From Deltaproteobacteria bacterium (GTDB taxonomy: Bacteria; Myxococcota_A; Polyangia; Polyangiales; Houyiibacteriaceae): a DNA stretch of 64,000 nt. How positions within the stretch are numbered: the first letter of the stretch is position 1; every line of letters starts with the position of its first letter. A model generated the notes under the pieces. That model was not told the DNA's origin. It saw nothing but the letters and a program-made list of their open reading frames with translations, and searched no databases. The stretch lies in contig JAADHO010000118.1 in NCBI GenBank assembly GCA_013151775.1, positions 988 through 64,987 of the forward strand, written 5' to 3'. This document shows, one piece after another, positions 1 through 64,000 of the stretch. The position numbers and the translations under genes are program-made.

Positions 1-27
1 GCGTCGAGCATAGTCCATGACTGGTGC

Positions 28-1518
28 TTGTCCTCCAGCCGACAGCGCGGGATGCTTCGGGGCATGACCGACGACGCATCCTCGCCCGGCAGCTTCCCGT
101 CACTGACCATCACTGCGAGCGAACTCGTGCCGCGAGGCAGCTTCGCCGAGGCACAAGCGCTCTATCTTCGGCCCGACGCCGCGACCATCAGCGCCGTCGA
201 GGCGCTGCTCGAGCGCACGCGCACGGGCGTGGTGGCGCACTTCTACATGGACCCGGAGCTGCAAGGCGTGCTCGCCGGCTGCGAGTGGCCCTTCATCCAC
301 GTCTCCGACTCCCTCGCCATGGCTGACGCGGCCATCGGCATGGTGGAGAAGGGCGCCGAGCGCATCGTCGTGCTCGGCGTGGACTTCATGAGCGAGAACG
401 TGCGCGCCATGCTCGACGCGGCGGGCCACGAGTCGATCCCCGTGCACCGCGTCAGCGCCGAGCCCATCGGCTGCTCCCTCGCGGAGAGCGCCGAGTCGGA
501 CGCCTACCTCGCCTACCTCGACGACGCGGCGGAGCATCCGCGCGCGCTGCACGTCGTCTACATCAACACCAGCCTGCGCACCAAAGCCCTCGCCCACGCG
601 CGCGTGCCGACACTCACCTGCACCTCGAGCAACGTGGTGAGGACCATCCTGCAAGCGGACGCGGAGATCCCCGACCTCTCCGTGTTCTTCGGCCCCGACA
701 CCTACATGGGCGAGAACCTCGACGCCCTCTTCGGCTCCCTTGCCGAGCTCGGTGACGACGCCATCCGCGCCCTGCACCCCGAGCACGACGCCACGAGCGT
801 GCGCGCCTTGGTCGAGCGCCTACACCATTTCGAGCAAGGCAATTGCGTCGTCCACCATATGTTCGGCGCCGAGGTCGTCGGCTTGGTGCGCGCGGACTAC
901 CCCGACGCCCACATCACGGCGCACCTCGAGGTGCCAGGCGAGATGTTCGCCCTCGGGCTGCGCGCGCAACGCGAGGGGCGCGGCGTGGTGGGCTCCACCT
1001 CGGACATCCTCGGGCACATCGAGGCGCAGACGCGCGCGGCGATGCAAGCCGACGGCGCGCGGCAGCTGCAGTTCGTGCTGGGCACGGAGGCCGGCATGGT
1101 GACGCCCATCGTGCGCCGCGTGCAGGAGCTGTTGAGGCAGGACCTGGAGCGGGACGTGGCGGTGGAGATCATCTTCCCCGTGGCGAGCGAGGCCATCGCC
1201 CCCGCACCGGAGAGCGAGCTCGGCGTCGTGCCGGGCGTGGTCTCGGGCGAAGGCTGCACGCTTGCCGGCGGCTGCGCGACCTGCCCCTACATGAAGATGA
1301 ACTCACTCGCGAACCTGCGCGCGACGCTCGAGCGCGATGTCACAGACCTGAGCGACCACGAGCCACGCACCTACCCCGAGAAGGTCGCTCACCGCCAAGT
1401 GGCCGAGCTCGGCTCGGAGCCCATCCTGCACATGCGCCACTTCTCGCGCACAGGCCAGATGGCGCCCGCCCTGGTCGAGGACGTGATCACGCGCTACGCC
1501 AGGCGCCAGGTCGGCTGA
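28..1518 (+). CDS. nadA: quinolinate synthase NadA (long form)
   Basis: 496-aa ORF. NadA-like motifs are visible in the translation: HFYMDPELQ, TSSN, VVHHMFG and the C-terminal Cys cluster GEGCTLAGGCATCPYMKMN. The start is ambiguous (TTG 28, ATG 52 or ATG 64). Confidence 0.85.
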   Translation: MSSSRQRGMLRGMTDDASSPGSFPSLTITASELVPRGSFAEAQALYLRPDAATISAVEALLERTRTGVVAHFYMDPELQGVLAGCEWPFIHVSDSLAMADAAIGMVEKGAERIVVLGVDFMSENVRAMLDAAGHESIPVHRVSAEPIGCSLAESAESDAYLAYLDDAAEHPRALHVVYINTSLRTKALAHARVPTLTCTSSNVVRTILQADAEIPDLSVFFGPDTYMGENLDALFGSLAELGDDAIRALHPEHDATSVRALVERLHHFEQGNCVVHHMFGAEVVGLVRADYPDAHITAHLEVPGEMFALGLRAQREGRGVVGSTSDILGHIEAQTRAAMQADGARQLQFVLGTEAGMVTPIVRRVQELLRQDLERDVAVEIIFPVASEAIAPAPESELGVVPGVVSGEGCTLAGGCATCPYMKMNSLANLRATLERDVTDLSDHEPRTYPEKVAHRQVAELGSEPILHMRHFSRTGQMAPALVEDVITRYARRQVG

Positions 1519-1521
1519 GCG

Positions 1522-3135
1522 TCAGCCACCGGAATCCCACGGAGGCGGGGTGCAGGGCGTGAGGTCGACGCGCACGCTGACGTTCCCCGCGAGTCCGTTC
1601 TCCGTCGGGCGCAGGGCGAGACGCGAGAGGCTGCGCCGCAGACAGCTCCCGGCGCGACCCGTGCCGCTGGGCAGCACGCCCTCGAAGCGCACGTTTCCAA
1701 CGACGCCGTCGGTGGTGACGGAGAACTTCAGCGCCGGCAGGGACGCCACGCCCGGTGGCAGCCGAGCCGCACAGCGAGCCGCCCGGGAGTTGACGGGCCC
1801 GAGGGCCGAGGCGAGCTTGTCGGGAGAGTAGAGGCCGTAGGTCGGGCCGGGGCTGAGCCGAATGCCGGCGACACAAGCTCGTGGCACGCGACGGGAGTGG
1901 TGTGACGCCGGGGCCTGCGCCGCTGGGATCGGCACGATGCGCCCTTGGGGTAGATCGGTCCGAGTCTTGGAGCTGCCGAGCTGTGGATCCGAGTCCGCCC
2001 GAGGCGTGCTCGGGATCGCTGGAGCCGCGGTGGGCGTAGGCGCCGAGCTGGGAGACGCCGCTGGAGCGCCCGGGGATTCCGTCGCTAGCTCGGGCTCGGA
2101 CGTCCTCCGCATCACGAAGTAGACCGCGGCTGCGACCGAGCCCGACACGATCAGCAACGCGAGGGCGCCCAAGGCCAGCCAGAGACCGAGATTCGCGGAT
2201 CGAGCGCGTGGACGACGGACGCGACGCGGCGCCTGCGCGTGAATCGAGGTCTGGGCGGCGTGCTCCGCCTTCATGCGCGAGCCGCCGATGGCCGAGAGCG
2301 CGGCCCTCATGGCGTCGACGGTCTGGAAGCGGGACGCCGGATCCTTGGCGGTGGCCTGCTCCACCAGAGCCACCAGATCGGGCGGCAGCCCAGGTCGACC
2401 CACGCTCAGCGGCTCGGGCGCTGACTCCTGAATCGCCATCAAGAGCGCGGCCTGATCGTGCGTCGGGAAAGGCGCGCGCGCCGTCAGCGCGACCTGCATC
2501 ACGAGGCCGAGGGAGTAGATGTCCGCGCGCCCATCCACGGCGTCGCCCCGGGCCTGCTCCGGCGCCATGAAGAGGGGCGTGCCCACGAGCTGACCCGTGC
2601 GCGTGAGGCGCGCGAACTCGTCCGTCTCGCGCAATTTCGCGGTGCCGAAGTCGAGCAGCTTGACCACGTCGGCGACGCCCGCGAGCTGCGTGAGGAAGAT
2701 GTTCGCCGGCTTGAGATCGCGATGCACGATGCCGGCGCGATGCGCGGCGCCGAGGGCGTCGAGCACCTGCCCCGTGATGAAGAGCACGCGCTCCACGCTC
2801 ATGGGACCGCTGACCTGAATCGCCTGCTCGAGGCTGTCGCCGCTCAAAAGCTCCATCACCAAGAAGGCCGTGCCGTCCGCATCCTGCGCGAGATCGGTGA
2901 CCTGCACGATGTGCGGATGGGAGAGGGCCGCCGCGGAGATCGCCTCCCGCCGAAAGCGTTCGATGGCCGTGCGACTCTGGGCGAAGCCCGGATGCATCAC
3001 CTTCAGGGCGACGCGCCGGCCGAGATCCTCCTGCGTGGCCTCGTAGACCACCCCCATGCCGCCCTCGGAGAGCCGCCGCGTGACGCGATAGCGACCTCCC
3101 AGAAGCCTTCCTACGAGCTCGTCCTCCACAACCAT
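1522..3135 (-). CDS. Hanks-type Ser/Thr protein kinase with a TM segment and Pro/Ala-rich tail
   Basis: Kinase motifs VALKVM, HRDLKPANIF, DFGTAK and MAPEQ. TM segment LGLWLALGALALLIVSG. Convergent with nadA, with the two stops 3 nt apart. Confidence 0.9.
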   Translation of the reverse strand: MVVEDELVGRLLGGRYRVTRRLSEGGMGVVYEATQEDLGRRVALKVMHPGFAQSRTAIERFRREAISAAALSHPHIVQVTDLAQDADGTAFLVMELLSGDSLEQAIQVSGPMSVERVLFITGQVLDALGAAHRAGIVHRDLKPANIFLTQLAGVADVVKLLDFGTAKLRETDEFARLTRTGQLVGTPLFMAPEQARGDAVDGRADIYSLGLVMQVALTARAPFPTHDQAALLMAIQESAPEPLSVGRPGLPPDLVALVEQATAKDPASRFQTVDAMRAALSAIGGSRMKAEHAAQTSIHAQAPRRVRRPRARSANLGLWLALGALALLIVSGSVAAAVYFVMRRTSEPELATESPGAPAASPSSAPTPTAAPAIPSTPRADSDPQLGSSKTRTDLPQGRIVPIPAAQAPASHHSRRVPRACVAGIRLSPGPTYGLYSPDKLASALGPVNSRAARCAARLPPGVASLPALKFSVTTDGVVGNVRFEGVLPSGTGRAGSCLRRSLSRLALRPTENGLAGNVSVRVDLTPCTPPPWDSGG

Positions 3136-3225
3136 CGCATCCTACCAGATGGCGCCACCCCCGGCGCCCGCCAACAGACGCAGGCGAAGCAGGAGGTATT
3201 CAACGGCAGGTGGCAATCACACAAC

Positions 3226-4023
3226 ATGCTACCAGCGTTCGATATTGGCACACTTATCGAGTTTATGGCACAATGGCACATGACCACTTCAAGCGATCCT
3301 CGGGCCCACCGACGCAAGGATCGCATCGCCGCGCGAGCGCGTTTTGGGAAGAACCTCGAGGGCTGTCGGCGCCAGCGTCAGCTCACGCAAGCCGCACTCG
3401 CCCAGCGACTCGGTGTGGATCGCTCCCTGGTCGCCCGCTGGGAGCGTGGGCAGCGGGATCCGGACCTGGCGATCCTGGAACGAGTCGCGAGCGCGTTGAA
3501 GGTACCGATGAGCCGCCTGGCCCGCGGCGTCGAGCGACTGCCCCCATCCGAAGCCGTGCTGAGAATCGAGCTGTCGGCGCTAGGCGTTCCGATCAGCACG
3601 GACTGGAGCAGTCCTCCGTGGGCTCTGCGCCCTGTAGAGACGACGCTCGCCGAAGCGCTCGAGCGAACGGATCCGCGAATCGTCGACGCCCTGCCCGGGG
3701 TGCTCGCCACGACGACGTTTCGTCCGCGCGTGCTCTGGGCCAAGGCCTCCGAGCGTGCGCTCACGGAGCGCCGACTCGGCTGGCTGACGGGTCTCGCGCA
3801 GACGCTGATCGCACGCGGCGTGGGATATGGAGGGGCACACCTCGAGGAGTTGGCTAGGCTAGTCCAGCTGCCCGGGACCGGTGCCGCTTGGGACGACGTG
3901 GGGAAAAGCGCCTCGGACCGACGCAAGCTGCCGCCCATCTCCAAGCGCTGGCGCGTGTCCTATGACCAAACGCTGCGCGGCTTCATGGCTGCGGCTGAAG
4001 CGCTGACGGAGCCGGCCCTTTGA
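3226..4023 (+). CDS. XRE-family helix-turn-helix transcriptional regulator
   Basis: This is the 3' part of track ORF 2458..4023. HTH signature QLTQAALAQRLGVDRSLVARWERGQRDP. The first in-frame ATGs outside the antisense kinase gene are at 3226, 3265 and 3280, so the start is uncertain. Confidence 0.7.
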   Translation: MLPAFDIGTLIEFMAQWHMTTSSDPRAHRRKDRIAARARFGKNLEGCRRQRQLTQAALAQRLGVDRSLVARWERGQRDPDLAILERVASALKVPMSRLARGVERLPPSEAVLRIELSALGVPISTDWSSPPWALRPVETTLAEALERTDPRIVDALPGVLATTTFRPRVLWAKASERALTERRLGWLTGLAQTLIARGVGYGGAHLEELARLVQLPGTGAAWDDVGKSASDRRKLPPISKRWRVSYDQTLRGFMAAAEALTEPAL

Positions 4024-4069
4024 ACGAGAGATCGGCCGACTGCCGACGCTCTAAACCGCCGGCCCGCCT

Positions 4070-5353
4070 CTACTGGCAGAAGAAGCCGACGCGGTCGTTG
4101 ACGTAGCTGCACGTTTGGCCCGCGCGGCGACAGTCGCGACGCTGGAGCGCGCCGTCTTGGCACCACACGGCGACGTCTGCGTCGCAGCGCCCGAGGTAGT
4201 CGATGCCCATGCAGGGATCGGGGACGCAGTAGTAGCCGTCGAGGGCGGGCACCAGCTCACACACGTCACCGCAGTCGCCGCAGGCGCGCTCGCGCAGCAC
4301 GCCACGCTCACACCAGCGGGCCGTGGAGCCGTCGCATTGGCCCACACCGTCGAGGCCACCGCAGGCGTTGTCGCCGGTCATGCAGCGATAGCCTGAGGCC
4401 ACGTCGTCCCAGCCGCAGGTCTCGCCGGCAGCGCAGACCTGACTCTGGGCGACCTCGCCCTCGCACCAGAGGGCCTGCCCGGAGACGCAGCGCCCCTGCG
4501 TGGTCAGCGAGCCGCAGGCGCCGCCGGGTACGATGGTCGGCCCCGTGAGCGCCTCGATGAAGTCGACCTGAATGTCGACGCGGGTGAAGTTGTCGACGCC
4601 GGTGCAGGAGCTGTCGCCGCCGCTGAGGTCGCCGGCCACGCGCACGGTGCCGTCGCTCGCGAGCAGCATCAGCGGGCCGCCGGAGTCGCCGAAGCAGACG
4701 CCGTGGCGCCCTTCGCCGTCGATGGAGATGAAGTTGCCGCGGATGTCGACGATGGGCTCCGCCGTGAAGGCGCGCACGCCCGAGCCACCCGTCTCGTTCT
4801 GGCCGTAGCCCGAAGCCTCCGCCGTGCGACGCAGCCAAGTGCGGTCCATGCGCTCCGTGAGGATAGGGATCGGGACGAGCTCGGGCGCGCGGCTGGTGGC
4901 GTCGGCGTCGACGTGGACCAGGGTGGTGTCGGCGTCGGGGTTGTTCTCGACGCGATCGCCACGGAAGCAGATGTTCGGATCCGCGGGATTCGCGCCGACG
5001 CAGAAGCTGGCGCCCGCGCGGATGCTGCAGTGCTTGGCGGTGAGCACCCAGCGCTCGGTGATGAAGGTGCCGCTGCAGCCGTCGAAGCTTCCGATGGCGA
5101 GCACCTGACCCGCCGACAACGGCAAGAAGCTCGGCGCCTCCGTGCCGTTGAAGATCAGCGCCGCCCGGCGCTCGTCACCCGCACATACAGCGGGCCCCGC
5201 GTCGGGCGCGGGCGCGGGCGCGGAGTCCATGGCGGAGGACGCGTCTGGCGTGGCGGCGTCGAAGACAGCGCTCGCGTCGGGCGAAGAGCCGGAGCCTCCA
5301 CAGGCGAGGACCAAGGAGCAAGAGACGATCAAGAGAGAGAGCAAACGACGCAT
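4070..5353 (-). CDS. secreted trypsin-like (S1) serine protease lipoprotein with three C-terminal Cys-rich modules
   Basis: LTAKHC (catalytic His) and GDSGGP (catalytic Ser). Lipoprotein-type signal MRRLLSLLIVSCSLVLAC from the ATG at 5353. Three ~50-aa modules, each with 6 Cys, at the C-terminus. Confidence 0.85.
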   Translation of the reverse strand: MRRLLSLLIVSCSLVLACGGSGSSPDASAVFDAATPDASSAMDSAPAPAPDAGPAVCAGDERRAALIFNGTEAPSFLPLSAGQVLAIGSFDGCSGTFITERWVLTAKHCSIRAGASFCVGANPADPNICFRGDRVENNPDADTTLVHVDADATSRAPELVPIPILTERMDRTWLRRTAEASGYGQNETGGSGVRAFTAEPIVDIRGNFISIDGEGRHGVCFGDSGGPLMLLASDGTVRVAGDLSGGDSSCTGVDNFTRVDIQVDFIEALTGPTIVPGGACGSLTTQGRCVSGQALWCEGEVAQSQVCAAGETCGWDDVASGYRCMTGDNACGGLDGVGQCDGSTARWCERGVLRERACGDCGDVCELVPALDGYYCVPDPCMGIDYLGRCDADVAVWCQDGALQRRDCRRAGQTCSYVNDRVGFFCQ

Positions 5354-5572
5354 GGAATCTCCAGCGGCCGCCGGGGGAACGCGAATGTTGCACACCCCCC
5401 AGGGTGCAGCAACGGGGAAGGCACGTGGGCAGGGCTAGATCACGGGCTCGAGCGCGCAACCCGAGTCTGAGAGGGGCGGAGAAACGACGGGGAGTTCGGA
5501 GCGCCCGCAGCCGACAGCGTTGAGTGCAACCGCCAGCGCAACGGCAGCCAGGCGCAAAGCCGGCCAAGCCTG

Positions 5573-5592
5573 CATGTCACGGAGTGCCCGCA
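5573..5592. repeat. 20-bp perfect direct repeat, copy 1 (CATGTCACGGAGTGCCCGCA)
   Basis: Identical 20-mer at 6232..6251. The bases flanking both copies differ. Confidence 0.9.
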
Positions 5593-6068
5593 TCTCCCAC
5601 ACCTGCGCCAGCCTCAACCGCAGACGTCGGAATACACACATTCCAACCAAGTCCCGCATCGCTCACCTGAACACACTGCTGATCCTCCAACGGCGTACAC
5701 CGTGCGGTTGCACCTGGAATACAGATCGGTACGCAGAGTCCATCAACTGTTGTGGTGCGATCGTTGACATTGAATGTGCCATCTCCGGCGATTACTACAC
5801 ACTCGGCAGATACACCTATTCTGCCCGACCATCCATAGCATCCGAGCGTGGCCCCGCAGCTCGAAGTACAGATGCGATACTGATAGCCGGAAGCCGACAA
5901 GTCGCGGCATTCAGGCGTCACCTCTGGGCAGTCGGCGTCCGTGGTGCACTGCACGTATGCACGCTCGAGGTTCGGCCCACCTCCATCACATGATGTAGTG
6001 AGCAAGAGAAGAACTGCGCTCAATACGGCGACTTCGAATCTTGAAAATCTGCGGGCCACGCTATCCAA
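5577..6068 (-). CDS. hypothetical Cys-rich lipoprotein in a lower-GC insert
   Basis: 163-aa ORF. Signal plus lipobox FEVAVLSAVLLLLTTSC. 14 Cys in the mature part. The surrounding ~640 bp is visibly AT-richer than its flanks. Confidence 0.55.
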   Translation of the reverse strand: MDSVARRFSRFEVAVLSAVLLLLTTSCDGGGPNLERAYVQCTTDADCPEVTPECRDLSASGYQYRICTSSCGATLGCYGWSGRIGVSAECVVIAGDGTFNVNDRTTTVDGLCVPICIPGATARCTPLEDQQCVQVSDAGLGWNVCIPTSAVEAGAGVGDAGTP

Positions 6069-6231
6069 TGTTCATCTGACAAAATAGACATGACGACGCA
6101 GTGTCGTCAATAGGCATACCACGATCACACTGCTCACGGGCCTCATGTTATCCTGATGATAGCACGAGGCCAGGTCGATGCCGAGAATCGGCGTGGCCGA
6201 CAACCAAGGGAAACTGACGAGGCCAAGGCCC

Positions 6232-6251
6232 CATGTCACGGAGTGCCCGCA
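6232..6251. repeat. 20-bp perfect direct repeat, copy 2
   Basis: Identical to 5573..5592. Confidence 0.9.
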
Positions 6252-6366
6252 GGCCGCGCAGACCGCCCTGCCCATCGCTCAGCCCTGCACCTAAGTGCGT
6301 CCACGCTCTCCGCACGATAGCGCACGCATTCGCGCAGCGTGTAGACGCGGTGCTAGACTGGTCCGC

Positions 6367-6954
6367 ATGGCCCCTCTCGCGCGCAAGCTCGCGACCTATG
6401 ATGACCTACTCGGCTTACCGAATGGTCTGCGAGCGGAGGTGGTGCGCGGACAGGTCGTCACTTCTCCCGCGCCCCTACCGCAGCACTCCAAGATCCAACG
6501 ATCGCTGGGTGGGGCGATCGGCGGCCCCTTCGATGATGACCCTGCGGGCCCTGGTGGTTGGTGGATCTTCCTGGAGGTCGACGTGCGCTTCGGAGCGCAC
6601 GATATTCTCAGGCCCGATCTCTCCGGTTGGCGCCGCGAGCGCCTGGCGAACCCAGCGGAGCTGCGACCGATCGACGTCACTCCCGACTGGGTTTGCGAGA
6701 TCCTTTCGCCCTCGACCGCGGTCCGAGACCGAGTGGAGAAGCGCACGATCCATGCGGACGCCGGCGTCCCCTTCCTGTGGATGGTGGATCCTTGGGTGCG
6801 CACGCTCGAGGCCTTCACTCTCGAGCGTGGGCACTGGCTGCTGACCGGCACGTTCGGCGAGTCGGCCACAGCGCGCATCGCCCCGTTCGACGCCATCGAG
6901 CTGCCGCTGAGCCGGCTCTTCCTTCCTCGCCAAGAGCCGCCCACAGGCGGATGA
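6367..6954 (+). CDS. Uma2-family (DUF820) putative endonuclease
   Basis: Start taken at MAPLARKL (ATG 6367). Family-typical core TPDWVCEILSPSTAVRDRVEKRTIHADAGVPFLWMVDP. Confidence 0.75.
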   Translation: MAPLARKLATYDDLLGLPNGLRAEVVRGQVVTSPAPLPQHSKIQRSLGGAIGGPFDDDPAGPGGWWIFLEVDVRFGAHDILRPDLSGWRRERLANPAELRPIDVTPDWVCEILSPSTAVRDRVEKRTIHADAGVPFLWMVDPWVRTLEAFTLERGHWLLTGTFGESATARIAPFDAIELPLSRLFLPRQEPPTGG

Positions 6955-7005
6955 GCCCAGTCACTGACGTTTGATCGGCACGCCTCTCGAACGCCGCGTC
7001 GTGGG

Positions 7006-8319
7006 TCAGTGGCAGTCTTCGTCGGTGTCGGGGCAGACGAAGCGGACGTGGAGGTGGTCACGGTGTCCGCGGTAGTGGCGGATGATGCCGAGTCGATGGC
7101 GACGTCCGCGGGGGTATTGAAACCAGCGCGAGAGCTGGTTCCGAGTCGCGCCGTGACGGCGGGCGTAGCGGTAGAGGGCGCGCGACAGGCCGTAGTCCAT
7201 GAACACGTACTCGAGCTCGTCGCGCTCGAGCCAGTGGTGGAGCAGGGCCCACTGTCGCCGCAGATCGAGCTGTTCGGGGTTCAGGCGACGGAAGGGGCAG
7301 GGCCGGCTGCCGCAGCGGCGCTGGTAGTAGCTGAGATCGACGTCGCGGCCGCTCTGGTGGCTGCGATGCCCACGCAGACGACCGCCTCGGCGTTTGCTGA
7401 GGTCGTGCACGGCGATCCGCGGACCGCCGGGGAACTGTTCGGTCACGGCGTCCACGCCTTCGGAGAGCCAGACGGTGGTCTCGAGCGTCGCGTAAGCGCG
7501 TGACAGCTCGCGGATGGCGTAGCCCGGGTTCGGGCGCAGGCGCTCGGCGTGGGCCAACGTGCCGCGGCTGGGCTTGCCGATGGACTCGCTGCGGCTCTCG
7601 CGCACCTCGGAGTAGATGCGCAGGTGCTGGCCGCGCTGGAGATGTCCGCGCCGGAGATGTGCGTTCCAGCGCCGGATCTCTCGCGGGCGCACATGAAAGC
7701 GCCGGGCGATGCTGCCGAGGCTCTCGCCGCGTCGCACCACGTGGTCGCGGAGAGGCGCGTCGGGCGCGGGGATGTTCAGCGTCTGGCCCTCGCGGATGCG
7801 GTCGGGGCGCAGGCCTTCGTTGAGGCGACGCAGCGCCGCCAAGGTCGTGCCCTGGGAGACGGCGATGCCGCTGAGCGTGTCGCCGCGACGCACACGGTAG
7901 GTCAGTGTGTCGACGTGGCGGGCGCGAGCGGGCGGAGTCGCCGGAGCGGCCGCAGGCTGGGGCTCGGGCTCGGAAGGCGCGGGGGCCTCGGCCGTTGGCT
8001 CGGCGTCCGGTGTGGCGGCGTGCGTCGCGTCGATCGCCTGCGGCTCTGCGTCGTCCTCGGGCGCGAGGCGCAGCTCCTGGCCCTCGAGGATGCGGTCCGA
8101 CGCGAGATGATTCCAGCGCCGCAGCTCGTCCACCGTGACCGAGAAGCGCAGGGCCAACAGGCTCAGCGCGTCGCCACGTCGCACGACGACCGTGCCCGTG
8201 TCAGCTCGAGCGGAGCCGGGCGCAGACACGAGGCCAACGCTGACGAGGGCGAAGACCCCGGCGCGCGCGATTCGTAGGCAGCTATGGCGCTCGAACGACA
8301 CCCTCAGGTTGTCGGACAA
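7006..8319 (-). CDS. LysM-domain murein endopeptidase (MepA / peptidase M74-like)
   Basis: Signal peptide. Three LysM-like units (VVRRGDALSLLALRF, YRVRRGDTLSGIAVSQG, HVVRRGESLGSIARRF). C-terminal metal-site motifs HRSHQSGRDVDL and HRDHLHVRF. Confidence 0.75.
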   Translation of the reverse strand: MSDNLRVSFERHSCLRIARAGVFALVSVGLVSAPGSARADTGTVVVRRGDALSLLALRFSVTVDELRRWNHLASDRILEGQELRLAPEDDAEPQAIDATHAATPDAEPTAEAPAPSEPEPQPAAAPATPPARARHVDTLTYRVRRGDTLSGIAVSQGTTLAALRRLNEGLRPDRIREGQTLNIPAPDAPLRDHVVRRGESLGSIARRFHVRPREIRRWNAHLRRGHLQRGQHLRIYSEVRESRSESIGKPSRGTLAHAERLRPNPGYAIRELSRAYATLETTVWLSEGVDAVTEQFPGGPRIAVHDLSKRRGGRLRGHRSHQSGRDVDLSYYQRRCGSRPCPFRRLNPEQLDLRRQWALLHHWLERDELEYVFMDYGLSRALYRYARRHGATRNQLSRWFQYPRGRRHRLGIIRHYRGHRDHLHVRFVCPDTDEDCH

Positions 8320-8383
8320 AGCCCGAGCCGGGTCCAGAAATCGGCAGAGGGGCGAGCGCCGTCATTGGCACTGCGCCGGTGGT

Positions 8384-11251
8384 TCAGAGCCGCTGTAGAC
8401 GCCCCGCGTTCGTGACGAGCGGGCTCCCCCCTGGACTCAGCGGCGCCTCGCTGACCGTGTCGGGCACGCTGCCGCGAGTCGGCACGAGATGCTCGGAGAC
8501 GCCGGGCAAGAGCTGCAGGCCGCGCAGACCGCCCTGCCCGTCGCTCAGCCCGACGAGCACACCGTCCGCGTCGAAGCGATCCACGAACACGTCCGTCAAC
8601 CCGTCGGAGTCGAGATCGCCCACCCAGACGAGCGGCGAAGGGAAGGTGGCGGGCAAGGGCAGGGAGGCGAGCTCGTGCACCATCAAGCCCTGTGCCCCGA
8701 GGTACCAGAGGCGCAACGTGAGCAGACCCTCCTCACGCCGGACGCTGATCCATTGCTGGCCGTCCCGCCCGAGGAAGTGGCCCATGGCGACGGGCCGGTC
8801 TCCGCCCTCACACGCATGGCCCACGCGGGACACGTCCACCTCCTGGCCCTCGACGCGGTCGACGCTAGCGACGACCAGGCGGGGCGCAGCGCATGGGTCA
8901 CTCCGACGCTCCACCCAGGCAACCCAGCGGGCGTCGGCCACCTCGGCGACAGGCTCGCCCGGAAGCGAGAACGCAGGGGCGGTCGCGGAGAACACGCGCA
9001 GCGAGGAGCGAGCACCCGTCGGGAGACCGTCCACGACGCCGAGGGGGCTGACCGAGACCTGGTCACTCCCACCGTCTGCGACTCGCCTCAGATCCTCGAG
9101 GCTGCCCTCCTGCACCTCGACTTCACCGGATCTATTCGCGACGAGCCAGACGATGCTGTGCGCAGGGCCGACGAACACACCCATGGGGACCCCTCCCGTG
9201 GCGAGCCGCACTCCCAGCGGAGCGACCGCATCTCCCTGCTGGAGGCGGGCTACCCAAAGATCCGCGCCGTCCTCGAACATGGCGAAGAGACCCAGTGGTC
9301 CGGGACCAAGCACCCAGCTCGTGCGCGCCGCAAGCCCCGCGTCCTGCAATGCCAGACGCGCCACGGGATCGGCCTCTCCATCGGCTAGCAGGGCGAGCTG
9401 GGGAGAGCCCTCGCCCGTGTACGCCAGCCCGAGGTCGTAGGCGACGAAGCCTCCGAGGCGGGCCCGCACGAGGGAGAAGGCGCAGCTCCGGCCGTCTGCG
9501 CAGCTCGCGGCCTGCGGCACATGCGTGAGAGCCAGGCGTGTCGAGGCGACGCTGGCCCATGTCCTCAGCTCGCCGGAGCTCGTCTCCGGGAGCGCGTCGA
9601 CCGTCAGCGGGATGGTGAGCTGCGGAAGGATCGGATCCTCCGTACCCGGCGGCACGCCGACGCTCCCCTGGAGATCATACGAGAGCCAGGTCGCGGGCAG
9701 GCCCGGGTTGGGCGACGCGGCCATCCAGAGGCTCCCCTGATCGCCGCGCCAATCGGGTAGGCCTTGCCATCGGCTAGGCGTGCCGAGCGCGCACGCGCCC
9801 GTGGTCGCCGCGCCGGCGAGGGGTCGGCGCCCCGTGCTGTCGAGGAGAGGCGCGAGGTGGAGCGCCCGGCCCGCGCTGGAGACGAAGTAGGCTTGCCCCC
9901 AGAGGCCTCCGCCAGCCGTCCGCGGTCGCTCGGTCAAGACGAACCCTCCGGGCGCGGGACCGAGTTGCCAGCAATGACGCCACGGCGAGGCGACGTACTC
10001 TGCGCTCTGTTCCGCGGAACCGGAGCGCAGGGTCGTGAGAACCACCTGCTCGGGACGGCCCGCGCTGCGGCGCAGTGACCAGCTCACGAACTCGGCGCTG
10101 CCAACCCCTCGCCGAGCGTCGCCCGCGGCGTCGCCCGAGCGCGTGATCCCCAGGAACGAGGCGCCCACCAAGAAAGACTCCGGAGTGACGCCAAGCCAGG
10201 TCGCGGCGGGTTCGGAAAAGCTCGCGTCGAGGCCGGAGCTGCCCGTGAAGAGCTGCGCCGCGTTCCAGCGTAGGCTGCCATCCGCGGCGTGCTCGACATA
10301 TAGCCAGACGGGGTGTGGAGGCGCTTCGGGAGAGTCGCCTCGCAGCAGCTCCATCGCCGCGAGTTGAGCCAGAGGGTGGGCGTCCAGGGCGTCCTCCTTC
10401 AAGAGCCGCGACTCTCCGAGCCTGTGCTCCAAGATCGGCACGATGACGCTGTCGAAATGCGCGTCGGGCTCCGAGGTGACGCCCCACCAGAGGGCGAAGG
10501 GCAAGCCCGACTCGCTCTCGATCACGCTCAGCTCCTGCCGCGCGAACGACGTGTGCCGAGTGCCCAGCCACACGGACACCCCCGTGCGTTCGAGCGTTCC
10601 GTCGGGTAGGCGGTCGAGCCGAAGGACGTCCAAGCTCCCGTCATTCACGCTGGCGTGCAGCTCGACGTGACCCGCCCCAAGCTTCAAGAGTTGGGGCGGA
10701 TCACAAGAGCAGACGCCGCCCTCGAAGGGACCCCGCTGAACCCGCCCACGTCCATCGCGGCAGGTCAGGAAGCAGCTCGCCGTGACGGGAGCAGCGTAGC
10801 GCTCCACCAAGGTCGCATCCGCGTCGTGCATGTAGAGCATGCCCGAGGCCAGCTCGAGGGAAGGGCGCAGGCGGTCGACGATGGAGACGGCGCCGAGGTT
10901 TCCGCCGGCGGCGGTGGGCGAGGTCGGCATCAGCTCGAGCCGCGTCGTCAGCGTGCCGTCTGCTTCGAGCGTGATCTCGGAAGGCTCGAATTGACGCTGC
11001 TGCGTCCCCACCACACCGAGGTCGAGGTCGGGCAAGCGGAGGCGCAGCGACTCGAGGGAATCGTCGACCTCACAAAGCGTACGAAACTCGACGTAGGTCC
11101 ACGCACCCACCTCGATCGTGCGAGGCGTGGCCGTGATCTCGCCGCAGCGCGACTCTGGAGGGACGCGAGCTCCGCGCCGATCCGAGCCACAACACGCCAA
11201 GAGCGACAGCAGGCCTACGGCGAGATACCTGCGGTTGACGCGAGGGAGCAT
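8384..11251 (-). CDS. large hypothetical lipoprotein with a C-terminal FG-GAP/VCBS-like segment
   Basis: The track ORF runs to 11341. I prefer the start at 11251 (MLPRVNRRYLAVGLLSLLACCGS lipoprotein signal). C-terminal VGDLDSDGLTDVFVDRFDADG. Confidence 0.6.
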   Translation of the reverse strand: MLPRVNRRYLAVGLLSLLACCGSDRRGARVPPESRCGEITATPRTIEVGAWTYVEFRTLCEVDDSLESLRLRLPDLDLGVVGTQQRQFEPSEITLEADGTLTTRLELMPTSPTAAGGNLGAVSIVDRLRPSLELASGMLYMHDADATLVERYAAPVTASCFLTCRDGRGRVQRGPFEGGVCSCDPPQLLKLGAGHVELHASVNDGSLDVLRLDRLPDGTLERTGVSVWLGTRHTSFARQELSVIESESGLPFALWWGVTSEPDAHFDSVIVPILEHRLGESRLLKEDALDAHPLAQLAAMELLRGDSPEAPPHPVWLYVEHAADGSLRWNAAQLFTGSSGLDASFSEPAATWLGVTPESFLVGASFLGITRSGDAAGDARRGVGSAEFVSWSLRRSAGRPEQVVLTTLRSGSAEQSAEYVASPWRHCWQLGPAPGGFVLTERPRTAGGGLWGQAYFVSSAGRALHLAPLLDSTGRRPLAGAATTGACALGTPSRWQGLPDWRGDQGSLWMAASPNPGLPATWLSYDLQGSVGVPPGTEDPILPQLTIPLTVDALPETSSGELRTWASVASTRLALTHVPQAASCADGRSCAFSLVRARLGGFVAYDLGLAYTGEGSPQLALLADGEADPVARLALQDAGLAARTSWVLGPGPLGLFAMFEDGADLWVARLQQGDAVAPLGVRLATGGVPMGVFVGPAHSIVWLVANRSGEVEVQEGSLEDLRRVADGGSDQVSVSPLGVVDGLPTGARSSLRVFSATAPAFSLPGEPVAEVADARWVAWVERRSDPCAAPRLVVASVDRVEGQEVDVSRVGHACEGGDRPVAMGHFLGRDGQQWISVRREEGLLTLRLWYLGAQGLMVHELASLPLPATFPSPLVWVGDLDSDGLTDVFVDRFDADGVLVGLSDGQGGLRGLQLLPGVSEHLVPTRGSVPDTVSEAPLSPGGSPLVTNAGRLQRL

Positions 11252-11443
11252 CATCCCCCACATACTCATCCCCTCGACTACCCTCATCATCTCTCCTCTC
11301 GCAGCTTTGCTCAAGGTGAACGCAGTCCTGCTCAGCGTCAAGAGACGAGAGGAAACTCGCCGGAGAATCGCTGTCGGCCGAGCAGCTCGAACGCGTCGGT
11401 CTCGAGGCGGCGCTCACTCGCCCTCGGACATGAACCCCCGAGC

Positions 11444-14257
11444 TCACCCCTGCGCCGAGTGGGAGCTTCCCCCGTCGGCGCACACGACGCGGCGCGCGAC
11501 CCCTCCGATCCGGTAACCCGTCTCGGTGGTGGTGATGCGCCGTGGATCGCTCGGGTCCTCTTCGATCAGCTCGCGGAGCTTGCGCACGCTCATGTACACG
11601 CGCGGGTCGTGCCGAGATGGGTGGTACTGATTGTCGCCCCACACATCCAAGATCAGCTGCTCCTTGGACATATCGCCTCGGCGGACGAGTGCGTCGACCA
11701 GGCGAAACAAGAGCGGCCGCTTCGCCATCTCGACGACCCTGCCGTCACTCAACCAGACGCGAGAAGATCGAGCGTCCACTCCCCAGCCCGGCAGCCAGCG
11801 CGCGTCGACCTGCGGAGGACTCGCGATCTCGAGCCCCGAGGCCCTGCGCATGGCGGCCACCACCAGCACGTCGAGCTGATCGAGGGGCGGGTTTGCTCCC
11901 AGCAACGCGCGGGCTCTGCGCGAGGTTGGGGGTGTGGTCGCGCTCGCGCTCTGGGCTACCCGCTCGAGCACCGAGGGCTCGGCGAAACCACCGCGAAGGA
12001 CGGCCGCCAGCGCGGTGCCGCGGGAGCGGGTGCGTTGGCCGAGCTCCACCAGCTGATGGATCAGCTCCTCCTCGGGACCGGTCTCCTCCGCCAGGAGCAG
12101 AGCGTCGAGCAGCACCACGATCGCGTCGACCCGCGCGAGGACCTCTCCTCGACGACGTGCGAGCTCGACCGCGGCGTGCGCCTCCATCACTGCTGCGGCC
12201 GAGTCTCCGGCGATCATCGCACGCTCGGCCAGCCACAGCCGCCGATCGACCGAGGCGATGGCCGGTGGTGGCGGCGAGCAGACTCCGTGCCGCTGGCTCC
12301 AACGTTGAAACGTGACCCGCTCTTGTTCACCGCTGGGTGGTGGACCTCCCGCCTGCATGCCGACTCGGTCGCGCAGACTCGCGAGCCGCTCAGCCAACAC
12401 CACGTCGATGGAGGACGCCTCCTTGCAGGCCAGCTCGAGCCGAGCGCCGAGCCCTGAGAGCTCTCCTGTCAGCAGCGCCCGCGTGGCGGCGACCTCCGTG
12501 ACGTGCGGTCGCAAGAGCGAGGCCGTGCGAGTGAAAGGCCGCAGGGAGTCGAGGATCTCCTTGGTTTCGCGCAGCTCCCCTCGCGCGACGTGAATGCGCC
12601 CCCTCAACAAGAGCGCCTGCCGGCTCACCAGATGCGTGGTGTGCTGACCCCGAGGCGTAGCCAGCAACTCATCCAAGGTCGCGATGGCCTCCGAGGTTCG
12701 CCCGAGCAGATACAGAGCCGAGGCGAGATCGTGCATCGCCTCTGGATCCCTGCTGCCAGACAGCTGACCGAGCTCGGCCTCGACGTCGCGTTCGTCTCGA
12801 TGAACATGGCAGAGCAGGCTCAGGGCCTGCACGCGCTCGCTCGAGCGAGCTTCCGCACCCAGAGTAGCCAGCACCTCCAGCGCGCGAGCCGCGCCGTGGA
12901 GACGCAAGCAGCAGCGCGCCTGCAACGAGATGGCGGCCTCCACCAGGCTCTCGTCAGCCTGCTCACGCGCGCTCTCCGCCAGCTCTTCGGCCAGCGCCAG
13001 CGCGCCTGGCAGATTCCCACGGGCGTAGAGCGTGTGGGCCCAAGCCAGCTGATCACGCGTCGACGGATCAGACGCGGGGTGCACCGCGCTGAGCGCCGTC
13101 GGATTGCCTAACTCGGCCGCACAGCGCATCTGCGACGCGGCGAGACGTGGGTCACGCACGTCTCGGATCGCGGCCCAGAGCCGAGGCGCTTGCCCACAGG
13201 CCAAGAGCTGTTCGCAGGTCTCCCCGAGCCGTTCGACGACGGCGTCCAGCCGGCCCGCGGCCAGCAGGTGGCGAAGGGCGTTCACGCGCTCGGCAGGTCC
13301 GAGCTCTCCAAGAACAGCGGCCGCCCGCTGATGAAGCTCAGCTCGAACGTCTTCGCCGAGGGATCCCGAGAAGAGCGTCGCGACCAGGTCGTGAATGCGC
13401 ACCCCCACGCTGTCGCGGACCATCAACCCGCGACGCTCCAGAGCCTCGAGGGTATCGTCCGCGGGTAGGCTGACGATCTGCCTGAGCAGGTCGAGAGAGG
13501 TGGGTCCGCGAAGCACCGCGAGCGCGCCCAGGAACGGCCCCGCGTCCTGGTCGAGACCCTCGACGAGCTGCTGTCGGCTGGTGGCGACGCCCGCGTGACC
13601 GGTCTCGAGGAACTGGGACAGCAGCCATGGCGAGCCCGACGCCACGGACACGGCTCGGTGCAGGCTGCCGTCCGGCGCGTCTGGGTAGAGCGCGCGGGCG
13701 AGGTCCATCAGGTCGGCGTCATCGAGACCCTCGACGGCCAACGTCTGGCCGGCGAGCCGCCCGAGGCGGAGCGGCCTGCGGCTGCTAGCGATCCAGCGAC
13801 TCTCGCGCGCGTACGAGCCGAGCGTGCTGAGCATCTCCGCCGCCTCGAGACCGTCGACGCGATGCAAATCCTCGAGCACGACCCAGACGCCCGCGTCCTC
13901 CGCGAGGTCGATCAGCGCCTGGGTGAGGTGGATGGGATCCCCGGCGACCTCCGCCATATTCCAGGGCTGGTGCGCCAGGCGGGCGAGCACCTGCCCCAGG
14001 TCGAACTGCGCCTGGCGCAGCGGCTCCTCTGACGGAAAGGAGAAGCGGACCGTTCGCAGCAACGCGTCCGGAAACGAGCTCTTGAGCACGGTCGCAAGGA
14101 GGGCGGATTTCCCGATCCCAGCGGGCCCCGTCACGAGCGCTACCGGCGCCCGCTCGATGGCGGCGGCCAACCACTCGGACTCCGCCTGCCTGCCGACGAA
14201 CACGGACGGAGGGTTCTCCACGCGGAACTGGAGCGGGAGTCGGGGACGCGCTGCCAT
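11444..14257 (-). CDS. STAND/AAA ATPase with TPR-like repeats and a C-terminal OmpR/PhoB-type winged-helix domain
   Basis: Walker A VTGPAGIGKSALL near the N-terminus. Long helical repeat region. C-terminal trans_reg_C-like LLFRLVDALVRRGDMSKEQLILDVWG...VYMSVRKLRELI...GYRIG. Confidence 0.75.
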   Translation of the reverse strand: MAARPRLPLQFRVENPPSVFVGRQAESEWLAAAIERAPVALVTGPAGIGKSALLATVLKSSFPDALLRTVRFSFPSEEPLRQAQFDLGQVLARLAHQPWNMAEVAGDPIHLTQALIDLAEDAGVWVVLEDLHRVDGLEAAEMLSTLGSYARESRWIASSRRPLRLGRLAGQTLAVEGLDDADLMDLARALYPDAPDGSLHRAVSVASGSPWLLSQFLETGHAGVATSRQQLVEGLDQDAGPFLGALAVLRGPTSLDLLRQIVSLPADDTLEALERRGLMVRDSVGVRIHDLVATLFSGSLGEDVRAELHQRAAAVLGELGPAERVNALRHLLAAGRLDAVVERLGETCEQLLACGQAPRLWAAIRDVRDPRLAASQMRCAAELGNPTALSAVHPASDPSTRDQLAWAHTLYARGNLPGALALAEELAESAREQADESLVEAAISLQARCCLRLHGAARALEVLATLGAEARSSERVQALSLLCHVHRDERDVEAELGQLSGSRDPEAMHDLASALYLLGRTSEAIATLDELLATPRGQHTTHLVSRQALLLRGRIHVARGELRETKEILDSLRPFTRTASLLRPHVTEVAATRALLTGELSGLGARLELACKEASSIDVVLAERLASLRDRVGMQAGGPPPSGEQERVTFQRWSQRHGVCSPPPPAIASVDRRLWLAERAMIAGDSAAAVMEAHAAVELARRRGEVLARVDAIVVLLDALLLAEETGPEEELIHQLVELGQRTRSRGTALAAVLRGGFAEPSVLERVAQSASATTPPTSRRARALLGANPPLDQLDVLVVAAMRRASGLEIASPPQVDARWLPGWGVDARSSRVWLSDGRVVEMAKRPLLFRLVDALVRRGDMSKEQLILDVWGDNQYHPSRHDPRVYMSVRKLRELIEEDPSDPRRITTTETGYRIGGVARRVVCADGGSSHSAQG

Positions 14258-14287
14258 CGCCTGAACTCTAGCAGGCCACCACGCAGA

Positions 14288-15955
14288 TCAATTGAACCTT
14301 CGCCAGGCGCGTCGACCCGGGTCAGCGGCCATGTCGCTGTTGCTCGCAGGGGGCGGCCTATCGGCCGCGGGTGCGCCCATCGAATCGGCCGCGGACGCCG
14401 CCATGGAATTCCGCCTTGGGCGCCGCCTCGAGTGCCGCCCCGAGTGCCGCCCAGAAGCCATACTCGAAGCAGGATCGGCGACCTCGGGTGCGGAGTCCTC
14501 GCCGGTTGCGAGTTCGGGCGGCGGGACCTCTTCGGGGATCGGGACCAGCGCGATTCGAATGGTGCGATCGCGATCCAGAACCACCTGCGAGTCGCTGGTG
14601 CGATATCCATCCATCTCCAGGCGAAGAGCCGCAGGCTCGGCGCTCGCCGGCAGGCTGACCTCGACGGGGGTGACGCCTTGCAACGCTCCGCCCACATACA
14701 CACGAGCGCCCGGCGGCTCGCTCTCGAGACTCAAATCTACCGCGTCGTCATGCGCCGGCGCCGCTGCATCCACCACTGGCGCGGCCTCCACGATCTGAGC
14801 CTCTGGAGCGCGCCACAGGAAGGTCGCCAGAGCCACCGCGCCCGCCACTCCAAGGGCCGCACTACCGACCATCCACCCGTGACGTGTCTTCTGCGGTCTG
14901 AAATTCTTCAAGTCGACGACTACGGACGGAATCTCTACGGCTTGGTCGACCTCCGCAGCCGGCACGTGGCTGGGAGTGAACCCGTCTTGCAAACGCCGCA
15001 TCATCTCTTGCTTCTCGCTGATACGGTCGGGAAACAGCTCGTTCATCAGCTTGGCGAGAGACTCGGCGAAGAGGGTCGGACCCTGAAGCGCAGGCAGGAT
15101 CTCGAGAATTGCGCGCTGCATCTCCCTCGCCGTGCTGAAACGTTCATCGGGATCGCGCTGAAGGGCTTTGAGGCAGATCGCCTCGAGGCTGCGCGGGTAC
15201 TCCGGATCGAAGACAGAGGGTGGCAGGACTGGATCGTCGTTGACCGCCTGCAGAGTGGCGGGTTGATTGCCGCGCCTGAACAAGGATCGCTGGGTCGACA
15301 GCTCGTACAATACGATCCCGAGCGAGAAGATGTCGCTGCGTCGATCGAGAGCCTTACCCTTCGTCTGCTCGGGCGACATATAGGCGAATTTCCCTTTGAT
15401 CAGCCCTGCGTCTGTCTTGGTCAAACGATTGGCCGCCTTGGCGATGCCAAAGTCCAGCACCTTGACCGTGCCGTCGTAGCCGACGAAGAGGTTCTCGGGG
15501 CTCACGTCCCGGTGCACCAACTCGAGGCTGTCACCGTCCGGCCCGTTGAGCTCATGCGCGGCATGAAGCCCAGCACACGCTTCCGCGACGATGTGAGCCG
15601 CGAGGGCGTAGTCGAGACTCTCGTTCAGCGAGCGCAGCCGGCGATTCACGCCTGCGGCAGACTCCCCCTCGAGGTACTCCATCACTTGGAAGAGCTCGTC
15701 ATCTTCCTGATGCAGCGCGAAGACCTGGGAGACGTTGGGATGTCCGATGCGCGCTGCGATCCGGCCTTCGTCGAGGAACATGTCGACGAATTCCGTGAGG
15801 TTCGCCAAATGCGGCAAGATCCGCTTGATCACGACCGCCCGCTCGAAGCCTCCTGGACCCACCCTGCGGGCCAGCAAAATCTCGGCCATCCCGCCCATCG
15901 CCAGGTTGCCGACAATCTCATATCCACCGAGGTGTCGTGGTAGTGTTCGGGACAT
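14288..15955 (-). CDS. Hanks-type Ser/Thr protein kinase
   Basis: Start at MSRTLPRHLGGYEIV (ATG 15955), 9 aa before the Gly-loop. HRDVSPENLF, DFGIAK, SPEQ. TM segment and Pro-rich tail. Confidence 0.9.
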   Translation of the reverse strand: MSRTLPRHLGGYEIVGNLAMGGMAEILLARRVGPGGFERAVVIKRILPHLANLTEFVDMFLDEGRIAARIGHPNVSQVFALHQEDDELFQVMEYLEGESAAGVNRRLRSLNESLDYALAAHIVAEACAGLHAAHELNGPDGDSLELVHRDVSPENLFVGYDGTVKVLDFGIAKAANRLTKTDAGLIKGKFAYMSPEQTKGKALDRRSDIFSLGIVLYELSTQRSLFRRGNQPATLQAVNDDPVLPPSVFDPEYPRSLEAICLKALQRDPDERFSTAREMQRAILEILPALQGPTLFAESLAKLMNELFPDRISEKQEMMRRLQDGFTPSHVPAAEVDQAVEIPSVVVDLKNFRPQKTRHGWMVGSAALGVAGAVALATFLWRAPEAQIVEAAPVVDAAAPAHDDAVDLSLESEPPGARVYVGGALQGVTPVEVSLPASAEPAALRLEMDGYRTSDSQVVLDRDRTIRIALVPIPEEVPPPELATGEDSAPEVADPASSMASGRHSGRHSRRRPRRNSMAASAADSMGAPAADRPPPASNSDMAADPGRRAWRRFN

Positions 15956-16709
15956 GAGGCGCAGTGGAAAATTGTACTTGTCTTGGGTCCTCGTCGCAAC
16001 CACGTCGGCCCTGACTCTGGTCGCCGTGGTTCCCGTGGCCGCGGCCCAAGACGAAGACGCGCCCAGCGCAGATGAGCAACGCGCCCTCGACCTGTTCATG
16101 GAAGCGGAGCGCAGCTACCAAGCGGGGCGCGTTCGCGAGTCCCTCGCCTTGCTGCTCGAGGCGCGCGAGCTCTATTTCGTACCCGTGCTGCTCTTCAACA
16201 TCGCCAGGGCCCACGAAACCTTGGGCGAGCTGGAACAAGCCAGGGCCGGCTACCAAGAATACCTCGAGGCCGATCCCGACGCGCCCGATCGCGGCGCGAT
16301 CGAGATTCGCATTCGAGCCATCGACGAGAGCCTCGCGGAGCGACAGCGGCTGGAGCACGAGCTCGAGACCGCACCCACGCGCGAACCCAACAGAGTGAAC
16401 CACATCTCGACGGTGATCGCGTCCGTGGGCGTGGCGACCTTGGGAGCGGCGATCGTCGTGGGGCTGACCGCGAGGAGCACCCGTGAGGACGCGGACAACG
16501 AGCGCAGCCAAGTGCGCGCAGTCAGCACCTTCGAGCGCGCCAAGAGCCTCGCCCGCATCGCGACGCTGCTCTATGTCGTCGGAGGGGTGCTGACCGCTGG
16601 CGGCGGAACGTGGCTGGCTATCGAGTTGGTCACCGCCGACTCCCCCGACGAGCCGAGCGCTCAGGTCTCCGTGGGCGTCGGCAGCGTGACGCTGCGCGGC
16701 AGCTTCTGA
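15954..16709 (+). CDS. TPR-like signal-peptide protein with a C-terminal TM segment
   Basis: MRRSGKLYLSWVLVATTSALTLVAVVPVAAAQ signal. TPR-like YQAGRVRESLALLLEA...ARAHETLGELEQARAGYQEYL. Its ATG overlaps the divergent kinase ATG by 2 nt. Confidence 0.65.
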   Translation: MRRSGKLYLSWVLVATTSALTLVAVVPVAAAQDEDAPSADEQRALDLFMEAERSYQAGRVRESLALLLEARELYFVPVLLFNIARAHETLGELEQARAGYQEYLEADPDAPDRGAIEIRIRAIDESLAERQRLEHELETAPTREPNRVNHISTVIASVGVATLGAAIVVGLTARSTREDADNERSQVRAVSTFERAKSLARIATLLYVVGGVLTAGGGTWLAIELVTADSPDEPSAQVSVGVGSVTLRGSF

Positions 16710-16780
16710 TCCATTGCAGCCCGGCTCCGCTGGCAGCTCCTAGACCTCATCGAGCTGTGTGTCCCCATCGCGGCACGCGC

Positions 16781-17812
16781 TCAGTATCGCACTCGCACCT
16801 CCCCGATTCGGATGCGCGACCGTTCACCCGTCGACGTGAACCTCGCGAACTGGCCACCGAGGTTGACGCGACAGAGGGGATCCGCGGTCGCGGCCTCGTA
16901 ATTCAACGCCGTGCCGTCGCCGAGCACCAGCGCCCGTAGCGGCACTTGCAGCGTGACAGCCCCAGATCCGAGAGTAAATGGGGTGAATCCATATTGAGGT
17001 GGACCAACATCACAGTCAGAATTGAACCCGATCCATATTCGCGAATAGTATGAGGGTGTCGTGCCGTCATAACTGACACGTATCTCCAGGAACGCCGACT
17101 CGAACTGTGCTGGGGTAATCGGACTGAGCGACGTCTCGATCCGCCGCAGGGTGAGGTTCTGTGAACACACGTCCACATTGTCGGGCCCGTCGCACTGCCG
17201 GTCATCTTCGTTCCGGTATTCGAGAACCCGACCCCCTGCTCCATCATCGACGGCCACCAAGGCGGGCGGTGTCATCTGGCGCGGGTCCGAGTCTCGGAAG
17301 ATCACGACCTCTGCGGGCGGCTCGGCGATGGTCGAGATGGCCGCGACATCCGAGCGAAATTCACACAGAGTCGGATCGACGATGATCAGCCGCGCCCCGT
17401 AGGTCGTCCCCGGTTCGAGACCATGGATCACCGTCTGGGTCACCACATCAGGCATCCCCGTTCTACCGAGATAATAGCCACTTAGCTCGGCATTCTCATC
17501 GGGGCCGACTGTTCGAACGTTCTCGGGATCCGCCGTGTCCCAGATCTGCACCTCATAGCGAATGAAATCGGCCGGCTCCCCCGCGGGCTGCCACTTCCAG
17601 AGGATGGCGTCGGAGGTGGCCCAGCGGGCCCGAAACGAGCTGGCGCTCACCACAGGCTCACAGGCGTTGTCGTCGAGTACGCACCGGTTGGCGGCGTCGT
17701 CGCAAACGTACCCCAAGTCCACAGCACAAGGACACGGTCTCCCCGCCAGATCGATCGACGAGAGTGTACAACCGACCTGGGTCACCAGCAGCAGCGTGAG
17801 GAGGGTGCGCAT
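16781..17812 (-). CDS. hypothetical lipoprotein with an FN3-like segment
   Basis: Start at MRTLLTLLLVTQVGC (ATG 17812). The upstream part of track ORF 16781..18151 overlaps the next gene. The segment WKWQPAGEPADFIRYEVQIW...GLEPGTTYGARL resembles FN3. Confidence 0.55.
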   Translation of the reverse strand: MRTLLTLLLVTQVGCTLSSIDLAGRPCPCAVDLGYVCDDAANRCVLDDNACEPVVSASSFRARWATSDAILWKWQPAGEPADFIRYEVQIWDTADPENVRTVGPDENAELSGYYLGRTGMPDVVTQTVIHGLEPGTTYGARLIIVDPTLCEFRSDVAAISTIAEPPAEVVIFRDSDPRQMTPPALVAVDDGAGGRVLEYRNEDDRQCDGPDNVDVCSQNLTLRRIETSLSPITPAQFESAFLEIRVSYDGTTPSYYSRIWIGFNSDCDVGPPQYGFTPFTLGSGAVTLQVPLRALVLGDGTALNYEAATADPLCRVNLGGQFARFTSTGERSRIRIGEVRVRY

Positions 17813-17906
17813 CAGGCGCCAGCGTATACGATCGCTGCGTGCTCCGCTCGCCCGGAGCGGCAGGAGGCCCACAGACGCGCGAAAGAGTGCACTTTCGGAC
17901 CGGCCA

Positions 17907-19217
17907 CTACCTAACGTCGTACTCATGACCAATTCGTGTCGTGCTGATGACCACGTCGTTGACATAGATTCCGCCCTCCACACCGGAATCGTTCCAGCGT
18001 TTGTGCCACTGGTTGATGTTGTCGAACATGACCAACATATTGTAGCCAGAGCCGTGGCGTGCCGTGGGAATGGCGGATGGATCGAGCGCCGGATCATAGA
18101 CGTAGGTGCCGGAGCTGCCACCGATGCCGATCGGAACCTGCGCGACGCCATCGAACCACATCTCGAATCGTCCGTCTCCCGCCGTGTTCGAGCTCGCGAG
18201 CTTGAACCTCCACTCGATCGTGTGCCAGGTCTGGCTCACACGATCGACGAGGCGACGGGTTGGTCCGTCGAATTTCCAGGCGCCACCTCCCACCGCCTGA
18301 AAGTGCCCGGGGTGAGTCGAGTAGTCTCCCGTGCCCGTGTAGTAGTCGTTCGAGTAGCGCTCCCCACCGGCGCTGCCGCGACTCAAGTTCGCGCCCACGT
18401 TTGCGCCGAACGTGCCTCCCGCATCCGCACCCCACATCTCGGAGCCGCCAAAATTCCAGACCGCATAGAAGGAGTCTGATCTGTTCTCCGTCCAGCCCGC
18501 GCCCTCGAGTCCGGTGTTCTGCCAGAGCCTCCCCCACTTCCAGTATGGCAGCGGATCCCGACCGGGCACGCCGACGATGAAGTCGTTCGGGAGCCGAACC
18601 TTGTAGCGGATGTAGAGGTCGTCGTAGCCGGTGCTCCGATCTCCCGTGAGGTGTTTGTAGAGCTGGGTGACCGGTTGTCCAAAGTTCGGATCCCACATGA
18701 ACTTCAGCGCCACTGACCCACACTCGCCTTCACCCGCCATGCCCCGGATGTAGCCGTCCGCGGTCACGAGTGCGCCATCGAATCCCTCCGGCACGTTGGT
18801 GTAGGTCGCCAGTCCCTGCCGAGTGATCCGGTAGTCCGCGTCCCCAGCGAAGTTCGTCTGGAAGATCAGCCCCGACGGCGCGGTGCCTCCCGTGCCACAG
18901 CCGCTGCCCGAATCGGGTGTCACGCTCGCGTCCGGCGTCACGCTCGCGTCCGGCGTCACGCTCGCGTCCGGCGTCACGCTCGCGTCCGGCGTCACGCTCG
19001 CGTCTGGCGTCACACTCCCGTCCGGAGTCACGCTCCCGTCCGGAGTCACGCTCCCGTCGGACGTCACGCTCCCGTCGGACGTCACGCTCCCGTCGGACGT
19101 CACACTGCCGTCTCGCGGAGTTCCCGAAGGGCCACCTCCGCACGCCGTCGCCAGCGCTGCGCAAAACGCGAATCCAGCGATCCTGAGAGCCGTTGACCTA
19201 TACCTATGGAGTTTCAT
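17907..19217 (-). CDS. secreted lipoprotein with an 11-unit hexapeptide linker, possibly a glycan-active or lectin-fold enzyme
   Basis: Signal plus lipobox FCAALATAC. 11 x D[GA]SVT[SP] units. The globular C-terminal domain belongs to no family I can name. Confidence 0.6.
   Translation of the reverse strand: MKLHRYRSTALRIAGFAFCAALATACGGGPSGTPRDGSVTSDGSVTSDGSVTSDGSVTPDGSVTPDGSVTPDASVTPDASVTPDASVTPDASVTPDASVTPDSGSGCGTGGTAPSGLIFQTNFAGDADYRITRQGLATYTNVPEGFDGALVTADGYIRGMAGEGECGSVALKFMWDPNFGQPVTQLYKHLTGDRSTGYDDLYIRYKVRLPNDFIVGVPGRDPLPYWKWGRLWQNTGLEGAGWTENRSDSFYAVWNFGGSEMWGADAGGTFGANVGANLSRGSAGGERYSNDYYTGTGDYSTHPGHFQAVGGGAWKFDGPTRRLVDRVSQTWHTIEWRFKLASSNTAGDGRFEMWFDGVAQVPIGIGGSSGTYVYDPALDPSAIPTARHGSGYNMLVMFDNINQWHKRWNDSGVEGGIYVNDVVISTTRIGHEYDVR
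18915..19112 (-). repeat. 11 x 18-bp tandem repeat encoding D[GA]SVT[SP]
   Basis: The GTCACGCTCGCGTCCGGC-type unit was read directly. Three sub-variants are arranged in blocks. Confidence 0.95.
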
Positions 19218-19242
19218 GTCGAGTCCAGTCTAAAGGATCTGT

Positions 19243-20706
19243 CTATTCTTGTACTTCAAATGCGCCACAGTCCGGACCGGGTCCGGATACTCGTGGCTGC
19301 CCTGCAATATCTGTTGGGATCGTGTCTATCACGACGGCATCTCTGCAATTTTGTGCCGCGGCGCCGCTGCGAATATCCGGCTCTCCGGGTGTGCGGAAGT
19401 CGCTGATAGCCAGCGTGCTCAGGTTTCCAGTCTCTGTGTAGCTGTTGCCACCACGGTCCCACACAGGCGCGGTTGTCAGGTTGTTGCGGATGCGGATGCC
19501 ACTGCTCCTGCGCAGCTCGATGTCGCCCGGATAGCTGCCAGCATTGTAGACCGTGTTGTGGTCGATGATGGTCCCTCGAGCCGAATCGAGGTGGATGCCC
19601 ATGTCACCGCCACTTCGGCTGCGATAGATGAAGTTGTTGCGGATAACGCCACCGGGGTGATCCGTGCGGCCATATCCGAGCGCGATCCCCATGAACGATT
19701 CTACGATGATATTCCGCTCGACCACATTTCCAGACGAGCCATTCCACAGCAAGATCGCCGGCCCTCCGCCGGCTTGATACGTTCCACAGTCGATGTCAAC
19801 TTCACAGCCTGAGCCATCGCCCCAGATGTTGTAGATGTAGTTGTCACGGATTACCCAATCGATGGCGTGATGAATGTCGATACCGTTGATATAGTCTCCG
19901 CGCACGGCGCCTTCTGAATAGCCGATGGAGGAGCAGGCGATCAGTCCGTTTCGAAAAGGTCCGGCGCTGCCCTTGATGAGTTGGGTCCCGACGTCGTAGA
20001 TGTGTACGTTGTAGATTGTGGCGTTATCCGCACCTGGCTTGAGCGAGATGGCGTGGTTGCGCATGTTGGTGAGGGAGAGGTCCGCGATGGTCACGCCCGG
20101 CGCGCGCACCATCAGCGTCTCCCCGCCCGTCCCGTAGCCCGCGCCGCGGATGATTACGTCGTCTCGGTTGCCCGTCATGCCGCGAATGGTCACCGAGGCG
20201 GTGATGTTGATGGCGTAGCGATCGATCTGGTAAGTGCCGGGCGCGATCAGGATCTCGTCCCCGTCGGACGCGTCCTGAAGAGCGCTGACGAGGTTGTGTG
20301 CCCGAGGGTCTCCGTCGGCCACGGTCACCGGGACGACGCGTGTCGGCGTGGTGTGCAGTCCCGAGTCGACGAAGGGCGGGCAGAAGCCGGCGGAGGGCGT
20401 CGGTGTGGTGGCGGCGTCGCGTGTGGTGGCGGCATCGCGTGCGGTGGCGGCATCGCGTGCTGTGGCGGCATCGCGTGCTGTGGCGGCATCGCGTGTCGTG
20501 GCAGCGTCGCGTGTCGTGGGACGCGAGGCGTCTCCGTCAGGGCGCGCCGAATCGGCGCCTCCCGCGTCGCCCGGCGGCACGCGCGAGGCGTCCGGAGCCG
20601 GCAGCATGGACGAGCCCGGCGAGTCGGAGCAGCCCGCGAGCGCCACCAAGGCGCTGAACAGGAGGGCCGCCGCGCGGGCAGGATGTGCTTGGTATGGAGT
20701 CGCCAT
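19243..20706 (-). CDS. right-handed parallel beta-helix repeat lipoprotein (pectate-lyase fold-like)
   Basis: Lipobox LVALAGC. 6 x [TA]RDAAT linker. Beta-helix-like repeats (VTIADLSLTNMRNHAISL, ATIYNVHIYDVG, IRDNYIYNI, VERNIIVES, IRNNFIYRS, IDHNTVYNA). Confidence 0.7.
   Translation of the reverse strand: MATPYQAHPARAAALLFSALVALAGCSDSPGSSMLPAPDASRVPPGDAGGADSARPDGDASRPTTRDAATTRDAATARDAATARDAATARDAATTRDAATTPTPSAGFCPPFVDSGLHTTPTRVVPVTVADGDPRAHNLVSALQDASDGDEILIAPGTYQIDRYAINITASVTIRGMTGNRDDVIIRGAGYGTGGETLMVRAPGVTIADLSLTNMRNHAISLKPGADNATIYNVHIYDVGTQLIKGSAGPFRNGLIACSSIGYSEGAVRGDYINGIDIHHAIDWVIRDNYIYNIWGDGSGCEVDIDCGTYQAGGGPAILLWNGSSGNVVERNIIVESFMGIALGYGRTDHPGGVIRNNFIYRSRSGGDMGIHLDSARGTIIDHNTVYNAGSYPGDIELRRSSGIRIRNNLTTAPVWDRGGNSYTETGNLSTLAISDFRTPGEPDIRSGAAAQNCRDAVVIDTIPTDIAGQPRVSGPGPDCGAFEVQE
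20407..20514 (-). repeat. 6 x 18-bp tandem repeat encoding [TA]RDAAT
   Basis: Read directly from the sequence and from the translation of ORF 19243..20706. Confidence 0.9.
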
Positions 20707-20900
20707 GGGAGCACGCTAGCGGCTGCGCTCCGAGAGGCCTCAAATCTGGCCTATATTCGGCTAACGTCCCGCGTTTTGCGACCTCGCGAGGCGGTGTGGA
20801 GCCGGAGATTAGAGAGATATAGCTGAGTTTTGCTGCGGCTGATGCGGCATGTCGTCTAGCCTGAGCGTGTTCGGCCGAAGCTGGCGGACCACCGACCCGG

Positions 20901-22964
20901 ATGATCAACATGCATGCCTCAGACCGACCCTCGCTCCGCTCTAGCCTGCCGCTCTACGCGATCGCCATCGCCTCCGGGGCGATCTTCCTCGCGAGCGCGG
21001 GATGTGGCGGAGGCCCCGACGCGCCCGTCGACTCCGGTTCCGCCACGGACTCCGGCGCGGCAGACGATTCGGGCTCCATTGGAGACTCGAGCACGCTCGG
21101 AGACTCGAGCACGCTCGGAGACTCGGGCTCCCTCGGCGACTCGGGCACGGGTCGAGACGCCGGCCCTGTCGACGGATCCGTGCCCGACTCGGGCATGGAC
21201 GCGGGCGGCGACTCGGGTGTAGCGCCGACGCGGGGCACGGCAGTGCTGAACTTCAGCGACCTGATCAGCGGCCCCGCCCGCGGCCTCGGCGACGCTCTGG
21301 GCAGCGGCGTGATCGTGACGGTGTGGGGTCAGAACCTCGGCAGCAGCCAGGGTGATTCGACGATCGAATTCACCGACGCCTCCGGGACCACCAGCGCCGC
21401 GGCCCACGTCTACTATTGGAAGAACGCCGACGGCGCCCTGCCGGGTGGGCCCGCCAACCTCTACGCTTCCCACCTGATGCAAGAGGTCGCCTTCTCGATC
21501 CCCGATGTGCCGACGGGCGCCGGGACCATTCGGGTCACGGTGGGCGGAGTGCGCTCAAACACGCTGCCGTTCACGGTCCGCGATGGGGCCATCTACCATG
21601 TGCGCGCAGGCGGATCCGCCACCGGCGACGGCTCCTTCGGCTCCGCATGGGCTGAGGTCAACGCCGTGCTGCGCCGGGTCGACGCACCAGGAGCCACCAT
21701 CTATGTCCACGACAGCCTGGTCTCTGATGCTAGCCTTCGTCGAGCGATCTACTGGAACAACACATCCGCATCCAGCGGTATCGCCAATCAGTTTGGACTC
21801 GTGGCATATCCGGGATCCCAACCAAGTGCAGTGGGATATTCCGGGATACTTAGCTATCGCACAACTGGATTGGTAGTCTCGAAGTATAGCGTCTTTGCGT
21901 CGAACTGCGACGAGGATGGCAGCGGGCAGCCGGTCAACTGCGCTTCAGGTCCATCTCGCAACAAGAGCATGGGTATTCAAGCTTCGGCCTACGGACGCGC
22001 CGTCGCCAACACCGTCACGGACAGGCCCGGCGGCTGCGTCAACGGACAGCAGGCGGCCATCGTGGGCAACCATCTGAACGGTGATCGCGTGTCTGCGTAT
22101 CAGATCCTTGGAAACGAGGTCCACGACTACGGATGCGTGGGAACCACCAAGTTCCAGCATACGACCTATCTCTCCGTGCGCAGCGGGAGCGCGAACATCC
22201 AAGTGGATCCGTGGCGATTCGGCTGGAACTACCTCCACGATAACCACACGAAGAATGGCATTCATCAATATGATGAGAATCAGAGCGGCGAACTCTGCGG
22301 CAGTCCGAATGACACTGTGGTGATCAACGACAATGTCATCATCAACCAGAGCGGTGCAGGCATCAGCATTGGCGCCAGCTGCCCTTGGACGAACGATTTC
22401 ATGATCTACAACAACGTCCTGATCAACGTGGGTCTCGCGGCCGACTGGGATGGCGTCGACCCTGCAACCTCGAACGGTCCGAACACGGGAGGGATCTCCA
22501 TACGCGATGGTGGGCTGTCGGGGACCATATCGATCTTCAACAACACCATCTACACGTGGAACGACGATGACCAAGCGGCCGACACCCAAGCGTGCCTCGG
22601 CATGCAAGGCCGCGGAGATGTCGTGACCGTTCTGTGGAACGACAACGTGTGTCACACGGCGAAGGACAAGCCCTTCGTGGCCGCTGGCTGCTGCGGCGCC
22701 GGGGTGGAGCTAGACAACATCTCGGGCGCAAACAGCACCTGGTACTTCGGTGGGGTCAGCGGTACGCGCGCCGTCGCGCCGAGCTGGGACGCCACGGCGA
22801 GCCTCACGGATCCCCGACTGTCGGTCGGCACGCGCGTGCAAGTCGGTGCGGGTTCTCCGCTGATCGGCAGGAGCTCTGGCAGCGGCCTGCTCTACGACAT
22901 CTACGGAGTCGTGAGGCCTGCCAACTCGGAGGTTGGAGCCGTTCAGTTCGTCGCCAGCCCCTGA
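20901..22964 (+). CDS. beta-helix repeat lipoprotein with an xDSGxx linker
   Basis: Lipobox FLASAGC. GDSSTL/GDSGSL linker. NxxI/V-type beta-helix repeats (INDNVIINQSG, IYNNVLINVG, IFNNTIYTW). Confidence 0.7.
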   Translation: MINMHASDRPSLRSSLPLYAIAIASGAIFLASAGCGGGPDAPVDSGSATDSGAADDSGSIGDSSTLGDSSTLGDSGSLGDSGTGRDAGPVDGSVPDSGMDAGGDSGVAPTRGTAVLNFSDLISGPARGLGDALGSGVIVTVWGQNLGSSQGDSTIEFTDASGTTSAAAHVYYWKNADGALPGGPANLYASHLMQEVAFSIPDVPTGAGTIRVTVGGVRSNTLPFTVRDGAIYHVRAGGSATGDGSFGSAWAEVNAVLRRVDAPGATIYVHDSLVSDASLRRAIYWNNTSASSGIANQFGLVAYPGSQPSAVGYSGILSYRTTGLVVSKYSVFASNCDEDGSGQPVNCASGPSRNKSMGIQASAYGRAVANTVTDRPGGCVNGQQAAIVGNHLNGDRVSAYQILGNEVHDYGCVGTTKFQHTTYLSVRSGSANIQVDPWRFGWNYLHDNHTKNGIHQYDENQSGELCGSPNDTVVINDNVIINQSGAGISIGASCPWTNDFMIYNNVLINVGLAADWDGVDPATSNGPNTGGISIRDGGLSGTISIFNNTIYTWNDDDQAADTQACLGMQGRGDVVTVLWNDNVCHTAKDKPFVAAGCCGAGVELDNISGANSTWYFGGVSGTRAVAPSWDATASLTDPRLSVGTRVQVGAGSPLIGRSSGSGLLYDIYGVVRPANSEVGAVQFVASP
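21027..21152 (+). repeat. about 7 degenerate 18-bp units encoding xDSGxx / GDSSTL
   Basis: Read from the translation VDSGSATDSGAADDSGSIGDSSTLGDSSTLGDSGSLGDSGTG. Confidence 0.8.
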
Positions 22965-23000
22965 GCCAATGGGCGCATCACCCGGGGAGCCCGGGCACGC

Positions 23001-24434
23001 TCACAGCTCGTCGGCCAGCAGGCGCGCCGTGAGGCCCGCGAGCACCGCGGCGTGGGCGCCGCCGAAGGTACCGTTGCTCATCAAGACCAAGGTGTCACCG
23101 GAGCGCGCTTCGTGGACCATCCTCGCCACCACGGCGTCGATGCTCTCGGGCGCCTCCGCCCGGCGACCGGCGGCGAGGATGTCGGCGGCGATGCGCGCCA
23201 CGTCGAGGCGCTCGGCCTCGGCGATCTCCTTGCGGCCCACGGGCGCCAAGAGCGCGAGGTCGGCGGCACGCAGGGCGTCGGGGTAGAGCGCCTGATGCAT
23301 GCGCCTCGAGGCGGTGGCGCTGCGCGGCTCGAAGGCGGCGATCAATCGCCCGGCCGGATGGCGCGCCTTCAGACCGGCCAAGGTCTCGCGCACGGCCGTG
23401 GGGTGATGCGCGAAGTCGTCGTACACGCGCACGCCTCCGATCTCACCGAGCAGCTCTTGGCGACGCTTCACGCCGACGAAGCTCGAGACGGCGTGCATCA
23501 ACACCTCGAGGCTCGCGCCAGCGCCCTCCGAAGCCAAGGCCAAGGCGGCCAAGATGTTGCGCAGGTTGTGTCGCCCCGAGAGCGGTGAGTGCACGCGACC
23601 GAGGAAGCTGCCCGCGCCATACAGGTCGAGGGGCACGAGTCCGCCGCTCACAGGCGCGGGCGCGCCGAGCCAGCGAGGCGCTAGCTCCCCCGTGTCGTCG
23701 CCATCGACGGCGTAGTAGGACACGGGACAGCGCGCCTCCTGCGCCAGCTCGCGCACGCGCGGATCGCCCGCGAAGGCCACCAAGAGGCCATCCTCGGGGA
23801 TGCGCTCGATCAGGCCGCGGAAGGCGTCGAGGTAGCTCGCCTCGTCGGGGTAGATGTCGATGTGATCGTGCTCGACGGAGGTCAGGATCACGCGGCTCGG
23901 GTTGTAGCGCCAGAACTTCGGCTTCTTCTCGAAGAAGGCGCTGTCGTACTCGTCGCCCTCGATCACGAAGGGCGCGTCGTCGCCACCTGCGCGGAAGGAG
24001 CGCGGGAAGTTGCCGGGCAAGCCGCCGACGAGCAGACCCGGGTTCAGGCCCGCCTCGCTGAGCAAGTGCGCGAGGATGCTGGTGGTGGTCGTCTTGCCGT
24101 GCGTGCCCGCGACGACGAAGCCGGGACGCTGCTTCAGGAAGAAGCGCTCGAGCGTGCCGGGGAAGGAGTCGTAGGCCATGCCGCCATCGATGGCGGCGCG
24201 CGCCTCCGGGTTGTCGCGCCGGCACACGTTGCCGACCACCACGAGGTCGGGCTTACACGCGACGTTCTCGGCGCTGTAGCCGGGCATGGTCTCCACGCCC
24301 CACTGCTCGAGGGCGGGGCCTATGGGCGGATGAAAGGCCTTGTCGCTGCCCGTGACGCGATGGCCCGCCTCGCGCAGCAGCCCTGCGAGGGCGCCCATGC
24401 CCGTGCCGCAGACGCCGATCAAGTGAACGTGCAT
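23001..24434 (-). CDS. mpl: UDP-N-acetylmuramate:L-alanyl-gamma-D-glutamyl-meso-DAP ligase (Mpl)
   Basis: Start at MHVHLIGVCGTGMGALAGLL (ATG 24434). Mur-ligase P-loop GTHGKTTTTS. Overall Mpl-like layout. Confidence 0.85.
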   Translation of the reverse strand: MHVHLIGVCGTGMGALAGLLREAGHRVTGSDKAFHPPIGPALEQWGVETMPGYSAENVACKPDLVVVGNVCRRDNPEARAAIDGGMAYDSFPGTLERFFLKQRPGFVVAGTHGKTTTTSILAHLLSEAGLNPGLLVGGLPGNFPRSFRAGGDDAPFVIEGDEYDSAFFEKKPKFWRYNPSRVILTSVEHDHIDIYPDEASYLDAFRGLIERIPEDGLLVAFAGDPRVRELAQEARCPVSYYAVDGDDTGELAPRWLGAPAPVSGGLVPLDLYGAGSFLGRVHSPLSGRHNLRNILAALALASEGAGASLEVLMHAVSSFVGVKRRQELLGEIGGVRVYDDFAHHPTAVRETLAGLKARHPAGRLIAAFEPRSATASRRMHQALYPDALRAADLALLAPVGRKEIAEAERLDVARIAADILAAGRRAEAPESIDAVVARMVHEARSGDTLVLMSNGTFGGAHAAVLAGLTARLLADEL

Positions 24435-24450
24435 GAGCCTCCGCGGGGAA

Positions 24451-24987
24451 TCAGCCGATGATCTTCTCGATGGTGTCGCGCGCGCGGCGCTCGACCAGCG
24501 TCTGCAACAGCTCCGCGACCTTGGGATAATCGGCGAGCACACGCTCGATCCGGTGCCGCGCGAAGGCGACGGCGTCCACGTCCGCGAGCGCCGTGACCGT
24601 GGCCGTGCGCGCCTCGCCCGTGAGCAACGAGACCTCACCGACGCAGGCGCTCTTGCCCAACTCGGCGAGCTGCACGAGGCCGTTCGGTGTCTGGGTCTCG
24701 ACCTTCACCTTACCGTCGAGGATCAGGAACATGCTGTCGCCCGGGTCGTCCTGACGCACGATCACGTCCCCGGCGCGGAACGTGGTGACGTAGCCCGACT
24801 CGAGCACGCGGCCGCGGCCTGCTTCGTCCAAGGACTTGAAGAGGTGGCTCGACTCGACGAGGTCGGTCATCTCCTCGACCAGGCGCGCGTACTCGGCCGG
24901 ACTGAGCGGTCGGCCACCGGGCGGGATCTGCGACGGGCGGTTCACGACGCTGATCTTACCGGCGGAAGCACAGGGGGCGCAACGCAT
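24451..24987 (-). CDS. cyclic-nucleotide-binding domain protein
   Basis: cNMP-binding signature FRAGDVIVRQDDPGDSMFLILDGKVKV...GEVSLLTGEARTATVTA. Confidence 0.8.
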   Translation of the reverse strand: MRCAPCASAGKISVVNRPSQIPPGGRPLSPAEYARLVEEMTDLVESSHLFKSLDEAGRGRVLESGYVTTFRAGDVIVRQDDPGDSMFLILDGKVKVETQTPNGLVQLAELGKSACVGEVSLLTGEARTATVTALADVDAVAFARHRIERVLADYPKVAELLQTLVERRARDTIEKIIG

Positions 24988-25348
24988 GGAATCTGCGGGC
25001 GCTCAGAAAGGAGTTTTGCCCCGGAGCCATTGACGGGAGGCATGCGCGACCTCACACTGAACTACGTGAGTGACAAGGCCGAAAGTCAGGACAAGAGCAT
25101 CACGGATCGCGTGAAGGAGGCCCTGCAGGGCCTGCTCGAAGCCCTCGACCAGCTGCTCGCGCCGCCACCGCGCCTAGTGCCCGTGCGCGTGCGCCGCCGC
25201 TGATCGAACCGCCGCTGAGTCGAACCGCTGCGGGGCGTGCGCGAGCTTTCGACCTGTGGATCTTGCGTGAATGGAAGCGGTCGGGGAACGTCACAGGCCA
25301 GACATGAGGCCAGCTCGACATCCCAAGCCGCTCTCACGACGTGAGCCG

Positions 25349-26476
25349 ATGCGACGAGGGAACGCCCACCTGCTGTGTGCGGGCCTGCTCGCGCTGATGG
25401 TGGCGACGAGCTCGCGCTCCTCGGCTCAGGACGCGCCAGAGCCCGCGCTGCGCGAGATTGTGGCCACCGCCCGGACCGACGAGGCCCGCCCGCCGACGAA
25501 CGCGATCAGGGATCTGCTCACGAGCCGGGCCGCTCGAAGCTTCCGGCCAGAGGTGCGTGGCACCCTCGCCTGCGTGGAGGCGCTGCTGCGCGACGCAGAG
25601 CTACAGCGCGGCGCGCAGCGGACCCGCGGATCCAGAACGACCGTCGCGAGGTACCTCACGGTGCGTCTCACCGAGATGATGCAGGCGCTGGACGAACTCT
25701 CACCAGCCTATACCCGCTGCCTAGACCACATCGAGGCGACGGCGGCCAACGTGCGCGTGCACGCCACGACCTACGCGAACCGGCGGCGAGCCCTTGGGCC
25801 CTGGAGAGTCGAGGCAGGGTCGCTGCGAGAAGAGGTCCGGGAACAATGGCATCGCAGCCCCACGGATGAAGAGGCCTGGACGCGGCTATTGAAGCGCTAC
25901 CGGCGGCTCGCGCGTGAGATCCCAAGCGTCGACGTGGACGCCCGGAAGCAGACCACTCGCGGCTACCTGGCCTCGCTCCACTTCCCGCGAACACGCCGGC
26001 ACTGGGGGGCGCGTAGCACCCTACCCGCGCAGCTCGTGGGCATGACGGCCGGCCTCGCTTTCATGGGTGGCGCGATCTGGAGCCTGCCCAGCGCGGGGCC
26101 CGAGGGACGCCCCGTGCCCCATATCGTGATCGGTGGTTTCGGGTTCATGCTCTCCGCCGCCGCGGCCATTCCCGCTGCCTTGTCCTGGGCGAAGCCCTCC
26201 CTCGCGCTGGTGCTCACGGGCAGCGCTCTGACCCTGGCGACCGGCACCCTCGGCGCCTTCGCGCTGGCGCGTGGACAGCATCGGCGACGCTACTTCGGCG
26301 CGGGCCTGCTGCTCGGAAGCGCACTCGACCTGGCATTGGTGATCGGCGGCATCGCCCATCTGGTGAGCGATAAGCGGACCAACGGGATCTGGAGCCGCTA
26401 TCTGCGAGCGAGCGTTCGGGTGACGCCCTGGGCCAGCCCGGACGGAGCCGGGGCCATGCTAGCGGGCCGCTTCTAG
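25349..26476 (+). CDS. hypothetical signal-peptide / multi-TM protein
   Basis: Start at MRRGNAHLLCAGLLALMVATSSRSSAQ. Several hydrophobic segments in the C-terminal third. Confidence 0.5.
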   Translation: MRRGNAHLLCAGLLALMVATSSRSSAQDAPEPALREIVATARTDEARPPTNAIRDLLTSRAARSFRPEVRGTLACVEALLRDAELQRGAQRTRGSRTTVARYLTVRLTEMMQALDELSPAYTRCLDHIEATAANVRVHATTYANRRRALGPWRVEAGSLREEVREQWHRSPTDEEAWTRLLKRYRRLAREIPSVDVDARKQTTRGYLASLHFPRTRRHWGARSTLPAQLVGMTAGLAFMGGAIWSLPSAGPEGRPVPHIVIGGFGFMLSAAAAIPAALSWAKPSLALVLTGSALTLATGTLGAFALARGQHRRRYFGAGLLLGSALDLALVIGGIAHLVSDKRTNGIWSRYLRASVRVTPWASPDGAGAMLAGRF

Positions 26477-26489
26477 TCTGCGCCGGCCC

Positions 26490-26864
26490 TCAGCCTCGAC
26501 GCAGAGCCGTGGTCCAGCGCTGCAGGCTGGACTCGTCCACGGGCAGCTCACCGATCGGGCGGTTTTCGTCGTCCTGCACGTAGAGGTGGCGCTGATCCAT
26601 GCTCAGGTAGATCATGGTGCGCTCGAGGGCGAGGAGGTGAAGGATGGGCACGCCTTGGATGCTGCCCACCACTGTGAACTCGTCCGACAGGGCGCGCTCG
26701 AGCGACTTGACCAAGCGCCCGCACAGGTCTTCCGTCTCGTCCTCACCGAGATCGACGCGCTCGCCGTCGGCTCCGACCCAGACGAGATGACAAGCGCCGC
26801 CGTCTGCGGATTGAATCTGGAGGGATCGCCCCTCGGCTTCCAGGATGATGGGCACGACGGGCAT
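26490..26864 (-). CDS. hypothetical protein
   Basis: 124-aa ORF with coding-like composition. No motif recognised. Confidence 0.45.
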   Translation of the reverse strand: MPVVPIILEAEGRSLQIQSADGGACHLVWVGADGERVDLGEDETEDLCGRLVKSLERALSDEFTVVGSIQGVPILHLLALERTMIYLSMDQRHLYVQDDENRPIGELPVDESSLQRWTTALRRG

Positions 26865-26911
26865 ACTAGCCTGAGGGCGTTGTCCATGCGAAATTCATGT
26901 TGGCCGGCGCG

Positions 26912-27532
26912 TCAGCTCGGCCTGTGGGCCACGCCGCGGATGCTCGGGCGCACGATGGCCAGAGCCTTGCGCATGCTCTCACGCTCGACCGCGTCGAGCT
27001 CGAAGCCGGCGTCGAGGATGGCGCGTTCGGTGTCGCGGATCAGACGACAGCCGCCCGCCGCGTGACGCCAGAAGGGATCCACCAGCCCTTGGATGCGTCG
27101 ACGACTCGTCCCACGGGGTGCGCCCACGTGCTCGAGGAAGACGAAGCGGCCGCCGGGCCTGAGCACGCGGAAGACCTCGGCGAGGCTCTGCTCGAGGCTC
27201 GGCACGCTGCACAACACCAGGGTGCTGACCACCGCGTCGAAGCTCGCGTCCTCGAAGGGCAAGGCGACGGCCGAGGCGCCCGACACCTCCGCCTCACGGC
27301 CCAGCCGCTGCACACGCGCGGTGAGCTTGGCGCGCATGTGGCGATCCGGCTCCGTGAGCACCAAGCGCCCCAGCTGCCGCGGGAGATGCTCGAGGTTGAC
27401 GCCCGTGCCCGCGCCCAGCTCGAGCACGTCGCCCTCCAGCCCGGCCAAGAGCTGCGCACGCCAATCGCGCAGGCACGCCTGCTCCGTGGCGTCCATGAAG
27501 CCGTCGTAGATCGCCGCCATGAAGTAGCCCAT
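26912..27532 (-). CDS. class I SAM-dependent methyltransferase
   Basis: Motif I VLELGAGTGVN and post-II RVLRPGGRFVFLEH. Confidence 0.85.
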   Translation of the reverse strand: MGYFMAAIYDGFMDATEQACLRDWRAQLLAGLEGDVLELGAGTGVNLEHLPRQLGRLVLTEPDRHMRAKLTARVQRLGREAEVSGASAVALPFEDASFDAVVSTLVLCSVPSLEQSLAEVFRVLRPGGRFVFLEHVGAPRGTSRRRIQGLVDPFWRHAAGGCRLIRDTERAILDAGFELDAVERESMRKALAIVRPSIRGVAHRPS

Positions 27533-27570
27533 GGGCTCAGCATAGGGTCGGGCCAGGCGATGTCACGGGC

Positions 27571-28101
27571 TCAAGGCGGCGGAGGCACCATGTCCGTCAC
27601 CTGCCACTCGCCGTGCACGCAGCTGTAGATGGGCCCACCGCAGAAGCCGTAGCCGCAGCTGTGGTCCAGGGAACAGGCGGATCCCCCGTCGGGCGCCATG
27701 CCGGGGCAGCCATCCTCGCGCACCTCGGGCGGCGTCGGCGTGCACTGCCACGTGTACATCTCGGGAGACATGGGCGAGCGCACGGCGCCCGAGCAGACGC
27801 GATCCTCGCCGCAGTAGCACTCGCCCTCGGGGTAGCTGCAGTCGGAGGTACCCGGGCCAGACTCACAGCCGCCGCGGGCCTCGGCGAAGCTGGCGGGGCA
27901 AGCCGGCGCAGAGGCGTCCGAGGTGGCGCCCGCGTTCGCGCTGTCGTCCGCGCTCGCGCTGTCGTCCGCGTTCGCGCTGTCGTCCGAGGTGCCGCCCACG
28001 TTCGCCGTGTCGTCGGCGGTGCCGGCGTGAGGCGAGCTGGCTCCGCAGGCAAAGAGGCCGGCGGTGGCGACGCAGAGGAGAGCACGCTGAAGGGAACTCA
28101 T
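27571..28101 (-). CDS. hypothetical Cys-rich lipoprotein
   Basis: Lipobox GLFAC. DDSA[NS]A linker. About 14 Cys in the mature domain. Confidence 0.6.
   Translation of the reverse strand: MSSLQRALLCVATAGLFACGASSPHAGTADDTANVGGTSDDSANADDSASADDSANAGATSDASAPACPASFAEARGGCESGPGTSDCSYPEGECYCGEDRVCSGAVRSPMSPEMYTWQCTPTPPEVREDGCPGMAPDGGSACSLDHSCGYGFCGGPIYSCVHGEWQVTDMVPPPP
27931..27984 (-). repeat. 3 x 18-bp tandem repeat encoding DDSA[NS]A
   Basis: Read directly (GCGCTGTCGTCCGCG-type unit). Confidence 0.85.
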
Positions 28102-28223
28102 GGGTGCGAGAGTACCACGTGCGAGGGAGATGGGCTCCGAAGCAGCTCTCCCGCGCGATTGAGCAATATCAATGAGCGCAGAGCGTTTCCACCGACTCTT
28201 AGGATTTTGGAAGGAGGTCGAGC

Positions 28224-30464
28224 ATGCACATTGCGCTCGTCTGTGCAGATCTAGAAGAGAACCTCGGGGTGGGATTGCTCGCCGCCATCGCCGAGCGAGC
28301 CGGTCACGAGGTTGACGTCGTCGCCTTCGACACGGGTCGCGACGCGCCCGCGCTTGCGCGCCGATTGGCTCACGAGGCGCCGGACCTGATTGGCCTCTCG
28401 ATTCAATTCCAGCACCGGGCCCACGACTTCCTCAGCCTCGCCAGGATGCTCCGGGAGGCGGGCTTCCAGGGGCACATCAGCTCCGGCGGACAGTTCCCCT
28501 CGTTGGCCTTCCACGAGGTGCTCGAGCGCGGTCACGGGGTCGATAGCGTGATCTTCCACGACGGAGAGGCCAGCTTCGAGGAGCTGCTCGCGGCGCTGGA
28601 CGCCGGGCGTGATCTGCACGACGTGGCGGGCTTGGCCCTGCTCTCGGACGACGGCGTCACCATGCGCACAGCGCCTCGACCGCTATGCGCTGACCTCGAC
28701 GGCCTGCCCTTCTCGAAGCGCTATCGCGGACACACGCGGCACCTCGGCGTGCCCTTCATCCCGATCATGGGCGGCCGCGGCTGTTGGGGTCGTTGCGCCT
28801 ACTGCTCCATCACCGCGGGCTACCGCGACGCACGCAGCCACGGAGGCGGCGCGAGCTTCCGGCTACGCAGCCCGGCGAGCGTGGCCGACGAGATGGCGCC
28901 CCTGTGGCACGAGGCCGGTCCGAGCATCTTCTGCTTCCACGACGACAACCTGCTGCTGCCCAAGCCCGCGGCCACCCTCGAGCGCCTGCACGCCATCCGT
29001 CGTGAGCTGGACGCGCGCGGCGTCGGAGAGATCGCCATCGTCGGCAAGTGTCGACCCGACACGCTCACGCTCGAGCTCGCCCATGAGCTGTCGAAGCTCG
29101 GTGTGATCCGCCTCTACGTCGGCGTCGAGAACGCCTCCGAGGCTGGCGGCAGGCACCTGAGGCGCGGCACGCAGCAGGCCGCCGTGGGGCGCGCCCTCGA
29201 GGCCTGCGCCGAGGCCGGGATCTTCACCTGCTACAATTTGCTCGTCTTCGAGCCCGACTGCCGGCTCGAGGACGTACGCCAGAACATCGCCTTCGTGCGC
29301 GAGCACCTCGACCACCCCTTCAACTTCTGCCGCGCCGAGCCCTACTACGGCACGCCCTTGATGCGCGACCTCGAGGCGCGCGGCACCCTCACGGGCAGCT
29401 ACCTCGGCTATGACTACGGTCTAGAAGATGTGCGCACGGAGCTGCTCTTCCGCATCTGCGCCGCTGCCTTCCGAGAGCGAAATTTCGCTCCGAGTGGCGT
29501 CGGCAACCGCTACATGGGCCTGGGCTACGCCTCCAAGATCTTGGAGCACTTCGTGGGGACGGAGCAGGCCAGCGTGCGTCAGACCAAGCGCCGCGCCCGC
29601 CTGCTCGCGCGCGCCATCGCCGAGCAGACGGTGAGCTTCCTCGAACAGGCCCTCGCCCTCGCGGAGTCCCTGCCCATCGACGACGCCGACGCCATCGCTC
29701 GCGAGACCGCGGTCCTCGGCATGCGGATCGCGGCGGCGGACAGCGAGTGGCACGACGCCATGGACGACTTCGAGGCCTCCGCCCGTGCCGTCGCCCGGCA
29801 GGCCACGCGAGAGACGAAACGCGGAGGTCCGGACGTGCGACGCATGGCCATGACGGCGGCCCTGAGCGCGAGCCTCGCCCTCTCGACCACCGCCTGCGAT
29901 CCCGTGCCGCCCGACTCGGGTCTGCCTGATGCCGCACGGGATGGCTCGGTCAGAGACTCGGGTGCGCGGGTGGACGCGGCTCGCTCGGACTCGGGCGTGG
30001 ACTCGGGCGTCGTGGTCGATCCCCCGCCGCCCGACTCGGGCGTCGTGGTCGATCCCCCGCCGCCGGACGCAGGTCGTGACGCCGGCATGATCGCGGATCC
30101 GGCGCCCTCGGACGCAGGGGCCGCCCTGACCCCAGACGTGCCCGCGCGTCGCTTGATCGATCAATGGCGCGACACCGCACCAAAGGGCGCCCAACGCAGC
30201 CGCGCCATTGCGCTCTACGCGCCACCACGCCCGATGCTAGTCGCCACCCGAGAGGGTGAGCGGGTACGCGTACGGGTGCAGGGCGTCAACACGAGCTTCG
30301 GCGCCCGGTGGGAGGCCGAGGGCGAGGTCGTGGGCGAAGTGGGCGAGGTGATGTGGAAGCCCGCGAATGACGCGGACCACCTGCGAGTGGCGATCCGCAC
30401 CGAGGGCGGCGTAGCGGTCGTGAGCCTGCGTGCGAGCAAACTGAGGCCAGCAGGTCGCAGCTAG
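28224..30464 (+). CDS. B12-binding-domain radical SAM protein, continuing in frame into a lipoprotein-like C-terminal module
   Basis: N-terminal B12-like domain. CX3CX2C motif GGRGCWGRCAYCS. From codon 541 (ATG 29844): MAMTAALSASLALSTTAC, then a D/S/G/P-rich linker and a ~110-aa domain. Confidence 0.8.
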   Translation: MHIALVCADLEENLGVGLLAAIAERAGHEVDVVAFDTGRDAPALARRLAHEAPDLIGLSIQFQHRAHDFLSLARMLREAGFQGHISSGGQFPSLAFHEVLERGHGVDSVIFHDGEASFEELLAALDAGRDLHDVAGLALLSDDGVTMRTAPRPLCADLDGLPFSKRYRGHTRHLGVPFIPIMGGRGCWGRCAYCSITAGYRDARSHGGGASFRLRSPASVADEMAPLWHEAGPSIFCFHDDNLLLPKPAATLERLHAIRRELDARGVGEIAIVGKCRPDTLTLELAHELSKLGVIRLYVGVENASEAGGRHLRRGTQQAAVGRALEACAEAGIFTCYNLLVFEPDCRLEDVRQNIAFVREHLDHPFNFCRAEPYYGTPLMRDLEARGTLTGSYLGYDYGLEDVRTELLFRICAAAFRERNFAPSGVGNRYMGLGYASKILEHFVGTEQASVRQTKRRARLLARAIAEQTVSFLEQALALAESLPIDDADAIARETAVLGMRIAAADSEWHDAMDDFEASARAVARQATRETKRGGPDVRRMAMTAALSASLALSTTACDPVPPDSGLPDAARDGSVRDSGARVDAARSDSGVDSGVVVDPPPPDSGVVVDPPPPDAGRDAGMIADPAPSDAGAALTPDVPARRLIDQWRDTAPKGAQRSRAIALYAPPRPMLVATREGERVRVRVQGVNTSFGARWEAEGEVVGEVGEVMWKPANDADHLRVAIRTEGGVAVVSLRASKLRPAGRS
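30000..30065 (+). repeat. 2 x 33-bp tandem repeat encoding DSGVVVDPPPP
   Basis: Read directly from the sequence. Confidence 0.9.
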
Positions 30465-30476
30465 CATCTGCATGGA

Positions 30477-31019
30477 TCAGCGCGGCAGGTGTTCCCTCAG
30501 GCGCGGCATCAGCTCGACGAAGTTGCAGGGGCGAAAGCGGCTGTCGAGCTGCTCGGCGAAGATGCCATCCCAGGCGTCCTTGCAGGCGCCCGTGGAGCCC
30601 GGGATCGAGAAGAGATAGGTGCCGCCCGCCACGCCGCCCACGGCCCGCGACTGGATGGTGGAGGTGCCGATCTTCTGGAAGCTGAGCATGCGGAAGACCT
30701 CGCCGAAGCCCGGCAGCTGCTTCTCGATCACCGCATGGAAGGCCTCGGGCGTCACGTCGCGGCCGGTGATGCCCGTGCCGCCCGTCGCGATCACCACCTC
30801 CACCGCGTCGTCGGCGATCAGCGCGCGCAGCTCCTGCTCGATGCGCGCCTGCTCGTCGGGCACGATGCGCTTCGTCACCACCTCGTGACCGGCCGCCTCG
30901 GCGCGCTCCACCAGCAGGCGACCCGAGCTGTCGTCGGCCTCGGTGCGCGTATCCGACACGGTCAAGATGGCGAGGTGCAGCGGCACGAAGGCGCGCGAAG
31001 GATCGATGCCTGGGCTCAT
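30477..31019 (-). CDS. moaB: molybdenum cofactor biosynthesis protein B (MoaB/Mog family)
   Basis: LAILTVSDTR, VVIATGGTGITGRDVTPEA and IPGSTGACKDAWD are typical of the MoaB/MogA fold. Confidence 0.8.
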   Translation of the reverse strand: MSPGIDPSRAFVPLHLAILTVSDTRTEADDSSGRLLVERAEAAGHEVVTKRIVPDEQARIEQELRALIADDAVEVVIATGGTGITGRDVTPEAFHAVIEKQLPGFGEVFRMLSFQKIGTSTIQSRAVGGVAGGTYLFSIPGSTGACKDAWDGIFAEQLDSRFRPCNFVELMPRLREHLPR

Positions 31020-31158
31020 GCGCTCGGCTTAGCATCCTCGGGGCGAGCCCGCCGGACGAATCTGGCGGCAGCTGGCACGGGTTGGCACATACGGCCCGCC
31101 AAGTCTCGGGCTGATCGCGCCGATCGAAGCTGGCCCGCGAGTTGCACAAGTCACTGGC

Positions 31159-32604
31159 ATGCACACGAATACGCAGCTCCGCGCCCTCCTGCTGACCCTG
31201 AGCCTCAGCCTGCTCGCCGCCTGCGGCGGCATGGGAGACGTCGCCTACCCGGGCGAGGTCGGTCCACCCGTCAACGCGGGCGTCGCGCCCGATGGCATCG
31301 GCGTCACCCCTGGGGGTGTGCAAGACATCGAGTACGCCCGGGAGCAGGTCGCCTCGGGCTCGCTGCCTCCGTCCGAGTCCATCACGGTGGAGGGCCTGCT
31401 CAGCCAGCACGACCTGCCGGCGGGCGGCGCAGCCTGTGAGGATCTCCTGTGCCTGCGTCCGGCCCTGGGCGCCACGCGCTCGGCCGACACTGGCGACCTC
31501 ACCTACTGGGTCTACCTGGGCATGAAGAGCGGCCTGACGGACTTCCAGCGCCCGCCCCTCGACCTGACCATCGTGATGGACCGCTCGGGCAGCATGGGCG
31601 GCGACATGCGCGAGACGGAGCAGGCCGTCGTCAACATGCTCGAGCAGCTGCGCCCGGACGATCGCGTCTCCATCGTCGCCTTCAACGACCGTCGCCGCGT
31701 CGTCTTCGAGCATGGCCCCCTGACCGACCTGGCCTCCGTGTCTCGCGACGTGCTCTCCGTCGAGGCGCGAGGCAGCTGGGAGATCGAGTCCGCGCTGGAG
31801 CAGGCGCTGACCATTCAGCGAGCCGCGGGCGACTCCCCCGAGCGCCTGCGACGCATCGTCGTGCTCAGCTGCGGCTATCCCGACGCATCCGCCTCCTCGC
31901 CCTTCGCCCAGCTCGTGGCCGACGCGGCCAGGGAGCGCATCGGCTTCACCTTCTTGGGCATCCTGCTGGGCTACGACGCGACCCTCGGAGCGCTGCTCGG
32001 ACAGACCCCCGGCGGCAGTTACCACTACGTGCAGGATCTCCAGTCGACGCGCGAGTTCTTCGGCGCGGACTTCGACACCATGATGTCGCCCCTGGCCTAC
32101 GACCTCTCCATGCGCCTCGACCTCGGCGCCGGCTTCACCATCGACCGCGCCTTCGGCATCCCGGGTGACTCCGTGGGAGCCCCGAGCGCGTCCCTCGACG
32201 TGGCCACGGCCTTCGCCAGCCGACGCGGCGGCGGCATCGTGGTGCGCCTACAGCAGTCCGGCGCCTTCGACCAAGAGCTGGGCCAGGTCGGCCTGAGCTA
32301 TACCCCCGAGTCGGCCTTCGGCTGGACCTCGGAGCACAGCGAAGACAAGCCTCTGAGCCTGCCGGCCGAGGCGGCCACGGACGTGTTCTGGGGCACGGAC
32401 ACGGTGCAGAAGGCCGTGGTGTTGGTCGAATCCGCCGAGGGCATGCGCGACGCGCTGAGCCTGCGTGAGTCGGGCTCGCGAGACGACGCCCTGGCGCGCA
32501 TGGCGCAGGTCGTGGAGGGGCTGCGCAGCGCGGCCACCGAGCTCGACGACGAGGGCCTGCGCACGGAGCTGGCCTTCGCCGAGGCTCTCCAGGCGCTGAT
32601 GTAG
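31159..32604 (+). CDS. von Willebrand factor type A domain lipoprotein (YfbK-like)
   Basis: Lipobox LSLLAAC. MIDAS motif DLTIVMDRSGSMGG. VWA-like downstream layout. Confidence 0.8.
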   Translation: MHTNTQLRALLLTLSLSLLAACGGMGDVAYPGEVGPPVNAGVAPDGIGVTPGGVQDIEYAREQVASGSLPPSESITVEGLLSQHDLPAGGAACEDLLCLRPALGATRSADTGDLTYWVYLGMKSGLTDFQRPPLDLTIVMDRSGSMGGDMRETEQAVVNMLEQLRPDDRVSIVAFNDRRRVVFEHGPLTDLASVSRDVLSVEARGSWEIESALEQALTIQRAAGDSPERLRRIVVLSCGYPDASASSPFAQLVADAARERIGFTFLGILLGYDATLGALLGQTPGGSYHYVQDLQSTREFFGADFDTMMSPLAYDLSMRLDLGAGFTIDRAFGIPGDSVGAPSASLDVATAFASRRGGGIVVRLQQSGAFDQELGQVGLSYTPESAFGWTSEHSEDKPLSLPAEAATDVFWGTDTVQKAVVLVESAEGMRDALSLRESGSRDDALARMAQVVEGLRSAATELDDEGLRTELAFAEALQALM

Positions 32605-32612
32605 GCCGCGCG

Positions 32613-34502
32613 CTACTCGAAGAAGACGGGGCTGGCCCAGGCCATCTCGCCATCCCGCTGCACCACGCGGGCGTAGACGAAGGCGGCGTGCACAGGCGCC
32701 TCGAGGCGCAGCGTGTCTTCGCCGTTCGTGGCCTCGACGCTGGCGAGCACGCCCTCGGGACCGACCAACTCGAGGCGCGCGAGGGCGCCCGTGCCCACGG
32801 CCTCTGCCTTGGCGAGCTGCGGCTCCGCGCTACGCAGGACGCCACCCATGGGCGCCGCTCCGACCTCGAAGTCGAGCAGGATCTTGGCGCCGCTGGTGGC
32901 GTAGCAGCGACGGCTCTTGATCGCCTCGTACACGGCCCCGCGGCTCAGCTCGCGGGCCTGCACGGCCGTGAGCCCCGTGCGGAAAGGATCGCGCTTGCGC
33001 GACTCGCCGTGGTGCCAGAGCAGCCCGTGGCTGTCGCTCGCGGCGGTGAAGCCGAAGCGATGTCCGCGTCGCAGCATCACGTCCGCGACCTGATCCGCGT
33101 TGTCGCCGCGCTGACCCAGGGGGTGATCCGCGTGCTCGTAGCAACCGTGGCAGGAGCAGATCTCCCACACGGGCGAGCCCTGCTCGTCGTGGGCCTCTTC
33201 GTCGCAGCCCGTCCAGCCGATGTGATGTGGCGAGGCGATGCCGCCCATCTCCTTGATGGCCCGCACCAGCGCCTTGCCCTCGGGCACGTCGTCACGGCTG
33301 ATCAGCGGCAGGCCCGCCTCGGGCAGGTAGACGCATTTGTGGCCGGGTCCGGGGTGCATGCGCCCCGTCCACTCGTAGGCGATCAGCGTGGCGAAGCGAC
33401 CGGGGTCGTCGTAGCGCTCGGCTACCGACTGCAGGTAGGCCCACTCGCCGGGACCCGTGCGCTTACCCAAGAACGACTCGTGATCCGTCAGCGCCACGAA
33501 GTCGTCGCCATAACGATGACGTGCGCGCCGGTAGGGCTCGTCCGCGCAGCCGATGCCGTCCGAGTGGGCGCTGTGCTGTTGGATGTCGCCGAAGTAAGTG
33601 TGCATGCCGTGGTGGCGGGCGGGATCGCGTGCTCGATCGACGGCCAGCGCGGGCTCTGTGCGCGCGACCACGTCCACCTCGGCGAGCACGAGTGATGGCG
33701 GACCTCCCTGCGGCGGGCGGTGGCGCGTGAGCTCGATGCCCTTGCGCTCGCGTCGCGCCGTGAGCGTGTAGCCGCACTTCAGTCGCACGGCGCTGATGCG
33801 TCGACCGCGCATACCCCACTCGCCGTCGCTGAGCGCCTCGCGGACCGCGACACCCTCGGAGCTGAAGTCTTGACGCCAGTAGTTGTGGGAGCCGCGGCCA
33901 AACAGGCTCACGCCTCCGCTCTCACCGACGACCACCGCCGGAAACTCGAAGCTCTGCTCCACGTCGCGGCTGTCGCGGTCGAGGTCGGGCGCGCGCTCGG
34001 CCGGCGCGAATACGCGGCCCGCGTCGTCGACGAAGCGCAGGGCGATCCACTTGGAGACGTCCACGCGGGCGTCGTCCTCGCGCAGATCGTGGTGGAAGGC
34101 GACCCAGACGCCGCCCTCGGCCTCGGTGATGGCCGGGGTCGCGGCCATGGCCTCGGCGCTCCAGACCTTCACGCGGCCGCTCGGGCGCTCGAGCCAGACA
34201 CACGAGCGCGCGCCCTCGTGCTCGATGAACACCCGGCAAGCGCCGGCGCGTGCCTCGTGCTCGACGGCAGGATCGTCCGTGGGCATGGGCGGTACGCTCG
34301 ATGTGAGCGTGGGGATGGCAGCGCGCAGTGGACCCTCACCGACCAAGCCCTCGGACTGCCCGCAGCAGTCCACGGCGCAGGCCAAGATGCGCTCGCCCTC
34401 GGGGCTCCACGCGATCATGTAGAGGGTCGCGCCGCCGTCGGCGTGGGCCACCAGCCGTGGTGACCTGAGGTAGCGGTCCTCCCGCTGCTCGATCAGCGCC
34501 AT
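32613..34502 (-). CDS. putative PHP / CehA-McbA-type metallohydrolase
   Basis: His-rich motifs GDIQQHSAHSDG, ALTDHESF, SPHHIGWTG and AASDSHG. The family assignment is tentative. Confidence 0.5.
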   Translation of the reverse strand: MALIEQREDRYLRSPRLVAHADGGATLYMIAWSPEGERILACAVDCCGQSEGLVGEGPLRAAIPTLTSSVPPMPTDDPAVEHEARAGACRVFIEHEGARSCVWLERPSGRVKVWSAEAMAATPAITEAEGGVWVAFHHDLREDDARVDVSKWIALRFVDDAGRVFAPAERAPDLDRDSRDVEQSFEFPAVVVGESGGVSLFGRGSHNYWRQDFSSEGVAVREALSDGEWGMRGRRISAVRLKCGYTLTARRERKGIELTRHRPPQGGPPSLVLAEVDVVARTEPALAVDRARDPARHHGMHTYFGDIQQHSAHSDGIGCADEPYRRARHRYGDDFVALTDHESFLGKRTGPGEWAYLQSVAERYDDPGRFATLIAYEWTGRMHPGPGHKCVYLPEAGLPLISRDDVPEGKALVRAIKEMGGIASPHHIGWTGCDEEAHDEQGSPVWEICSCHGCYEHADHPLGQRGDNADQVADVMLRRGHRFGFTAASDSHGLLWHHGESRKRDPFRTGLTAVQARELSRGAVYEAIKSRRCYATSGAKILLDFEVGAAPMGGVLRSAEPQLAKAEAVGTGALARLELVGPEGVLASVEATNGEDTLRLEAPVHAAFVYARVVQRDGEMAWASPVFFE

Positions 34503-34560
34503 GGCTCAGTGATGACACCCCAAGGGGCGATCGTCCACTTCTCGTCGTGAGGACGCTGCG

Positions 34561-34995
34561 TCACGAGGCGGCGGCCGCGATCTGCTTGATCTTGCCCACC
34601 ATGGAGAGCAGCCCGTTGCTGCGCCCCATGGAGAGGTGCTTGTCGAGCCCGAGGCGCGCGAAGACGGGGCGCGGATCCGTGTCGAGGATCTGCTGTGGGC
34701 TGTGGCCGGAGAAGATGGTGAGCAGGATGGCCACCAGGCCGCGCGCGATGTGAGCGTCGCTGTCGGCGCGGAAGCGCAGCACGCCGGACTCTGGGTCGAC
34801 GGGCTCGGCGATCAGCCAGACCTGGCTCATGCAGCCCTTCACCTTGTTCTCCGCCACGCGCGCGTCCTCGGGGAACGCGGGCAGCTCACGCCCCAGCTCG
34901 ATCAGGTAGCCGTAGCGATCCTGCCAATCGTCCAAGAGCTCGAAGCTCTCGACCAGGTCCTCGATGCTCGCTGGCTCGTCCGCTAGGTCCGACAT
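34561..34995 (-). CDS. sufE: SufE-family sulfur acceptor protein
   Basis: 144 aa. Conserved KVKGCMSQVWL cysteine loop and DSDAHIARGL. Confidence 0.85.
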   Translation of the reverse strand: MSDLADEPASIEDLVESFELLDDWQDRYGYLIELGRELPAFPEDARVAENKVKGCMSQVWLIAEPVDPESGVLRFRADSDAHIARGLVAILLTIFSGHSPQQILDTDPRPVFARLGLDKHLSMGRSNGLLSMVGKIKQIAAAAS

Positions 34996-35157
34996 GCGTC
35001 CTCGTCTCGCAGGGCCCGCAGTCTGTCCGAAGTCGCGCCCCGAGCAAGGCGGCGCGGATCCACGCTCTTCGCCGCCAGGATGCTACAGCGGGCGCGCTGG
35101 AGACGTCATGGGCTCCCCATGGGGAAGGTCCTGTGCGCGCGCGACGTACGCACACGC

Positions 35158-36138
35158 ATGAGAGCGAATCGAGACTTGTGTCTGATCGCCTGTGGGCTGC
35201 TGCTCGCCTGTGGCGGCGAGCGACCTCCGCCCCAGCTCTCGAGCACGCCGGCCCGCTCCGAGGCCGAGCAGGCGAGCGAACCGGCGCCAGCCCCGGGTCG
35301 GGAGAGCCTCGCGGACTGCGACCGGGGAGGCGCTTTCCTGGAGCTCTGGGATGGCCTCGACGCCGCGGAGCGCCAAGCCCTGACGCGTGCGGAGGACAGC
35401 TCCTTGGCGCTCCAAGCGCGCTGGGAGACGTCGCGCCGTGTGCTCGAGGCCGAGGGCGACGGGCCGCAGGCGCTCGACGCGACCAGGGTCGCGAGCTTCG
35501 TGGCGTTCTTCGAGCGGCGCACGGGCGCGACGCCGCCTGCGTGGTGGGGGCAGAGCTTGGCGCACGCGCGCTACCACGCGGCGACCGGCGCCACGAGCTA
35601 CGCGGATGTGCCGTCGCGACTCGAGAGCGGCTACGCACCCGAGTCGACGCTGGGCGAGCGCCACGTGCGCGCGCCGGTCGGCTGGCATGTGCAGGCGGCC
35701 GAGCACCAGACAGCGATACGCCTCGCCTCGGACCTCGCGGACTCCGTGAGTCATGTGCTGCCGCTCGACGCGCTGGAGCTGTCACCGGGCCGCTGGGCGA
35801 CGCACGTCGCGCTGGTCGCGACCGATCGGGGTCTCGTCGTCATGCCCTTCGAGCCCGGAGATGGCGGCGGCGCGGAGGTGGTCCGCCGCTACGACGAGGG
35901 GCAGCGCATGTGGGAGACGCGCGTCTGCGCGGGCGGGCGCAGCATGCTCGGAGGTCTGGGCACGGAGATGCTCGAGCTGCGGCTCGTCGGCGCCCTCGTG
36001 CTCGCCTTCGGCGCCGAGAGTCACGCCGTCTGGGTCGACGCCCTGCGCGTCGAAGACGGCTCCCTCGCCTGGCGCTTCAACAGCGACCTCTGGTTCGCGC
36101 GGCACGCGATCACCGGGTCGCGCGGCACCAGGCCGTAG
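35158..36138 (+). CDS. hypothetical lipoprotein
   Basis: Start at MRANRDLCLIACGLLLAC (ATG 35158). No further motif recognised. Confidence 0.5.
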   Translation: MRANRDLCLIACGLLLACGGERPPPQLSSTPARSEAEQASEPAPAPGRESLADCDRGGAFLELWDGLDAAERQALTRAEDSSLALQARWETSRRVLEAEGDGPQALDATRVASFVAFFERRTGATPPAWWGQSLAHARYHAATGATSYADVPSRLESGYAPESTLGERHVRAPVGWHVQAAEHQTAIRLASDLADSVSHVLPLDALELSPGRWATHVALVATDRGLVVMPFEPGDGGGAEVVRRYDEGQRMWETRVCAGGRSMLGGLGTEMLELRLVGALVLAFGAESHAVWVDALRVEDGSLAWRFNSDLWFARHAITGSRGTRP

Positions 36139-36217
36139 TCCGATCGTCCATGGTAGGCTTGCGGTGCATGTTGGGGGCCTGAGGTCACCGAAGGCGCGTT
36201 GAGCTTCGACCGAAGAG

Positions 36218-36553
36218 ATGACTCGAATATACGACACCAGCGACTACAAGAAGCACAAGCGGCCCAAGGGCTGGGGTTCCCTCTGCCCGGACGACACCCT
36301 GAGCCGGGCACAGAACCTCCTCGACAGCGGCGCCTCGGTTGGCGACGCGGTGTTCAACGTGGAGGGGGAACTCTGCTATCGTGCCCAATCTCACGCAGAG
36401 CGCGACGGCGCTACGTACTGGCACGGCCACCCGATCCCCTGGACAAGGTTGCCGCCCTCCGCCAAGAACGCGCTGGTTGCGTCAGGCAGGCTCGACCTCG
36501 CAGTCTACCGCAAAGCCATCCGCAAGAGTTGGGGCCGAGAATTCGACCGATGA
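36218..36553 (+). CDS. hypothetical small protein (111 aa), first gene of a coupled pair
   Basis: The ORF start is less GC-rich than its surroundings. Its stop overlaps the next ATG (ATGA at 36550-36553). Contains a YWHGHPIPW segment. Family not recognised. Confidence 0.5.
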   Translation: MTRIYDTSDYKKHKRPKGWGSLCPDDTLSRAQNLLDSGASVGDAVFNVEGELCYRAQSHAERDGATYWHGHPIPWTRLPPSAKNALVASGRLDLAVYRKAIRKSWGREFDR

Positions 36554-38070
36554 ACACCGTTGGTGACAAGAACCGCTTTGCCCTCGCCTTCGAATTGCGC
36601 ACGGATCCCGACGCGGCGGGTCTTCCCGAGCACAAGGCCTCCTGGGGCGCCTTGCAGATCTGGGTTGGCGGTCGAAACCTCACGCTCGGCACCACGCAGG
36701 ATGGGGTGGCGATCGACGCCGCCGAGGTCCCCCTGGCAAGGATCATCGAGTGGCTGGTCGAGGCGTGGGATCCACTGCTCCATGAGGAGCGCCTTCCTCG
36801 ACAGACGAAGAGTCCGTCGGCCGCACGGTGGAGACTCGACTGCCTCGCGCAGCTGCCTGACGAAGAGGCCGCGCTCGACGCGCTGTTGGAAGAGCGCGAT
36901 ACGTGGTGGCATCGACATGGCCTCGGCTCGGCGCTTCCAGACTACCGGATTCCGGACTTACACATCCGCAGGTTTGGCGATGATGCGGAGATCTCCTGGG
37001 ACGACACGGAATGGCGCTGCGTGCCGGGCGGTGTGCGCCTGATGGAGGCACATGGCCTCGCGTTCGTACCGGCGGTCGAGGCGGCAGAGGTGCTGCACGG
37101 GTGGGCCTCCGCCGTGCTGAGGGCCATGTCGGCGCATGAAGATGGTCAGGCGTTCGCGGCCGAATTCTCACAGCGATTGGCGGGACTCACCGACCCGAGC
37201 CGAGTGTTGAAGCGTCTCGAGTACGCGGCCGGTCAGCAGCTCAGTGATGTGGCCGATGAGATTCGCAGGCTCGCTGGCGTGACCGGCGGCAGCATCCGCG
37301 AAACACTGCGATCGCTCCTCGGCATCGAAGACGCCCCAGGCGCCGCCCTCGTCGCGCCGCTGACGGTGCCGGTCATGCTCTACCGCTCGGCTGCACCAAG
37401 CCTGACTTCATCGGACCTCACGACGCTGCTGCGCCTCACCAAGAACCTGCCCGTCGGCGGAGACGCGCTGAAGCCGCTTCAGAACCCCGCGCTACCTCCG
37501 GTCGATCCAGAGCACACCACCCATGACGGCTGCGACAAGGCCCTGGAATTTCGGTTGGCCTGCGGCATCGCACTCGACGCGCCTTTGCTGGAGGAGTGGG
37601 ACCTGGAGAAGGTCCTGTTGCCGAAGCTCAGCGTCCGCGTGGCAGACATACGGCTCGACAACACGGGCGTGGACGGAGTGGCCATCTCCGTTCCTGGTCT
37701 CGCCCCGGTGATCGCTGTCAACAAGTCCGGTCGCTTCTCGAGCACGGCTTGGGGCCGGCGTATGACCCTGGCTCACGAGCTGTGCCATCTGCTCTTCGAC
37801 GTGACGTCCAGCGGTCGCGTAGGGCTCGTGTCTAGCTCATGGGCACCTTACTCGCTGGAGCGGCGCGCGAACGCCTTCGCCGCCATGCTGCTTCTGCCGC
37901 GGGCGGCGCTCCGGAGCGTCCTGCCTACCGATTCGGATCAATGGACCACGCGAACTCTCCGAGACGCCATGCGACTGCTGGGCGTCGGGCGGTCCACACT
38001 CACCTGGCAACTCTACAACCTGCAGTGGATCACCGCATCGGAGCGCCAAGCCTGGCTCGACGCCCTCTAG
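36550..38070 (+). CDS. ImmA/IrrE-family (M78, DUF955-like) metallopeptidase with a ~370-aa N-terminal domain of unknown type
   Basis: Start MNTVGDKNRF at ATG 36550, inside track ORF 36199..38070. C-terminal HELCHLLFD ... ERRANAFAAMLLLPR. Confidence 0.7.
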   Translation: MNTVGDKNRFALAFELRTDPDAAGLPEHKASWGALQIWVGGRNLTLGTTQDGVAIDAAEVPLARIIEWLVEAWDPLLHEERLPRQTKSPSAARWRLDCLAQLPDEEAALDALLEERDTWWHRHGLGSALPDYRIPDLHIRRFGDDAEISWDDTEWRCVPGGVRLMEAHGLAFVPAVEAAEVLHGWASAVLRAMSAHEDGQAFAAEFSQRLAGLTDPSRVLKRLEYAAGQQLSDVADEIRRLAGVTGGSIRETLRSLLGIEDAPGAALVAPLTVPVMLYRSAAPSLTSSDLTTLLRLTKNLPVGGDALKPLQNPALPPVDPEHTTHDGCDKALEFRLACGIALDAPLLEEWDLEKVLLPKLSVRVADIRLDNTGVDGVAISVPGLAPVIAVNKSGRFSSTAWGRRMTLAHELCHLLFDVTSSGRVGLVSSSWAPYSLERRANAFAAMLLLPRAALRSVLPTDSDQWTTRTLRDAMRLLGVGRSTLTWQLYNLQWITASERQAWLDAL

Positions 38071-38221
38071 CTCGCGTGACGTCAGCCGAGCAGCGCCTCG
38101 CCTTCATCGAGGAGCCGGGGATACACTTCGTCCACGCGCGCCAATTCTGCGCTGGCGGCCTCGCGTTTCAGAATGTAGTCCTTCGGCGCCGCGCAGGGGC
38201 GCAACTCGAAAGGTCGCGAAG

Positions 38222-39328
38222 ATGGCGAAGGTCGGCAGAAATCAGCCTTGCCCATGTGGGAGCGGCCAGAAGTACAAGAAGTGCTGTCTGCACGCAGACA
38301 CGGCGCGAGGCAGTGTCGCCAGCCAGCAGGCGCAGCTCGAGGAGTCACTGGCGCGCGAGGAAGGCCCGCAGGCGTCGGGGATGCCAGGCGCCTACGTGAT
38401 CGCCAAGATGTTCGAGCGCTCCGAGATCTTCGCGACGATGAAGAAGAAAGACCCCGCCAGCGCGCGGCTCTTCTGGACCACGCAGCGCATCGCGGGCCTC
38501 GAGACCTCCGACATCACGACCCGCCTCGAGCGCCTGGGCGTCGACGCCTCGGCGGAGGCCTTCGTCGAGCTCGCCGAGCATCGCACCTCCGCTTGGGATC
38601 TCTCGGACGTGTGGCGAGAGCGCGCCGGCCAGAGGCTGGACCGTCACGACAACGACTTCCTGGGCTTCGCGGCCTGTGAGCTCTGGAAGCGCTACTGCCC
38701 CGAGAGGCCGAGCGTGGAGATGCTCGACGACTGGATGCAGGAGGGCTACGAGCTGCTCGAGCAGGGAAGCCGGGCCGAGGCCATGGAGCGCTGGCTTCGG
38801 GTCTGGGACGTGATCGCCTCGCGCCTCGAGCCCGAGATGCGCACGCTCCAGTCCGCGTCGAGCGTCTTCGAAGGCTCGCAATGCCTCTTCAACTGGGTGC
38901 AGGACGTCATGCTCCATCTGGCCGAAGGCGCCAGCCCCGGATGGCCCCACGAGGAGCGAGCCGTCGCGTTCTATCAGGCCGTGGTGGCGCAGTTCACGGA
39001 CGAGGAGCTGAACGTTCGAGTGCAAGCGTCTACGATGCTCGCGGAGTTTTACGCGAACGTGGGTAGAGGCGAGGACAGCGAACGTGTGCTGCTCGAGCAT
39101 ATCGAGGCCTATCCGCATCGCGCGGCCGGCTACGTCTGCCTCGCGCGCAACCTGGCGTACAGCGACGGCGCGAACACACCAGCGCCAGAGCTGAGGCGCG
39201 CCCTCGCCGTGCTCGAGACCGCGGCCGCGTACCCGGTGGAGAACGGCGACGACTACGACCTGCAGCTTTTCCTCGAGCACACCCGCGAACGTCTGTCCAA
39301 GATCGACACCGGGGAAGCGGAAGCCTGA
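38222..39328 (+). CDS. SEC-C metal-binding motif protein with a helical-repeat C-terminal region
   Basis: N-terminal GRNQPCPCGSGQKYKKCC. Confidence 0.75.
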   Translation: MAKVGRNQPCPCGSGQKYKKCCLHADTARGSVASQQAQLEESLAREEGPQASGMPGAYVIAKMFERSEIFATMKKKDPASARLFWTTQRIAGLETSDITTRLERLGVDASAEAFVELAEHRTSAWDLSDVWRERAGQRLDRHDNDFLGFAACELWKRYCPERPSVEMLDDWMQEGYELLEQGSRAEAMERWLRVWDVIASRLEPEMRTLQSASSVFEGSQCLFNWVQDVMLHLAEGASPGWPHEERAVAFYQAVVAQFTDEELNVRVQASTMLAEFYANVGRGEDSERVLLEHIEAYPHRAAGYVCLARNLAYSDGANTPAPELRRALAVLETAAAYPVENGDDYDLQLFLEHTRERLSKIDTGEAEA

Positions 39329-39409
39329 GCTGACGCGACGACGGCGAGCCGTGGCCCGTCTCTCGTCCACGTCCACGGCGCCCGCGGCGAACGTGGTAAG
39401 GCGGGCTGC

Positions 39410-40567
39410 ATGAGTGAGTATCAGTACTACGAGTTCCGCGCCGTCGACCGGCTGCTGACGCGGGAAGAGATGAGCACGCTGAGCGGCCTGTCGTCGCGCG
39501 CCACCGTGACGCCCTCGAGCTTCATCAACGTCTACAACTTCGGTGATTTTCGCGGAGATCCCAGGGACCTCATGGGCCGCTGCTTCGACGTCTTCGTATA
39601 CATGACCAACTGGGGCACGCGCTGGCTGATGCTGCGCGTCCCGAGCCAGCTGCTCGACGACCAGGGAGCGCGCGCCTACGAGGCGGGTGACGTCCTCTCG
39701 GTGGAGCGCGCTGCCGGGGACCACACCCTCTTGTCCTTCTGCTACGAGGGCGAGGGCGGCGGCTGGGAGCAGGGCGAAGGCTGGCTGCCATCCCTGCTGC
39801 CCGTGCGCGCGGCGCTGATGGCCGGGGATGAGCGCGCCCTCTACCTTGGCTGGCTGCTCGGCGTGCAGCTCGGCACGGTGGACGACGAGACGCTCGAGCC
39901 GGCGCCCCCGCCTGGCCTCGCCGACCTCGACGACGCCCTCGAGCAGCTCGTGGACTTCCTGTGTCTCGACGACGCCCTGGTCGTTGCCGCGGGCGAGGGC
40001 AGCGACGCCAGACCGACGCGCTCGTTGGCGACCGAGGACGTCGCGGGCTGGCTCGACACGCTGCCCGGCGAGGAGAAGGACTCACTGCTGGCGGCGCTGA
40101 TCACAGCCGAGACCCCGACCCTCGCCTTGGAGCTGCGGCGGCGAGCGGCCACCGCGTGTCGGAGCGTGGTGCCGGCGAACGCGGGCGATCGCCGCAGCGT
40201 GGCCGAGCTGCGGGAGCGGGCAGACGCCCTGCGTGCAGGCTGGTCGGCGGAGGCCGCGCACAACGAGGCCGTCGAGCGAGCCCGGCTGGAGTTGGAGGCA
40301 GCCGAGCGGCGAAGGCAGCGCATCCTCGCCATGAGAGGCAAGGCGAGTGTGCTGTGGCGCAAGGTGGAGCAGCAAATCGCCCGTCGGCAGGCCCGCTCCT
40401 ACGACGCCGCGGTCTCGACGCTATGCGACCTGCGCGATCTGGCCGCGCTCGAGGGCACGACGGCGGAGTACCGCGACAAGCTCTCGGCGCTCTGCGGCGC
40501 GCAGCGCAAGAAGACGACGCTGATCGACCGCCTGCGCGCGGCGGGCCTGCTCGACGCCGAGGGCTGA
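39410..40567 (+). CDS. conserved hypothetical protein (MSEYQYYEF... family)
   Basis: 385-aa ORF with an N-terminus MSEYQYYEFRAVDRLLTREEM...FINVYNFGDFRGDP that I recognise as a recurrent uncharacterised family. No function known to me. Confidence 0.6.
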   Translation: MSEYQYYEFRAVDRLLTREEMSTLSGLSSRATVTPSSFINVYNFGDFRGDPRDLMGRCFDVFVYMTNWGTRWLMLRVPSQLLDDQGARAYEAGDVLSVERAAGDHTLLSFCYEGEGGGWEQGEGWLPSLLPVRAALMAGDERALYLGWLLGVQLGTVDDETLEPAPPPGLADLDDALEQLVDFLCLDDALVVAAGEGSDARPTRSLATEDVAGWLDTLPGEEKDSLLAALITAETPTLALELRRRAATACRSVVPANAGDRRSVAELRERADALRAGWSAEAAHNEAVERARLELEAAERRRQRILAMRGKASVLWRKVEQQIARRQARSYDAAVSTLCDLRDLAALEGTTAEYRDKLSALCGAQRKKTTLIDRLRAAGLLDAEG

Positions 40568-40633
40568 GCGGCGCGGTCCACGGCGTGACCGAAGTCACGC
40601 GGGTAGCGGAGTGGGGGGCGTAGCCTGCGAGCG

Positions 40634-41569
40634 TTGGGGGGTACCCGAGTGGGGGCTCGCAGTCGTTACGAGAGCATCGCCAAGATCGTCTTCGCCTTCA
40701 CGCGTCAGCGCACCTGGGCGCAGGCGAAGCTAGCGCGCCGCGTGGATGTGCAACCTCGTCAGCTTCGAAAGATCCTGCTCGAGCTACAAGACGCGGGCAT
40801 GCCACTCGAACGCGAGCGCGACCGCCCCCACGTCTACTGGAGCGTCCCGAAGGGCTGGCTCCCCGGCGGCGTGTCGCTGAGCGGCGAGGAGGTCGCGATG
40901 GCGCTCGGCTTGATGATCCGCCTGCCGCCAAGCGGCGACCGCGAGCGACTGCTGAACGCGCTCGCGCCCTTCGCCAAGCGGCCACCAGCGGACGCCGTGG
41001 AACACCACGGACAGCAAGGCCCCGCCGCGGACGAGCTGTGGCGGCTCGTGCCGCAGGCGATCGCCGATGAGCAAGTGCTGCGCATGCGCTATCGCTCGGC
41101 GCGCGGGGAAGCCAAGGCGAGGAGCGTGTCGCCTCAGCGCATCGACGCCGAGGCGCGCCACCTGATCGCCTGGTGCCACGAAGCGAAGGCGCTCCGGCGC
41201 TTCCACTTCAAGCGCGTGGAGCGCATCGAGGTGGACGGTTGCGACGACGGCTATGTTCGAGTCGAGCGGCGCGTGCTGGACGGCTTCATGGAGCAATCGG
41301 TGGACGGCTTCCACGACGCCAGCGCGGCGCGCGAGCTAGCGTTCCACGTGACCGCCGAGATCGCCGGCTGGGTCGCGGGAGACCTGCCCTACGGCCTGCA
41401 CCACGAGCCCGCGGACGACGGCGGCCTACGCGTCCACGGCTACGTCGCCGGTCTGGCCCAGGTCGCGCGCTACGTCGTGGGCCTGGGCGCCGAGGCCGAG
41501 GCCGAGACGCCCGAACTACGAGACGCCGTCGCCGAGCTGGCGCGGGGCGCGCTGGAGAACGCGGAGTGA
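40634..41569 (+). CDS. WYL-domain transcriptional regulator (N-terminal wHTH + WYL)
   Basis: WYL-like core VLRMRYRSARGEAKARSVSPQRIDAEARHLIAWCHEAKALRRFHFKRVERIEV. Start uncertain (TTG 40634 or GTG 40649). Confidence 0.8.
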   Translation: MGGTRVGARSRYESIAKIVFAFTRQRTWAQAKLARRVDVQPRQLRKILLELQDAGMPLERERDRPHVYWSVPKGWLPGGVSLSGEEVAMALGLMIRLPPSGDRERLLNALAPFAKRPPADAVEHHGQQGPAADELWRLVPQAIADEQVLRMRYRSARGEAKARSVSPQRIDAEARHLIAWCHEAKALRRFHFKRVERIEVDGCDDGYVRVERRVLDGFMEQSVDGFHDASAARELAFHVTAEIAGWVAGDLPYGLHHEPADDGGLRVHGYVAGLAQVARYVVGLGAEAEAETPELRDAVAELARGALENAE

Positions 41570-41578
41570 TGTGCCGGC

Positions 41579-41702
41579 AACGATCACTGGATCCGCGTTC
41601 AGTGAGCGCCAATCGATCCACCAGATGGCGCGGGGCGGTGGGGTATGTGGATGAAGTGTCAGTGTTGGTGGCGACGCACGTCTTGCTTGGGGATGCTGGA
41701 GC
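41579..41702 (+). repeat. cas3-leader-like element, copy 1 (directly after the WYL stop)
   Basis: Aligns with 42412..42518 and 43561..43680. Shared blocks are CTGGATCC-CGTTCAGTGA-CGCCAA, ATGGCGC, GTCAG, GACG(CA/TG)CGTCTTG and GCTGGAGC. Confidence 0.85.
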
Positions 41703-41709
41703 GAGAAGG

Positions 41710-42213
41710 ATGATGGCCTCAGGTCAAGAGGCGCAGCGGGCTCACTGCGCCTCCTGCAGCGCAGGAGTCATGGCGGGCGCGTTCCATCGGACCGGCGCCA
41801 TCGAGGTCTGGGGCCGAGGCACCAACCGCGTCATCGAGGCATGCCGCGCCTACGGCATCGCGGAGGCGACCTTCAAGGAGGCCTCGGGCGCCGTCACGGT
41901 GACGTTCAAGGCGGAAGTGGTCGCCGGGACAAGAGACTTGGTGCCGGGCAGGCACCAAGTCGGCACTAAGTTGGCACTAAGTCTGTACCAAGTGCAAGTC
42001 CTCGAACTTGCAGACGTTCCGCGCTCGTCGACGGACCTGATGGAACCATCGGGACGAACTGACCGAACCAAGTACCGGGACCAAGTGCTGCGACCGCTGC
42101 TTGAATCCGAGTTGCTCGAGATGACCATCCCGGACAAGCCTCGGAGCTCGAAGCAGCAGTACCGCACGACCGAGGCGGGGCGGCTAGCCCTCGCCAATGC
42201 GAGCAAGGCATGA
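41710..42213 (+). pseudogene. 3' fragment of an AlbA_2 / HATPase_c_4-type putative DNA-binding ATPase gene (C-terminal wHTH part only)
   Basis: The translation AFHRTGAIEVWGRGTNRVIEACRAYGIAEATFKE...LLEMTIPDKPRSSKQQYRTTEAG matches only the C-terminal ~150 aa of that roughly 450-500-aa family. The N-terminal two thirds are absent. Confidence 0.55.
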
Positions 42214-42354
42214 GGCATGCAGACGAGGCCAAGCCGCTGACTTTGAGCAAGATAGAGGTCCACAGGCACCGAATGGATCGGCGGCACCGTGCCGCCGACA
42301 ACGCCCGTCGACGCTGTATGTCGCGGGACCGGCGAGGCTCGCCGGCCTTCGGGA

Positions 42355-42392
42355 CCCGAGCTACGAGACGCAGTTGCCGAGCTGGCGCAGGG
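42355..42392 (+). pseudogene. 38-nt remnant of the 3' end of a second, diverged WYL-regulator gene
   Basis: 34/38 identical to 41510..41547 (the end of the intact WYL gene). Encodes PELRDAVAELAQG versus PELRDAVAELARG. Three of the 4 differences are synonymous. Confidence 0.75.
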
Positions 42393-42411
42393 AACACAAA
42401 GCTATGAGCCG

Positions 42412-42518
42412 AACGCGATCACTGGATCCCCGTTCAGTGAACGCCAATCGATCCACCAGATGGCGCAAGGCGGTGGGGTATGTGGATGAAGTGTCAGAAG
42501 CGCAGCGTCTCGTGCGTC
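42412..42518 (+). repeat. cas3-leader-like element, copy 2
   Basis: Near-identical to copy 1 over ~85 nt, and shares GTCAGAAGCG...CGTGCGTC with copy 3. Confidence 0.85.
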
Positions 42519-42541
42519 GAAGGGGTGTGATGATCCAGCCA

Positions 42542-42919
42542 TCATCCCAGTGGAAGACATCGTGTGCGCGCGGAGGCCCCGTCCAGCGTGACCACCGCGC
42601 CATCACGCAACGCAAGCGCGACCTGGGGCAGGAAGCGCTCGAGGGTGGCAGCCTGATCGACCGGCTTCATTGTGGAGCTTCCGCGCAAGACGACCACCGA
42701 GGGATTGCCTGCAGCCCGCAGCGCAAGCAGTTGCGCGAAATCCGAGTCCCGGGTGACGACGACGCGGCCGTCAAGCAGGGCGCGCTCCAATATCTCCTCG
42801 TCCCGAGCCGCGCCCATATGCAACGACTGGACATGAACCACGTCGTAGCCAGCTTCCGTGAGCACAGCGACAACCTGCGGCGACAACGCGTTGTCGATGA
42901 GCAGCCGCAGAGAACTCAC
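42542..42919 (-). CDS. PIN-like DUF5615-family putative toxin
   Basis: GTG start at 42919 overlaps the DUF433 stop (GTGA). VSSLRLLIDNALSPQVVAVLTEAGYDVVHVQSLHMGAARDEEILERALLDGRVVVTRDSDF is the typical family layout. Confidence 0.75.
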   Translation of the reverse strand: MSSLRLLIDNALSPQVVAVLTEAGYDVVHVQSLHMGAARDEEILERALLDGRVVVTRDSDFAQLLALRAAGNPSVVVLRGSSTMKPVDQAATLERFLPQVALALRDGAVVTLDGASARTRCLPLG

Positions 42920-43140
42920 TGCGCTGCGTCGTTCTCCCGCGCTGTTCTCGCAAGCTCCGCGGCGTACAGCAGGGCTTCGCGGATGTCGTCTTGCTCGAGA
43001 TCCGGATACGCGTCGAGGATCTCGGACGTCGTCATCTGCGCGACCAGACCCACGACGAGGCTGACAGGGATGCGCAGCCCACGGATACAAGGCTGCCCCT
43101 CGAGCTGGTCCGGTCGAATGGTGATGCGTGGGAAGGGCAT
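42916..43140 (-). CDS. DUF433-family putative antitoxin
   Basis: 74 aa. ITIRPDQLEGQPCIRGLRIPVSLVVGLVAQMTTSEILDAYPDLEQDDIREALLYA is the DUF433 core. Confidence 0.8.
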   Translation of the reverse strand: MPFPRITIRPDQLEGQPCIRGLRIPVSLVVGLVAQMTTSEILDAYPDLEQDDIREALLYAAELARTARENDAAQ

Positions 43141-43199
43141 AGCGCGATCGCAGTGTAGCGCGATTCGGCGGAAGCTGCGGGCGGATGAGGGAGCGCATG

Positions 43200-43420
43200 C
43201 GAGAGCATCGTGACAGCTGGGCGCTGATCAGACAAGCATTTTCTGTGTTAGCTAGAGTTGCACCTTGTAGAAAATGTATATTCTGCTAGGATGGGATTGT
43301 GAGTGAAATCCACCACAGGCTGAAAACGCCGAAAGGCTGGTCTTGCACCAAAATGTGCGTGCGAGGTCTGAGTACGTCTTCGTGGTACGCTCATGCTGTC
43401 CCGAGGCCGGGAGCCAGGTC
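43200..43420. promoter_or_regulatory. AT-rich tract between the divergent TA operon and cas3, a likely promoter region
   Basis: Only markedly AT-rich non-coding stretch in the island (43241-43300 is 23/60 G+C by count). I could not pin convincing -35/-10 boxes. Confidence 0.35.
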
Positions 43421-43452
43421 ATTCCCGCGACTTTCGCGGGCCCCTTTGAAGC
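43418..43452 (+). repeat. solitary degenerate CRISPR repeat (psi-repeat)
   Basis: GTCATTCCCGCGACTTTCGCGGGCCCCTTTGAAGC versus the array repeat CTCTCTCCCGCGAATCATCGCGGGCCCCATTGAAGC. Both 7-nt stem arms are identical, 11/12 of the 3' tail is identical, and the loop is 3 nt rather than 4. Confidence 0.85.
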
Positions 43453-43560
43453 GCTCGCGTTGCTCCTTGCACGCAGAGGCGAGAAAAAGTCTGCCTCGCC
43501 GGCCTCGGGACGCTTCAAGTCCCAGCCCTCCGGACAGGAAGCACTCTGGGCGTGGGCGAG

Positions 43561-43680
43561 ATCCTGGATCCACGTTCAGTGAGCGCCAACGGGTGCACCG
43601 AATGGCGCAGCGGGGCTGCGTATGAAGAAGACAATGTCAGAAGCGAGCGAGACGTGCGTCTTGGTCGTGGACGCTGGAGC
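43561..43680 (+). repeat. cas3-leader-like element, copy 3 (ends 10 nt before the cas3 ATG)
   Basis: Aligns with copies 1 and 2. More diverged in its central part. Confidence 0.8.
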
Positions 43681-43690
43681 CAGTTGAACG

Positions 43691-46123
43691 ATGAGCACCT
43701 ACGAGCAGTTCTTTTCCGACATCACAACCTTCGCGCCCTTTCCCTATCAGGCGCGCCTGGGCACCGAGGCGTGGCCGAGCTTGTTGGACGTGCCGACTGG
43801 CCTGGGCAAGACGGCCGCCGTCGTGATCGCCTGGCTGCACAAGCGGCTGACCGATGATGGCGACACAGGGCGGCGGCTCGTCTACTGCCTGCCCACCCGG
43901 GTCTTGGTGGACCAGACGCGTTTGGCAGCCGAGGCATGGGTCAAGGCCGCCGCGCCCCGCTTTCGCGACGCCGGCCGCGCCGCGCCTAGCGTCCACGTCC
44001 TGCGAGGCGGAGAGCTCGACGAGCGCTGGCAGGGCGAGCCCGAGTCGGAAGCCATCCTGATCGGCACACAGGATATGCTGCTCTCGCGCGCCTTGAATCG
44101 AGGCTTCGCCATGTCGCCCTCGCGCTGGCCGATGCACTTCGCCTGGCTGAACAACGACGCCTTCTGGGTCTTCGACGAGATCCAGCTGATGGGTGTGGGC
44201 GTCGAGACGTCCGCCCAACTCCAGGCCTTCCGCGACGGATGGGGCGTCGAGGGCCCGAGCCGCTCGCTGTGGATGAGCGCCACCGTCGGCGCCGGACAGC
44301 TCGCGACCGTCGACCACCCGGCGCCCTCGGGTGGCTTCCCTCGGCACACGTTGCTGGCAGAAGACCGGGCGTTGGATCGAGTGCTCGAACGCACCCAGGC
44401 CAAGAAGCGAGTCATCCTGTCGGAGTTGGCCCTCGGCTCTAGCAAGAAGGCAGACGAGGCGGCTCACCTCGAGGCGTTGGCGAATGAGGTGGCCACGGCA
44501 CACGAGGAGCGGGGCGGCCTGACGCTCGTGATCCTCAACTCCGTGAAGCGTGCTCGCGGATTGCGCGCGCTGCTGAGCAAGAAGGTCGTGGAGCTCGGGC
44601 TGATCCACTCGCGATTCCGCGCGCCGGACCGACGCGTACAAGAGGCCATGCTGGCGGGCGAGGCTGATCGCGTCGTGGTGGCGACGCAGGCGATCGAGGC
44701 GGGTGTCGACGTCTCTGCGCGCACGCTCTTCACGGAGCTCGCCCCCTGGCCCTCGATGATCCAGCGCATCGGGCGCTGCAATCGCTACGGGAAGGAAGCA
44801 CAGGCAGAAGTGCGGGTGGTCGATCTTCGGGTCGAAGACGATGACGCTCTGGCCCTGCCCTACGATCCGGCCGCCATGCTGCAGGCGCGTGGTCTGCTGC
44901 ACGATCTTGGCGACGACGCCTCACCCGCACGCCTGTCCGCGATCAGCTTCTCGCCGCCCGTGGTGGTGCGTCCGGTCGTTCGACGGCGCGATCTGCTGCA
45001 GCTCTTCGACACCACGCCGGATCTCTTCGGCAACGACGTCGACGTCTCCCGCTTCATTCGCGACGATCAAGACACCGACGTACAGGTCTTCTGGAGGTCC
45101 TTCGAGGGCACGCCCGCTGCCGAGCTGCCCGGGCCTGGTCACGGTGAACTCTGCGCAGTGTCCATCGGCGCGGCACGTGATCTGGTCGAGAAGAAACTGA
45201 AGAGCAAGCGCGCCAAGGCCAAAGGCGAGGCGACCAAGCGGCTCTGGGCCTACGCCTGGGACCGCACCCGCGGGGAGTGGGCGCGCGTCGAGCGGCCGCA
45301 TCCGGGTCAGGTCTTGCTGCTCCACGTCAGCGCGGGCGGGTACGATCCGGAGCTCGGCTTTACGGGAGAACTCCGTGGCGACGTGCCCGCTGTCCAGCCC
45401 GCGGAGCCCAGCCCGCGAAGCGATGCCGACCAGCTGGCCGGTGACGCCCGCAGCCAGGGCGAGCGCTGGGTGGAGCTGAGCGCACACCTCGAACACGTCG
45501 AGGCCGAGGCGCGCGAGCTGAGCGCCCGGCTGGATGTATCGGCCGCCGACGTGCTCGGGCGCGCAGGACGCTGGCATGACGTCGGCAAGGCGCACCCGGA
45601 GTGGCAACGCAAGATCGTCCAGCCGGCGGTGGACGCGGGGCAGCCTCCGCCCACCCCAGACGGCGTGTGGGCCAAGTCGCCGCACCGGCTGCGGCCGCCG
45701 AGCGGCGCGCGCAAGTACCTGCGCCACGAGCTGGCCTCAGCGCTGGCGTGGTTGACGCACGCGCCCGACGAGGAGCCGGACCGCGCGCTCATCGCCTACC
45801 TGCTCGCGGCGCACCACGGCAAGGTGCGCATGGCCATCCGATCGGGGCCTCAAGAAGAGCCCGCTCCGGACGGGCGCCTCTTCGCGCACGGGATCTGGGA
45901 CGGTGACGAGCTGCCGAGCGTGAGGCAGCCCGCGGGCGCGAGCGTGCCGCCGACGACTCTGCGGCTGCATCTGATGCAGCTTGGCGCCGGCAGCTGGCGA
46001 GAGCTGAGCATAGGCCTGCTCGAGCAGCACGGCCCCTTCCGCCTGGCGTGGCTCGAGAGCGCGCTGAGAGCCGCGGACTGGCGCGCGAGTCGCAAAGAGA
46101 CCGAAGGAGCGTACGATGAATGA
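43691..46123 (+). CDS. cas3: type I-G Cas3 (helicase with a C-terminal HD nuclease domain)
   Basis: Motif I DVPTGLGKTAAV, motif II VFDEIQLMG, C-terminal HD region GRWHDVGKAHPEWQ...LAAHHGKVR. The helicase-then-HD order is the I-G/I-U hallmark. Confidence 0.92.
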   Translation: MSTYEQFFSDITTFAPFPYQARLGTEAWPSLLDVPTGLGKTAAVVIAWLHKRLTDDGDTGRRLVYCLPTRVLVDQTRLAAEAWVKAAAPRFRDAGRAAPSVHVLRGGELDERWQGEPESEAILIGTQDMLLSRALNRGFAMSPSRWPMHFAWLNNDAFWVFDEIQLMGVGVETSAQLQAFRDGWGVEGPSRSLWMSATVGAGQLATVDHPAPSGGFPRHTLLAEDRALDRVLERTQAKKRVILSELALGSSKKADEAAHLEALANEVATAHEERGGLTLVILNSVKRARGLRALLSKKVVELGLIHSRFRAPDRRVQEAMLAGEADRVVVATQAIEAGVDVSARTLFTELAPWPSMIQRIGRCNRYGKEAQAEVRVVDLRVEDDDALALPYDPAAMLQARGLLHDLGDDASPARLSAISFSPPVVVRPVVRRRDLLQLFDTTPDLFGNDVDVSRFIRDDQDTDVQVFWRSFEGTPAAELPGPGHGELCAVSIGAARDLVEKKLKSKRAKAKGEATKRLWAYAWDRTRGEWARVERPHPGQVLLLHVSAGGYDPELGFTGELRGDVPAVQPAEPSPRSDADQLAGDARSQGERWVELSAHLEHVEAEARELSARLDVSAADVLGRAGRWHDVGKAHPEWQRKIVQPAVDAGQPPPTPDGVWAKSPHRLRPPSGARKYLRHELASALAWLTHAPDEEPDRALIAYLLAAHHGKVRMAIRSGPQEEPAPDGRLFAHGIWDGDELPSVRQPAGASVPPTTLRLHLMQLGAGSWRELSIGLLEQHGPFRLAWLESALRAADWRASRKETEGAYDE

Positions 46124-48257
46124 CAGCGTCCACAGGCACGAGCTCGGCGGATGCTCACCCACACCCCTCGCGGGCTACCTCAAGTCCCTGGGCATCCTGC
46201 GCCTGGTGAGCGAGCAGGCGGATGCCACGGCCCGAGGCGCCTGGCGTCACGAGTGCTTCACCCTCTGGACCCGCCTGGATCGCGAAGCGCTCGAGCGCTT
46301 CTTTCTGGAGCAGTACGCGCCGACGCCGGTGGTCACACCATGGAATGGTGGCAGTGGTTTTTACCCGAAGGACAACAAGGACGGCATCGACTTCATCGAG
46401 TCGTCCACGTCCAGTCGCTTCGCCGGTTACCGCGACACCATCCGTCAGGCTCGCAAGCTGCTGTCGGAGCTGAATCTCGCCGAGAAGCCCGACGCGAAGC
46501 ACGAGAAACCGCGCCTGCTCGCCGCGTGCCGAGGAAGCTTCAGCGACACAGCCCTCGACTGGCTCGACGCGGCCTATGTGTTGGGCGACACCGACCCCAA
46601 ATATCCTCCGGTGCTGGGCACCGGCGGGAACGAGGGGCGACTGGAATTCGCTAACAACCTGATGCAGCGGCTGTCCGAGCTGCTCGATGCCGAGGGTGCA
46701 CCTCAGCCACCCGCACGAGCATGGCTCTGGGCCACGCTCTGGGGCCAAGCAGTGGCGGGTCTGCGCGCAGTGTCAGTGGGTCAATTTCAACCCGGGGCGG
46801 CCGGTGGCCCCAACGCCGCCGCCGGTTACGAAGGCAAGGCGAACGTCAACCCGTGGGACTTCGTCTTGATGATCGAGGGCGCGCTGATGCTCGGCGGCAG
46901 CGCCGTGCGCCGTTATGATGTCAGCGGCTCACGAGGCCGCGCGGCCTTCCCGTTCGCGGTCGGAGCCACGGCGTCGGGCTACGCCAGCGCCGCGAGCGCG
47001 GACGAGGGGGACTCACGAGGAGAGCTCTGGTTGCCGCTGTGGAGCGAGCCCACGAGCGCGCAGGAGCTGCGCGCCCTGATGGGCGAGGGTCGCGCGGATA
47101 TCCAAGGCCGGCGCGCGCGCACAGGCCTCGACTTCGCCCAGGCCGTGTCGTCGCTCGGCGTGGACCGCGGGATCGAGTCTTTCGAACGCTATGGCTTTCA
47201 TGTGCGCAACGGGCTGTCCTACTTCGCCACCACGCTGGGTCGCTATCAGGTCGGGACCTCCCAACATGTCGGCCTGCTGCGCGACCTCGACACCTGGCTG
47301 GATCGCAACCGGGGCAAGTGTGCAGGCGACACGGCGCCCGCCTCCGTCCGCCGCGCGCTGCGCCGCTTCGAGACGGCGGCCATGCTGATGGCGTCACGCG
47401 ACGACGTCACCAGCGTCGGTGAAGCGCTGCTGAGCCTGGGCTCCCTCGAGGCCGCCCTGGGATCGAGCCTGACCTTCTGCAGCAAGAGCTTCGTGCCGCC
47501 GCTGCCGCCCCTGCGTCGCGCATGGATCGAGGCGACGCGATCGGATTCGCCCGAGATGCGCCTCGCCGACGCCCTCGCCAGCGTGGCAGACCGCTACGGC
47601 GGCCTCGATCTGCCCATCCGGTCGCAGGTCGAGCCCGTAGAACGACGGGGCCGTTTCTGGACCTTCGCCAAGACGACGCATGAGGTGCTCTGGCATCAGG
47701 GCTCGCTCGTCCGCTCGATGAACAGCGTCTTCGAGCGCCGCGTGCTGCTCGCCAGCACATCCGAAGCGCGCTTCGCCGATCGAGGCCGCATCTTCAGCGG
47801 TCTCGGCGACATCGACGCCTTCATCCTGGGCCGAACGGATGACAAGCTGCTCGAGCGCTGGTTCCGAGCTTGCCTGCTGCTCGAGCGCCCAGAGGCGCGC
47901 GCCTTCCCCCCAGCGCGCACTCAGCGGCCGGTACCCTACGCCGGCTACGGCCTTCCCAAGCTCACCTTCGCGCCCGGTCCGGTCGGCGACCAGCACATCC
48001 CCATCACGCCGCGCATCCTCCGCCTGATGCGCACCGGGCGTGCCGTCGACGCCATGCAGGCCACCGCGCGCCGCCTTCGCGCGAGCGGGCTCGCGCCCAC
48101 CACGCATGAAGTCCACGCCGATCGTGAGCGCATGCGGCGCTGCGCCGCGGCGCTGCTCTTTCCCATCTCCCACGCAGACACCGAACGCCTCGCCGGCCGC
48201 TACCTCAGCGCCGGCACCAACACGCCCCTGTCCCATCAACCCACGGAAAGCCCATGA
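46116..48257 (+). CDS. csx17: type I-G large subunit Csx17 (Cas8g/Cas8u)
   Basis: 713 aa. N-terminus LGGCSPTPLAGYLKSLGILRLVSEQAD is typical of Csx17. Sits between cas3 and csb1 and overlaps cas3 by 8 nt. Confidence 0.85.
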   Translation: MNDSVHRHELGGCSPTPLAGYLKSLGILRLVSEQADATARGAWRHECFTLWTRLDREALERFFLEQYAPTPVVTPWNGGSGFYPKDNKDGIDFIESSTSSRFAGYRDTIRQARKLLSELNLAEKPDAKHEKPRLLAACRGSFSDTALDWLDAAYVLGDTDPKYPPVLGTGGNEGRLEFANNLMQRLSELLDAEGAPQPPARAWLWATLWGQAVAGLRAVSVGQFQPGAAGGPNAAAGYEGKANVNPWDFVLMIEGALMLGGSAVRRYDVSGSRGRAAFPFAVGATASGYASAASADEGDSRGELWLPLWSEPTSAQELRALMGEGRADIQGRRARTGLDFAQAVSSLGVDRGIESFERYGFHVRNGLSYFATTLGRYQVGTSQHVGLLRDLDTWLDRNRGKCAGDTAPASVRRALRRFETAAMLMASRDDVTSVGEALLSLGSLEAALGSSLTFCSKSFVPPLPPLRRAWIEATRSDSPEMRLADALASVADRYGGLDLPIRSQVEPVERRGRFWTFAKTTHEVLWHQGSLVRSMNSVFERRVLLASTSEARFADRGRIFSGLGDIDAFILGRTDDKLLERWFRACLLLERPEARAFPPARTQRPVPYAGYGLPKLTFAPGPVGDQHIPITPRILRLMRTGRAVDAMQATARRLRASGLAPTTHEVHADRERMRRCAAALLFPISHADTERLAGRYLSAGTNTPLSHQPTESP

Positions 48258-49240
48258 ACCTCGAAGCATTGAACGAATCCCCCCGCCTCCTCCTCCAGGC
48301 CGAGCTGAAGCCCGTGCAGGGCACCCGCTTTCAGCCCACCGGCTTCCCCGACCTCGGCGCGGCCGAGTACAGCGTGACCGACGGGCGCAACATGCGAAAC
48401 ATGCTGCTGCTCGAGTCCGCCCAGAGCATGGCCAACCGCCTCGAGGCCGCCTGCTGGGACGAAGGCCAGGGTGATCTGGTACCCGCGCTTCAGGGCCTGC
48501 CCTACGTCAAGTCCACGCTGCCCGATGGGACGGTGACCAGCTCGATCTTGGAGGCCCATCGTCTCAACTCTCCCTACCTCTGCGACGCGACGGGCTACGA
48601 GGTGATCAAGGACGCCGTAGGCTTCATCAAGGACGCGCCCTTCGACCGCCGCAAGCTGGCGACAGCATTGCTGCGCTTCGACCCGAACAGCCTGCTGCAC
48701 GGCATCTTCCTCGAGAAGATCGGAGGCGTCGTGCGCCTGCCGCGCGCGCTCTCAGCGTTCGTCGAGGCCGAAGACGTCCACGTCGCGGCCGCGGGTGGTG
48801 TGAAGTTCGACCGCGTGCAGCCGACCTCGGCGGGCACCAACACCAAGTACGGCTCAGCCAACGAGGGCTACGGAAATGTGCCGTATCATCGCGACGAGTA
48901 CACGGCGAAGAGGATCGTCGCCTACTTCAATCTCGACCTCGCGCTGCTGCGGGGCCTAGGACTGAAGGACGCCGCCCTGCGGCTGATGACCACGCTGGCG
49001 CTCTACAAGATCCGGCGCTTCCTCGAGGCGGGCCTGCGCCTGCGCACGGCCTGCGATCTCGACGTGGTGGGCGAGGTCGAGGTGCAGCGGCCCGACGGCT
49101 TCGCCCTGCCCACGACGGAAGCCCTGGAGCAGGCTCTGCCGGCGCTGATCTCCGAGTGCGCACCTCTCTTCAACGATCCACGCGTGCTCGAACTCACCTA
49201 CGACAAGGACAAGAAGTCCGCCCGAACCAAGAAGGACTGA
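48254..49240 (+). CDS. csb1: type I-G Cas7 (Csb1, GSU0053 family)
   Basis: LQAELKPVQGTRFQPTGFPDLGAAEY signature. ATGA overlap with csx17. Confidence 0.88.
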   Translation: MNLEALNESPRLLLQAELKPVQGTRFQPTGFPDLGAAEYSVTDGRNMRNMLLLESAQSMANRLEAACWDEGQGDLVPALQGLPYVKSTLPDGTVTSSILEAHRLNSPYLCDATGYEVIKDAVGFIKDAPFDRRKLATALLRFDPNSLLHGIFLEKIGGVVRLPRALSAFVEAEDVHVAAAGGVKFDRVQPTSAGTNTKYGSANEGYGNVPYHRDEYTAKRIVAYFNLDLALLRGLGLKDAALRLMTTLALYKIRRFLEAGLRLRTACDLDVVGEVEVQRPDGFALPTTEALEQALPALISECAPLFNDPRVLELTYDKDKKSARTKKD

Positions 49241-49243
49241 CCC

Positions 49244-50827
49244 ATGGTCACGCTCGAGATCCGGTTCCCCGGCGGGCGCTATCACGCCACGCCGTGGGAT
49301 CACCACGTCAACGAGGGAGTGGTCGAGTGGCCCCCCTCTCCCCTACGCATCGCGCGCGCTCTGCTGGCCACCTGGCACCTCAAGGCGCGCGACGAGCTCT
49401 CCGAATCGGCCGTGCGAAGCTTGTGCGAGTCCTTGGCGTCGAGTCTACCCATCTACGAGCTGCCGGAAGATGTCACCCCGGCACACACGCGCCACTACAT
49501 GCCCCTCGGAGGAACGAAGACCGGCAAGATCTTCGACGCCTTCCTTCGGATCGACGCCTCGCGTATCTTGGTGATCACTTGGCCAAACGTGGAGCTCGAC
49601 GACCCCGAGCTCGACGCGCTGCGCGTGCTGGCGCAGCGCCTGAGCTACCTCGGCCGTGCCGAGAGCTGGGTCGATGCGCGCGTGGCCGAGCGCCCCGTGG
49701 AGCGGCTCAACGCGGCGCCTGTCGAGCACCTCGACACAGGAGAGATCGTGCCCGTGCTCTGCGCCTACACCCCCGCAGAGTACGAGCGTTGGCGTGAGGC
49801 CGAGGTCGACCGGCAGCTCAGCCTCGAACTCGAGCAGCAGCGTCGCAAGGACATCGCGAAGGGAAAGCCTCCCGAGAAGACCAGACTCTCCAAGCGAAAG
49901 CGTGAGGGCATCAAGGCGAGCGTTCCCGCAGATCTCTTCGCGGCCTTGCACGTCGACACCACCCTGCTGCGCAAGCAGGGCTGGAGCGCGCCGCCGGGCA
50001 CACGCTGGATTAGCTACCGGCGACCCACACTGGCGCAGCCGCGCACTCCCAAACACGAGGCGAACGCGCCGAGCCCGTGCGCCGCGCGCTTCGCCGTGAG
50101 CGGGGCCGTACTGCCGCGGCTCACCGAGGCGTTGCGCTTTGGCGAGGCGGTGCGTGGCGCGCTTGGCCAGAGCCGCCTGCGCGTCTTTCACGGCAAGGAC
50201 GACGAAGGCCGACCTCTACTCGGTCATGAGCACGCCTTCTTCCTGCCCGAGTCCCACGGCCACGAGGGTCGCATCACGCACCTCTCCCTGTACGCTCGCG
50301 AGGGCCTCGATGCGAACGCGCAGGCGGCCATCGACAAGCTGGTCTCGGGCGAGATCAGGCTCGAGAAGGACGCCACCCACCCCATGAAGCTGACGCTGAT
50401 CGGCCTTGGCGAAAGGGACGAGCTCGGCAACACGGGCGCTCCACTCTTCGCCGAGGCGCGGGAGTGGTGCTCCCTGACGCCCTTCATCCCCACGCGACAC
50501 CTCAAGCGCAAGCGCAGCGGCGCGCCCAAGTTCGATGCTCACGGCCGAGCCATCGGCTCACCGGAGCACGATGTGCTGCGCCTCTTCGAACTGGCGGGCC
50601 TGCCCGCTGTGGAGCACATCGAGCCCACCGAGGGCGTGAAGCTCGGCGGGCGCATCGTGCGCTGGCTCGACTTCTACCGCTGGCGAGCGCGACATGGGCG
50701 AGGCGCGCGCGGTGACTCGCGTGGCTTCGGCTTCCGGGTCGTCTTCGCGCAGGCTGTGCGGGGCCCCATCGCCGTCGGCTTTGGTGCTCACTTTGGCTTG
50801 GGAATCTTCGGGCCCGAGTCGTCGTGA
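49244..50827 (+). CDS. csb2: type I-G Cas5-Cas6 fusion (Csb2, GSU0054 family)
   Basis: N-terminus LEIRFPGGRYHATPWDHHVNEGVVEWPPSPLRIARALLATW is typical of Csb2. 527 aa. Confidence 0.88.
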   Translation: MVTLEIRFPGGRYHATPWDHHVNEGVVEWPPSPLRIARALLATWHLKARDELSESAVRSLCESLASSLPIYELPEDVTPAHTRHYMPLGGTKTGKIFDAFLRIDASRILVITWPNVELDDPELDALRVLAQRLSYLGRAESWVDARVAERPVERLNAAPVEHLDTGEIVPVLCAYTPAEYERWREAEVDRQLSLELEQQRRKDIAKGKPPEKTRLSKRKREGIKASVPADLFAALHVDTTLLRKQGWSAPPGTRWISYRRPTLAQPRTPKHEANAPSPCAARFAVSGAVLPRLTEALRFGEAVRGALGQSRLRVFHGKDDEGRPLLGHEHAFFLPESHGHEGRITHLSLYAREGLDANAQAAIDKLVSGEIRLEKDATHPMKLTLIGLGERDELGNTGAPLFAEAREWCSLTPFIPTRHLKRKRSGAPKFDAHGRAIGSPEHDVLRLFELAGLPAVEHIEPTEGVKLGGRIVRWLDFYRWRARHGRGARGDSRGFGFRVVFAQAVRGPIAVGFGAHFGLGIFGPESS

Positions 50828-52656
50828 GCGGCGACGACCAGGCCGCGCCCGACCCCGAGCCCGACTCGCCAGCTCCTCCGCGCGCGAAGCACCTGCGCCC
50901 CGACCGCCATCCCCTCGCACTTCCGAGCGCCGCGCCCGACGCGGTGCCGGCGCGCATGGTCAACGAGGTGCTCTACTGCGAGCGCCTCATGTACCTCGAG
51001 TGGGCGCAGGGAGAGTTCGCCGACAACCACTACACCGTTCACGGGCGGGTCGTGCACAAGCGGGCCGACAAGCCCGGCAAACCGATTCGTAAGCCCGGCG
51101 CCAAGAAGGCCGCGAGCAAGACGAGTCCAGAGCAGGACGAGGCGTCCGAGGCCGAGCAAGAGGACCTGCCCTACACCGCCCGCAGCGTCTGGCTGACGTC
51201 CACCCGCTTGGGCCTGACGGCGCGCATCGACATCGTCGAGGCCGATCGCGAGGGCGTCGTGCCCATCGAGTACAAGCGCGGCAAGGCGCCGGACTTGCCA
51301 GACGGCGCGTGGCTGCCGGAGCGGGCACAGCTCATGGCGCAAGCGCTGCTGCTGCGGGACCACGGCTACACGGTGGAGCGCGCGGAGATCTACTTCGCCG
51401 GGGATCGGAAACGCGTGCCCATCGAGCTGTCAGCCGAGCTCGAGGCCGAGACGCGCGGCGCCATCGCGCGAGCGAAAGAGCTGACGGAGGCAGGCGCGAT
51501 CCCCGAACCGCTGCTCGACAGCCCGAAATGCAGCGGCTGCTCGCTGGTGGGCATCTGTCTGCCCGACGAGGTCAACTTGCTCTCCATCGGCGAATCGGAG
51601 CCGAGCGCGAGCGAGGCCACCGAGCCGCAGCTGCGCCGCCTGCACCCCGCACGTGACGAGCGGCTGCCCGTCTACGTGCAGGCGCACGCGGCGCGCATCG
51701 GGCTGAGCGGCGACTGCCTGGTGATCAAGACGCCCGAGGGAAAGCAAGAGGCACGGCTCCCGAACACCTCGCAGCTCGCCGTCTTCGGCAACGTGCAGCT
51801 GACGACGCCGGCGATGCGTGCGCTGCTCGACCGTGAGATCCCCCTCACCTTCTTCTCCTACGGCGGCTGGTTCCTTGGCCGGCTCGTGGGCCACGGCAGC
51901 AAGAACGTGGAGCTGCGGGTGGCACAACACCGGGGCGCCGCGGACCGCAGCTTCTGCGTGAAGCTCGCGCGCGGGCTCGTAGCGTCGAAGATCCTGAACT
52001 GCCGCACCCTCTATCGGCGCAACGCGGAGTCACCCGACGCGACGACGCTGGGCGAGCTGGAGAGGCTCGCTCAGGCTGCACGCGAGGCGGTGTCTCTGGA
52101 GTCGCTCTTGGGCTACGAGGGCACGGCGGCGCGGCTCTACTTCTCGGTGTTCAATCAGATGCTGAAGGGCCAGGCGGCTGTGGGCGCCTTCGACATGCAC
52201 GGCCGCAACCGCCGCCCTCCGCGGGATCCGATCAATGCGATGCTATCCTTCGCCTACAGCTTGCTCGCCAAGGAGCTGGCGCTGATGTGCGCGAACGTGG
52301 GGCTCGATCCGATGTTGGGGTTCTATCATCAGCTCCGCTATGGGAGGCCGGCCCTGGCGCTGGACTTGATGGAGGAGTTTCGGCCGATCGTGGCGGATTC
52401 GGTAGTCGTAGCGGCGCTGAACAACGGGGTGCTGACGGAATCTGATTTCGTGCGCAGCCATGTGGGCGTGGCGATGCGTCGCCCAGGGCGCAAGCGCTTC
52501 ATCGCGGCGTATGAGCGCCGGATGGATCAGCTGGTGACGCACCCGGTGTTCGGCTACCGCGTGAGCTACCGGCGCGTGTTCGAGATCCAGGCGCGCCTGT
52601 TGGGCCGCGTGCTGCTGGGCGAACTCGAGGAGTACCCGGAGTTCCGGACGCGATGA
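50824..52656 (+). CDS. cas4-cas1: Cas4-Cas1 fusion
   Basis: Cas4 part: MVNEVLYCERLMYLEW and Cys cluster CSGCSLVGIC. Cas1 part: INAMLSFAYSLLAKE, GLDPMLGFYHQLRYGRPALALDLMEEFRP. GTG start overlaps the csb2 stop. Confidence 0.92.
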   Translation: MSGDDQAAPDPEPDSPAPPRAKHLRPDRHPLALPSAAPDAVPARMVNEVLYCERLMYLEWAQGEFADNHYTVHGRVVHKRADKPGKPIRKPGAKKAASKTSPEQDEASEAEQEDLPYTARSVWLTSTRLGLTARIDIVEADREGVVPIEYKRGKAPDLPDGAWLPERAQLMAQALLLRDHGYTVERAEIYFAGDRKRVPIELSAELEAETRGAIARAKELTEAGAIPEPLLDSPKCSGCSLVGICLPDEVNLLSIGESEPSASEATEPQLRRLHPARDERLPVYVQAHAARIGLSGDCLVIKTPEGKQEARLPNTSQLAVFGNVQLTTPAMRALLDREIPLTFFSYGGWFLGRLVGHGSKNVELRVAQHRGAADRSFCVKLARGLVASKILNCRTLYRRNAESPDATTLGELERLAQAAREAVSLESLLGYEGTAARLYFSVFNQMLKGQAAVGAFDMHGRNRRPPRDPINAMLSFAYSLLAKELALMCANVGLDPMLGFYHQLRYGRPALALDLMEEFRPIVADSVVVAALNNGVLTESDFVRSHVGVAMRRPGRKRFIAAYERRMDQLVTHPVFGYRVSYRRVFEIQARLLGRVLLGELEEYPEFRTR

Positions 52657-52946
52657 GCCGCCAAGCCTACATCGTGAGCTACGACGTGTGTGACCCGAAG
52701 CGGCTGCGCAAGGTGTTCCGGGTGCTCCGCGGCTACGGGGACCACCTGCAGCTCTCGGTGTTTCGGTGTGAGTTAGACAAACGCGAACGCGTGGAGATGG
52801 TGGAACGACTGACCGGCGCGATCCATCATGGCGAGGATCAGGTCTTGGTCATCGACCTGGGTCCGGCGGATGGGCGCGGGAAGGATTGCTTCGAAGCGCT
52901 GGGCCGGCCCTATACTCATCCGGAGCGCCATGCCATCGTGGTGTGA
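52653..52946 (+). CDS. cas2: Cas2
   Basis: 97 aa. YIVSYDVCDPKRLRKVFRVLRGYGDHLQLSVFRCEL. ATGA overlap with cas4-cas1. Confidence 0.92.
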   Translation: MSRQAYIVSYDVCDPKRLRKVFRVLRGYGDHLQLSVFRCELDKRERVEMVERLTGAIHHGEDQVLVIDLGPADGRGKDCFEALGRPYTHPERHAIVV

Positions 52947-53160
52947 CGCGCATGAGCGCGCCGCCGGCCGCGAGAGGTCCAGTGGCGCAAAATCTACTGG
53001 CACCGCTCGCATAACAGCTAAGTCCTTGAAAACCGTATACGAATTCGGTCATGGTGGAGGCCCGACCCACAGCACCAGCAAGGCCGGAGGCCGCCACCAC
53101 GACTCACCCCTCGCAAACCAACCGCTAGCCCACCGACATCACTTAGATTTTGAGCAGTCC
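52947..53160 (+). promoter_or_regulatory. CRISPR leader
   Basis: 214 nt between the cas2 stop and the first repeat. Contains AT-richer patches (AACAGCTAAGTCCTTGAAAACCGTATACGAATTC, CACTTAGATTTTGAG). Confidence 0.6.
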
Positions 53161-56100
53161 CTCTCTCCCGCGAATCATCGCGGGCCCCATTGAAGCGTCG
53201 TATCCGATGAAGTGATACTCGCTGCCCTGGTGCGCTCTCTCCCGCGAATCATCGCGGGCCCCATTGAAGCGGATGGTCCAGAAAGCCATCGTCGATCACG
53301 AACCACGGCATCTCTCTCCCGCGAATCATCGCGGGCCCCATTGAAGCAAGCGATTGCTCGATCTGGCGATGGACCAGATCAACCTCTCTCCCGCGAATCA
53401 TCGCGGGCCCCATTGAAGCAGACCGGATGCCACAAGGCGCTCGAGGTGCCCTTGATCGCAGCTCTCTCCCGCGAATCATCGCGGGCCCCATTGAAGCAGA
53501 CTCCTCGACCAAGGCAAGTTGATCCGCCATGGAACTCTCTCCCGCGAATCATCGCGGGCCCCATTGAAGCATGGATGGGTGGTACTACCAGCGCGAAGAG
53601 GCAGTGATATCTCTCTCCCGCGAATCATCGCGGGCCCCATTGAAGCGTTCCCATCATCGATATCCGCGCTGGCGACGCCTCGCTCTCTCCCGCGAATCAT
53701 CGCGGGCCCCATTGAAGCGCATTCAGCAGTGTGATACTATCTGCTGATGCTGGTCTCTCTCCCGCGAATCATCGCGGGCCCCATTGAAGCTACTTCATCA
53801 CGTTGACAGAACTGCCGGTGGTTCCCTCTCTCCCGCGAATCATCGCGGGCCCCATTGAAGCTACCTGAGCCATGAAAAACAAATCATCGTCGACGTCTCA
53901 CACTCTCTCCCGCGAATCATCGCGGGCCCCATTGAAGCTGGGCGTGCTTCTACCTCGATTCCGCGCTGGGCAACTCTCTCCCGCGAATCATCGCGGGCCC
54001 CATTGAAGCACCTACGAGAGCGAGTGGGGCGAGCTGCCCGACGAGATCTCTCTCCCGCGAATCATCGCGGGCCCCATTGAAGCAGCATCTGCGCTGCCTT
54101 GGTGAGGCGGTCTTCTTGCGCCTCTCTCCCGCGAATCATCGCGGGCCCCATTGAAGCTTGAGCCACGACGCCAGCGAGTCCTTGAGCGCTGCGCCGCTCT
54201 CTCCCGCGAATCATCGCGGGCCCCATTGAAGCCGCAGCTCTTCGGGCTCGTAGCTCGACCTGACCCCCATCTCTCTCCCGCGAATCATCGCGGGCCCCAT
54301 TGAAGCTTGCGCGATTCGGGTGTGCTGTGACCCGGCGCGCGCGCCTCTCTCCCGCGAATCATCGCGGGCCCCATTGAAGCTCCGCGTCCACGAAGAGCAC
54401 CCAGCTCTGTAGGCCGCTCTCTCCCGCGAATCATCGCGGGCCCCATTGAAGCGCTATTCGCACGCGCTCGACCCGCCAGGTCAACCACATCTCTCTCCCG
54501 CGAATCATCGCGGGCCCCATTGAAGCGCCGTGCAGTACGACGTACAGCGCTCGCTCAACGTGCTCTCTCCCGCGAATCATCGCGGGCCCCATTGAAGCCT
54601 ATGGTGGTGAGAGGCGAGCGCATCGCTCGCCCGATAGCTCTCTCCCGCGAATCATCGCGGGCCCCATTGAAGCCCCCACGACGCGACCCAGCTACTCGCT
54701 CGAGCCGACTCTCTCCCGCGAATCATCGCGGGCCCCATTGAAGCGTCAAGTCCAGCGCGCGGGCAAACTCCTCTCCATAGACTCTCTCCCGCGAATCATC
54801 GCGGGCCCCATTGAAGCTAGAGCGCTGCGAGCGCCTTCGACACGGCAACCACCTCTCTCCCGCGAATCATCGCGGGCCCCATTGAAGCCGTTCCGGTCTT
54901 GCACTCGTCGAGAATCAGATTCCCGCTCTCTCCCGCGAATCATCGCGGGCCCCATTGAAGCTCGCGAGTGACGACCTCAGCCTGGTGCGCATCACGGCTC
55001 TCTCCCGCGAATCATCGCGGGCCCCATTGAAGCCGGGCTCGACTGAGTGCATCGCGGGCGGACTGGGTCCTCTCTCCCGCGAATCATCGCGGGCCCCATT
55101 GAAGCCTCCTTGTAGAAAGATGGGGACCCCCGCAACAGCAACCTCTCTCCCGCGAATCATCGCGGGCCCCATTGAAGCTCGGACTGGAACACCCTCAGCG
55201 CCTTGACCGTGCGCGCTCTCTCCCGCGAATCATCGCGGGCCCCATTGAAGCGAGCAGCGCAAGGCTCTCCTCGGGCAGCTGCACCACCTCTCTCCCGCGA
55301 ATCATCGCGGGCCCCATTGAAGCACCTCCTTGCGCCAATGTCTGCCGGGCGTCTTGGCGCGCTCTCTCCCGCGAATCATCGCGGGCCCCATTGAAGCGAG
55401 TGCGGCGGCGACCGTTGCTACGCGCCGCCCACCGACTCTCTCCCGCGAATCATCGCGGGCCCCATTGAAGCTCGACAATGAACGTCCCGGAATACCTGCG
55501 ATCAGTGTCTCTCTCCCGCGAATCATCGCGGGCCCCATTGAAGCCCGCACCCGGAGGGCCAGGGGCAGTGAAGGCCAGAGTCCTCTCTCCCGCGAATCAT
55601 CGCGGGCCCCATTGAAGCACTGACGTATGGAACAAGATGCGCGGGTGGCAGGGTGCTCTCTCCCGCGAATCATCGCGGGCCCCATTGAAGCAGCAACACT
55701 GTGACTGCGTTGGATGGGACCGCTATCGCCTCTCTCCCGCGAATCATCGCGGGCCCCATTGAAGCTCGCCAGTAGGAAGTCTCGTCGAGCTTGAGGATCT
55801 GGCTCTCTCCCGCGAATCATCGCGGGCCCCATTGAAGCCCGCTCGTCGTGCGCGACTCGGGCGTCTGATGGAGGGCTCTCTCCCGCGAATCATCGCGGGC
55901 CCCATTGAAGCCACACGTACGAGCAGCCCGCGCCAGCCCTTCTTTTGAAACTCTCTCCCGCGAATCATCGCGGGCCCCATTGAAGCGCCAGGAACATCAT
56001 CGCCGCCGCCTTGCCCTCCATCAGACCTCTCTCCCGCGAATCATCGCGGGCCCCATTGAAGCTCGGGATTGCTTGGGCGGTCATGAATCGCCAGCAAGCC

Positions 56101-59100
56101 TCTCTCCCGCGAATCATCGCGGGCCCCATTGAAGCACGGTTCCGGCCGCGTCCGTGACGGTCGACCACGAGCTCTCTCCCGCGAATCATCGCGGGCCCCA
56201 TTGAAGCATGTAGGGGCTGTTGCGGAGGAAGACCTGCAGGACGCTCTCTCCCGCGAATCATCGCGGGCCCCATTGAAGCCTCTTCCTCCTTCTCTTCCAT
56301 GAGAGTATCTACACGCCTCTCTCCCGCGAATCATCGCGGGCCCCATTGAAGCTTGTGATAGGGGAACATTCTCTCGATCCTCTTCCGAACTCTCTCCCGC
56401 GAATCATCGCGGGCCCCATTGAAGCCTCTTGTAGTAGATATCCAGAGCCCGCTTTTCCATGCCTCTCTCCCGCGAATCATCGCGGGCCCCATTGAAGCTG
56501 GGTGACGATTCCAAGGTGATCGGTCGCCAGGAACTCTCTCCCGCGAATCATCGCGGGCCCCATTGAAGCACTCCGAGGTGACGGTGCTGCGCGGAGCCGA
56601 GGGCCGCCTCTCTCCCGCGAATCATCGCGGGCCCCATTGAAGCCACGGCTGCGCGTGACGTCGCGTGCGCGCTGTGCTCCTCTCTCCCGCGAATCATCGC
56701 GGGCCCCATTGAAGCCCGCACAGTATCTCCCACGTGCCGCTGCCCAGCCGCTCTCTCCCGCGAATCATCGCGGGCCCCATTGAAGCGCCTCGAATCGACG
56801 TCAAGCGAGCCATTGTTGGATTCTCTCTCCCGCGAATCATCGCGGGCCCCATTGAAGCTCGGCGGTCACGAGCGAATTCGCGTCTGCTCCCGGCGACCTC
56901 TCTCCCGCGAATCATCGCGGGCCCCATTGAAGCGTCAAGTCGCGCATGAGCAAGGCCATGGCCGGAGGCCTCTCTCCCGCGAATCATCGCGGGCCCCATT
57001 GAAGCCCGATCAGTAGCGTCCGGAGCGTCGATCGAACGCGGGCCTCTCTCCCGCGAATCATCGCGGGCCCCATTGAAGCAACGATCGGTCCCGCGTTCCC
57101 GAGGTCCACGTTGATCTCTCTCCCGCGAATCATCGCGGGCCCCATTGAAGCGACATGACGGCAGTGAGCGCGACGAGCCCTCACGCCTCTCTCTCCCGCG
57201 AATCATCGCGGGCCCCATTGAAGCTTGCTCGAGGCCACGCCGGACACGGCCACGGAGCTGCTCTCTCCCGCGAATCATCGCGGGCCCCATTGAAGCGGCG
57301 AGTGGAAGATCACCAAGGTCAGCGACTACGGCACTCTCTCCCGCGAATCATCGCGGGCCCCATTGAAGCGAACTGAGGCGACGACTCATCCGCGCGAGTA
57401 GACGTCTCTCTCCCGCGAATCATCGCGGGCCCCATTGAAGCGACGCGCAGATCAACCCGATCATGCTCAGCTACGAGCTCTCTCCCGCGAATCATCGCGG
57501 GCCCCATTGAAGCTGTAGCCACATGCTGCGGACAGACGAGAAGCTACGGCTCTCTCCCGCGAATCATCGCGGGCCCCATTGAAGCCGCCGCCGCGTTTTG
57601 AGGTAGCTGAACTGCGTGACGGTCTCTCTCCCGCGAATCATCGCGGGCCCCATTGAAGCGGCTAGGTCTGGCAGGTCGGCCAGGCGTAGGTACGTGCTCT
57701 CTCCCGCGAATCATCGCGGGCCCCATTGAAGCTACCTGATCTCAATCATCACAGATCGCAAGTGGATCGGCACCTCTCTCCCGCGAATCATCGCGGGCCC
57801 CATTGAAGCGCTCACGCACATCAGATGACCCTGACCTCAGCGGCGCCCTCTCTCCCGCGAATCATCGCGGGCCCCATTGAAGGGTCGGGCTCTTGAGGCT
57901 GCCCTTTGCCGTTTGGTTTCTCTCTCCCGCGAATCATCGCGGGCCCCATTGAAGCAACTGGGACACCGTCGCGATGCTGATATCCGTGATGCCTCTCTCC
58001 CGCGAATCATCGCGGGCCCCATTGAAGCCGCGTGCAAGAGCTGGCAGACGCGTCGCACACGCGCGGATCTCTCTCCCGCGAATCATCGCGGGCCCCATTG
58101 AAGCTCTTCGTGCCCCGGTCGCCCGAGGCCGCGGATCAGCCTCTCTCCCGCGAATCATCGCGGGCCCCATTGAAGCTCGGCTCGCCGCCGCTGCCTCTGA
58201 TGTGATGCTCATGATCTACTCTCTCCCGCGAATCATCGCGGGCCCCATTGAAGCGCCACTGACGCCTACCCACTCGCCTACAACGCCCCCTCTCTCTCCC
58301 GCGAATCATCGCGGGCCCCATTGAAGCGCGTCGTGGCGCCCGGAGAGGTAGCCGATCACCACCTCTCTCCCGCGAATCATCGCGGGCCCCATTGAAGCGG
58401 ACGCTCGATCCGCGTTGGAACGGGTGGCGATCCCCTCTCTCCCGCGAATCATCGCGGGCCCCATTGAAGCACGTACGTCAGATTGCCGGCGCCATGGGTG
58501 TGCACGTCGTCTCTCTCCCGCGAATCATCGCGGGCCCCATTGAAGCGCTGTTAGGGGGCCGGCGACCATCATTGTCGAGGCTGCTCTCTCCCGCGAATCA
58601 TCGCGGGCCCCATTGAAGCCCGTCCACCCCAGCCGGGATATCGATCGTCACCCGAACTCTCTCCCGCGAATCATCGCGGGCCCCATTGAAGCTGCATGAC
58701 CGTGCGCGCGGCCGCAACCATGGCCTCCCTCTCTCCCGCGAATCATCGCGGGCCCCATTGAAGCACGGCGGCCATCAGGTGGCCCCGACGTGCGGACACT
58801 CTCTCTCCCGCGAATCATCGCGGGCCCCATTGAAGCGTCTCCTTCGCCGCGATGAACCGCCGTCGCGCCGCGACTCTCTCCCGCGAATCATCGCGGGCCC
58901 CATTGAAGCGCGATTTCGTAGGACATGAGATTCTCCGGCGGCTACTCTCTCCCGCGAATCATCGCGGGCCCCATTGAAGCGCCCTCTGCCGCGGCTGCCA
59001 CATCGGCTCAGCGCATCTCTCTCCCGCGAATCATCGCGGGCCCCATTGAAGCATCGGCGGCGGGATCTCAACGAGCATCTCTGATCTGCTCTCTCCCGCG

Positions 59101-62100
59101 AATCATCGCGGGCCCCATTGAAGCGCGGCCTCAGCATCGCCGAGCTACGGGGTGAGCCATCTCTCTCCCGCGAATCATCGCGGGCCCCATTGAAGCGTTT
59201 TTGAGCAAGCACTACACAGGCGTCATGGGTCACTCTCTCCCGCGAATCATCGCGGGCCCCATTGAAGCGGATGTTCGGCTGTATGCAGTCGCTGGCGATT
59301 GCGACTCTCTCCCGCGAATCATCGCGGGCCCCATTGAAGCATGCGCCGTCCGCCGCCGCCGCCCGCTCCTGCTCCGCCTCTCTCCCGCGAATCATCGCGG
59401 GCCCCATTGAAGCACCTCGTGTCGGGAGGTCTTGATGGTTGTAGTCATGACTCTCTCCCGCGAATCATCGCGGGCCCCATTGAAGCAGCCGACCTGCGCG
59501 GTGCTCGAGATGACGATCTCATCTCTCTCCCGCGAATCATCGCGGGCCCCATTGAAGCTACCAGAGCCTCGCGAACGCCGTGCCAGGCTCCAACGACTCT
59601 CTCCCGCGAATCATCGCGGGCCCCATTGAAGCTTTCAGTCATGACCCTATGTTGCCATACGCTCGAATAACTCTCTCCCGCGAATCATCGCGGGCCCCAT
59701 TGAAGCGTCAAGGCTCGCATGAGCAAGGCCATGGCCGGAGGCGTCCTCTCTCCCGCGAATCATCGCGGGCCCCATTGAAGCCTCTACTTCCTCACCGCTA
59801 CGCGGACAAGACACGCGCCTCTCTCCCGCGAATCATCGCGGGCCCCATTGAAGCAGCGCCGCTGCCACGATGCGCTCGGCCATCAGTCGACTCTCTCCCG
59901 CGAATCATCGCGGGCCCCATTGAAGCGGGGTACTTGGTCCATTGCCCGCGCCCCCACAAGCCACTCTCTCCCGCGAATCATCGCGGGCCCCATTGAAGCA
60001 GCGAGCAGGCGCGGCGCATGCTGCCGGACTACGCCTCTCTCCCGCGAATCATCGCGGGCCCCATTGAAGCCGCGTGGACGTGCGCGTAGGCCAGCGCGTG
60101 CGCCGCCTCTCTCCCGCGAATCATCGCGGGCCCCATTGAAGCCGCGCGTTGCCCCGTCGCATGCGTACCGCGGCCGAATCCTCTCTCCCGCGAATCATCG
60201 CGGGCCCCATTGAAGCCAATCGCGGTCTCGGCCGCTATCTCGCTGGCCATGCTCCTCTCTCCCGCGAATCATCGCGGGCCCCATTGAAGCATGCTCGAGC
60301 GCCGTAGGACGTCGAGGGCCTGCCTCACTCTCTCCCGCGAATCATCGCGGGCCCCATTGAAGCGCCACCTTCAGCGCAGCCTTCGCGATGGCGCGGAAGG
60401 CTCTCTCCCGCGAATCATCGCGGGCCCCATTGAAGCGCGCCGCCGTGGGCAGGTGGCTTGAGCAGCTGGAGACTCTCTCCCGCGAATCATCGCGGGCCCC
60501 ATTGAAGCCCGGCAGCCACCTTGTTCCTGATGCCCGTGTCCGCACGCTCTCTCCCGCGAATCATCGCGGGCCCCATTGAAGCGGAGGCGTCGACGATGTT
60601 CCGCTGTAGCCTGCGCAGCTCTCTCCCGCGAATCATCGCGGGCCCCATTGAAGCTCCCCTATGTTGGCTACCGTGGCAGCAGTCAAATCAGCTCTCTCCC
60701 GCGAATCATCGCGGGCCCCATTGAAGCGCGCGCGTCTATCTTGCTCCGCGTACCGATGGGCCCTCTCTCCCGCGAATCATCGCGGGCCCCATTGAAGCGT
60801 GATGATCAGCTGCGGACGCGCGCCGACCAAGCTGGCTCTCTCCCGCGAATCATCGCGGGCCCCATTGAAGCCAGGAGGTCCTAGACGCCATCCTCGAAAT
60901 CCGGAAGGACACTCTCTCCCGCGAATCATCGCGGGCCCCATTGAAGCCCGGGACCGCCGTCCCGAACGCATCGCGACCCGTGCGCTCTCTCCCGCGAATC
61001 ATCGCGGGCCCCATTGAAGCCCACCACACACCGACTGGACCGCATCCCTGAACGGATCTCTCTCCCGCGAATCATCGCGGGCCCCATTGAAGCGTGCCAG
61101 GCTACGTCTTCGGCGAGTACGCCGCCCGCGTGCTCTCTCCCGCGAATCATCGCGGGCCCCATTGAAGCCGCCGGGCGAGCGTTGCCCGCGTGCCAGGCCA
61201 GGTCCTCTCTCCCGCGAATCATCGCGGGCCCCATTGAAGCAGCGCAATCCGCAGAGCACGCCTGACCTCATCCCGCTCTCTCCCGCGAATCATCGCGGGC
61301 CCCATTGAAGCCGCAGTCGCGCGGCGAAGTCGGCGAAGAGCGTCTCCTCTCTCCCGCGAATCATCGCGGGCCCCATTGAAGCATGGAGAACAAGCGCCCA
61401 ATCGCCCGTGTAGACGAGACCTCTCTCCCGCGAATCATCGCGGGCCCCATTGAAGCCATCGGGAGGTGAGTAATGGCTGAGCCCGAGCTGCTGATCTCTC
61501 TCCCGCGAATCATCGCGGGCCCCATTGAAGCGTTTCGACGAAGAACCTTGATCACGACGTTCTCGTGCTCTCTCCCGCGAATCATCGCGGTCCCCATTGA
61601 AGCGCCCATCCGTACGCGATCCTGTCCATCGCTCTGCTCTCTCTCTCCCGCGAATCATCGCGGGCCCCATTGAAGCGCATCGCCGCGCAACGCGCGCGTC
61701 TGGGGGGCCTGATCTCTCTCCCGCGAATCATCGCGGGCCCCATTGAAGCCTGGGGGACGACGTCGCAGGCGCACTACACGAGCGACTCTCTCCCGCGAAT
61801 CATCGCGGGCCCCATTGAAGCAGCGTGCCAGAGCTCTTGTAGACCGCGTCAGCCACGAGCTCTCTCCCGCGAATCATCGCGGGCCCCATTGAAGCAGCGT
61901 GATCACGTCTCCTGCGATGCTCTTGATCTCGCGTAGCTCTCTCCCGCGAATCATCGCGGGCCCCATTGAAGCGTGTCCATGGCGTGCGCGATAGCCACGT
62001 TGGTCAGCTCTCTCCCGCGAATCATCGCGGGCCCCATTGAAGCGACGTGGGGCAGCCGGGGTGGCCTTTCACGGTGTCCTCTCTCCCGCGAATCATCGCG

Positions 62101-64000
62101 GGCCCCATTGAAGCACCGTACGCCACCACCGGCGGGACCGGCTCGAGGACTCTCTCCCGCGAATCATCGCGGGCCCCATTGAAGCGGGTTGCCGTCGGTC
62201 TTGCGCGCGCCGGTCGCGATCCTCTCTCCCGCGAATCATCGCGGGCCCCATTGAAGCAACAGCTGGGTTACAGCGGCCCTACGCTTATGGGGCCTCTCTC
62301 CCGCGAATCATCGCGGGCCCCATTGAAGCTTTGGGGATATGCCTCCCATGCGCGCCGCTGTAGCCCCTCTCTCCCGCGAATCATCGCGGGCCCCATTGAA
62401 GCCGTTCTGACGTCGAATCGATGCAAGCTCGACTCGCCGCTCTCTCCCACGAATCATCGCGGGCCCCATTGAAGCGCGTAGCCCTGGGCGAGGGCGATCA
62501 CCGGGACGATGCTCTCTCCCGCGAATCATCGCGGGCCCCATTGAAGCAAGGTCGGCGCGTTGACGTTCGGCGAGGCAACCTACTCTCTCCCGCGAATCAT
62601 CGCGGGCCCCATTGAAGCCCGAGCTTGAACCGAATGGCCGCGTCGGGGTTTCGCCGGCTCTCTCCCGCGAATCATCGCGGGCCCCATTGAAGCCGCAGCA
62701 GCGCGCACTCATTGACCATGCGGCCATTCTCTCTCCCGCGAATCATCGCGGGCCCCATTGAAGCCACGCCAGGACGTCGACAATCGCGCTCACAACTGAC
62801 GCTCTCTCCCGCGAATCATCGCGGGCCCCATTGAAGCTGCTACATGCAATCCGGCTACCTCTTCCCCTGGGTCCTCTCTCCCGCGAATCATCGCGGGCCC
62901 CATTGAAGCAGGAACTCCAGGTCAATGCTGCTAGGTAGGACACCGCTCTCTCCCGCGAATCATCGCGGGCCCCATTGAAGCCCGCCGAGCTGCTGAGCCT
63001 CCTCAGCGAAGCCTGCGACTCTCTCCCGCGAATCATCGCGGGCCCCATTGAAGCGTCGGCGGCGGGATCTCGACGAGCATCTCTGATCTGACCTCTCTCC
63101 CGCGAATCATCGCGGGCCCCATTGAAGCGGCGGCGTCCGTCGCTGCCATACCCACTACTAATGCATCTCTCTCCCGCGAATCATCGCGGGCCCCATTGAA
63201 GCAAGGTGGGCACGCTGACATTCGGCGAGGCGACCTACGGCTCTCTCCCGCGAATCATCGCGGGCCCCATTGAAGCAATCCTGCGGTTGCTGTCCAGTCA
63301 AAGCGGCCTCCTACCAACTCTCTCTCTCCCGCGAATCATCGCGGGCCCCATTGAAGCTTGGGCGCGGCCTTCTTGGTGGTCGAGGTTGACTCGGACTCTC
63401 TCCCGCGAATCATCGCGGGCCCCATTGAAGCTCGTGCGTGCAGAAGCCATCGTCGAGCTTGAACCAGACTCTCTCCCGCGAATCATCGCGGGCCCCATTG
63501 AAGCTCCGGGAGGCCGAGGCGACCACGCAGGCCCTCTCGACCACCTCTCTCCCGCGAATCATCGCGGGCCCCATTGAAGCGTTCAGCAGCAGGCGCGGAC
63601 CGATGCGGCGACGCACTCTCTCCCGCGAATCATCGCGGGCCCCATTGAAGCATGCCGGCCACGATGGAGGACAACCCACACCTCGACCCTCTCTCCCGCG
63701 AATCATCGCGGGCCCCATTGAAGCAGGGGCCCGAGGCCGTGGCCGCGGCGAGCGAAGAGCCCTCTCTCCCGCGAATCATCGCGGGCCCCATTGAAGCGGC
63801 TGGAGTTTGTCTGCCAGTCGCAGCAGTTCGGCGGCGCTCTCTCCCGCGAATCATCGCGGGCCCCATTGAAGCGCTTCCAGGATCGCTACGCGCCGGCACA
63901 GGAGGCTGACTCTCTCCCGCGAATCATCGCGGGCCCCATTGAAGCTGCGCGCTGCTCGATGTGCTCAGCGTGGCAGCGATCCTCTCTCCCGCGAATCATC
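53161..64000 (+). CRISPR. type I-G CRISPR array with a 36-nt repeat, 148 complete repeats plus a truncated 149th at the window edge, and 148 spacers
   Basis: Repeats were enumerated manually. Repeat sequence: CTCTCTCCCGCGAATCATCGCGGGCCCCATTGAAGC. It has a 7-bp stem CCCGCGA/TCGCGGG with a 4-nt loop and an ATTGAAGC 3' end typical of type I handles. Spacers are 35-45 nt. Variant repeats carry changes at 57883 (C>G), 61591 (G>T) and 62449 (G>A). Confidence 0.98.

Follow-up and report, generated by a model that had tools for sequence, protein, structure and literature searches.

Why does the interval between a WYL-domain regulator gene and a type I-G cas operon carry the same ~125-nt element three times in direct orientation, and what does this element do? 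The locus lies in the window (the whole 64-kb stretch of DNA analysed) and contains the following features.

40649-41569, plus strand: WYL regulator gene (wHTH-WYL-WCX, PafC-like, cas-associated; Pfam WYL 8e-12, WCX 1.6e-8)
41582-41709, plus strand: element copy E1, with an ATG following at 41710; SOS-like box 41587-41603; inverted repeat GCGCCA 41606-11 / TGGCGC 41626-31; TGTCAG-N16-CGTC 41657-41682; GCTGGAG 41695-41701
41710-42213, plus strand: C-terminal fragment of a HATPase_c_4 / Fic-like_C gene, 167 codons, still open
42355-42413, plus strand: WYL', the 3'-end remnant of a second WYL gene, contiguous with E2
42417-42537, plus strand: element copy E2, ending 5 nt short of the stop of the convergent PIN-like gene; SOS-like box 42422-42438; TGTCAG-N17-CGTC 42492-42518; beta-type 3' half containing GGGGTGTGA
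42542-42919, minus strand: intact DUF5615 (PIN-like) toxin gene (Pfam DUF5615 8e-23, PIN_10 4e-7)
42916-43140, minus strand: intact DUF433 antitoxin-type gene (Pfam DUF433 3.5e-20)
43179-43555, plus strand: segment missing from the related locus L005, with an AT-rich tract and an orphan CRISPR repeat
43560-43690, plus strand: element copy E3 in front of the cas operon, with the cas3 ATG at 43691; SOS-like box 43564-43580; inverted repeat 43583-88 / 43603-08; TGTCAG-N16-CGTC 43635-43660; GCTGGAG 43673-43679
43691-52656, plus strand: type I-G cas operon (cas3g, csx17/cas8g1, csb1, csb2, cas4g/cas1g; NCBIfam equivalog matches)

The gene calls of an earlier sequence-only reading (WYL, truncated HATPase_c_4 gene, DUF5615/DUF433, orphan repeat, type I-G operon) were correct, and the triplicated element that it described is real. 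The regulator, identical to P0001 (306 aa), is matched by the cas-associated WYL model of PADLOC at 4e-24, and its best solved relative in a PDB search is PafC (1e-6). The HATPase_c_4 match of the gene fragment covers only positions 36-89 of the 89 in the profile (Fic-like_C 9e-13, Pfam); its GC3 of 77% is typical for coding sequence. The AT-rich tract (~43215-43300) has 43% GC, and the orphan repeat (43417-43452) is ~88% identical to the repeats of the CRISPR array, which begins at 53160, after the cas operon. A 26-nt core of the element, CTGGATCCNCGTTCAGTGARCGCCAA, has exactly three matches in the 64-kb window (41587, 42422 and 43564, all on the plus strand), with chance matches in 0 of 100 shuffles, and a repeat search recovered the same three copies, the others being 94% and 76% identical to E1 over 68 nt. 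With a six-copy profile the element maps to 41582-41699, 42417-42537 and 43560-43677 (E-values 1e-28 to 1e-32), so that E2 reaches ~20 nt past its previously proposed end at 42518, and E1 and E3 are alignable as far as the ATG at 41710 and 43691. The 38-nt WYL remnant reported in front of E2 is present as well: 42355-42392 is identical to 41510-41547 at 34 of 38 positions, three of the four differences are synonymous in the WYL frame, and homology runs on across a 10-nt deletion into E2.

The element is closely linked to the regulator gene. Its start in related metagenome contigs is always ~20 nt or less from the stop codon of a WYL orthologue (66% amino acid identity in L002, L004, L005 and L007, 58% in L003, where it overlaps the called stop), and no true match was found in one genome per species (185,579 species) or in viral contigs. 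With only WYL-adjacent matches in metagenome contigs besides, it is not an abundant genome-wide repeat. In L005 the 3' half alone is kept next to cas3, and in L014 the TGTCAG/CGTC pattern precedes a 54%-identical cas3g by ~125 nt.

Four parts make up the element, namely an imperfect palindrome at its 5' end (CTGGAT-N4-GTTCAG, the best-conserved palindrome), an inverted repeat (GCGCCA-N14-TGGCGC), the boxes TGTCAG-N16/17-CGTC, and a leader with GCTGGAG and then ATG. TGTCAG is invariant in all seven copies compared and CGTC follows 16-17 nt further on in six of them, separated by an unconserved spacer; within the window this pattern occurs in the three copies only (0.52 expected). The near-palindromic block noted earlier (GACGCACGTC, TCGTGCGTCG, GACGTGCGTC) is present in every copy, but it consists mostly of that variable spacer and only its CGTC is invariant. 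In the SOS-like box, three of the four spacer positions vary among copies, whereas the only half-site change is one base in one lineage. In L003 the second inverted repeat is disrupted, and the WYL reading frame crosses the 5' half. In a sample of about six independent sequences, all from one clade, the 5' half is 79-81% identical between lineages and its 45-nt core 93%, whereas 4-fold degenerate WYL sites are only 44-50% identical, i.e. saturated; thus, the element is conserved far above neutral sites, as would suit a control region. The element is non-coding, and purifying selection acts on it.

We consider it probable that the element is the control region (operator, promoter and leader) of cas operons paired with a PafC-like clade of WYL regulators. 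From its conservation we infer promoter and operator functions as well as the candidate binding proteins. The 5' half, which begins no more than ~20 nt from the WYL stop, would form an operator-like block composed of the SOS-like palindrome and the second inverted repeat, while the 3' half would provide the promoter-like TGTCAG/CGTC boxes, followed by ~30 nt with GCTGGAG (including a Shine-Dalgarno-like GGAG) and the start codon. Transcription of cas3g might start a few bases past CGTC, under the control of the neighbouring WYL regulator, of LexA or of both, bound to the 5' half. Characterised relatives of the WYL regulator sense single-stranded DNA, and CRISPR-Cas expression would, if this reading is true, be tied to DNA damage or infection. 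Both boxes are kept in all three copies; should the promoter assignment be right, E1 would drive the truncated open reading frame, and transcripts from E2 would run antisense into the toxin-antitoxin genes. To our knowledge, TGTCAG is not a known -35 consensus. A sigma-70-type promoter was looked for and not found, nor was there an ECF sigma gene among the annotated neighbours.

LexA boxes usually overlap the core promoter, whereas the SOS-like box precedes the putative -35 element by ~60 nt and does not sit over a recognisable core promoter. The LexA (SOS) box of Myxococcus xanthus and deltaproteobacteria has the consensus CTRHAMRYBYGTTCAGS (PMC9705874), and the element resembles it as an imperfect 16-bp palindrome (CT..A.-N4-GTTCAG) with a variable 4-nt spacer; its right half-site is perfect, its left one fits no less well than those of validated boxes, and its flank, GTTCAG(G)TGAGC, is similar to the recA2 box. 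The fit amounts to 13 of 17 positions of a consensus that is that of M. xanthus and may not be that of the host, and M. xanthus boxes with two mismatches bind LexA weakly or not at all (PMC9705874). A relaxed pattern derived from this consensus, CTRNANNNNYGTTCAG, occurs within the window in the three element copies only (0.05 expected), and among all loci compared in element copies and in L008/L009 only, there at a type I-F locus, 9 nt past the stop codon of a WYL gene with 41% identity. At the type I-E locus L012, whose WYL gene is divergent, CGTTCAGCGTGCGCCAA precedes cas3 by ~45 nt and reads in the cas3 direction (0.04 expected). We give these echoes in L008 and L012 little weight, since most of the distant WYL homologues lack the element and the sequences are few. 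A literature search found no LexA-controlled CRISPR-Cas operon.

One precedent for a WYL regulator with several operator boxes in a single defence island is BrxR, whose R-BOX1 and R-BOX2 (11-bp arms, 5-bp spacer) precede brxR and brxA (Picton et al. 2022, PMC9122601). Our locus shares with BrxR a wHTH-WYL-WCX regulator encoded beside the defence operon that it presumably controls, a control region with inverted repeats and an island with more than one box, but the element follows the regulator gene and is a composite of ~125 nt, binding is putative, and the regulator is nearer to PafC in the PDB search. The CapW operator of CBASS offers another comparison. As cited in PMC9122601, Sll7009 is a WYL repressor of the type I-D CRISPR locus of Synechocystis; there, as here, the gene of a WYL-domain regulator stands next to a CRISPR-Cas locus, whose control by the regulator is putative in our case, and subtype and phylum differ. 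PafBC-dependent promoters, tGTCgg(N10)tA(N3)T, are recognised by 'sigma adaptation' (PMC8635444). PafC is the closest solved relative of our regulator and the conserved box holds the GTC triplet read by the PafB HTH domain, but TAnnnT 10 nt past the box is absent in every copy, and our locus has a single WYL gene, in contrast to the heterodimeric PafBC. ECF41 promoters read TGTCACA-N16-CGTC, with CGTC as a typical ECF -10 element (Wecke et al. 2012, PMC3426412). The element has the same two-box layout with a 16±1 nt spacer, a -10 CGTC and a -35 starting with TGTCA, but its -35 is TGTCAG, the next gene is cas3 and not a COE gene, and an ECF41 sigma gene was not seen nearby.

No support was found for a structured RNA, a mobile element or a small protein. 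An RNA role, which we regard as unlikely, would make the element a regulator in the cas3 5'-UTR, the 3'-UTR or terminator of WYL, or a small RNA with two functional hairpins (CUGGA..UUCAG and GCGCCA-N14-UGGCGC). While both inverted repeats can pair as hairpins in every copy (94% of cells paired), none of the 12 pairs shows a compensatory change, L003 breaks three to four pairs of the second helix without compensation, and single-sequence folds are no more stable than shuffles (z -1.1 to -1.5). The position directly after the WYL stop would suit a terminator or processing site, but a U-tract is absent after either hairpin, a terminator scan found none, and nothing in Rfam matched, either at the gathering threshold or at E<=1. 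WYL domains of other systems do bind single-stranded nucleic acids; however, loops and flanks are conserved like the stems, a better fit to sequence-specific DNA recognition.

Recombination has clearly shaped the copies. In their 5' halves E1 pairs with E2 (94%) against E3 (76-77%), while two types can be told apart among the 3' halves (one in E1, E3 and L005b, the other in E2, L007 and L005a), and the 3' half of E3 is 79-82% identical to the partial copy near cas3 in L005. Judging from these pairings, the three copies are mosaics, scars of recombination and not a designed array. Such chimeras are expected from crossovers inside the element, where, or at whose edges, breakpoints cluster in the window and in L005, as had been proposed. 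Moreover, both intervening segments are flanked by direct repeats, and past the shared ..GAACGATGA end the partners differ (cas3g, HD-first cas3, truncated HATPase gene). It is nevertheless quite improbable that the element itself catches cargo between its copies, whether as a recombination site of the att or integron kind, as a mobile cassette end, or as a homology patch at which circles integrate by the Campbell mechanism. It has neither terminal inverted repeats nor target-site duplications, no integrase, transposase or recombinase is among the annotated genes near the copies, and it is missing from the species-level and viral searches and never found away from a WYL gene. The segment between E1 and E2 ends in illegitimate joints within genes and not at the element: one lies within the HATPase_c_4 gene, the other within WYL', and both abut sequence without homology to element or WYL. 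As homologous recombination on conserved sequence needs no dedicated function, recombination complements the control-region reading and does not replace it.

Neutral duplication debris without function, left by local slippage or intergenic duplication, is very unlikely; the region is indeed decaying (truncated gene, WYL remnant, orphan repeat), but the element is conserved across lineages, both invariant boxes stand at fixed spacing in all three copies, and the copies differ by 6-24%, are mosaic and have different nearest relatives, and thus did not come from recent local duplication. A small protein or leader peptide starting over the WYL stop (TGATG in E1, GTGA in L004 and L005) is hardly credible, since the one frame open across all copies, despite its conserved opening peptide LD(P/R)RSVSAN, its ATGA end overlapping the cas3 start in L007 and a WYL reading frame continuing through the 5' half in L003, is not constant relative to WYL between loci, is unrelated between copies past the first 16 codons with arbitrary ends (in E3, 101 codons out of frame into cas3), lies in sequence with GC3 of 59-65% in all three frames versus 75-87% in neighbouring genes, and at 42 codons would by our estimate be expected open about one time in three at this GC.

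With the element read as a control region, the triplication of a stretch that normally occupies the WYL-cas3 interval as one copy seems an interesting yet fairly ordinary duplication at a defence locus, because the copies are mosaics left by recombination. The sequence-only reading had proposed an ancestral WYL-element-cas3 junction that twice received cargo. Its starting state exists, as a single-copy WYL-element-cas3g order is found in one related type I-G locus assembled twice (L004, L007), and the breakpoints at the element agree with it, but the two insertions are not supported as proposed. The second cargo, between E2 and E3, is not private, because a reverse DUF433 gene or its remnant precedes cas3 in three related contigs, in one of them with element copies on both sides: L005 has WYL-element-DUF433(reverse)-partial element-cas3, with a DUF433 80% identical in amino acids to that of the window, L003 has a DUF433 remnant at the same place, and in the distant I-G locus L015 a reverse DUF433 lies directly upstream of cas3g. 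The L005 layout comes close to an arrangement, intact genes between copies in related genomes, for which that reading saw no need of an insertion history. Two simple insertions at one junction also leave the mosaic pairings of 5' and 3' halves unexplained, and the first cargo is explained as well by two WYL-controlled loci that accreted and then suffered deletions as by insertion. The probable order of events would leave E3 as the working cas3 leader. E2 with its 60-nt WYL' remnant may be the leftover of a second WYL-element unit upstream of the reverse DUF433/PIN pair, and a WYL-element upstream of a reverse DUF433 is a layout common to the window and L005. E1 would go with the intact WYL gene, and its present downstream partner is the truncated HATPase_c_4 gene, which begins where, after E3, the cas3 ATG sits.

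Between the WYL regulator gene and the cas3g operon lie three direct copies (E1, E2 and E3, 5' to 3') of a non-coding element of about 125 nt, E, which we would class as a regulator-linked control region with recombination scars, that is, as a well-defined regulatory element and not a new kind of system. The features of the window, a metagenome contig sequence (named homologues come from Polyangiaceae, Haliangium, Minicystis and Labilithrix), are as follows, with the E copies placed by a profile HMM built from six copies (E-values 1e-28 to 1e-32):

40649-41569, HTH-WYL-WCX regulator gene (Pfam WYL and WCX, PADLOC, PafC similarity)
41582-41699, E1
41710-42213, C-terminal 167 codons of a HATPase_c_4/Fic-like_C protein (HATPase_c_4 match begins at profile position 36 of 89)
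42417-42537, E2
42542-42919, minus strand, intact DUF5615 (PIN-like) gene (Pfam)
42916-43140, minus strand, intact DUF433 gene (Pfam)
43215-43300, AT-rich tract preceding the orphan repeat
43417-43452, orphan CRISPR repeat with about 88% identity to those of the array, about 240 nt 5' of cas3g
43560-43677, E3
43691 onward, complete type I-G operon (cas3g, csx17, csb1, csb2, cas4g/cas1g)
53160-63945, very long CRISPR array running past the window end (36-nt repeat CTCTCTCCCGCGAATCATCGCGGGCCCCATTGAAGC)

A 26-nt core of E, CTGGATCCNCGTTCAGTGARCGCCAA, has exactly three matches in the 64-kb window (41587, 42422 and 43564, all on the plus strand) and none in any shuffle of it. A repeat search also grouped these three copies, the other two matching copy 1 at 94% and 76% over 68 nt. 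The second copy recognised by the sequence-only reading is genuine, and the profile takes its end about 20 nt further, to 42537. E1 and E3 can be aligned through GCTGGAG up to an ATG, at 41710 and 43691, respectively. E2 is preceded by WYL', the remnant of a second WYL gene, which was correctly described from the start: 42355-42392 matches 41510-41547 at 34 of 38 nt, and three of the four differences are synonymous in the WYL frame. The remnant runs into E2, interrupted by a 10-nt deletion. A stretch resembling E3 (42266-42284, 16 of 19 nt) is not recovered by the profile and is treated as chance, not as a fourth copy. In the truncated HATPase_c_4/Fic-like_C ORF after E1, three to four tandem copies of the 11-nt unit GGCACYAAGTC (41951-41993) lie between the matches to the two domains.

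E is, judged by its distribution, a clade-specific companion of this WYL gene and not a dispersed repeat, because it is placed after orthologous WYL genes and has no true genome-wide matches. The closest WYL proteins (P0002 and P0003, 66% and 58% identity) have E at the 3' ends of their genes too. In one relative, assembled twice (L004 and L007), a type I-G locus that has Cas8g2 shows the single-copy order WYL-E-cas3g, the state for which the sequence-only reading had proposed a locus alignment; L003 has WYL-E-cas3, its cas3 with an N-terminal HD domain, and L005 has WYL, a full E (L005a), a reverse DUF433 gene, the 3' half only of a second E (L005b) and an HD-first cas3. A core pattern of 21 specified bases gave no true match across 185,579 species, each represented by one genome, a single match in Amycolatopsis being confined to the pattern itself and dismissed as chance. 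Relaxed to 20 specified bases, the pattern matched four JGI metagenome contigs, three with E directly after an orthologous WYL gene; the fourth match, inside a coding region, is again chance. This metagenome scan missed the window's contig, L002 and L003 despite their matching the pattern, and the negatives of so incomplete a collection are weaker. Viral contigs held no match to the E pattern and no related locus, and tblastn of the WYL protein against plasmids found no match. The concern that E might be an abundant genome-wide repeat is thereby laid to rest for the window and for the public genome and viral scans, which held no further copies. The E profile had no significant match in four loci of Cas3g relatives without an adjacent WYL gene of the same clade (L013, L014, L015, L021), and the loci of distant WYL homologues (30-43% identity; L010, L016-L018, L021) are without E, only L008 and L012 having a partial box.

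Conservation of E points to functional non-coding DNA. When the window is compared with the L004, L005 and L003 lineages, fourfold degenerate sites of the WYL gene are 44-50% identical, which, given 87% GC3, means saturation; identity to L007 and L005a is 79-81% over the 5' half of E, whose 45-nt core is 93% identical. One reading frame is open through E in all copies, with only the first 16 codons conserved, and the third-position GC of E is 59-65% in every frame against 75-87% in neighbouring genes. For these two reasons E is not taken to be coding, and a small ORF or leader peptide is ruled out. A structured cis-regulatory RNA or sRNA is likewise rejected: single-sequence folds are no more stable than shuffles (z -1.1 to -1.5), the covariation term of RNAalifold is unfavourable, compensatory changes occur in none of the 12 pairs of two hairpins (one helix is broken in L003, uncompensated), and Rfam has nothing at the gathering threshold or at E<=1. 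A MITE, IS end or integron attC-like site is discarded on the lack of terminal inverted repeats and of extra copies in the window or public scans, no recombinase genes being found among the annotated neighbours of the E copies, and a tRNA- or tmRNA-derived att site on ARAGORN finding neither gene in the window.

The element has four parts. The first is a palindrome, CTGGAT-N4-GTTCAG, in which the half-sites vary at one base in one lineage (T6 to C, in L005a and L002) and the spacer at three of four positions (CCGC, CCCC, CCAC, CCAT, CGAC). It shares with the Myxococcota LexA/SOS box an imperfect palindrome (CT-N8-GTTCAG), half-sites of the CTGAAC / GTTCAG type and a 4-nt spacer. A relaxed SOS pattern, CTRNANNNNYGTTCAG, matches the window three times, always in E, against 0.05 expected, and across all 21 fetched loci it matches only E copies and L008/L009, where it is found in a type I-F locus, 9 nt past the stop codon of a WYL gene with 41% identity, and agrees with the M. 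xanthus LexA consensus at 15 of 17 positions (manual count). That consensus for M. xanthus and other deltaproteobacteria is CTRHAMRYBYGTTCAGS; validated M. xanthus boxes include CTACACGTCTGTTCAGG (lexA) and CTAAAAGCGCGTTCAGG (recA2), with a weaker box at pafBC, and boxes with two mismatches bind LexA weakly or not at all (PMC9705874). On the plus strand E reaches 13 of 17 positions, with no match at up to three mismatches, and only E3 read in reverse comes within three; E is therefore only a candidate member of the LexA-box family. The lexA and recA promoters of the host lie outside the window. The second part consists of an invariant flank, TGAGCGCCAA, and an inverted repeat, GCGCCA-N14-TGGCGC; a related string, CGTTCAGCGTGCGCCAA, lies about 45 nt 5' of cas3 in the type I-E locus L012, which has a divergent WYL gene.

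The third part follows after about 20 variable nt and begins with (A/G)TGTCAG, invariant in all seven copies; CGTC comes 16-17 unconserved nt after TGTCAG in six of them, the exception being L005a, where a 3-nt deletion has removed it. Two conserved boxes separated by a fixed length of free sequence are the signature of a promoter, and TGTCAG-N16/17-CGTC is accordingly described here as a promoter-like pair of boxes. In the window the pair occurs only in the three E copies, against 0.52 expected, and it recurs about 125 nt upstream of cas3g in L014. The near-palindromic block that had first drawn attention (GACGCACGTC and variants) dissolves into the CGTC box and the last bases of the variable spacer before it. 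The fourth part is a leader, about 30 nt long and containing GCTGGAG, that ends at the start codon. A scan of 40400-44000 for sigma-70 promoters and intrinsic terminators found none, and inspection by eye gave no sigma-54 match and one weak minus-strand sigma-70 candidate (TTGGCG-17-CAGGAT) under the tool threshold.

Several known control elements resemble parts of E. CGTC is the usual -10 element of ECF promoters, and those of ECF41 read TGTCACA-N16-CGTC (PMC3426412); E shares the two boxes, the 16±1 nt spacer and the CGTC -10 in six of seven copies, but its upstream box is TGTCAG instead of TGTCACA, and whereas ECF41 promoters precede COE or ECF41 sigma genes, E precedes cas3, the truncated HATPase_c_4 gene or, antisense, the toxin-antitoxin (TA) pair. 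Of the neighbours of E that were annotated, none is a sigma gene. With the PafBC promoter (tGTCgg, N10, tAnnnT) E has the GTC core of the -26 element in common, but TAnnnT at N10 is lacking in all copies. E also parallels R-BOX-like WYL operators in layout, with inverted repeats placed between regulator gene and target operon; CTGGAT-N4-GTTCAG and GCGCCA-N14-TGGCGC are both conserved in sequence, and the island has three copies of E. The WYL regulator BrxR has several operator boxes per defence island, R-BOX1 and R-BOX2 (PMC9122601), and Sll7009 is mentioned there by citation as a WYL regulator beside a CRISPR locus. There are precedents for WYL regulators encoded next to defence loci, as there are for LexA boxes and for ECF-type promoters; in the literature we found no description of E, of a LexA-like box before a Myxococcota CRISPR operon or of a recurrent DUF433/PIN neighbour.

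Compared with the wHTH-WYL-WCX regulators of defence and DNA damage (PafC, DriD, BrxR, CapW type), the adjacent regulator has a WYL domain followed by the WCX dimerisation domain (PF13280, 8e-12; PF25583, 1.6e-8; both over cut-offs), an HTH_PafC match on its N-terminus that is under cut-off (E=0.009), and a match to the PADLOC model of cas-associated WYL proteins (4e-24, residues 7-289). The nearest solved structure is PafC (1e-6); across the family alignment, conservation is highest at the N-terminus. The regulator gene adjoins type I-G cas genes in the window, where the array of about 140 or more repeats (TRF, 137.5 copies of period 73) follows and an IrrE/ImmA-like M78 peptidase and a SEC-C-motif protein are among the upstream neighbours; homologues adjoin I-G, I-E, I-F and HD-first cas3 loci. 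The family would appear to regulate more than CRISPR loci, as some homologues stand beside non-CRISPR genes. One 40%-identical homologue (L018) neighbours a 378-aa protein and then an RNase_H_2/AAA_11/AAA_12 helicase, and another of the same identity (L017) transposases. In L010, another type I-G locus, an 812-aa SMC/AAA_23-type ATPase and a 121-aa protein lie between the WYL gene and cas3g (L010:6986-9786). Upstream of the WYL gene, a motif, AAGTCACGCGG, is kept between lineages (window 40580-40660; L004:290-350; L002:1085-1150), and a 17-nt direct repeat, GGGTAGCGGAGTGGGGG / GGGTACCCGAGTGGGGG, 38 nt apart, overlaps the start codon; together they are a candidate promoter or autoregulatory site of WYL itself. 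In L003, at least three tandem copies of a unit of about 38 nt, CGACATCAACGACGCACCATCCGTGGACGCNGGT, lie 5' of the WYL gene (L003:1-120).

The three copies of E are mosaics. In their 5' halves E1 and E2 are 94% identical, E3 is 76-77% identical to both, and L007 and L005a are 92% identical; the 3' halves fall into an alpha type (E1, E3 and L005b, with E3 and L005b 79% identical) and a beta type with an extra GGGAGTGTGA (E2, L007 and L005a). The 5' and 3' groupings differ, and E1 therefore joins a 5' half like that of E2 to a 3' half of the alpha type. WYL' differs from WYL at three of about 12 third codon positions, which bears out the initial view of a diverged homologue; the two genes are diverged alleles or paralogues and not a fresh duplication.

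From these patterns we infer at least two events. The layout of E, a reverse toxin/antitoxin module, E and cas3 probably predates the split from the L005 lineage, because it is common to the window and L005, and the present WYL-E1 unit would later have joined upstream of the WYL'-E2 unit. Between E1 and E2 (about 41710-42354, the "cargo 1" of the sequence-only reading), both ends abut DNA without E or WYL homology, one lying within the HATPase_c_4 gene and the other within WYL'. This structure is explained equally well by two models. One is Campbell-type or unequal homologous recombination in about 150 nt of WYL-tail and E homology, E1 and E2 sharing identical runs of 25-29 nt; in the other, two WYL-controlled loci accreted in tandem and then underwent deletions. 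In three cases homology ends at nearly the same point (..GAACGATGA in E3 and L005b, ..GGATGATG in E1), past which the partners are cas3g, an HD-first cas3 and the truncated gene, and E is thus a recurrent breakpoint. Of the insertion history first proposed, the clustering of breakpoints at the element holds; what has to be given up, in view of the L005 layout, is a private insertion of "cargo 2", the DNA between E2 and E3.

The TA pair in this DNA is a conserved cas3 neighbour and no private insertion, its DUF433 gene having counterparts upstream of cas3 in three other loci. L005 has a full-length DUF433 gene (L005:1529-1753; 80% aa and 78.6% nt identity), reverse and between the WYL-proximal E and the cas3-proximal partial E, as in the window; L003 has a remnant between E and cas3 (L003:1334-1447, residues 34-72), and L015, with a 54%-identical cas3g, a reverse gene (L015:3-248) 250 nt 5' of cas3g. 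Among these four loci with a reverse DUF433 before cas3, the DUF5615 PIN-like partner is present in the window only, and the cas3 types differ (I-G with Csx17, HD-first cas3 twice, distant I-G). DUF433 and cas3 may form a toxin-antitoxin/cas3 divergent unit that has been conserved. In comparison with L005, 43179-43622 is additional in the window; this segment contains the 5' half of E3 as well as the AT-rich tract and the orphan repeat. The AT-rich tract and the leader of the main array are not homologous. The closest relative of Cas3g (70%) is that of L013, where a CRISPR array stops about 530 nt before cas3g (L013:1-80), and the orphan repeat may be the leftover of such an upstream array. 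A CreR/CreA-type mini-CRISPR role is rejected for want of a local target, the 45-nt pseudo-spacer after the orphan repeat having no match of at least 9 nt in the cas3 upstream region.

In the mechanism we propose, E3 would act as operator, promoter and leader of the cas3g operon, with proteins on the 5' half of E gating the promoter in its 3' half, and the adjacent WYL regulator and LexA as candidate binders. L005, which has only the 3' half of E next to cas3, suggests that this half alone would suffice for activity. Characterised WYL relatives respond to ssDNA (PMC13004042, PMC11662680 and PMC11804915). Such gating would make CRISPR-Cas expression responsive to DNA damage or infection. Both boxes are retained in E1 and E2; E1 may fire into the truncated ORF and E2 antisense into the TA pair or, alternatively, both might titrate regulators. 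A bolder version, which strikes us as improbable when taken as a whole, would make E a portable DNA-damage-responsive cassette that travels with WYL genes and has two inputs, LexA via the SOS-like box and the ssDNA-sensing WYL regulator. It would be a homology anchor for swaps of whole cas operons (Csx17-type I-G, Cas8g2-type I-G, HD-first cas3) and for capture of TA or other defence genes, and E2 would fire antisense into DUF433/PIN, so that CRISPR-Cas induction lowers antitoxin supply and toxin-mediated dormancy is coupled to adaptive immunity.

Read more narrowly as promoter and operator, E would offer a compact control region for a widespread class of cas-linked WYL regulators, with candidate half-sites, a candidate promoter and three natural variants, and it gives a hint of a connection between CRISPR-Cas and the DNA-damage response in this locus. 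The region also illustrates how a conserved regulatory sequence can serve as a recombination patch that shuffles defence modules, with the DUF433/PIN TA pair as a recurrent cas3 neighbour in the lineage. Were the promoter and operator reading wrong, an ordinary set of recombination scars would be left.

Two further repeat features lie apart from E. In L012, 3' of the WYL gene of this type I-E locus (L012:6960-7130), about 130 nt are enclosed by a perfect inverted repeat of 25 nt, GCTAGAGCACCGACCGGTTCGAATC ... GATTCAAACCGGTCGGTGCTCTAGC. The structure has the appearance of a MITE or long hairpin, and one of its arms is similar to the T-arm of a tRNA. The window also holds two 18-nt tandem repeat arrays, at 18919-19112 and 20403-20519, with 10.8 and 6.5 copies and 92-93% matches.

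Follow-up and report, generated by a model that had tools for sequence, protein, structure and literature searches.

Upstream of cas3 in a type I-G CRISPR-Cas locus, we found a single degenerate CRISPR repeat followed by a spacer-like guide that partly matches a PAM-flanked site in the same intergenic region. Judging from these sequence features, the element is probably a one-repeat gene of the CreR type, from which this type I-G system would obtain a crRNA-like regulatory RNA. Pairs of guide and target with the same logic lie upstream of cas3 in other type I-G loci, with different sequences in each. The element in the window, by which we mean the whole 64,000-nt stretch of DNA that was analysed, is unusual in having a single repeat, an intact hairpin in that repeat (psiR1), and a 13-bp long-range helix in the place of the second repeat (psiR2).

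The type I-G locus and its solitary repeat

By gene content the locus is type I-G, with Cas3g, Cas8g1/Csx17, Csb1/Cas7g, Csb2, Cas4-Cas1 and Cas2. The genes and the array are:

42542-43140, minus strand: DUF433/DUF5615 (PIN-like) gene pair, divergent from cas3, which may be co-regulated
43691-46123, plus strand: cas3g (TIGR02621, 748 bits), ATG at 43691, first gene of the operon and the presumed regulated gene
46116-48257, plus strand: cas8g1/csx17 (TIGR04113, 664 bits)
48254-49240, plus strand: csb1/cas7g, by family match
49244-50827, plus strand: csb2, a Cas5-Cas6 fusion (TIGR02165, 178 bits), the predicted processing enzyme
50824-52946, plus strand: cas4-cas1 fusion and cas2, by gene content
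53161-64000, plus strand: CRISPR array of at least 148 repeats, continuing past the window end

The array repeat is 36 nt long (CTCTCTCCCGCGAATCATCGCGGGCCCCATTGAAGC), and its 148 copies run on the plus strand from 53161 to the window end, with spacers of 35-45 nt. Among the array spacers in the window we found no duplicates, and self-matches were only short and at chance level. A Fic-like gene and a WYL-WCX regulator (40634-41569) are also found upstream of cas3. The window is from a MAG labelled Deltaproteobacteria, and the nearest relative of its Cas3 in the protein database is 70% identical, the next 56%. The 70%-identical Cas3 is carried by a 3.4-kb contig (L001) that starts within two repeat-like units 530 nt before cas3. 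The upstream region is missing from that contig.

The solitary repeat and the processing signals predicted in it are:

43418-43452, plus strand: psiR1, degenerate solitary repeat, GTCATT-CCCGCGA-CTT-TCGCGGG-CCCC-TTTGAAGC
43424-43440, plus strand: repeat hairpin with a 7-bp stem and 3-nt loop, present in the MFE fold; predicted signal for binding and cleavage by Csb2
43445-43452, plus strand: predicted 8-nt 5' handle TTTGAAGC, placed by the Csb2 cleavage rule (the array handle is ATTGAAGC)

The repeat is on the same strand as the array. Both 7-nt stem arms are identical to those of the array repeat (7/7 and 7/7), and the tail is 11/12 identical, the sole change being that the handle begins with T in place of A. 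The loop is CTT where the array repeat has ATCA, and 3/6 of the first six bases are identical. At 7/8 identity to the array handle, the handle is repeat-derived, outside the array and inside the cas locus. The stem pattern alone has 0.17 chance occurrences expected per window, and because about 25 specified bases match, a chance origin of psiR1 is excluded. Its last base is 239 nt before the cas3 ATG (43691) and 9.7 kb before the array, and it is placed between the minus-strand DUF433/DUF5615 pair and cas3, bordering the tract with the lowest GC content in the region (0.495 over 43200-43399 versus ~0.67).

A first-pass annotation of this DNA had described a repeat with exact stem arms, 11 of 12 tail bases, and a drifted loop and first 6 nt, about 240 nt before cas3 and about 10 kb from the array, at the edge of an AT-rich tract between a TA module and cas3. 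Our sequence comparison, distance measurements, GC values and gene calls agree with it on all of these points.

In type I-G of Thioalkalivibrio, Csb2 cleaves 4 nt 3' of the 7-bp stem (PMC9638904). As far as can be judged from its sequence, what psiR1 retains is exactly what the handle and Csb2 processing require. The handles TTTGAAGC/TTTGAAGA are also present in psiR1 of three other loci (L056, L065 and L069). An Rfam search of 43100-43750 at E <= 1 returned no family. Two ORFs over the element (43299-43625, plus strand, and 43252-43518, minus strand) were rejected as genes; they belong to no NCBIfam family and look like GC-rich artefacts.

The guide and its target

The sequence that follows psiR1 and the site that it matches are:

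43453-43488, plus strand: psiS, the spacer-like guide, complementary to the target only over 43453-43471
43248-43250, plus strand: PAM TTA (TTN is the type I-G PAM)
43251-43286, plus strand: psiS target (protospacer), of which 43251-43269 matches the guide; direct-repeat family D1

The first 19 nt past psiR1 (43453-43471) have a match 202 nt upstream, at a TTA-flanked site in the AT-rich tract (43251-43269). The guide reads GCTCGCGTTGCTCCTTGCA and the target GCTAGAGTTGCACCTTGTA, with TTA directly 5' of the target. In the structure of type I-G Cascade, one crRNA base in six is kinked off the target, and the PAM is TTN (PMC9638904). With every sixth base left out, guide and target are identical at 15/16 informative positions. 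Guide positions 4, 6, 12 and 18 are mismatched, and similarity does not extend past position 19. Three of the four mismatches are on positions 6, 12 and 18, which among 19 positions has a hypergeometric p of 0.004. The mismatch at position 4 is inside the seed, and it weighs against the functional reading.

As a control for the target match, we compared 147 real array spacers with the same 53 kb. The best of these 147 reached 13/16 when a TTN PAM was required, and without any PAM rule 1/147 reached 15. The next-best TTN-flanked site of the guide scores 12. The TTN-flanked partial match to the post-repeat sequence that the first-pass annotation had suggested looking for is thus present within the window itself, at 43251-43269.

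The target was exposed by a direct-repeat finder, through the resemblance of the first 14 nt past psiR1 to 43251-43264. A scan for an unbroken seed that skips every sixth base missed it because guide position 4 is mismatched, and returned only chance matches of 8-10 nt.

The motif GCTnGnnTTGCnCC has three copies in this region, at 43251, 43336 and 43453, spaced 85 and 117 nt.

The copy at 43336 is without a PAM, which weighs against an autoregulator. An 8-bp perfect inverted repeat (43237-43244 and 43269-43276) brackets the start of the target in an operator-like manner.

Guide and target pairs in other type I-G loci

We fetched 80 type I-G loci from genomes and 80 from metagenomes; in all, 157 loci in which cas3 comes first were examined. 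A covariance model of type I-G repeats was dropped, as the ungapped alignment was not structure-consistent, and in its place we used a hairpin-plus-tail scan and a handle-anchored scan. The latter covers the 900 nt before cas3 and looks for a repeat handle (at least 6/7 of TTGAAGC) with the next 19 nt matching another site therein. Guide and target pairs were found upstream of cas3 in 18/157 loci (~11%), these being the window and 17 others.

In the genome set together with the window and L001 (82 loci), 12 loci score when TTN is required; in the genome set, six scrambled handles gave 0-3 TTN-flanked matches each. Seven of those loci were also scanned without the PAM rule, and the best match was TTN-flanked in 7/7. 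The guides are specific, in that 6/7 never match another locus as well as their own, and the exception (L056) scores as well in 2.5% of loci. The metagenome set was scanned with no PAM rule, and there L084, L096, L125, L142, L147, L158 and L159 were convincing and all had TTN, L159 being identical to L038. Scrambled handles in that set gave 3 TTN-flanked versus 58 non-TTN matches. Pooling both sets, the PAM is TTN in 18/18 pairs, TTN having been required only in the 12-locus scan of the genome set.

Over the 18 pooled pairs, guide and target match at 92% of positions 1-17 excluding positions 6, 12 and 18, and at 28% of positions 6, 12 and 18 and 25% of positions 20-36. Because neither the sixth positions nor the tail was used to select the pairs, this drop to background is an unbiased sign of Cascade recognition. 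Guides and targets differ between loci yet co-vary, and every guide matches its own locus. Given that the guides have no shared sequence between loci, what is conserved is the pairing. Whether the element is conserved in related type I-G loci had been raised in the first-pass annotation; at the level of the subtype, the same arrangement is present in 17 others, with sequences that differ.

Where the array repeat of the locus is known, psiR1 elsewhere keeps the last 12-14 nt and 6-8/8 handle bases, and its hairpin is usually altered. The second repeat follows a 36-nt guide and keeps the 5' part, the hairpin and CCTCATT, with GAAGC lost. Divergent degeneration of psiR1 and psiR2, as in those loci, has been described for creA genes (PMC8501985).

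In nine loci of the first set, including the window, the element is on the cas3 strand and the target is 50-200 nt upstream of psiR1. In L039, L056 and L069 the element is divergent and the target is between the element and cas3. The genes upstream of the targets include WYL regulators, BrnT, UvrD, an AAA-ATPase, HTH-IrrE and RnfD, and cas3 is the sole neighbour common to all targets.

A possible promoter

The target lies in the only AT-rich tract, 440 nt before cas3. From this position, we infer that the tract may be the promoter of a transcript spanning the element and cas3. That the target site is itself a promoter is suggested by its AT-richness and by analogy with other loci. A consensus promoter scan gave no site in the window, L045 or L065. 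In L056 and L069 it did call a sigma-70-like promoter that faces cas3; this overlies the target in L056 and just precedes it in L069. By eye, we noted the following in the window:

43265-43292, plus strand: weak promoter-like hexamers TTGTAG-16-TAGGAT, pointing to psiR1 and cas3

The hexamers found by eye (in the window, L045 and L065) are AT-rich and fail the rules of the consensus scan. Of the earlier suggestion that the guide directs Cascade to a partly matching promoter, the partly matching target holds; for the promoter, the scan found none in the window.

The missing second repeat and a long-range helix

Local alignment to the array repeat on both strands found no second repeat. When 43487-43528 was aligned to it globally and in register, the best score was at chance, with 0.45 of random genomic windows scoring as well. 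The absence of a convincing second repeat downstream had already been reported in the first pass. In most of the other type I-G examples the psiR2 hairpin is retained. Csb2 of type I-G does not leave the 3' hairpin; it nucleates the complex, whose assembly requires its Cas5-like domain (PMC9638904). Since there is no 3' hairpin here and Csb2 anchors there, the psiS RNA might load poorly, and it is on this point that the functional reading is weakest. The second repeat is, however, a common and not an obligatory CreR feature, and the one-repeat form is functional in Haloarcula hispanica.

Two perfectly complementary arms bracket psiR1 and the guide:

43398-43410, plus strand: helix 5' arm GTCCCGAGGCCGG, 13 bp, 100% complementary (I3), 7 nt upstream of psiR1
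43499-43511, plus strand: helix 3' arm CCGGCCTCGGGAC, at guide positions 47-59, starting about where the psiR2 hairpin would

The 13-bp perfect long-range helix belongs to the MFE fold of the 181-nt leader (z = -4.0 versus shuffles). We also considered the 13-bp inverted repeats as MITE ends and rejected this, the 13-mer having no further copies in the window beyond chance.

Long-range helices with a 3' arm beginning at guide positions 42-47 are also present in the three other loci without a local psiR2 hairpin (L009, L007 and L147), and in loci that retain psiR2 its helix starts at about guide positions 41-44. The 13-bp helix perhaps sets the 3' end of the regulatory RNA. A more speculative idea, to which we give only a small chance, is that type I-G regulatory guides that lost the psiR2 hairpin replace it by a long-range helix, yielding a two-piece crRNA from a single cleavage. 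After the Csb2 cut at psiR1, the leader fragment with its Csb2-bound hairpin would stay annealed 3' of the guide.

Proposed mechanism

In a CreR-type autoregulator, a transcript starting in the AT-rich tract near 43300 would read through psiR1 to cas3. Csb2 would bind the hairpin at 43424-43440 and cut 4 nt beyond it, which would leave the handle TTTGAAGC preceding the guide from 43453, as published type I-G biochemistry suggests. The loaded type I-G Cascade would recognise TTA at 43248-43250 and pair with 43251-43286 over its first ~19 nt; this pairing is visible in the sequence, and the binding is predicted. With complementarity ending past position 19, the R-loop would be incomplete and Cas3 would spare the DNA. 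By analogy with the tested CreR and CreA systems, the bound complex would block transcription, giving less of the regulatory RNA and less of the cas3-cas8g-cas7-csb2-cas4/1-cas2 operon. Repression might be relieved when crRNAs of the very large array compete with the regulatory guide, or when Cascade is inhibited, as by an anti-CRISPR. The CreA/CreR-like reading proposed in the first-pass annotation gains support from the TTA-flanked target in the window and from the same logic in 17 other type I-G loci.

Alternative explanations

The divergent DUF433 gene has its start codon 111 nt from the target, which lies between both transcription units with the operator-like 8-bp inverted repeat (43237-43244 and 43269-43276) at its start, and the main job of the guide could be control of the DUF433/DUF5615 TA operon or of an unrecognised small toxin RNA. 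Extended, the guide would be a CreA-like antitoxin, with an addictive CRISPR locus as the result, instead of or besides cas autoregulation. There are precedents: in H. hispanica two divergent promoters are repressed from one CreA site, and the survey by Shmakov et al. includes mini-arrays that target the promoters of toxin-antitoxin cargo genes (PMC10120712). Among our loci, L045 has a divergent BrnT toxin beside its target, and L065 (Caenispirillum bisanense), in which the spacing from target to psiR1 equals that of the window, has a CreT-like SD-ATG-ATA-ATA mini-ORF and a stem between the two. We nevertheless consider this explanation unlikely. A protein pair that encodes its own antitoxin needs no Cascade for neutralisation, and we found no mini-ORF with SD, start codon and tandem codons on either strand of 43150-43700, CreT genes being diverse. 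Across the loci the upstream neighbours vary and only cas3 is constant, and in several the target is 15-45 nt from psiR1, which is too tight for a toxin gene.

A different question is whether the element is alive at all. It could be a decaying or dead remnant that yields no loadable RNA, left either by an old array upstream or by a two-repeat regulatory mini-array after the loss of its psiR2. The absence of psiR2, the anchoring of Csb2 on the 3' hairpin in type I-G (PMC9638904) and the single seed mismatch at position 4 all fit this, and the two repeat-like units at the equivalent place in L001 fit an ancestral array or mini-array before cas3. However, the stem arms and 7/8 handle bases are intact, and it is the neutral parts (the first six bases and the loop) that drifted. 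The PAM-flanked match persists with its mismatches concentrated on the unread positions 6, 12 and 18 (p = 0.004), and mismatches confined mostly to unread positions point to long purifying selection on the read ones. A plain array relic, which was the other reading in the first-pass annotation, has no reason for a TTN-flanked match 200 nt off, and such a match with mismatches on unread positions is what we found. In addition, a perfect 13-bp helix occupies the psiR2 place, and functional single-repeat creA genes exist elsewhere. Given this selective pattern of conservation, a dead relic is unlikely. Least probable by far is that 43251, 43336 and 43453 are sites for a protein regulator such as the WYL-WCX protein (40634-41569), and the hairpin a structure of the cas3 leader, with no part for Cascade. 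The three GCTnGnnTTGCnCC copies, 85 and 117 nt apart, would suit such a regulator, WYL regulators are found upstream of cas3 here and in L009 and L032, and the 181-nt leader folds better than shuffles (z = -4.0). This leaves unexplained that one copy comes right after the handle and another right after a TTN PAM, as well as the 6-nt periodicity of the mismatches, and the arrangement of handle, guide, PAM and target recurs with unrelated sequences in 17 loci, in most of which no upstream WYL regulator was found.

Significance

If the CreR-type reading is true, RNA-guided autorepression of cas genes extends to type I-G, the least studied type I subtype, and the finding supplies a concrete guide, PAM and target, with 17 further examples. 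Since the type I-G effector contains Cas3 as a stable component and cas3 opens the operon, the loop would sense the whole interference machine including the nuclease. With at least 148 spacers here, Cas output that rises when crRNAs outcompete the regulatory guide is a plausible way to supply the array. A natural estimate of the pairing at which type I-G Cascade would bind without cutting comes from the unread positions (6, 12 and 18) and from where complementarity ends, at about 17-19; this would be useful for repression tools based on type I-G. The handle-anchored search is also a simple finder of such elements in spite of a degenerated hairpin. Overall, the result matches what a specialist would expect, and adds a concrete target, a family of examples and a structural twist.

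Comparison with known systems

Repeat-derived RNAs that send an effector to a partly matching promoter are known in type II, as tracr-L in Streptococcus pyogenes (II-A) and scaRNA in Francisella (II-B), and there transcription is repressed and the DNA is not cut. These differ from the element described here in using class 2 Cas9, tracrRNA-derived guides, and other proteins and PAM, and the likeness is one of function.

Within type I-G, the first-pass annotation was aware of no such description, but Liu et al. list creA-like elements for type I-U, the old name of I-G (bioRxiv 10.1101/2023.03.10.532045, Fig. S7), and Shmakov et al. found repeat-like sequences in 46% of 235 type I-G loci and mini-arrays in 4% (PMC10120712, Table 1), so both had noted such elements before. 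In the literature we found no experimental or detailed account of them for type I-G. The window element fits the definition of Shmakov et al., which is an intergenic repeat-like sequence in a cas locus with a spacer partly complementary to the cas promoter region when every sixth base is disregarded (PMC10120712). In their text, as we read it, no type I-G case is described in detail. Our pairs, at ~11% (18/157), are more frequent than their mini-arrays at 4%, with methods and locus sets that differ.

According to PMC8501985 and the work cited there, the CreTA system of Haloarcula hispanica has a functional creA with a single psiR. It agrees with the window in the single degenerate repeat, a 5' handle without a canonical 3' handle, the partial promoter match and Cascade as the repressor. 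The two differ in that the H. hispanica system is type I-B, archaeal, and paired with the small tRNA-sequestering toxin RNA creT, and no such signature was found in the window at 43150-43700.

CreR genes are degenerate mini-CRISPRs that autorepress cas promoters, and they have been tested in types I-B, I-E and V-A (bioRxiv 10.1101/2023.03.10.532045); taking CreR and CreA together, the tested types are I-B, I-E, I-F and V-A. The window element resembles CreR in its repeat-derived unit with the 5' handle kept, PAM-proximal-only complementarity of the guide, and the cognate PAM, and also in having its target in the intergenic region before the effector operon, adjoining the cas genes with no evident toxin. 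It differs in belonging to type I-G, where the elements were listed bioinformatically only (as I-U), and in having one repeat where CreR has psiR1-psiS-psiR2. The first regulated gene would be cas3 and not cas8. Another difference is the layout: the window element is on the cas3 strand, placed after its target and before cas3, and one repressed transcript would therefore carry both the regulator RNA and cas3. The type of element is already known, and to it the window adds the less common one-repeat form.

Structure of the guide region in loci lacking a psiR2 hairpin

In all four of the loci without a self-contained hairpin in psiR2, the second degenerate repeat of two-repeat forms, a long-range helix encloses the handle and the guide, the spacer-like sequence that follows the degenerate repeat psiR1. 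These are the window and three other type I-G loci (L009, L007 and L147), and the 3' arm of the helix begins at guide positions 42-47 across them.

Arms of the long-range helix
Window: 43398-43410 and 43499-43511
L009: 6368-6381 and 6477-6490
L007: 1524-1533 and 1597-1606
L147: psiR1 3' arm GGCACGG, paired with CCGTGCC after the guide

Other motifs around the window target and psiR1

A third copy of the motif shared by guide and target lies between the target and the repeat at 43336-43349 (GCTGGTCTTGCACC); AAAATGT comes next, just as it does in the target, and the three bases before the copy are AAG, not TTN. We also noted a perfect 8-bp inverted repeat (43237-43244, CATTTTCT, and 43269-43276, AGAAAATG) whose arms flank the PAM together with target positions 1-18. 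The DUF433 antitoxin, or a different regulator, could use this repeat as its operator. The 8-mer GGAGCCAG occurs just before psiR1 (43410-43417) and again shortly before the cas3 start codon (43676-43683), and this second copy overlaps the likely ribosome-binding site; the recurrence may be due to chance.

Genes for WYL-WCX regulators are found upstream of cas3 both in the window and in two further type I-G loci with the regulatory element, and their products may control cas expression as a second layer, based on protein.

WYL-WCX regulator genes
Window: 40634-41569
L009: 4724-5440
L032: 6874-7710

Array and tandem repeats in the window

The array at 53161-64000 is very large, with at least 148 repeats, and continues past the window end. 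All 147 of its spacers are unique, and we found no matches between them and the remainder of the window. Elsewhere, three runs of 18-nt tandem repeats, with 88-93% matches within runs, fall inside 2.3 kb and are probably in-frame coding repeats.

18-nt tandem repeat runs
18919-19112: 10.8 copies
20403-20519: 6.5 copies
21081-21149: 3.8 copies

Repeat units and a CreT-like motif in related loci

The nearest relative, L001 (Cas3 identity 70%), has two repeat-like units at L001:1-80 (...CATTGAAGC, a 36-nt spacer, TTTCCGCGACCTTCGGGTCGCGGCCTCATTGAACC), 530 nt before cas3. They form a mini-array or else the last part of an array located upstream; the contig stops at these units, so the upstream region in which a target would be sought is missing. 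At L084:1650-1800 the same guide, ATTAGCTGGCTCAGAGTCC, occurs in two consecutive units 77 nt apart, each time preceded by an intact handle (ATTGAAGC), and the locus has one TTG-flanked target on the opposite strand. This is a duplicated regulatory unit.

Among 12 loci scanned, only L065 (Caenispirillum bisanense JCM 14346, NZ_BAAAEP010000003.1) has a CreT-like mini-ORF and stem, at L065:9586-9800. Its target-psiR1 interval reads AGGAGGTGGTGG-ATG-ATA-ATA-TTG..., in which a strong ribosome-binding site precedes a start codon and a tandem pair of rare AUA codons; a 13-bp GC stem comes next. We regard this arrangement as a candidate CreTA module, a CRISPR-regulated toxin-antitoxin RNA pair, within a type I-G system; the motif resembles the CreT toxin of Halobacterium hubeiense, which sequesters tRNA-Ile (PMC8501985).

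What the first reader, a model, noticed from the sequence alone, without database searches (positions are those of the whole stretch)
53271..63468. Four pairs of homologous but diverged spacers that share the same 5' boundary
The pairs are as follows.
- S129 (62548-62582, AAGGTCGGCGCGTTGACGTTCGGCGAGGCAACCTA) versus S138 (63203-63240, AAGGTGGGCACGCTGACATTCGGCGAGGCGACCTACGG). There are 5 mismatches in 35 nt, mostly at codon third positions. The reading is K-V-G-A/T-L-T-F-G-E-A-T-Y.
- S52 (56934-56969) versus S90 (59707-59745). They are identical except for TCG versus GCT at positions 7-9.
- S81 (59053-59088) versus S136 (63055-63092). They have 2 mismatches.
- S2 (53271-53311) versus S141 (63432-63468). 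22 of 37 nt are identical without gaps. Their reverse complements encode MPWFVIDDGFLDHP and WFKLDDGFCTH, which look like the N-terminus of one protein family.

In every pair the alignment starts at spacer position 1, while the 3' ends differ by 2-4 nt.

This suggests repeated acquisition from the same site of related but diverged mobile elements. It also suggests that the leader-proximal spacer end is fixed by the PAM while the other end is measured loosely.
Basis: seen in the sequence. Interest (0 to 1): 0.6.

Follow-up and report, generated by a model that had tools for sequence, protein, structure and literature searches.

The report
Repeat captures at one phage site
A very long type I-G CRISPR array, probably from a myxobacterium, holds four pairs of spacers captured independently from the same site of related but diverged phage-like elements; the shared 5' end and ragged 3' end fit what is already known about how this system cuts new spacers, so it is a tidy natural example, not a new mechanism.

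Summary
Window 53161 to 64000 and beyond is one CRISPR array: 148 full repeats of 36 nt and 147 spacers of 35-45 nt. It lies downstream of a complete type I-G cas operon. An unbiased all-against-all comparison finds exactly the four reported pairs. All four are on the same strand in register at spacer position 1, and their 3' ends differ by 2-4 nt.

- **Duplication inside the array is excluded.** The pairs differ in length and by 5.6-40% of bases, while the repeats carry 3 changes in 5328 nt. Four of the five changes in pair S129/S138 are synonymous.
- **One pair could be mapped, at family level.** S2 and S141 both encode, on the antisense strand, the N-terminus (WFxxDDGF) of a phage replication initiation protein, PHROG 2447. 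In 118 of 120 homologues a TTN motif sits directly 5' of their shared boundary. TTN is the experimentally known PAM of the Geobacter type I-G system.
- **The whole array shows the same asymmetry.** G+C content has a strong 3-base periodicity when spacers are aligned at their 5' ends and none when aligned at their 3' ends.

Exact protospacers were not found for any pair. Other type I-G arrays show the same kind of pairs. This is known biology: Cas4 cuts the PAM end precisely, and the other end is trimmed without sequence specificity. Interest is low to moderate.

The parts
43691..46123 (+). cas3g (type I-G helicase/nuclease)
   Evidence: NCBIfam TIGR02621 cas3_GSU0051, E 1.9e-224
46116..48257 (+). 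cas8g1/csx17
   Evidence: NCBIfam TIGR04113, E 4.4e-199
48254..49240 (+). cas7g/csb1
   Evidence: NCBIfam TIGR02570, E 2.1e-33
49244..50827 (+). csb2 (Cas5-Cas6-like)
   Evidence: NCBIfam TIGR02165, E 3.5e-52
50824..52656 (+). cas4g/cas1g fusion (adaptation nuclease/integrase)
   Evidence: NCBIfam NF049935, E 1.1e-221. The closest relatives are 55-60% identical and come from Myxococcota/Polyangia genomes.
52653..52946 (+). cas2
   Evidence: NCBIfam TIGR01573, E 6.3e-9
52947..53160 (+). leader (inferred): the non-coding stretch between cas2 and the first repeat
   Evidence: Sequence read. In related type I-G loci the array likewise follows cas2 in the same orientation.
53161..64000 (+). CRISPR array: 148 full repeats plus one partial repeat of CTCTCTCCCGCGAATCATCGCGGGCCCCATTGAAGC, and 147 spacers of 35-45 nt. 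It runs off the end of the window.
53271..53311 (+). S2 (41 nt). The antisense strand encodes MPWFVIDDGFLDH(P). This is the newer member of pair 4.
   Evidence: family mapping
63432..63468 (+). S141 (37 nt). The antisense strand encodes WFKLDDGFCTH. This is the older member of pair 4.
   Evidence: It matches locus L015 at 31 of 36 bases, with TTC as the 5' flank.
62548..62582 (+). S129 (35 nt), sense strand encoding KVGALTFGEAT(Y)
63203..63240 (+). S138 (38 nt), sense strand encoding KVGTLTFGEATYG
56934..56969 (+). S52 (36 nt), partner of S90
59707..59745 (+). S90 (39 nt), partner of S52
59053..59088 (+). S81 (36 nt), partner of S136
63055..63092 (+). S136 (38 nt), partner of S81

Best explanation
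[quoted passage not shown] Each of the four pairs records two separate adaptation events. In both events the Cas4/Cas1-Cas2 complex captured the homologous protospacer from two related but diverged mobile elements. For S2/S141 the target is the first codons of a phage replication initiation gene.

The two members of a pair start at the same base because the Cas4 domain cuts exactly at a 5' PAM, inferred here to be TTN. That PAM end is joined next to the 3' end of the new leader-proximal repeat, so it becomes spacer position 1. The PAM itself is kept in place by coding constraint. In pair 4 it comes from a conserved Lys codon, AAR, read on the antisense strand as YTT.

The other end is trimmed without sequence specificity, by the Cas1 domain or by host exonucleases. 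As a result the same site yields spacers that differ by 2-4 nt at the 3' end.

Shown here: the array, the cas type, the pairs, their register, non-duplicative divergence, the family-level target of one pair, conserved TTN at that boundary, and 5'-anchored codon phase across the whole array. Inferred: the PAM identity for this particular system, the enzymology (taken from Geobacter and other type I-G studies), and that pairs 1-3 come from homologous genes of related elements.
For: - **System type.** All six type I-G cas genes are present. In 80 loci related through Cas4/Cas1, the arrays detected downstream of cas2 have the same 36-nt repeat class ending in ATTGAAGC and the same orientation.
- **The pairs.** The only four similar spacer pairs all sit at offset 0 on the same strand. 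Their length differences are 3, 3, 2 and 4 nt, against a mean of 1.7 for random pairs.
- **Divergence.** Pairs differ at 5.6-40% of bases, against 3 changes in 5328 nt of repeat. In pair 1 only one frame is open and 4 of 5 changes are synonymous.
- **Target of pair 4.** At least 120 IMG/VR loci carry the motif at a gene start, M-x-WF[KR][VI]DDGFxxHPK. The four members I scanned match PHROG 2447, replication initiation protein, at E 1e-41 to 1e-47.
- **PAM.** TTN lies directly 5' of the equivalent boundary in 118 of 120 loci (examples).
- **Whole-array asymmetry.** G+C at spacer positions 3, 6, 9... is 0.77, against 0.58-0.59 in the other two phases, when spacers are anchored at the 5' end. None of 2000 random-trim controls reaches this amplitude. 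Anchored at the 3' end the amplitude is 0.02. All G+C-rich type I-G arrays examined show the same phase.
- **Literature.** TTN PAM upstream of protospacers, 36-bp spacers and priming are reported for G. sulfurreducens type I-U/I-G (PMC6547450). The Cas4 domain cuts the PAM end, which is then integrated at the spacer side. The Cas1 domain trims the non-PAM end without sequence specificity, to overhangs of 6-8 nt (PMC10504553).
Against: - No exact or near-exact protospacer was found for any of the eight spacers. I searched INPHARED phages, PLSDB plasmids, IMG/VR, JGI metagenome contigs and GTDB representative genomes.
- The PAM is therefore inferred from one protein family plus codon phase. The codon phase would also fit other 3-nt PAMs whose first two bases fall on codon positions 1-2.
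- Type I-G PAMs are not uniform: Bifidobacterium lactis uses TAT (PMC12915315).
- S2/S141 is not significant at nucleotide level alone.
- PAM-like triplets read from shifted or opposite-strand overlapping pairs in other type I-G arrays were mixed: TCA, CTC, CTG, TTT, TAT, TTG and others.
Confidence: 0.85

Rival explanations
1. Escape and refresh. This refines the main explanation; it does not replace it. The older spacer of each pair lost full activity against a variant element that carried seed or other mismatches. The imperfect match then primed adaptation, and the same PAM-flanked site was captured again from the escape variant.
For: - In every pair the two members are separated in the array, and the leader-proximal one is by definition the later acquisition.
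- The mismatches include seed-like positions: position 1 in S81/S136 and position 7 in S52/S90.
- Priming has been demonstrated for type I-U/I-G (PMC6547450).
- All 4 overlapping pairs here use the same site, whereas roughly one third would be expected. About 2.6 alternative TTN sites lie nearby, and 8 of 24 overlapping pairs in other type I-G arrays are at offset 0.
Against: - In G. sulfurreducens type I-U, primed acquisition shows no location or orientation bias and follows PAM density (PMC6547450), so priming alone does not predict recapture of the same site.
- S2/S141 differ at 40% of bases. That is too diverged for the old spacer to prime on the new element.
- Hot-spot protospacer usage, or selection for spacers in conserved genes, explains the same data.
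- The excess of same-site pairs is weak (p about 0.01-0.04, on a rough null).
Confidence: 0.25
2. Duplication of a repeat-spacer unit inside the array, or recombination between arrays, followed by mutation of one copy.
For: - Exact duplicated spacers and duplicated two-spacer blocks do occur in other type I-G arrays, for example L164 and L139.
- The literature usually attributes recurring spacers to duplication (PMC12915315).
Against: - Pair members differ in length by 2-4 nt at the 3' end while the adjoining repeats are intact.
- The neighbouring spacers are unrelated.
- Divergence is 100 to 700 times the repeat mutation frequency.
- The substitutions are biased towards synonymous changes.
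- S2/S141 keep a protein motif at 60% nucleotide identity.
Confidence: 0.03
3. Chance resemblance. This applies to S2/S141 only.
For: 22 of 35 identical bases at offset 0 is only one step above the best chance pairs among 10,731, which reach 20-21.
Against: - Both spacers, and no other spacer in any frame, encode WFxxDDGF on the same strand and in the same register.
- The motif is the start of a large phage protein family.
- S141 matches a family member at 31 of 36 bases.
Confidence: 0.04

Closest known systems
Type I-G (formerly I-U) CRISPR-Cas adaptation by the Cas4/Cas1 fusion plus Cas2, as characterised in Geobacter sulfurreducens (Almendros et al. 2019, PMC6547450; Dhingra & Sashital 2023, PMC10504553)
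   Same: The gene set is the same, including the cas4-cas1 fusion. The repeat is 36 nt and ends in ...GAAGC, so its last three bases are AGC, the 'CRISPR repeat PAM' named in PMC6547450. Spacers are about 36-37 nt. The inferred PAM, TTN, lies at the side that becomes spacer position 1. The PAM end is precise and the non-PAM end is variable.
   Different: Cas4/Cas1 is only 55-60% identical even to its nearest genome relatives, which are all Myxococcota. The array is far larger, with at least 148 repeats. The PAM and the enzymology were not measured for this system. The spread of spacer lengths (35-45 nt) may be wider than in Geobacter.
Independent repeated acquisition of the same protospacer through biased protospacer sampling ('hot' protospacers; discussed in Kupczok et al. 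2015, PMC4524480)
   Same: The same PAM-flanked site is captured more than once, and the resulting spacers lie non-adjacent in the array.
   Different: Here the two captures came from diverged homologues, 60-94% identical, so the copies are not identical. Both copies sit in one array; they are not spread across strains.
Recurring or near-identical spacers attributed to duplication within the array (as summarised in PMC12915315)
   Same: Near-identical spacers occur twice in one array.
   Different: The length differences, the synonymous-change bias and the unrelated neighbouring spacers argue against duplication here.

Membership tests
[quoted passage not shown] | Signature genes cas3g, cas8g1/csx17, cas7g/csb1, csb2, the cas4/cas1 fusion and cas2 | tested here: met
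   All six match the type I-G-specific NCBIfam models above their curated cut-offs.
[quoted passage not shown] | Array downstream of cas2 with a 36-nt repeat ending in ATTGAAGC | tested here: met
   The repeat is CTCTCTCCCGCGAATCATCGCGGGCCCCATTGAAGC. Nearly all arrays parsed from the 80 related type I-G loci show the same length and 3' end.
[quoted passage not shown] | 5' PAM of the TTN type next to spacer position 1 | tested here: inconclusive
   TTN is present at the homologous boundary in 118 of 120 relatives of the S2/S141 target, and the 5'-anchored codon phase is compatible with it. No true protospacer was recovered, and Bifidobacterium type I-G uses TAT.
[quoted passage not shown] | Precise Cas4 cut at the PAM end, with sequence-independent trimming of the non-PAM end | not testable with these tools
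   Taken from PMC10504553. The array data agree with it: the 5' end is fixed and the 3' end is variable.
Independent acquisitions of homologous protospacers (as opposed to duplication inside the array) | The copies differ in processed length and their neighbouring spacers are unrelated | tested here: met
   Length differences are 3, 3, 2 and 4 nt, and no other similar spacer pairs exist in the array.
Independent acquisitions of homologous protospacers (as opposed to duplication inside the array) | The differences bear the mark of selection in the source gene | tested here: met
   In pair 1, 4 of 5 changes are synonymous in the only open frame. Pair 4 keeps the protein motif at 60% nucleotide identity. 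Pairs 2 and 3 have too few changes to test.
Independent acquisitions of homologous protospacers (as opposed to duplication inside the array) | Both members map to the same gene in two related elements | tested here: inconclusive
   This was met at family level for pair 4 only, with PHROG 2447. No hits were obtained for pairs 1-3.
PHROG 2447 phage replication initiation protein (target of S2/S141) | The peptide encoded by the spacer matches the family's N-terminal motif at the gene start | tested here: met
   S2 encodes MPWFVIDDGFLDH and S141 encodes WFKLDDGFCTH. The family N-terminus is M-x-WF[KR][VI]DDGFxxHPK in 120 loci. The four members scanned score E 1e-41 to 1e-47 against phrog_2447.

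The most novel reading that the evidence does not exclude
Recapture of the same site is not just hot-spot sampling. Under this reading a crRNA that still binds a diverged target hands that very protospacer to Cas4/Cas1-Cas2, so old spacers are 'refreshed' in place against escape variants. This would explain why all overlapping pairs in this array use the identical PAM site although about 2.6 alternative TTN sites lie within reach. A lesser but more certain by-product is that 5'-anchored codon-phase periodicity gives a database-free way to orient an array and tell which spacer end is PAM-defined.
Probability: 0.08. Interest if true: 0.6.

Novelty: new member of a known kind. Interest (0 to 1): 0.25.

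Why it matters
The pairs act as natural replicates of adaptation at one site. They show, in an uncultured-type host and without any experiment, that the type I-G machinery fixes the PAM end and is imprecise by several nucleotides at the other end. They also show that the host met diverged relatives of the same phage lineage repeatedly. This confirms laboratory findings from Geobacter in the wild. It cautions against calling every recurring spacer a duplication. It also yields a simple internal test, codon phase anchored at one spacer end, for array orientation and PAM side when no targets are known. It does not reveal a new mechanism.

Tried and rejected
- **blastn searches.** I searched the whole array against INPHARED phages and PLSDB plasmids. 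Only chance-level hits came back, with E of 0.07-0.8.
- **Degenerate-codon pattern scans.** Pairs 1-3, and S2 and S141 individually, gave 0 hits in IMG/VR. Pair 1 gave 0 in GTDB genomes. Pair 2 gave 0 in JGI metagenomes. The repeat gave 0 in metagenomes.
- **Source genome.** It is not in any of the collections. The Cas2 and Cas8g products are also not on record.
- **Shortened TFGEATYG pattern.** It gave one IMG/VR hit, L201. The upstream context is not homologous and its PHROG match is insignificant, so I treated it as chance.
- **Peptide searches.** Searching the six-frame translations of all fetched loci for the peptides of pairs 1-3 gave none.
- **Search of the 5.8-billion-protein set.** I abandoned this.
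- **Self-targets.** A BLAST of all spacers against the rest of the window and the 80 related cas loci found none.
- **S97 versus L109.** A 26-of-28 match has no TTN flank and was judged to be chance.
- **PAM read-out from other arrays.** Triplets read from shifted or opposite-strand overlapping spacers in other type I-G arrays were mixed and uninformative.
- **Duplication inside the array.** Considered and rejected (see rival explanations).
Full report
**What is there.** Window 53161-64000 is a single CRISPR array. It has 148 complete copies, plus one copy truncated by the window end, of the 36-nt repeat CTCTCTCCCGCGAATCATCGCGGGCCCCATTGAAGC. 145 copies are identical. Single-base variants occur at 57848, 61568 and 62440. 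There are 147 spacers of 35-45 nt, with mean 37.1 and SD 1.66.

Immediately upstream on the same strand lies a complete type I-G operon:
- cas3g, 43691-46123
- cas8g1/csx17, 46116-48257
- cas7g/csb1, 48254-49240
- csb2, 49244-50827
- a cas4/cas1 fusion, 50824-52656
- cas2, 52653-52946

A 214-nt leader-like gap follows cas2. The closest Cas4/Cas1 relatives in 185,579 species-representative genomes are only 55-60% identical. All of them are Myxococcota/Polyangia, including Labilithrix, Polyangiaceae and Sorangium. The host is therefore probably a high-G+C myxobacterium (68-70% G+C) that is not itself in the collections. In the 80 related type I-G loci, the arrays detected lie downstream of cas2 in the same orientation, and nearly all have 36-nt repeats ending in ATTGAAGC.

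**Check of the observation.** All eight spacers are at the stated coordinates with the stated sequences. An ungapped local comparison of every spacer pair, at every offset and on both strands, returns exactly these four pairs as the top scores:
- S81/S136, score 32
- S52/S90, score 30
- S129/S138, score 20
- S2/S141, score 14

All are on the same strand at offset 0. Shuffled spacers never exceed 13. Mismatches and lengths are as claimed: 5 of 35, 2 of 36, 2 of 36 and 15 of 37 mismatches, with length differences of 3, 3, 2 and 4 nt. On nucleotides alone S2/S141 is marginal, at 22 of 35 identical against chance pairs at 20-21 among 10,731. However, these are the only two spacers, in any of six frames, that encode WFxxDDGF, and they do so on the same strand and in the same register. 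The repeat borders are unambiguous, so the shared 5' end and the unequal 3' ends cannot be artefacts of border definition.

**Not duplication.** Four observations argue against duplication inside the array:
- The neighbours of the paired spacers are unrelated.
- The copies differ in length at the end abutting an intact repeat.
- The copies differ at 5.6-40% of bases, whereas the repeats carry 3 changes in 5328 nt.
- In S129/S138 only forward frame 1 is open (KVG[A/T]LTFGEAT), and 4 of the 5 substitutions are synonymous in it. That is the signature of divergence inside a coding gene, not of drift in an array.

**Target of one pair.** In almost every case the hit lay at the start of an ORF whose N-terminus reads M-x-WF[KR][VI]DDGFxxHPK. 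The four members I scanned match PHROG 2447, 'replication initiation protein', at E 1e-41 to 1e-47. S141 matches one member, L015, at 31 of 36 bases.

**PAM side.** In gene sense, both spacers end two bases into the codon that follows the conserved His, and the next codon is the conserved Lys (AAR). On the spacer strand this reads 5'-YTTN-3' directly before spacer position 1. 118 of the 120 family members have TTN there: TTC 64, TTG 34, TTT 12 and TTA 8 (examples). TTN upstream of the protospacer is the experimentally established acquisition and interference PAM of the G. sulfurreducens type I-U/I-G system. In that system AGC, the repeat's last three bases and the same as here, is the non-licensing 'repeat PAM' (PMC6547450). 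The shared boundary of this pair therefore coincides with a PAM that is held in place by a conserved codon.

**Whole-array test without any database.** If the 5' end is set by a motif that is codon-phase biased in G+C-rich coding DNA, all spacers should share a codon phase when aligned at their 5' ends. TT arises mainly from TTC (Phe) on the sense strand and from AAG (Lys) on the antisense strand. Both place spacer position 3 on a wobble base.
- Anchored at the 5' end, G+C is 0.77 at positions 3, 6, 9... against 0.58-0.59 in the other two phases. None of 2000 controls, in which each spacer is trimmed by 0-2 nt at random, reaches this amplitude.
- Anchored at the 3' end, the amplitude is 0.02, which is the null level.
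- The same phase appears in every G+C-rich type I-G array among the related loci, for example L147, L127, L157, L191 and L140.

This shows, for the array as a whole, that the leader-proximal end is sequence-defined and the distal end is not. The phase is compatible with TTN but would also fit some other 3-nt PAMs, so on its own it does not identify the PAM.

**Mechanism.** Published biochemistry of type I-G Cas4/Cas1 explains the pattern (PMC10504553). The Cas4 domain cleaves the PAM end sequence-specifically, and that end is integrated at the 'spacer side'. The Cas1 domain cleaves the non-PAM end without sequence specificity, leaving mostly 6-8 nt overhangs with some longer, and that end is integrated at the 'leader side'. 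By the geometry of integration (my inference from the standard two-step model), the strand joined at the repeat-spacer junction ends up next to the 3' end of the new leader-proximal repeat. The pairs are natural replicates of one site. Their length differences (3, 3, 2, 4 nt) are at least as large as those of random spacer pairs (mean 1.7), so spacer length is not dictated by the local sequence.

**Generality.** Among 2173 spacers from this array and the related type I-G arrays, other arrays also contain diverged pairs at offset 0 with unequal 3' ends: L173 (35/36), L199 (37/41 and 40/37), L152 (38/35) and L164 (37/38 and 37/36). They also contain overlapping pairs at other offsets or on the opposite strand, and exact duplicated blocks. 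Roughly one third of the overlapping, non-identical pairs are same-site (8 of 24). That agrees with the approximately 2.6 alternative TTN sites found near the pair-4 site. Having all pairs same-site in this window is only a weak excess (p about 0.01-0.04). It may reflect hot-spot usage, selection for conserved targets, or priming by the older, mismatched spacer. Priming exists in type I-U, but there it follows PAM density without location bias (PMC6547450). Three of the four older members (S136, S138, S141) lie within six spacers of one another, which suggests they came from one element in one episode. Their newer counterparts (S81, S129, S2) are scattered, as expected for later encounters with relatives.

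**What failed.** No exact protospacer was found for any pair in phage, plasmid, IMG/VR, metagenome or representative-genome collections. A protein-level search with 13-residue peptides is statistically infeasible. For pairs 1-3, 'same gene in two related elements' therefore rests on the coding pattern alone, and the PAM of this particular system remains inferred.

**Verdict.** The literature already recognises independent acquisition of the same protospacer (PMC4524480), although recurring spacers are often put down to duplication (PMC12915315). This is a clean natural example in a new, very large myxobacterial-type I-G array, and not a new kind of system.

Noticed in passing
window 53161-64000: The array is unusually long. 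It has at least 148 repeats and is still running at the window end. Only three repeats carry a single-base variant (57848, 61568, 62440), and all three lie far from the cas side.
   Followed up: partly
window 53197-63909 (all spacers); loci L121-L200: G+C content of spacers shows a strong 3-base periodicity, peaking at positions 3, 6, 9..., only when spacers are aligned at the 5' end. The same phase is seen in every G+C-rich type I-G array examined. This could serve as a database-free indicator of array orientation and of the PAM side.
   Followed up: yes
window 63055-63468: Three of the four older pair members (S136, S138, S141) lie within six spacers of each other, while their newer homologues (S81, S129, S2) are scattered. 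This suggests one early encounter with a single element, followed by later encounters with its relatives.
   Followed up: no
window 36199-43213: Upstream of cas3 lie several further ORFs: a WYL+WCX-domain protein (40634-41569, a likely regulator), an overlapping ORF with Fic-like_C and HATPase_c_4 domains (41173-42213), a SEC-C-motif protein (38222-39328), an M78/IrrE-like peptidase-domain protein (36199-38070) and two ORFs with no family match (39410-40567 and 42197-43213). This may be further defence or regulatory content.
   Followed up: partly
window 18919-19112, 20403-20519, 21081-21149: Three tandem arrays of 18-nt units (10.8, 6.5 and 3.8 copies) lie in or near large ORFs. One of these ORFs (19243-20706, minus strand) has a right-handed beta-helix domain. 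They are probably hexapeptide-repeat coding sequence.
   Followed up: no
L164 16934-17187 and 20262-20659; L139 16134-16597: Other type I-G arrays contain exact duplicated blocks of two adjacent spacers. These are true duplications inside the array and contrast with the diverged, unequal-length pairs in the window.
   Followed up: partly
L199 13115-20427: The Gemmatimonadaceae type I-G array holds many mutually overlapping spacers, on both strands and at several offsets, that share motifs such as CTGGCGACAGGTC. This suggests heavy sampling of one small or internally repeated target.
   Followed up: no
window 63277-63321: Spacer S139 is 45 nt, the longest in the array and 8 nt above the mean.
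   Followed up: no
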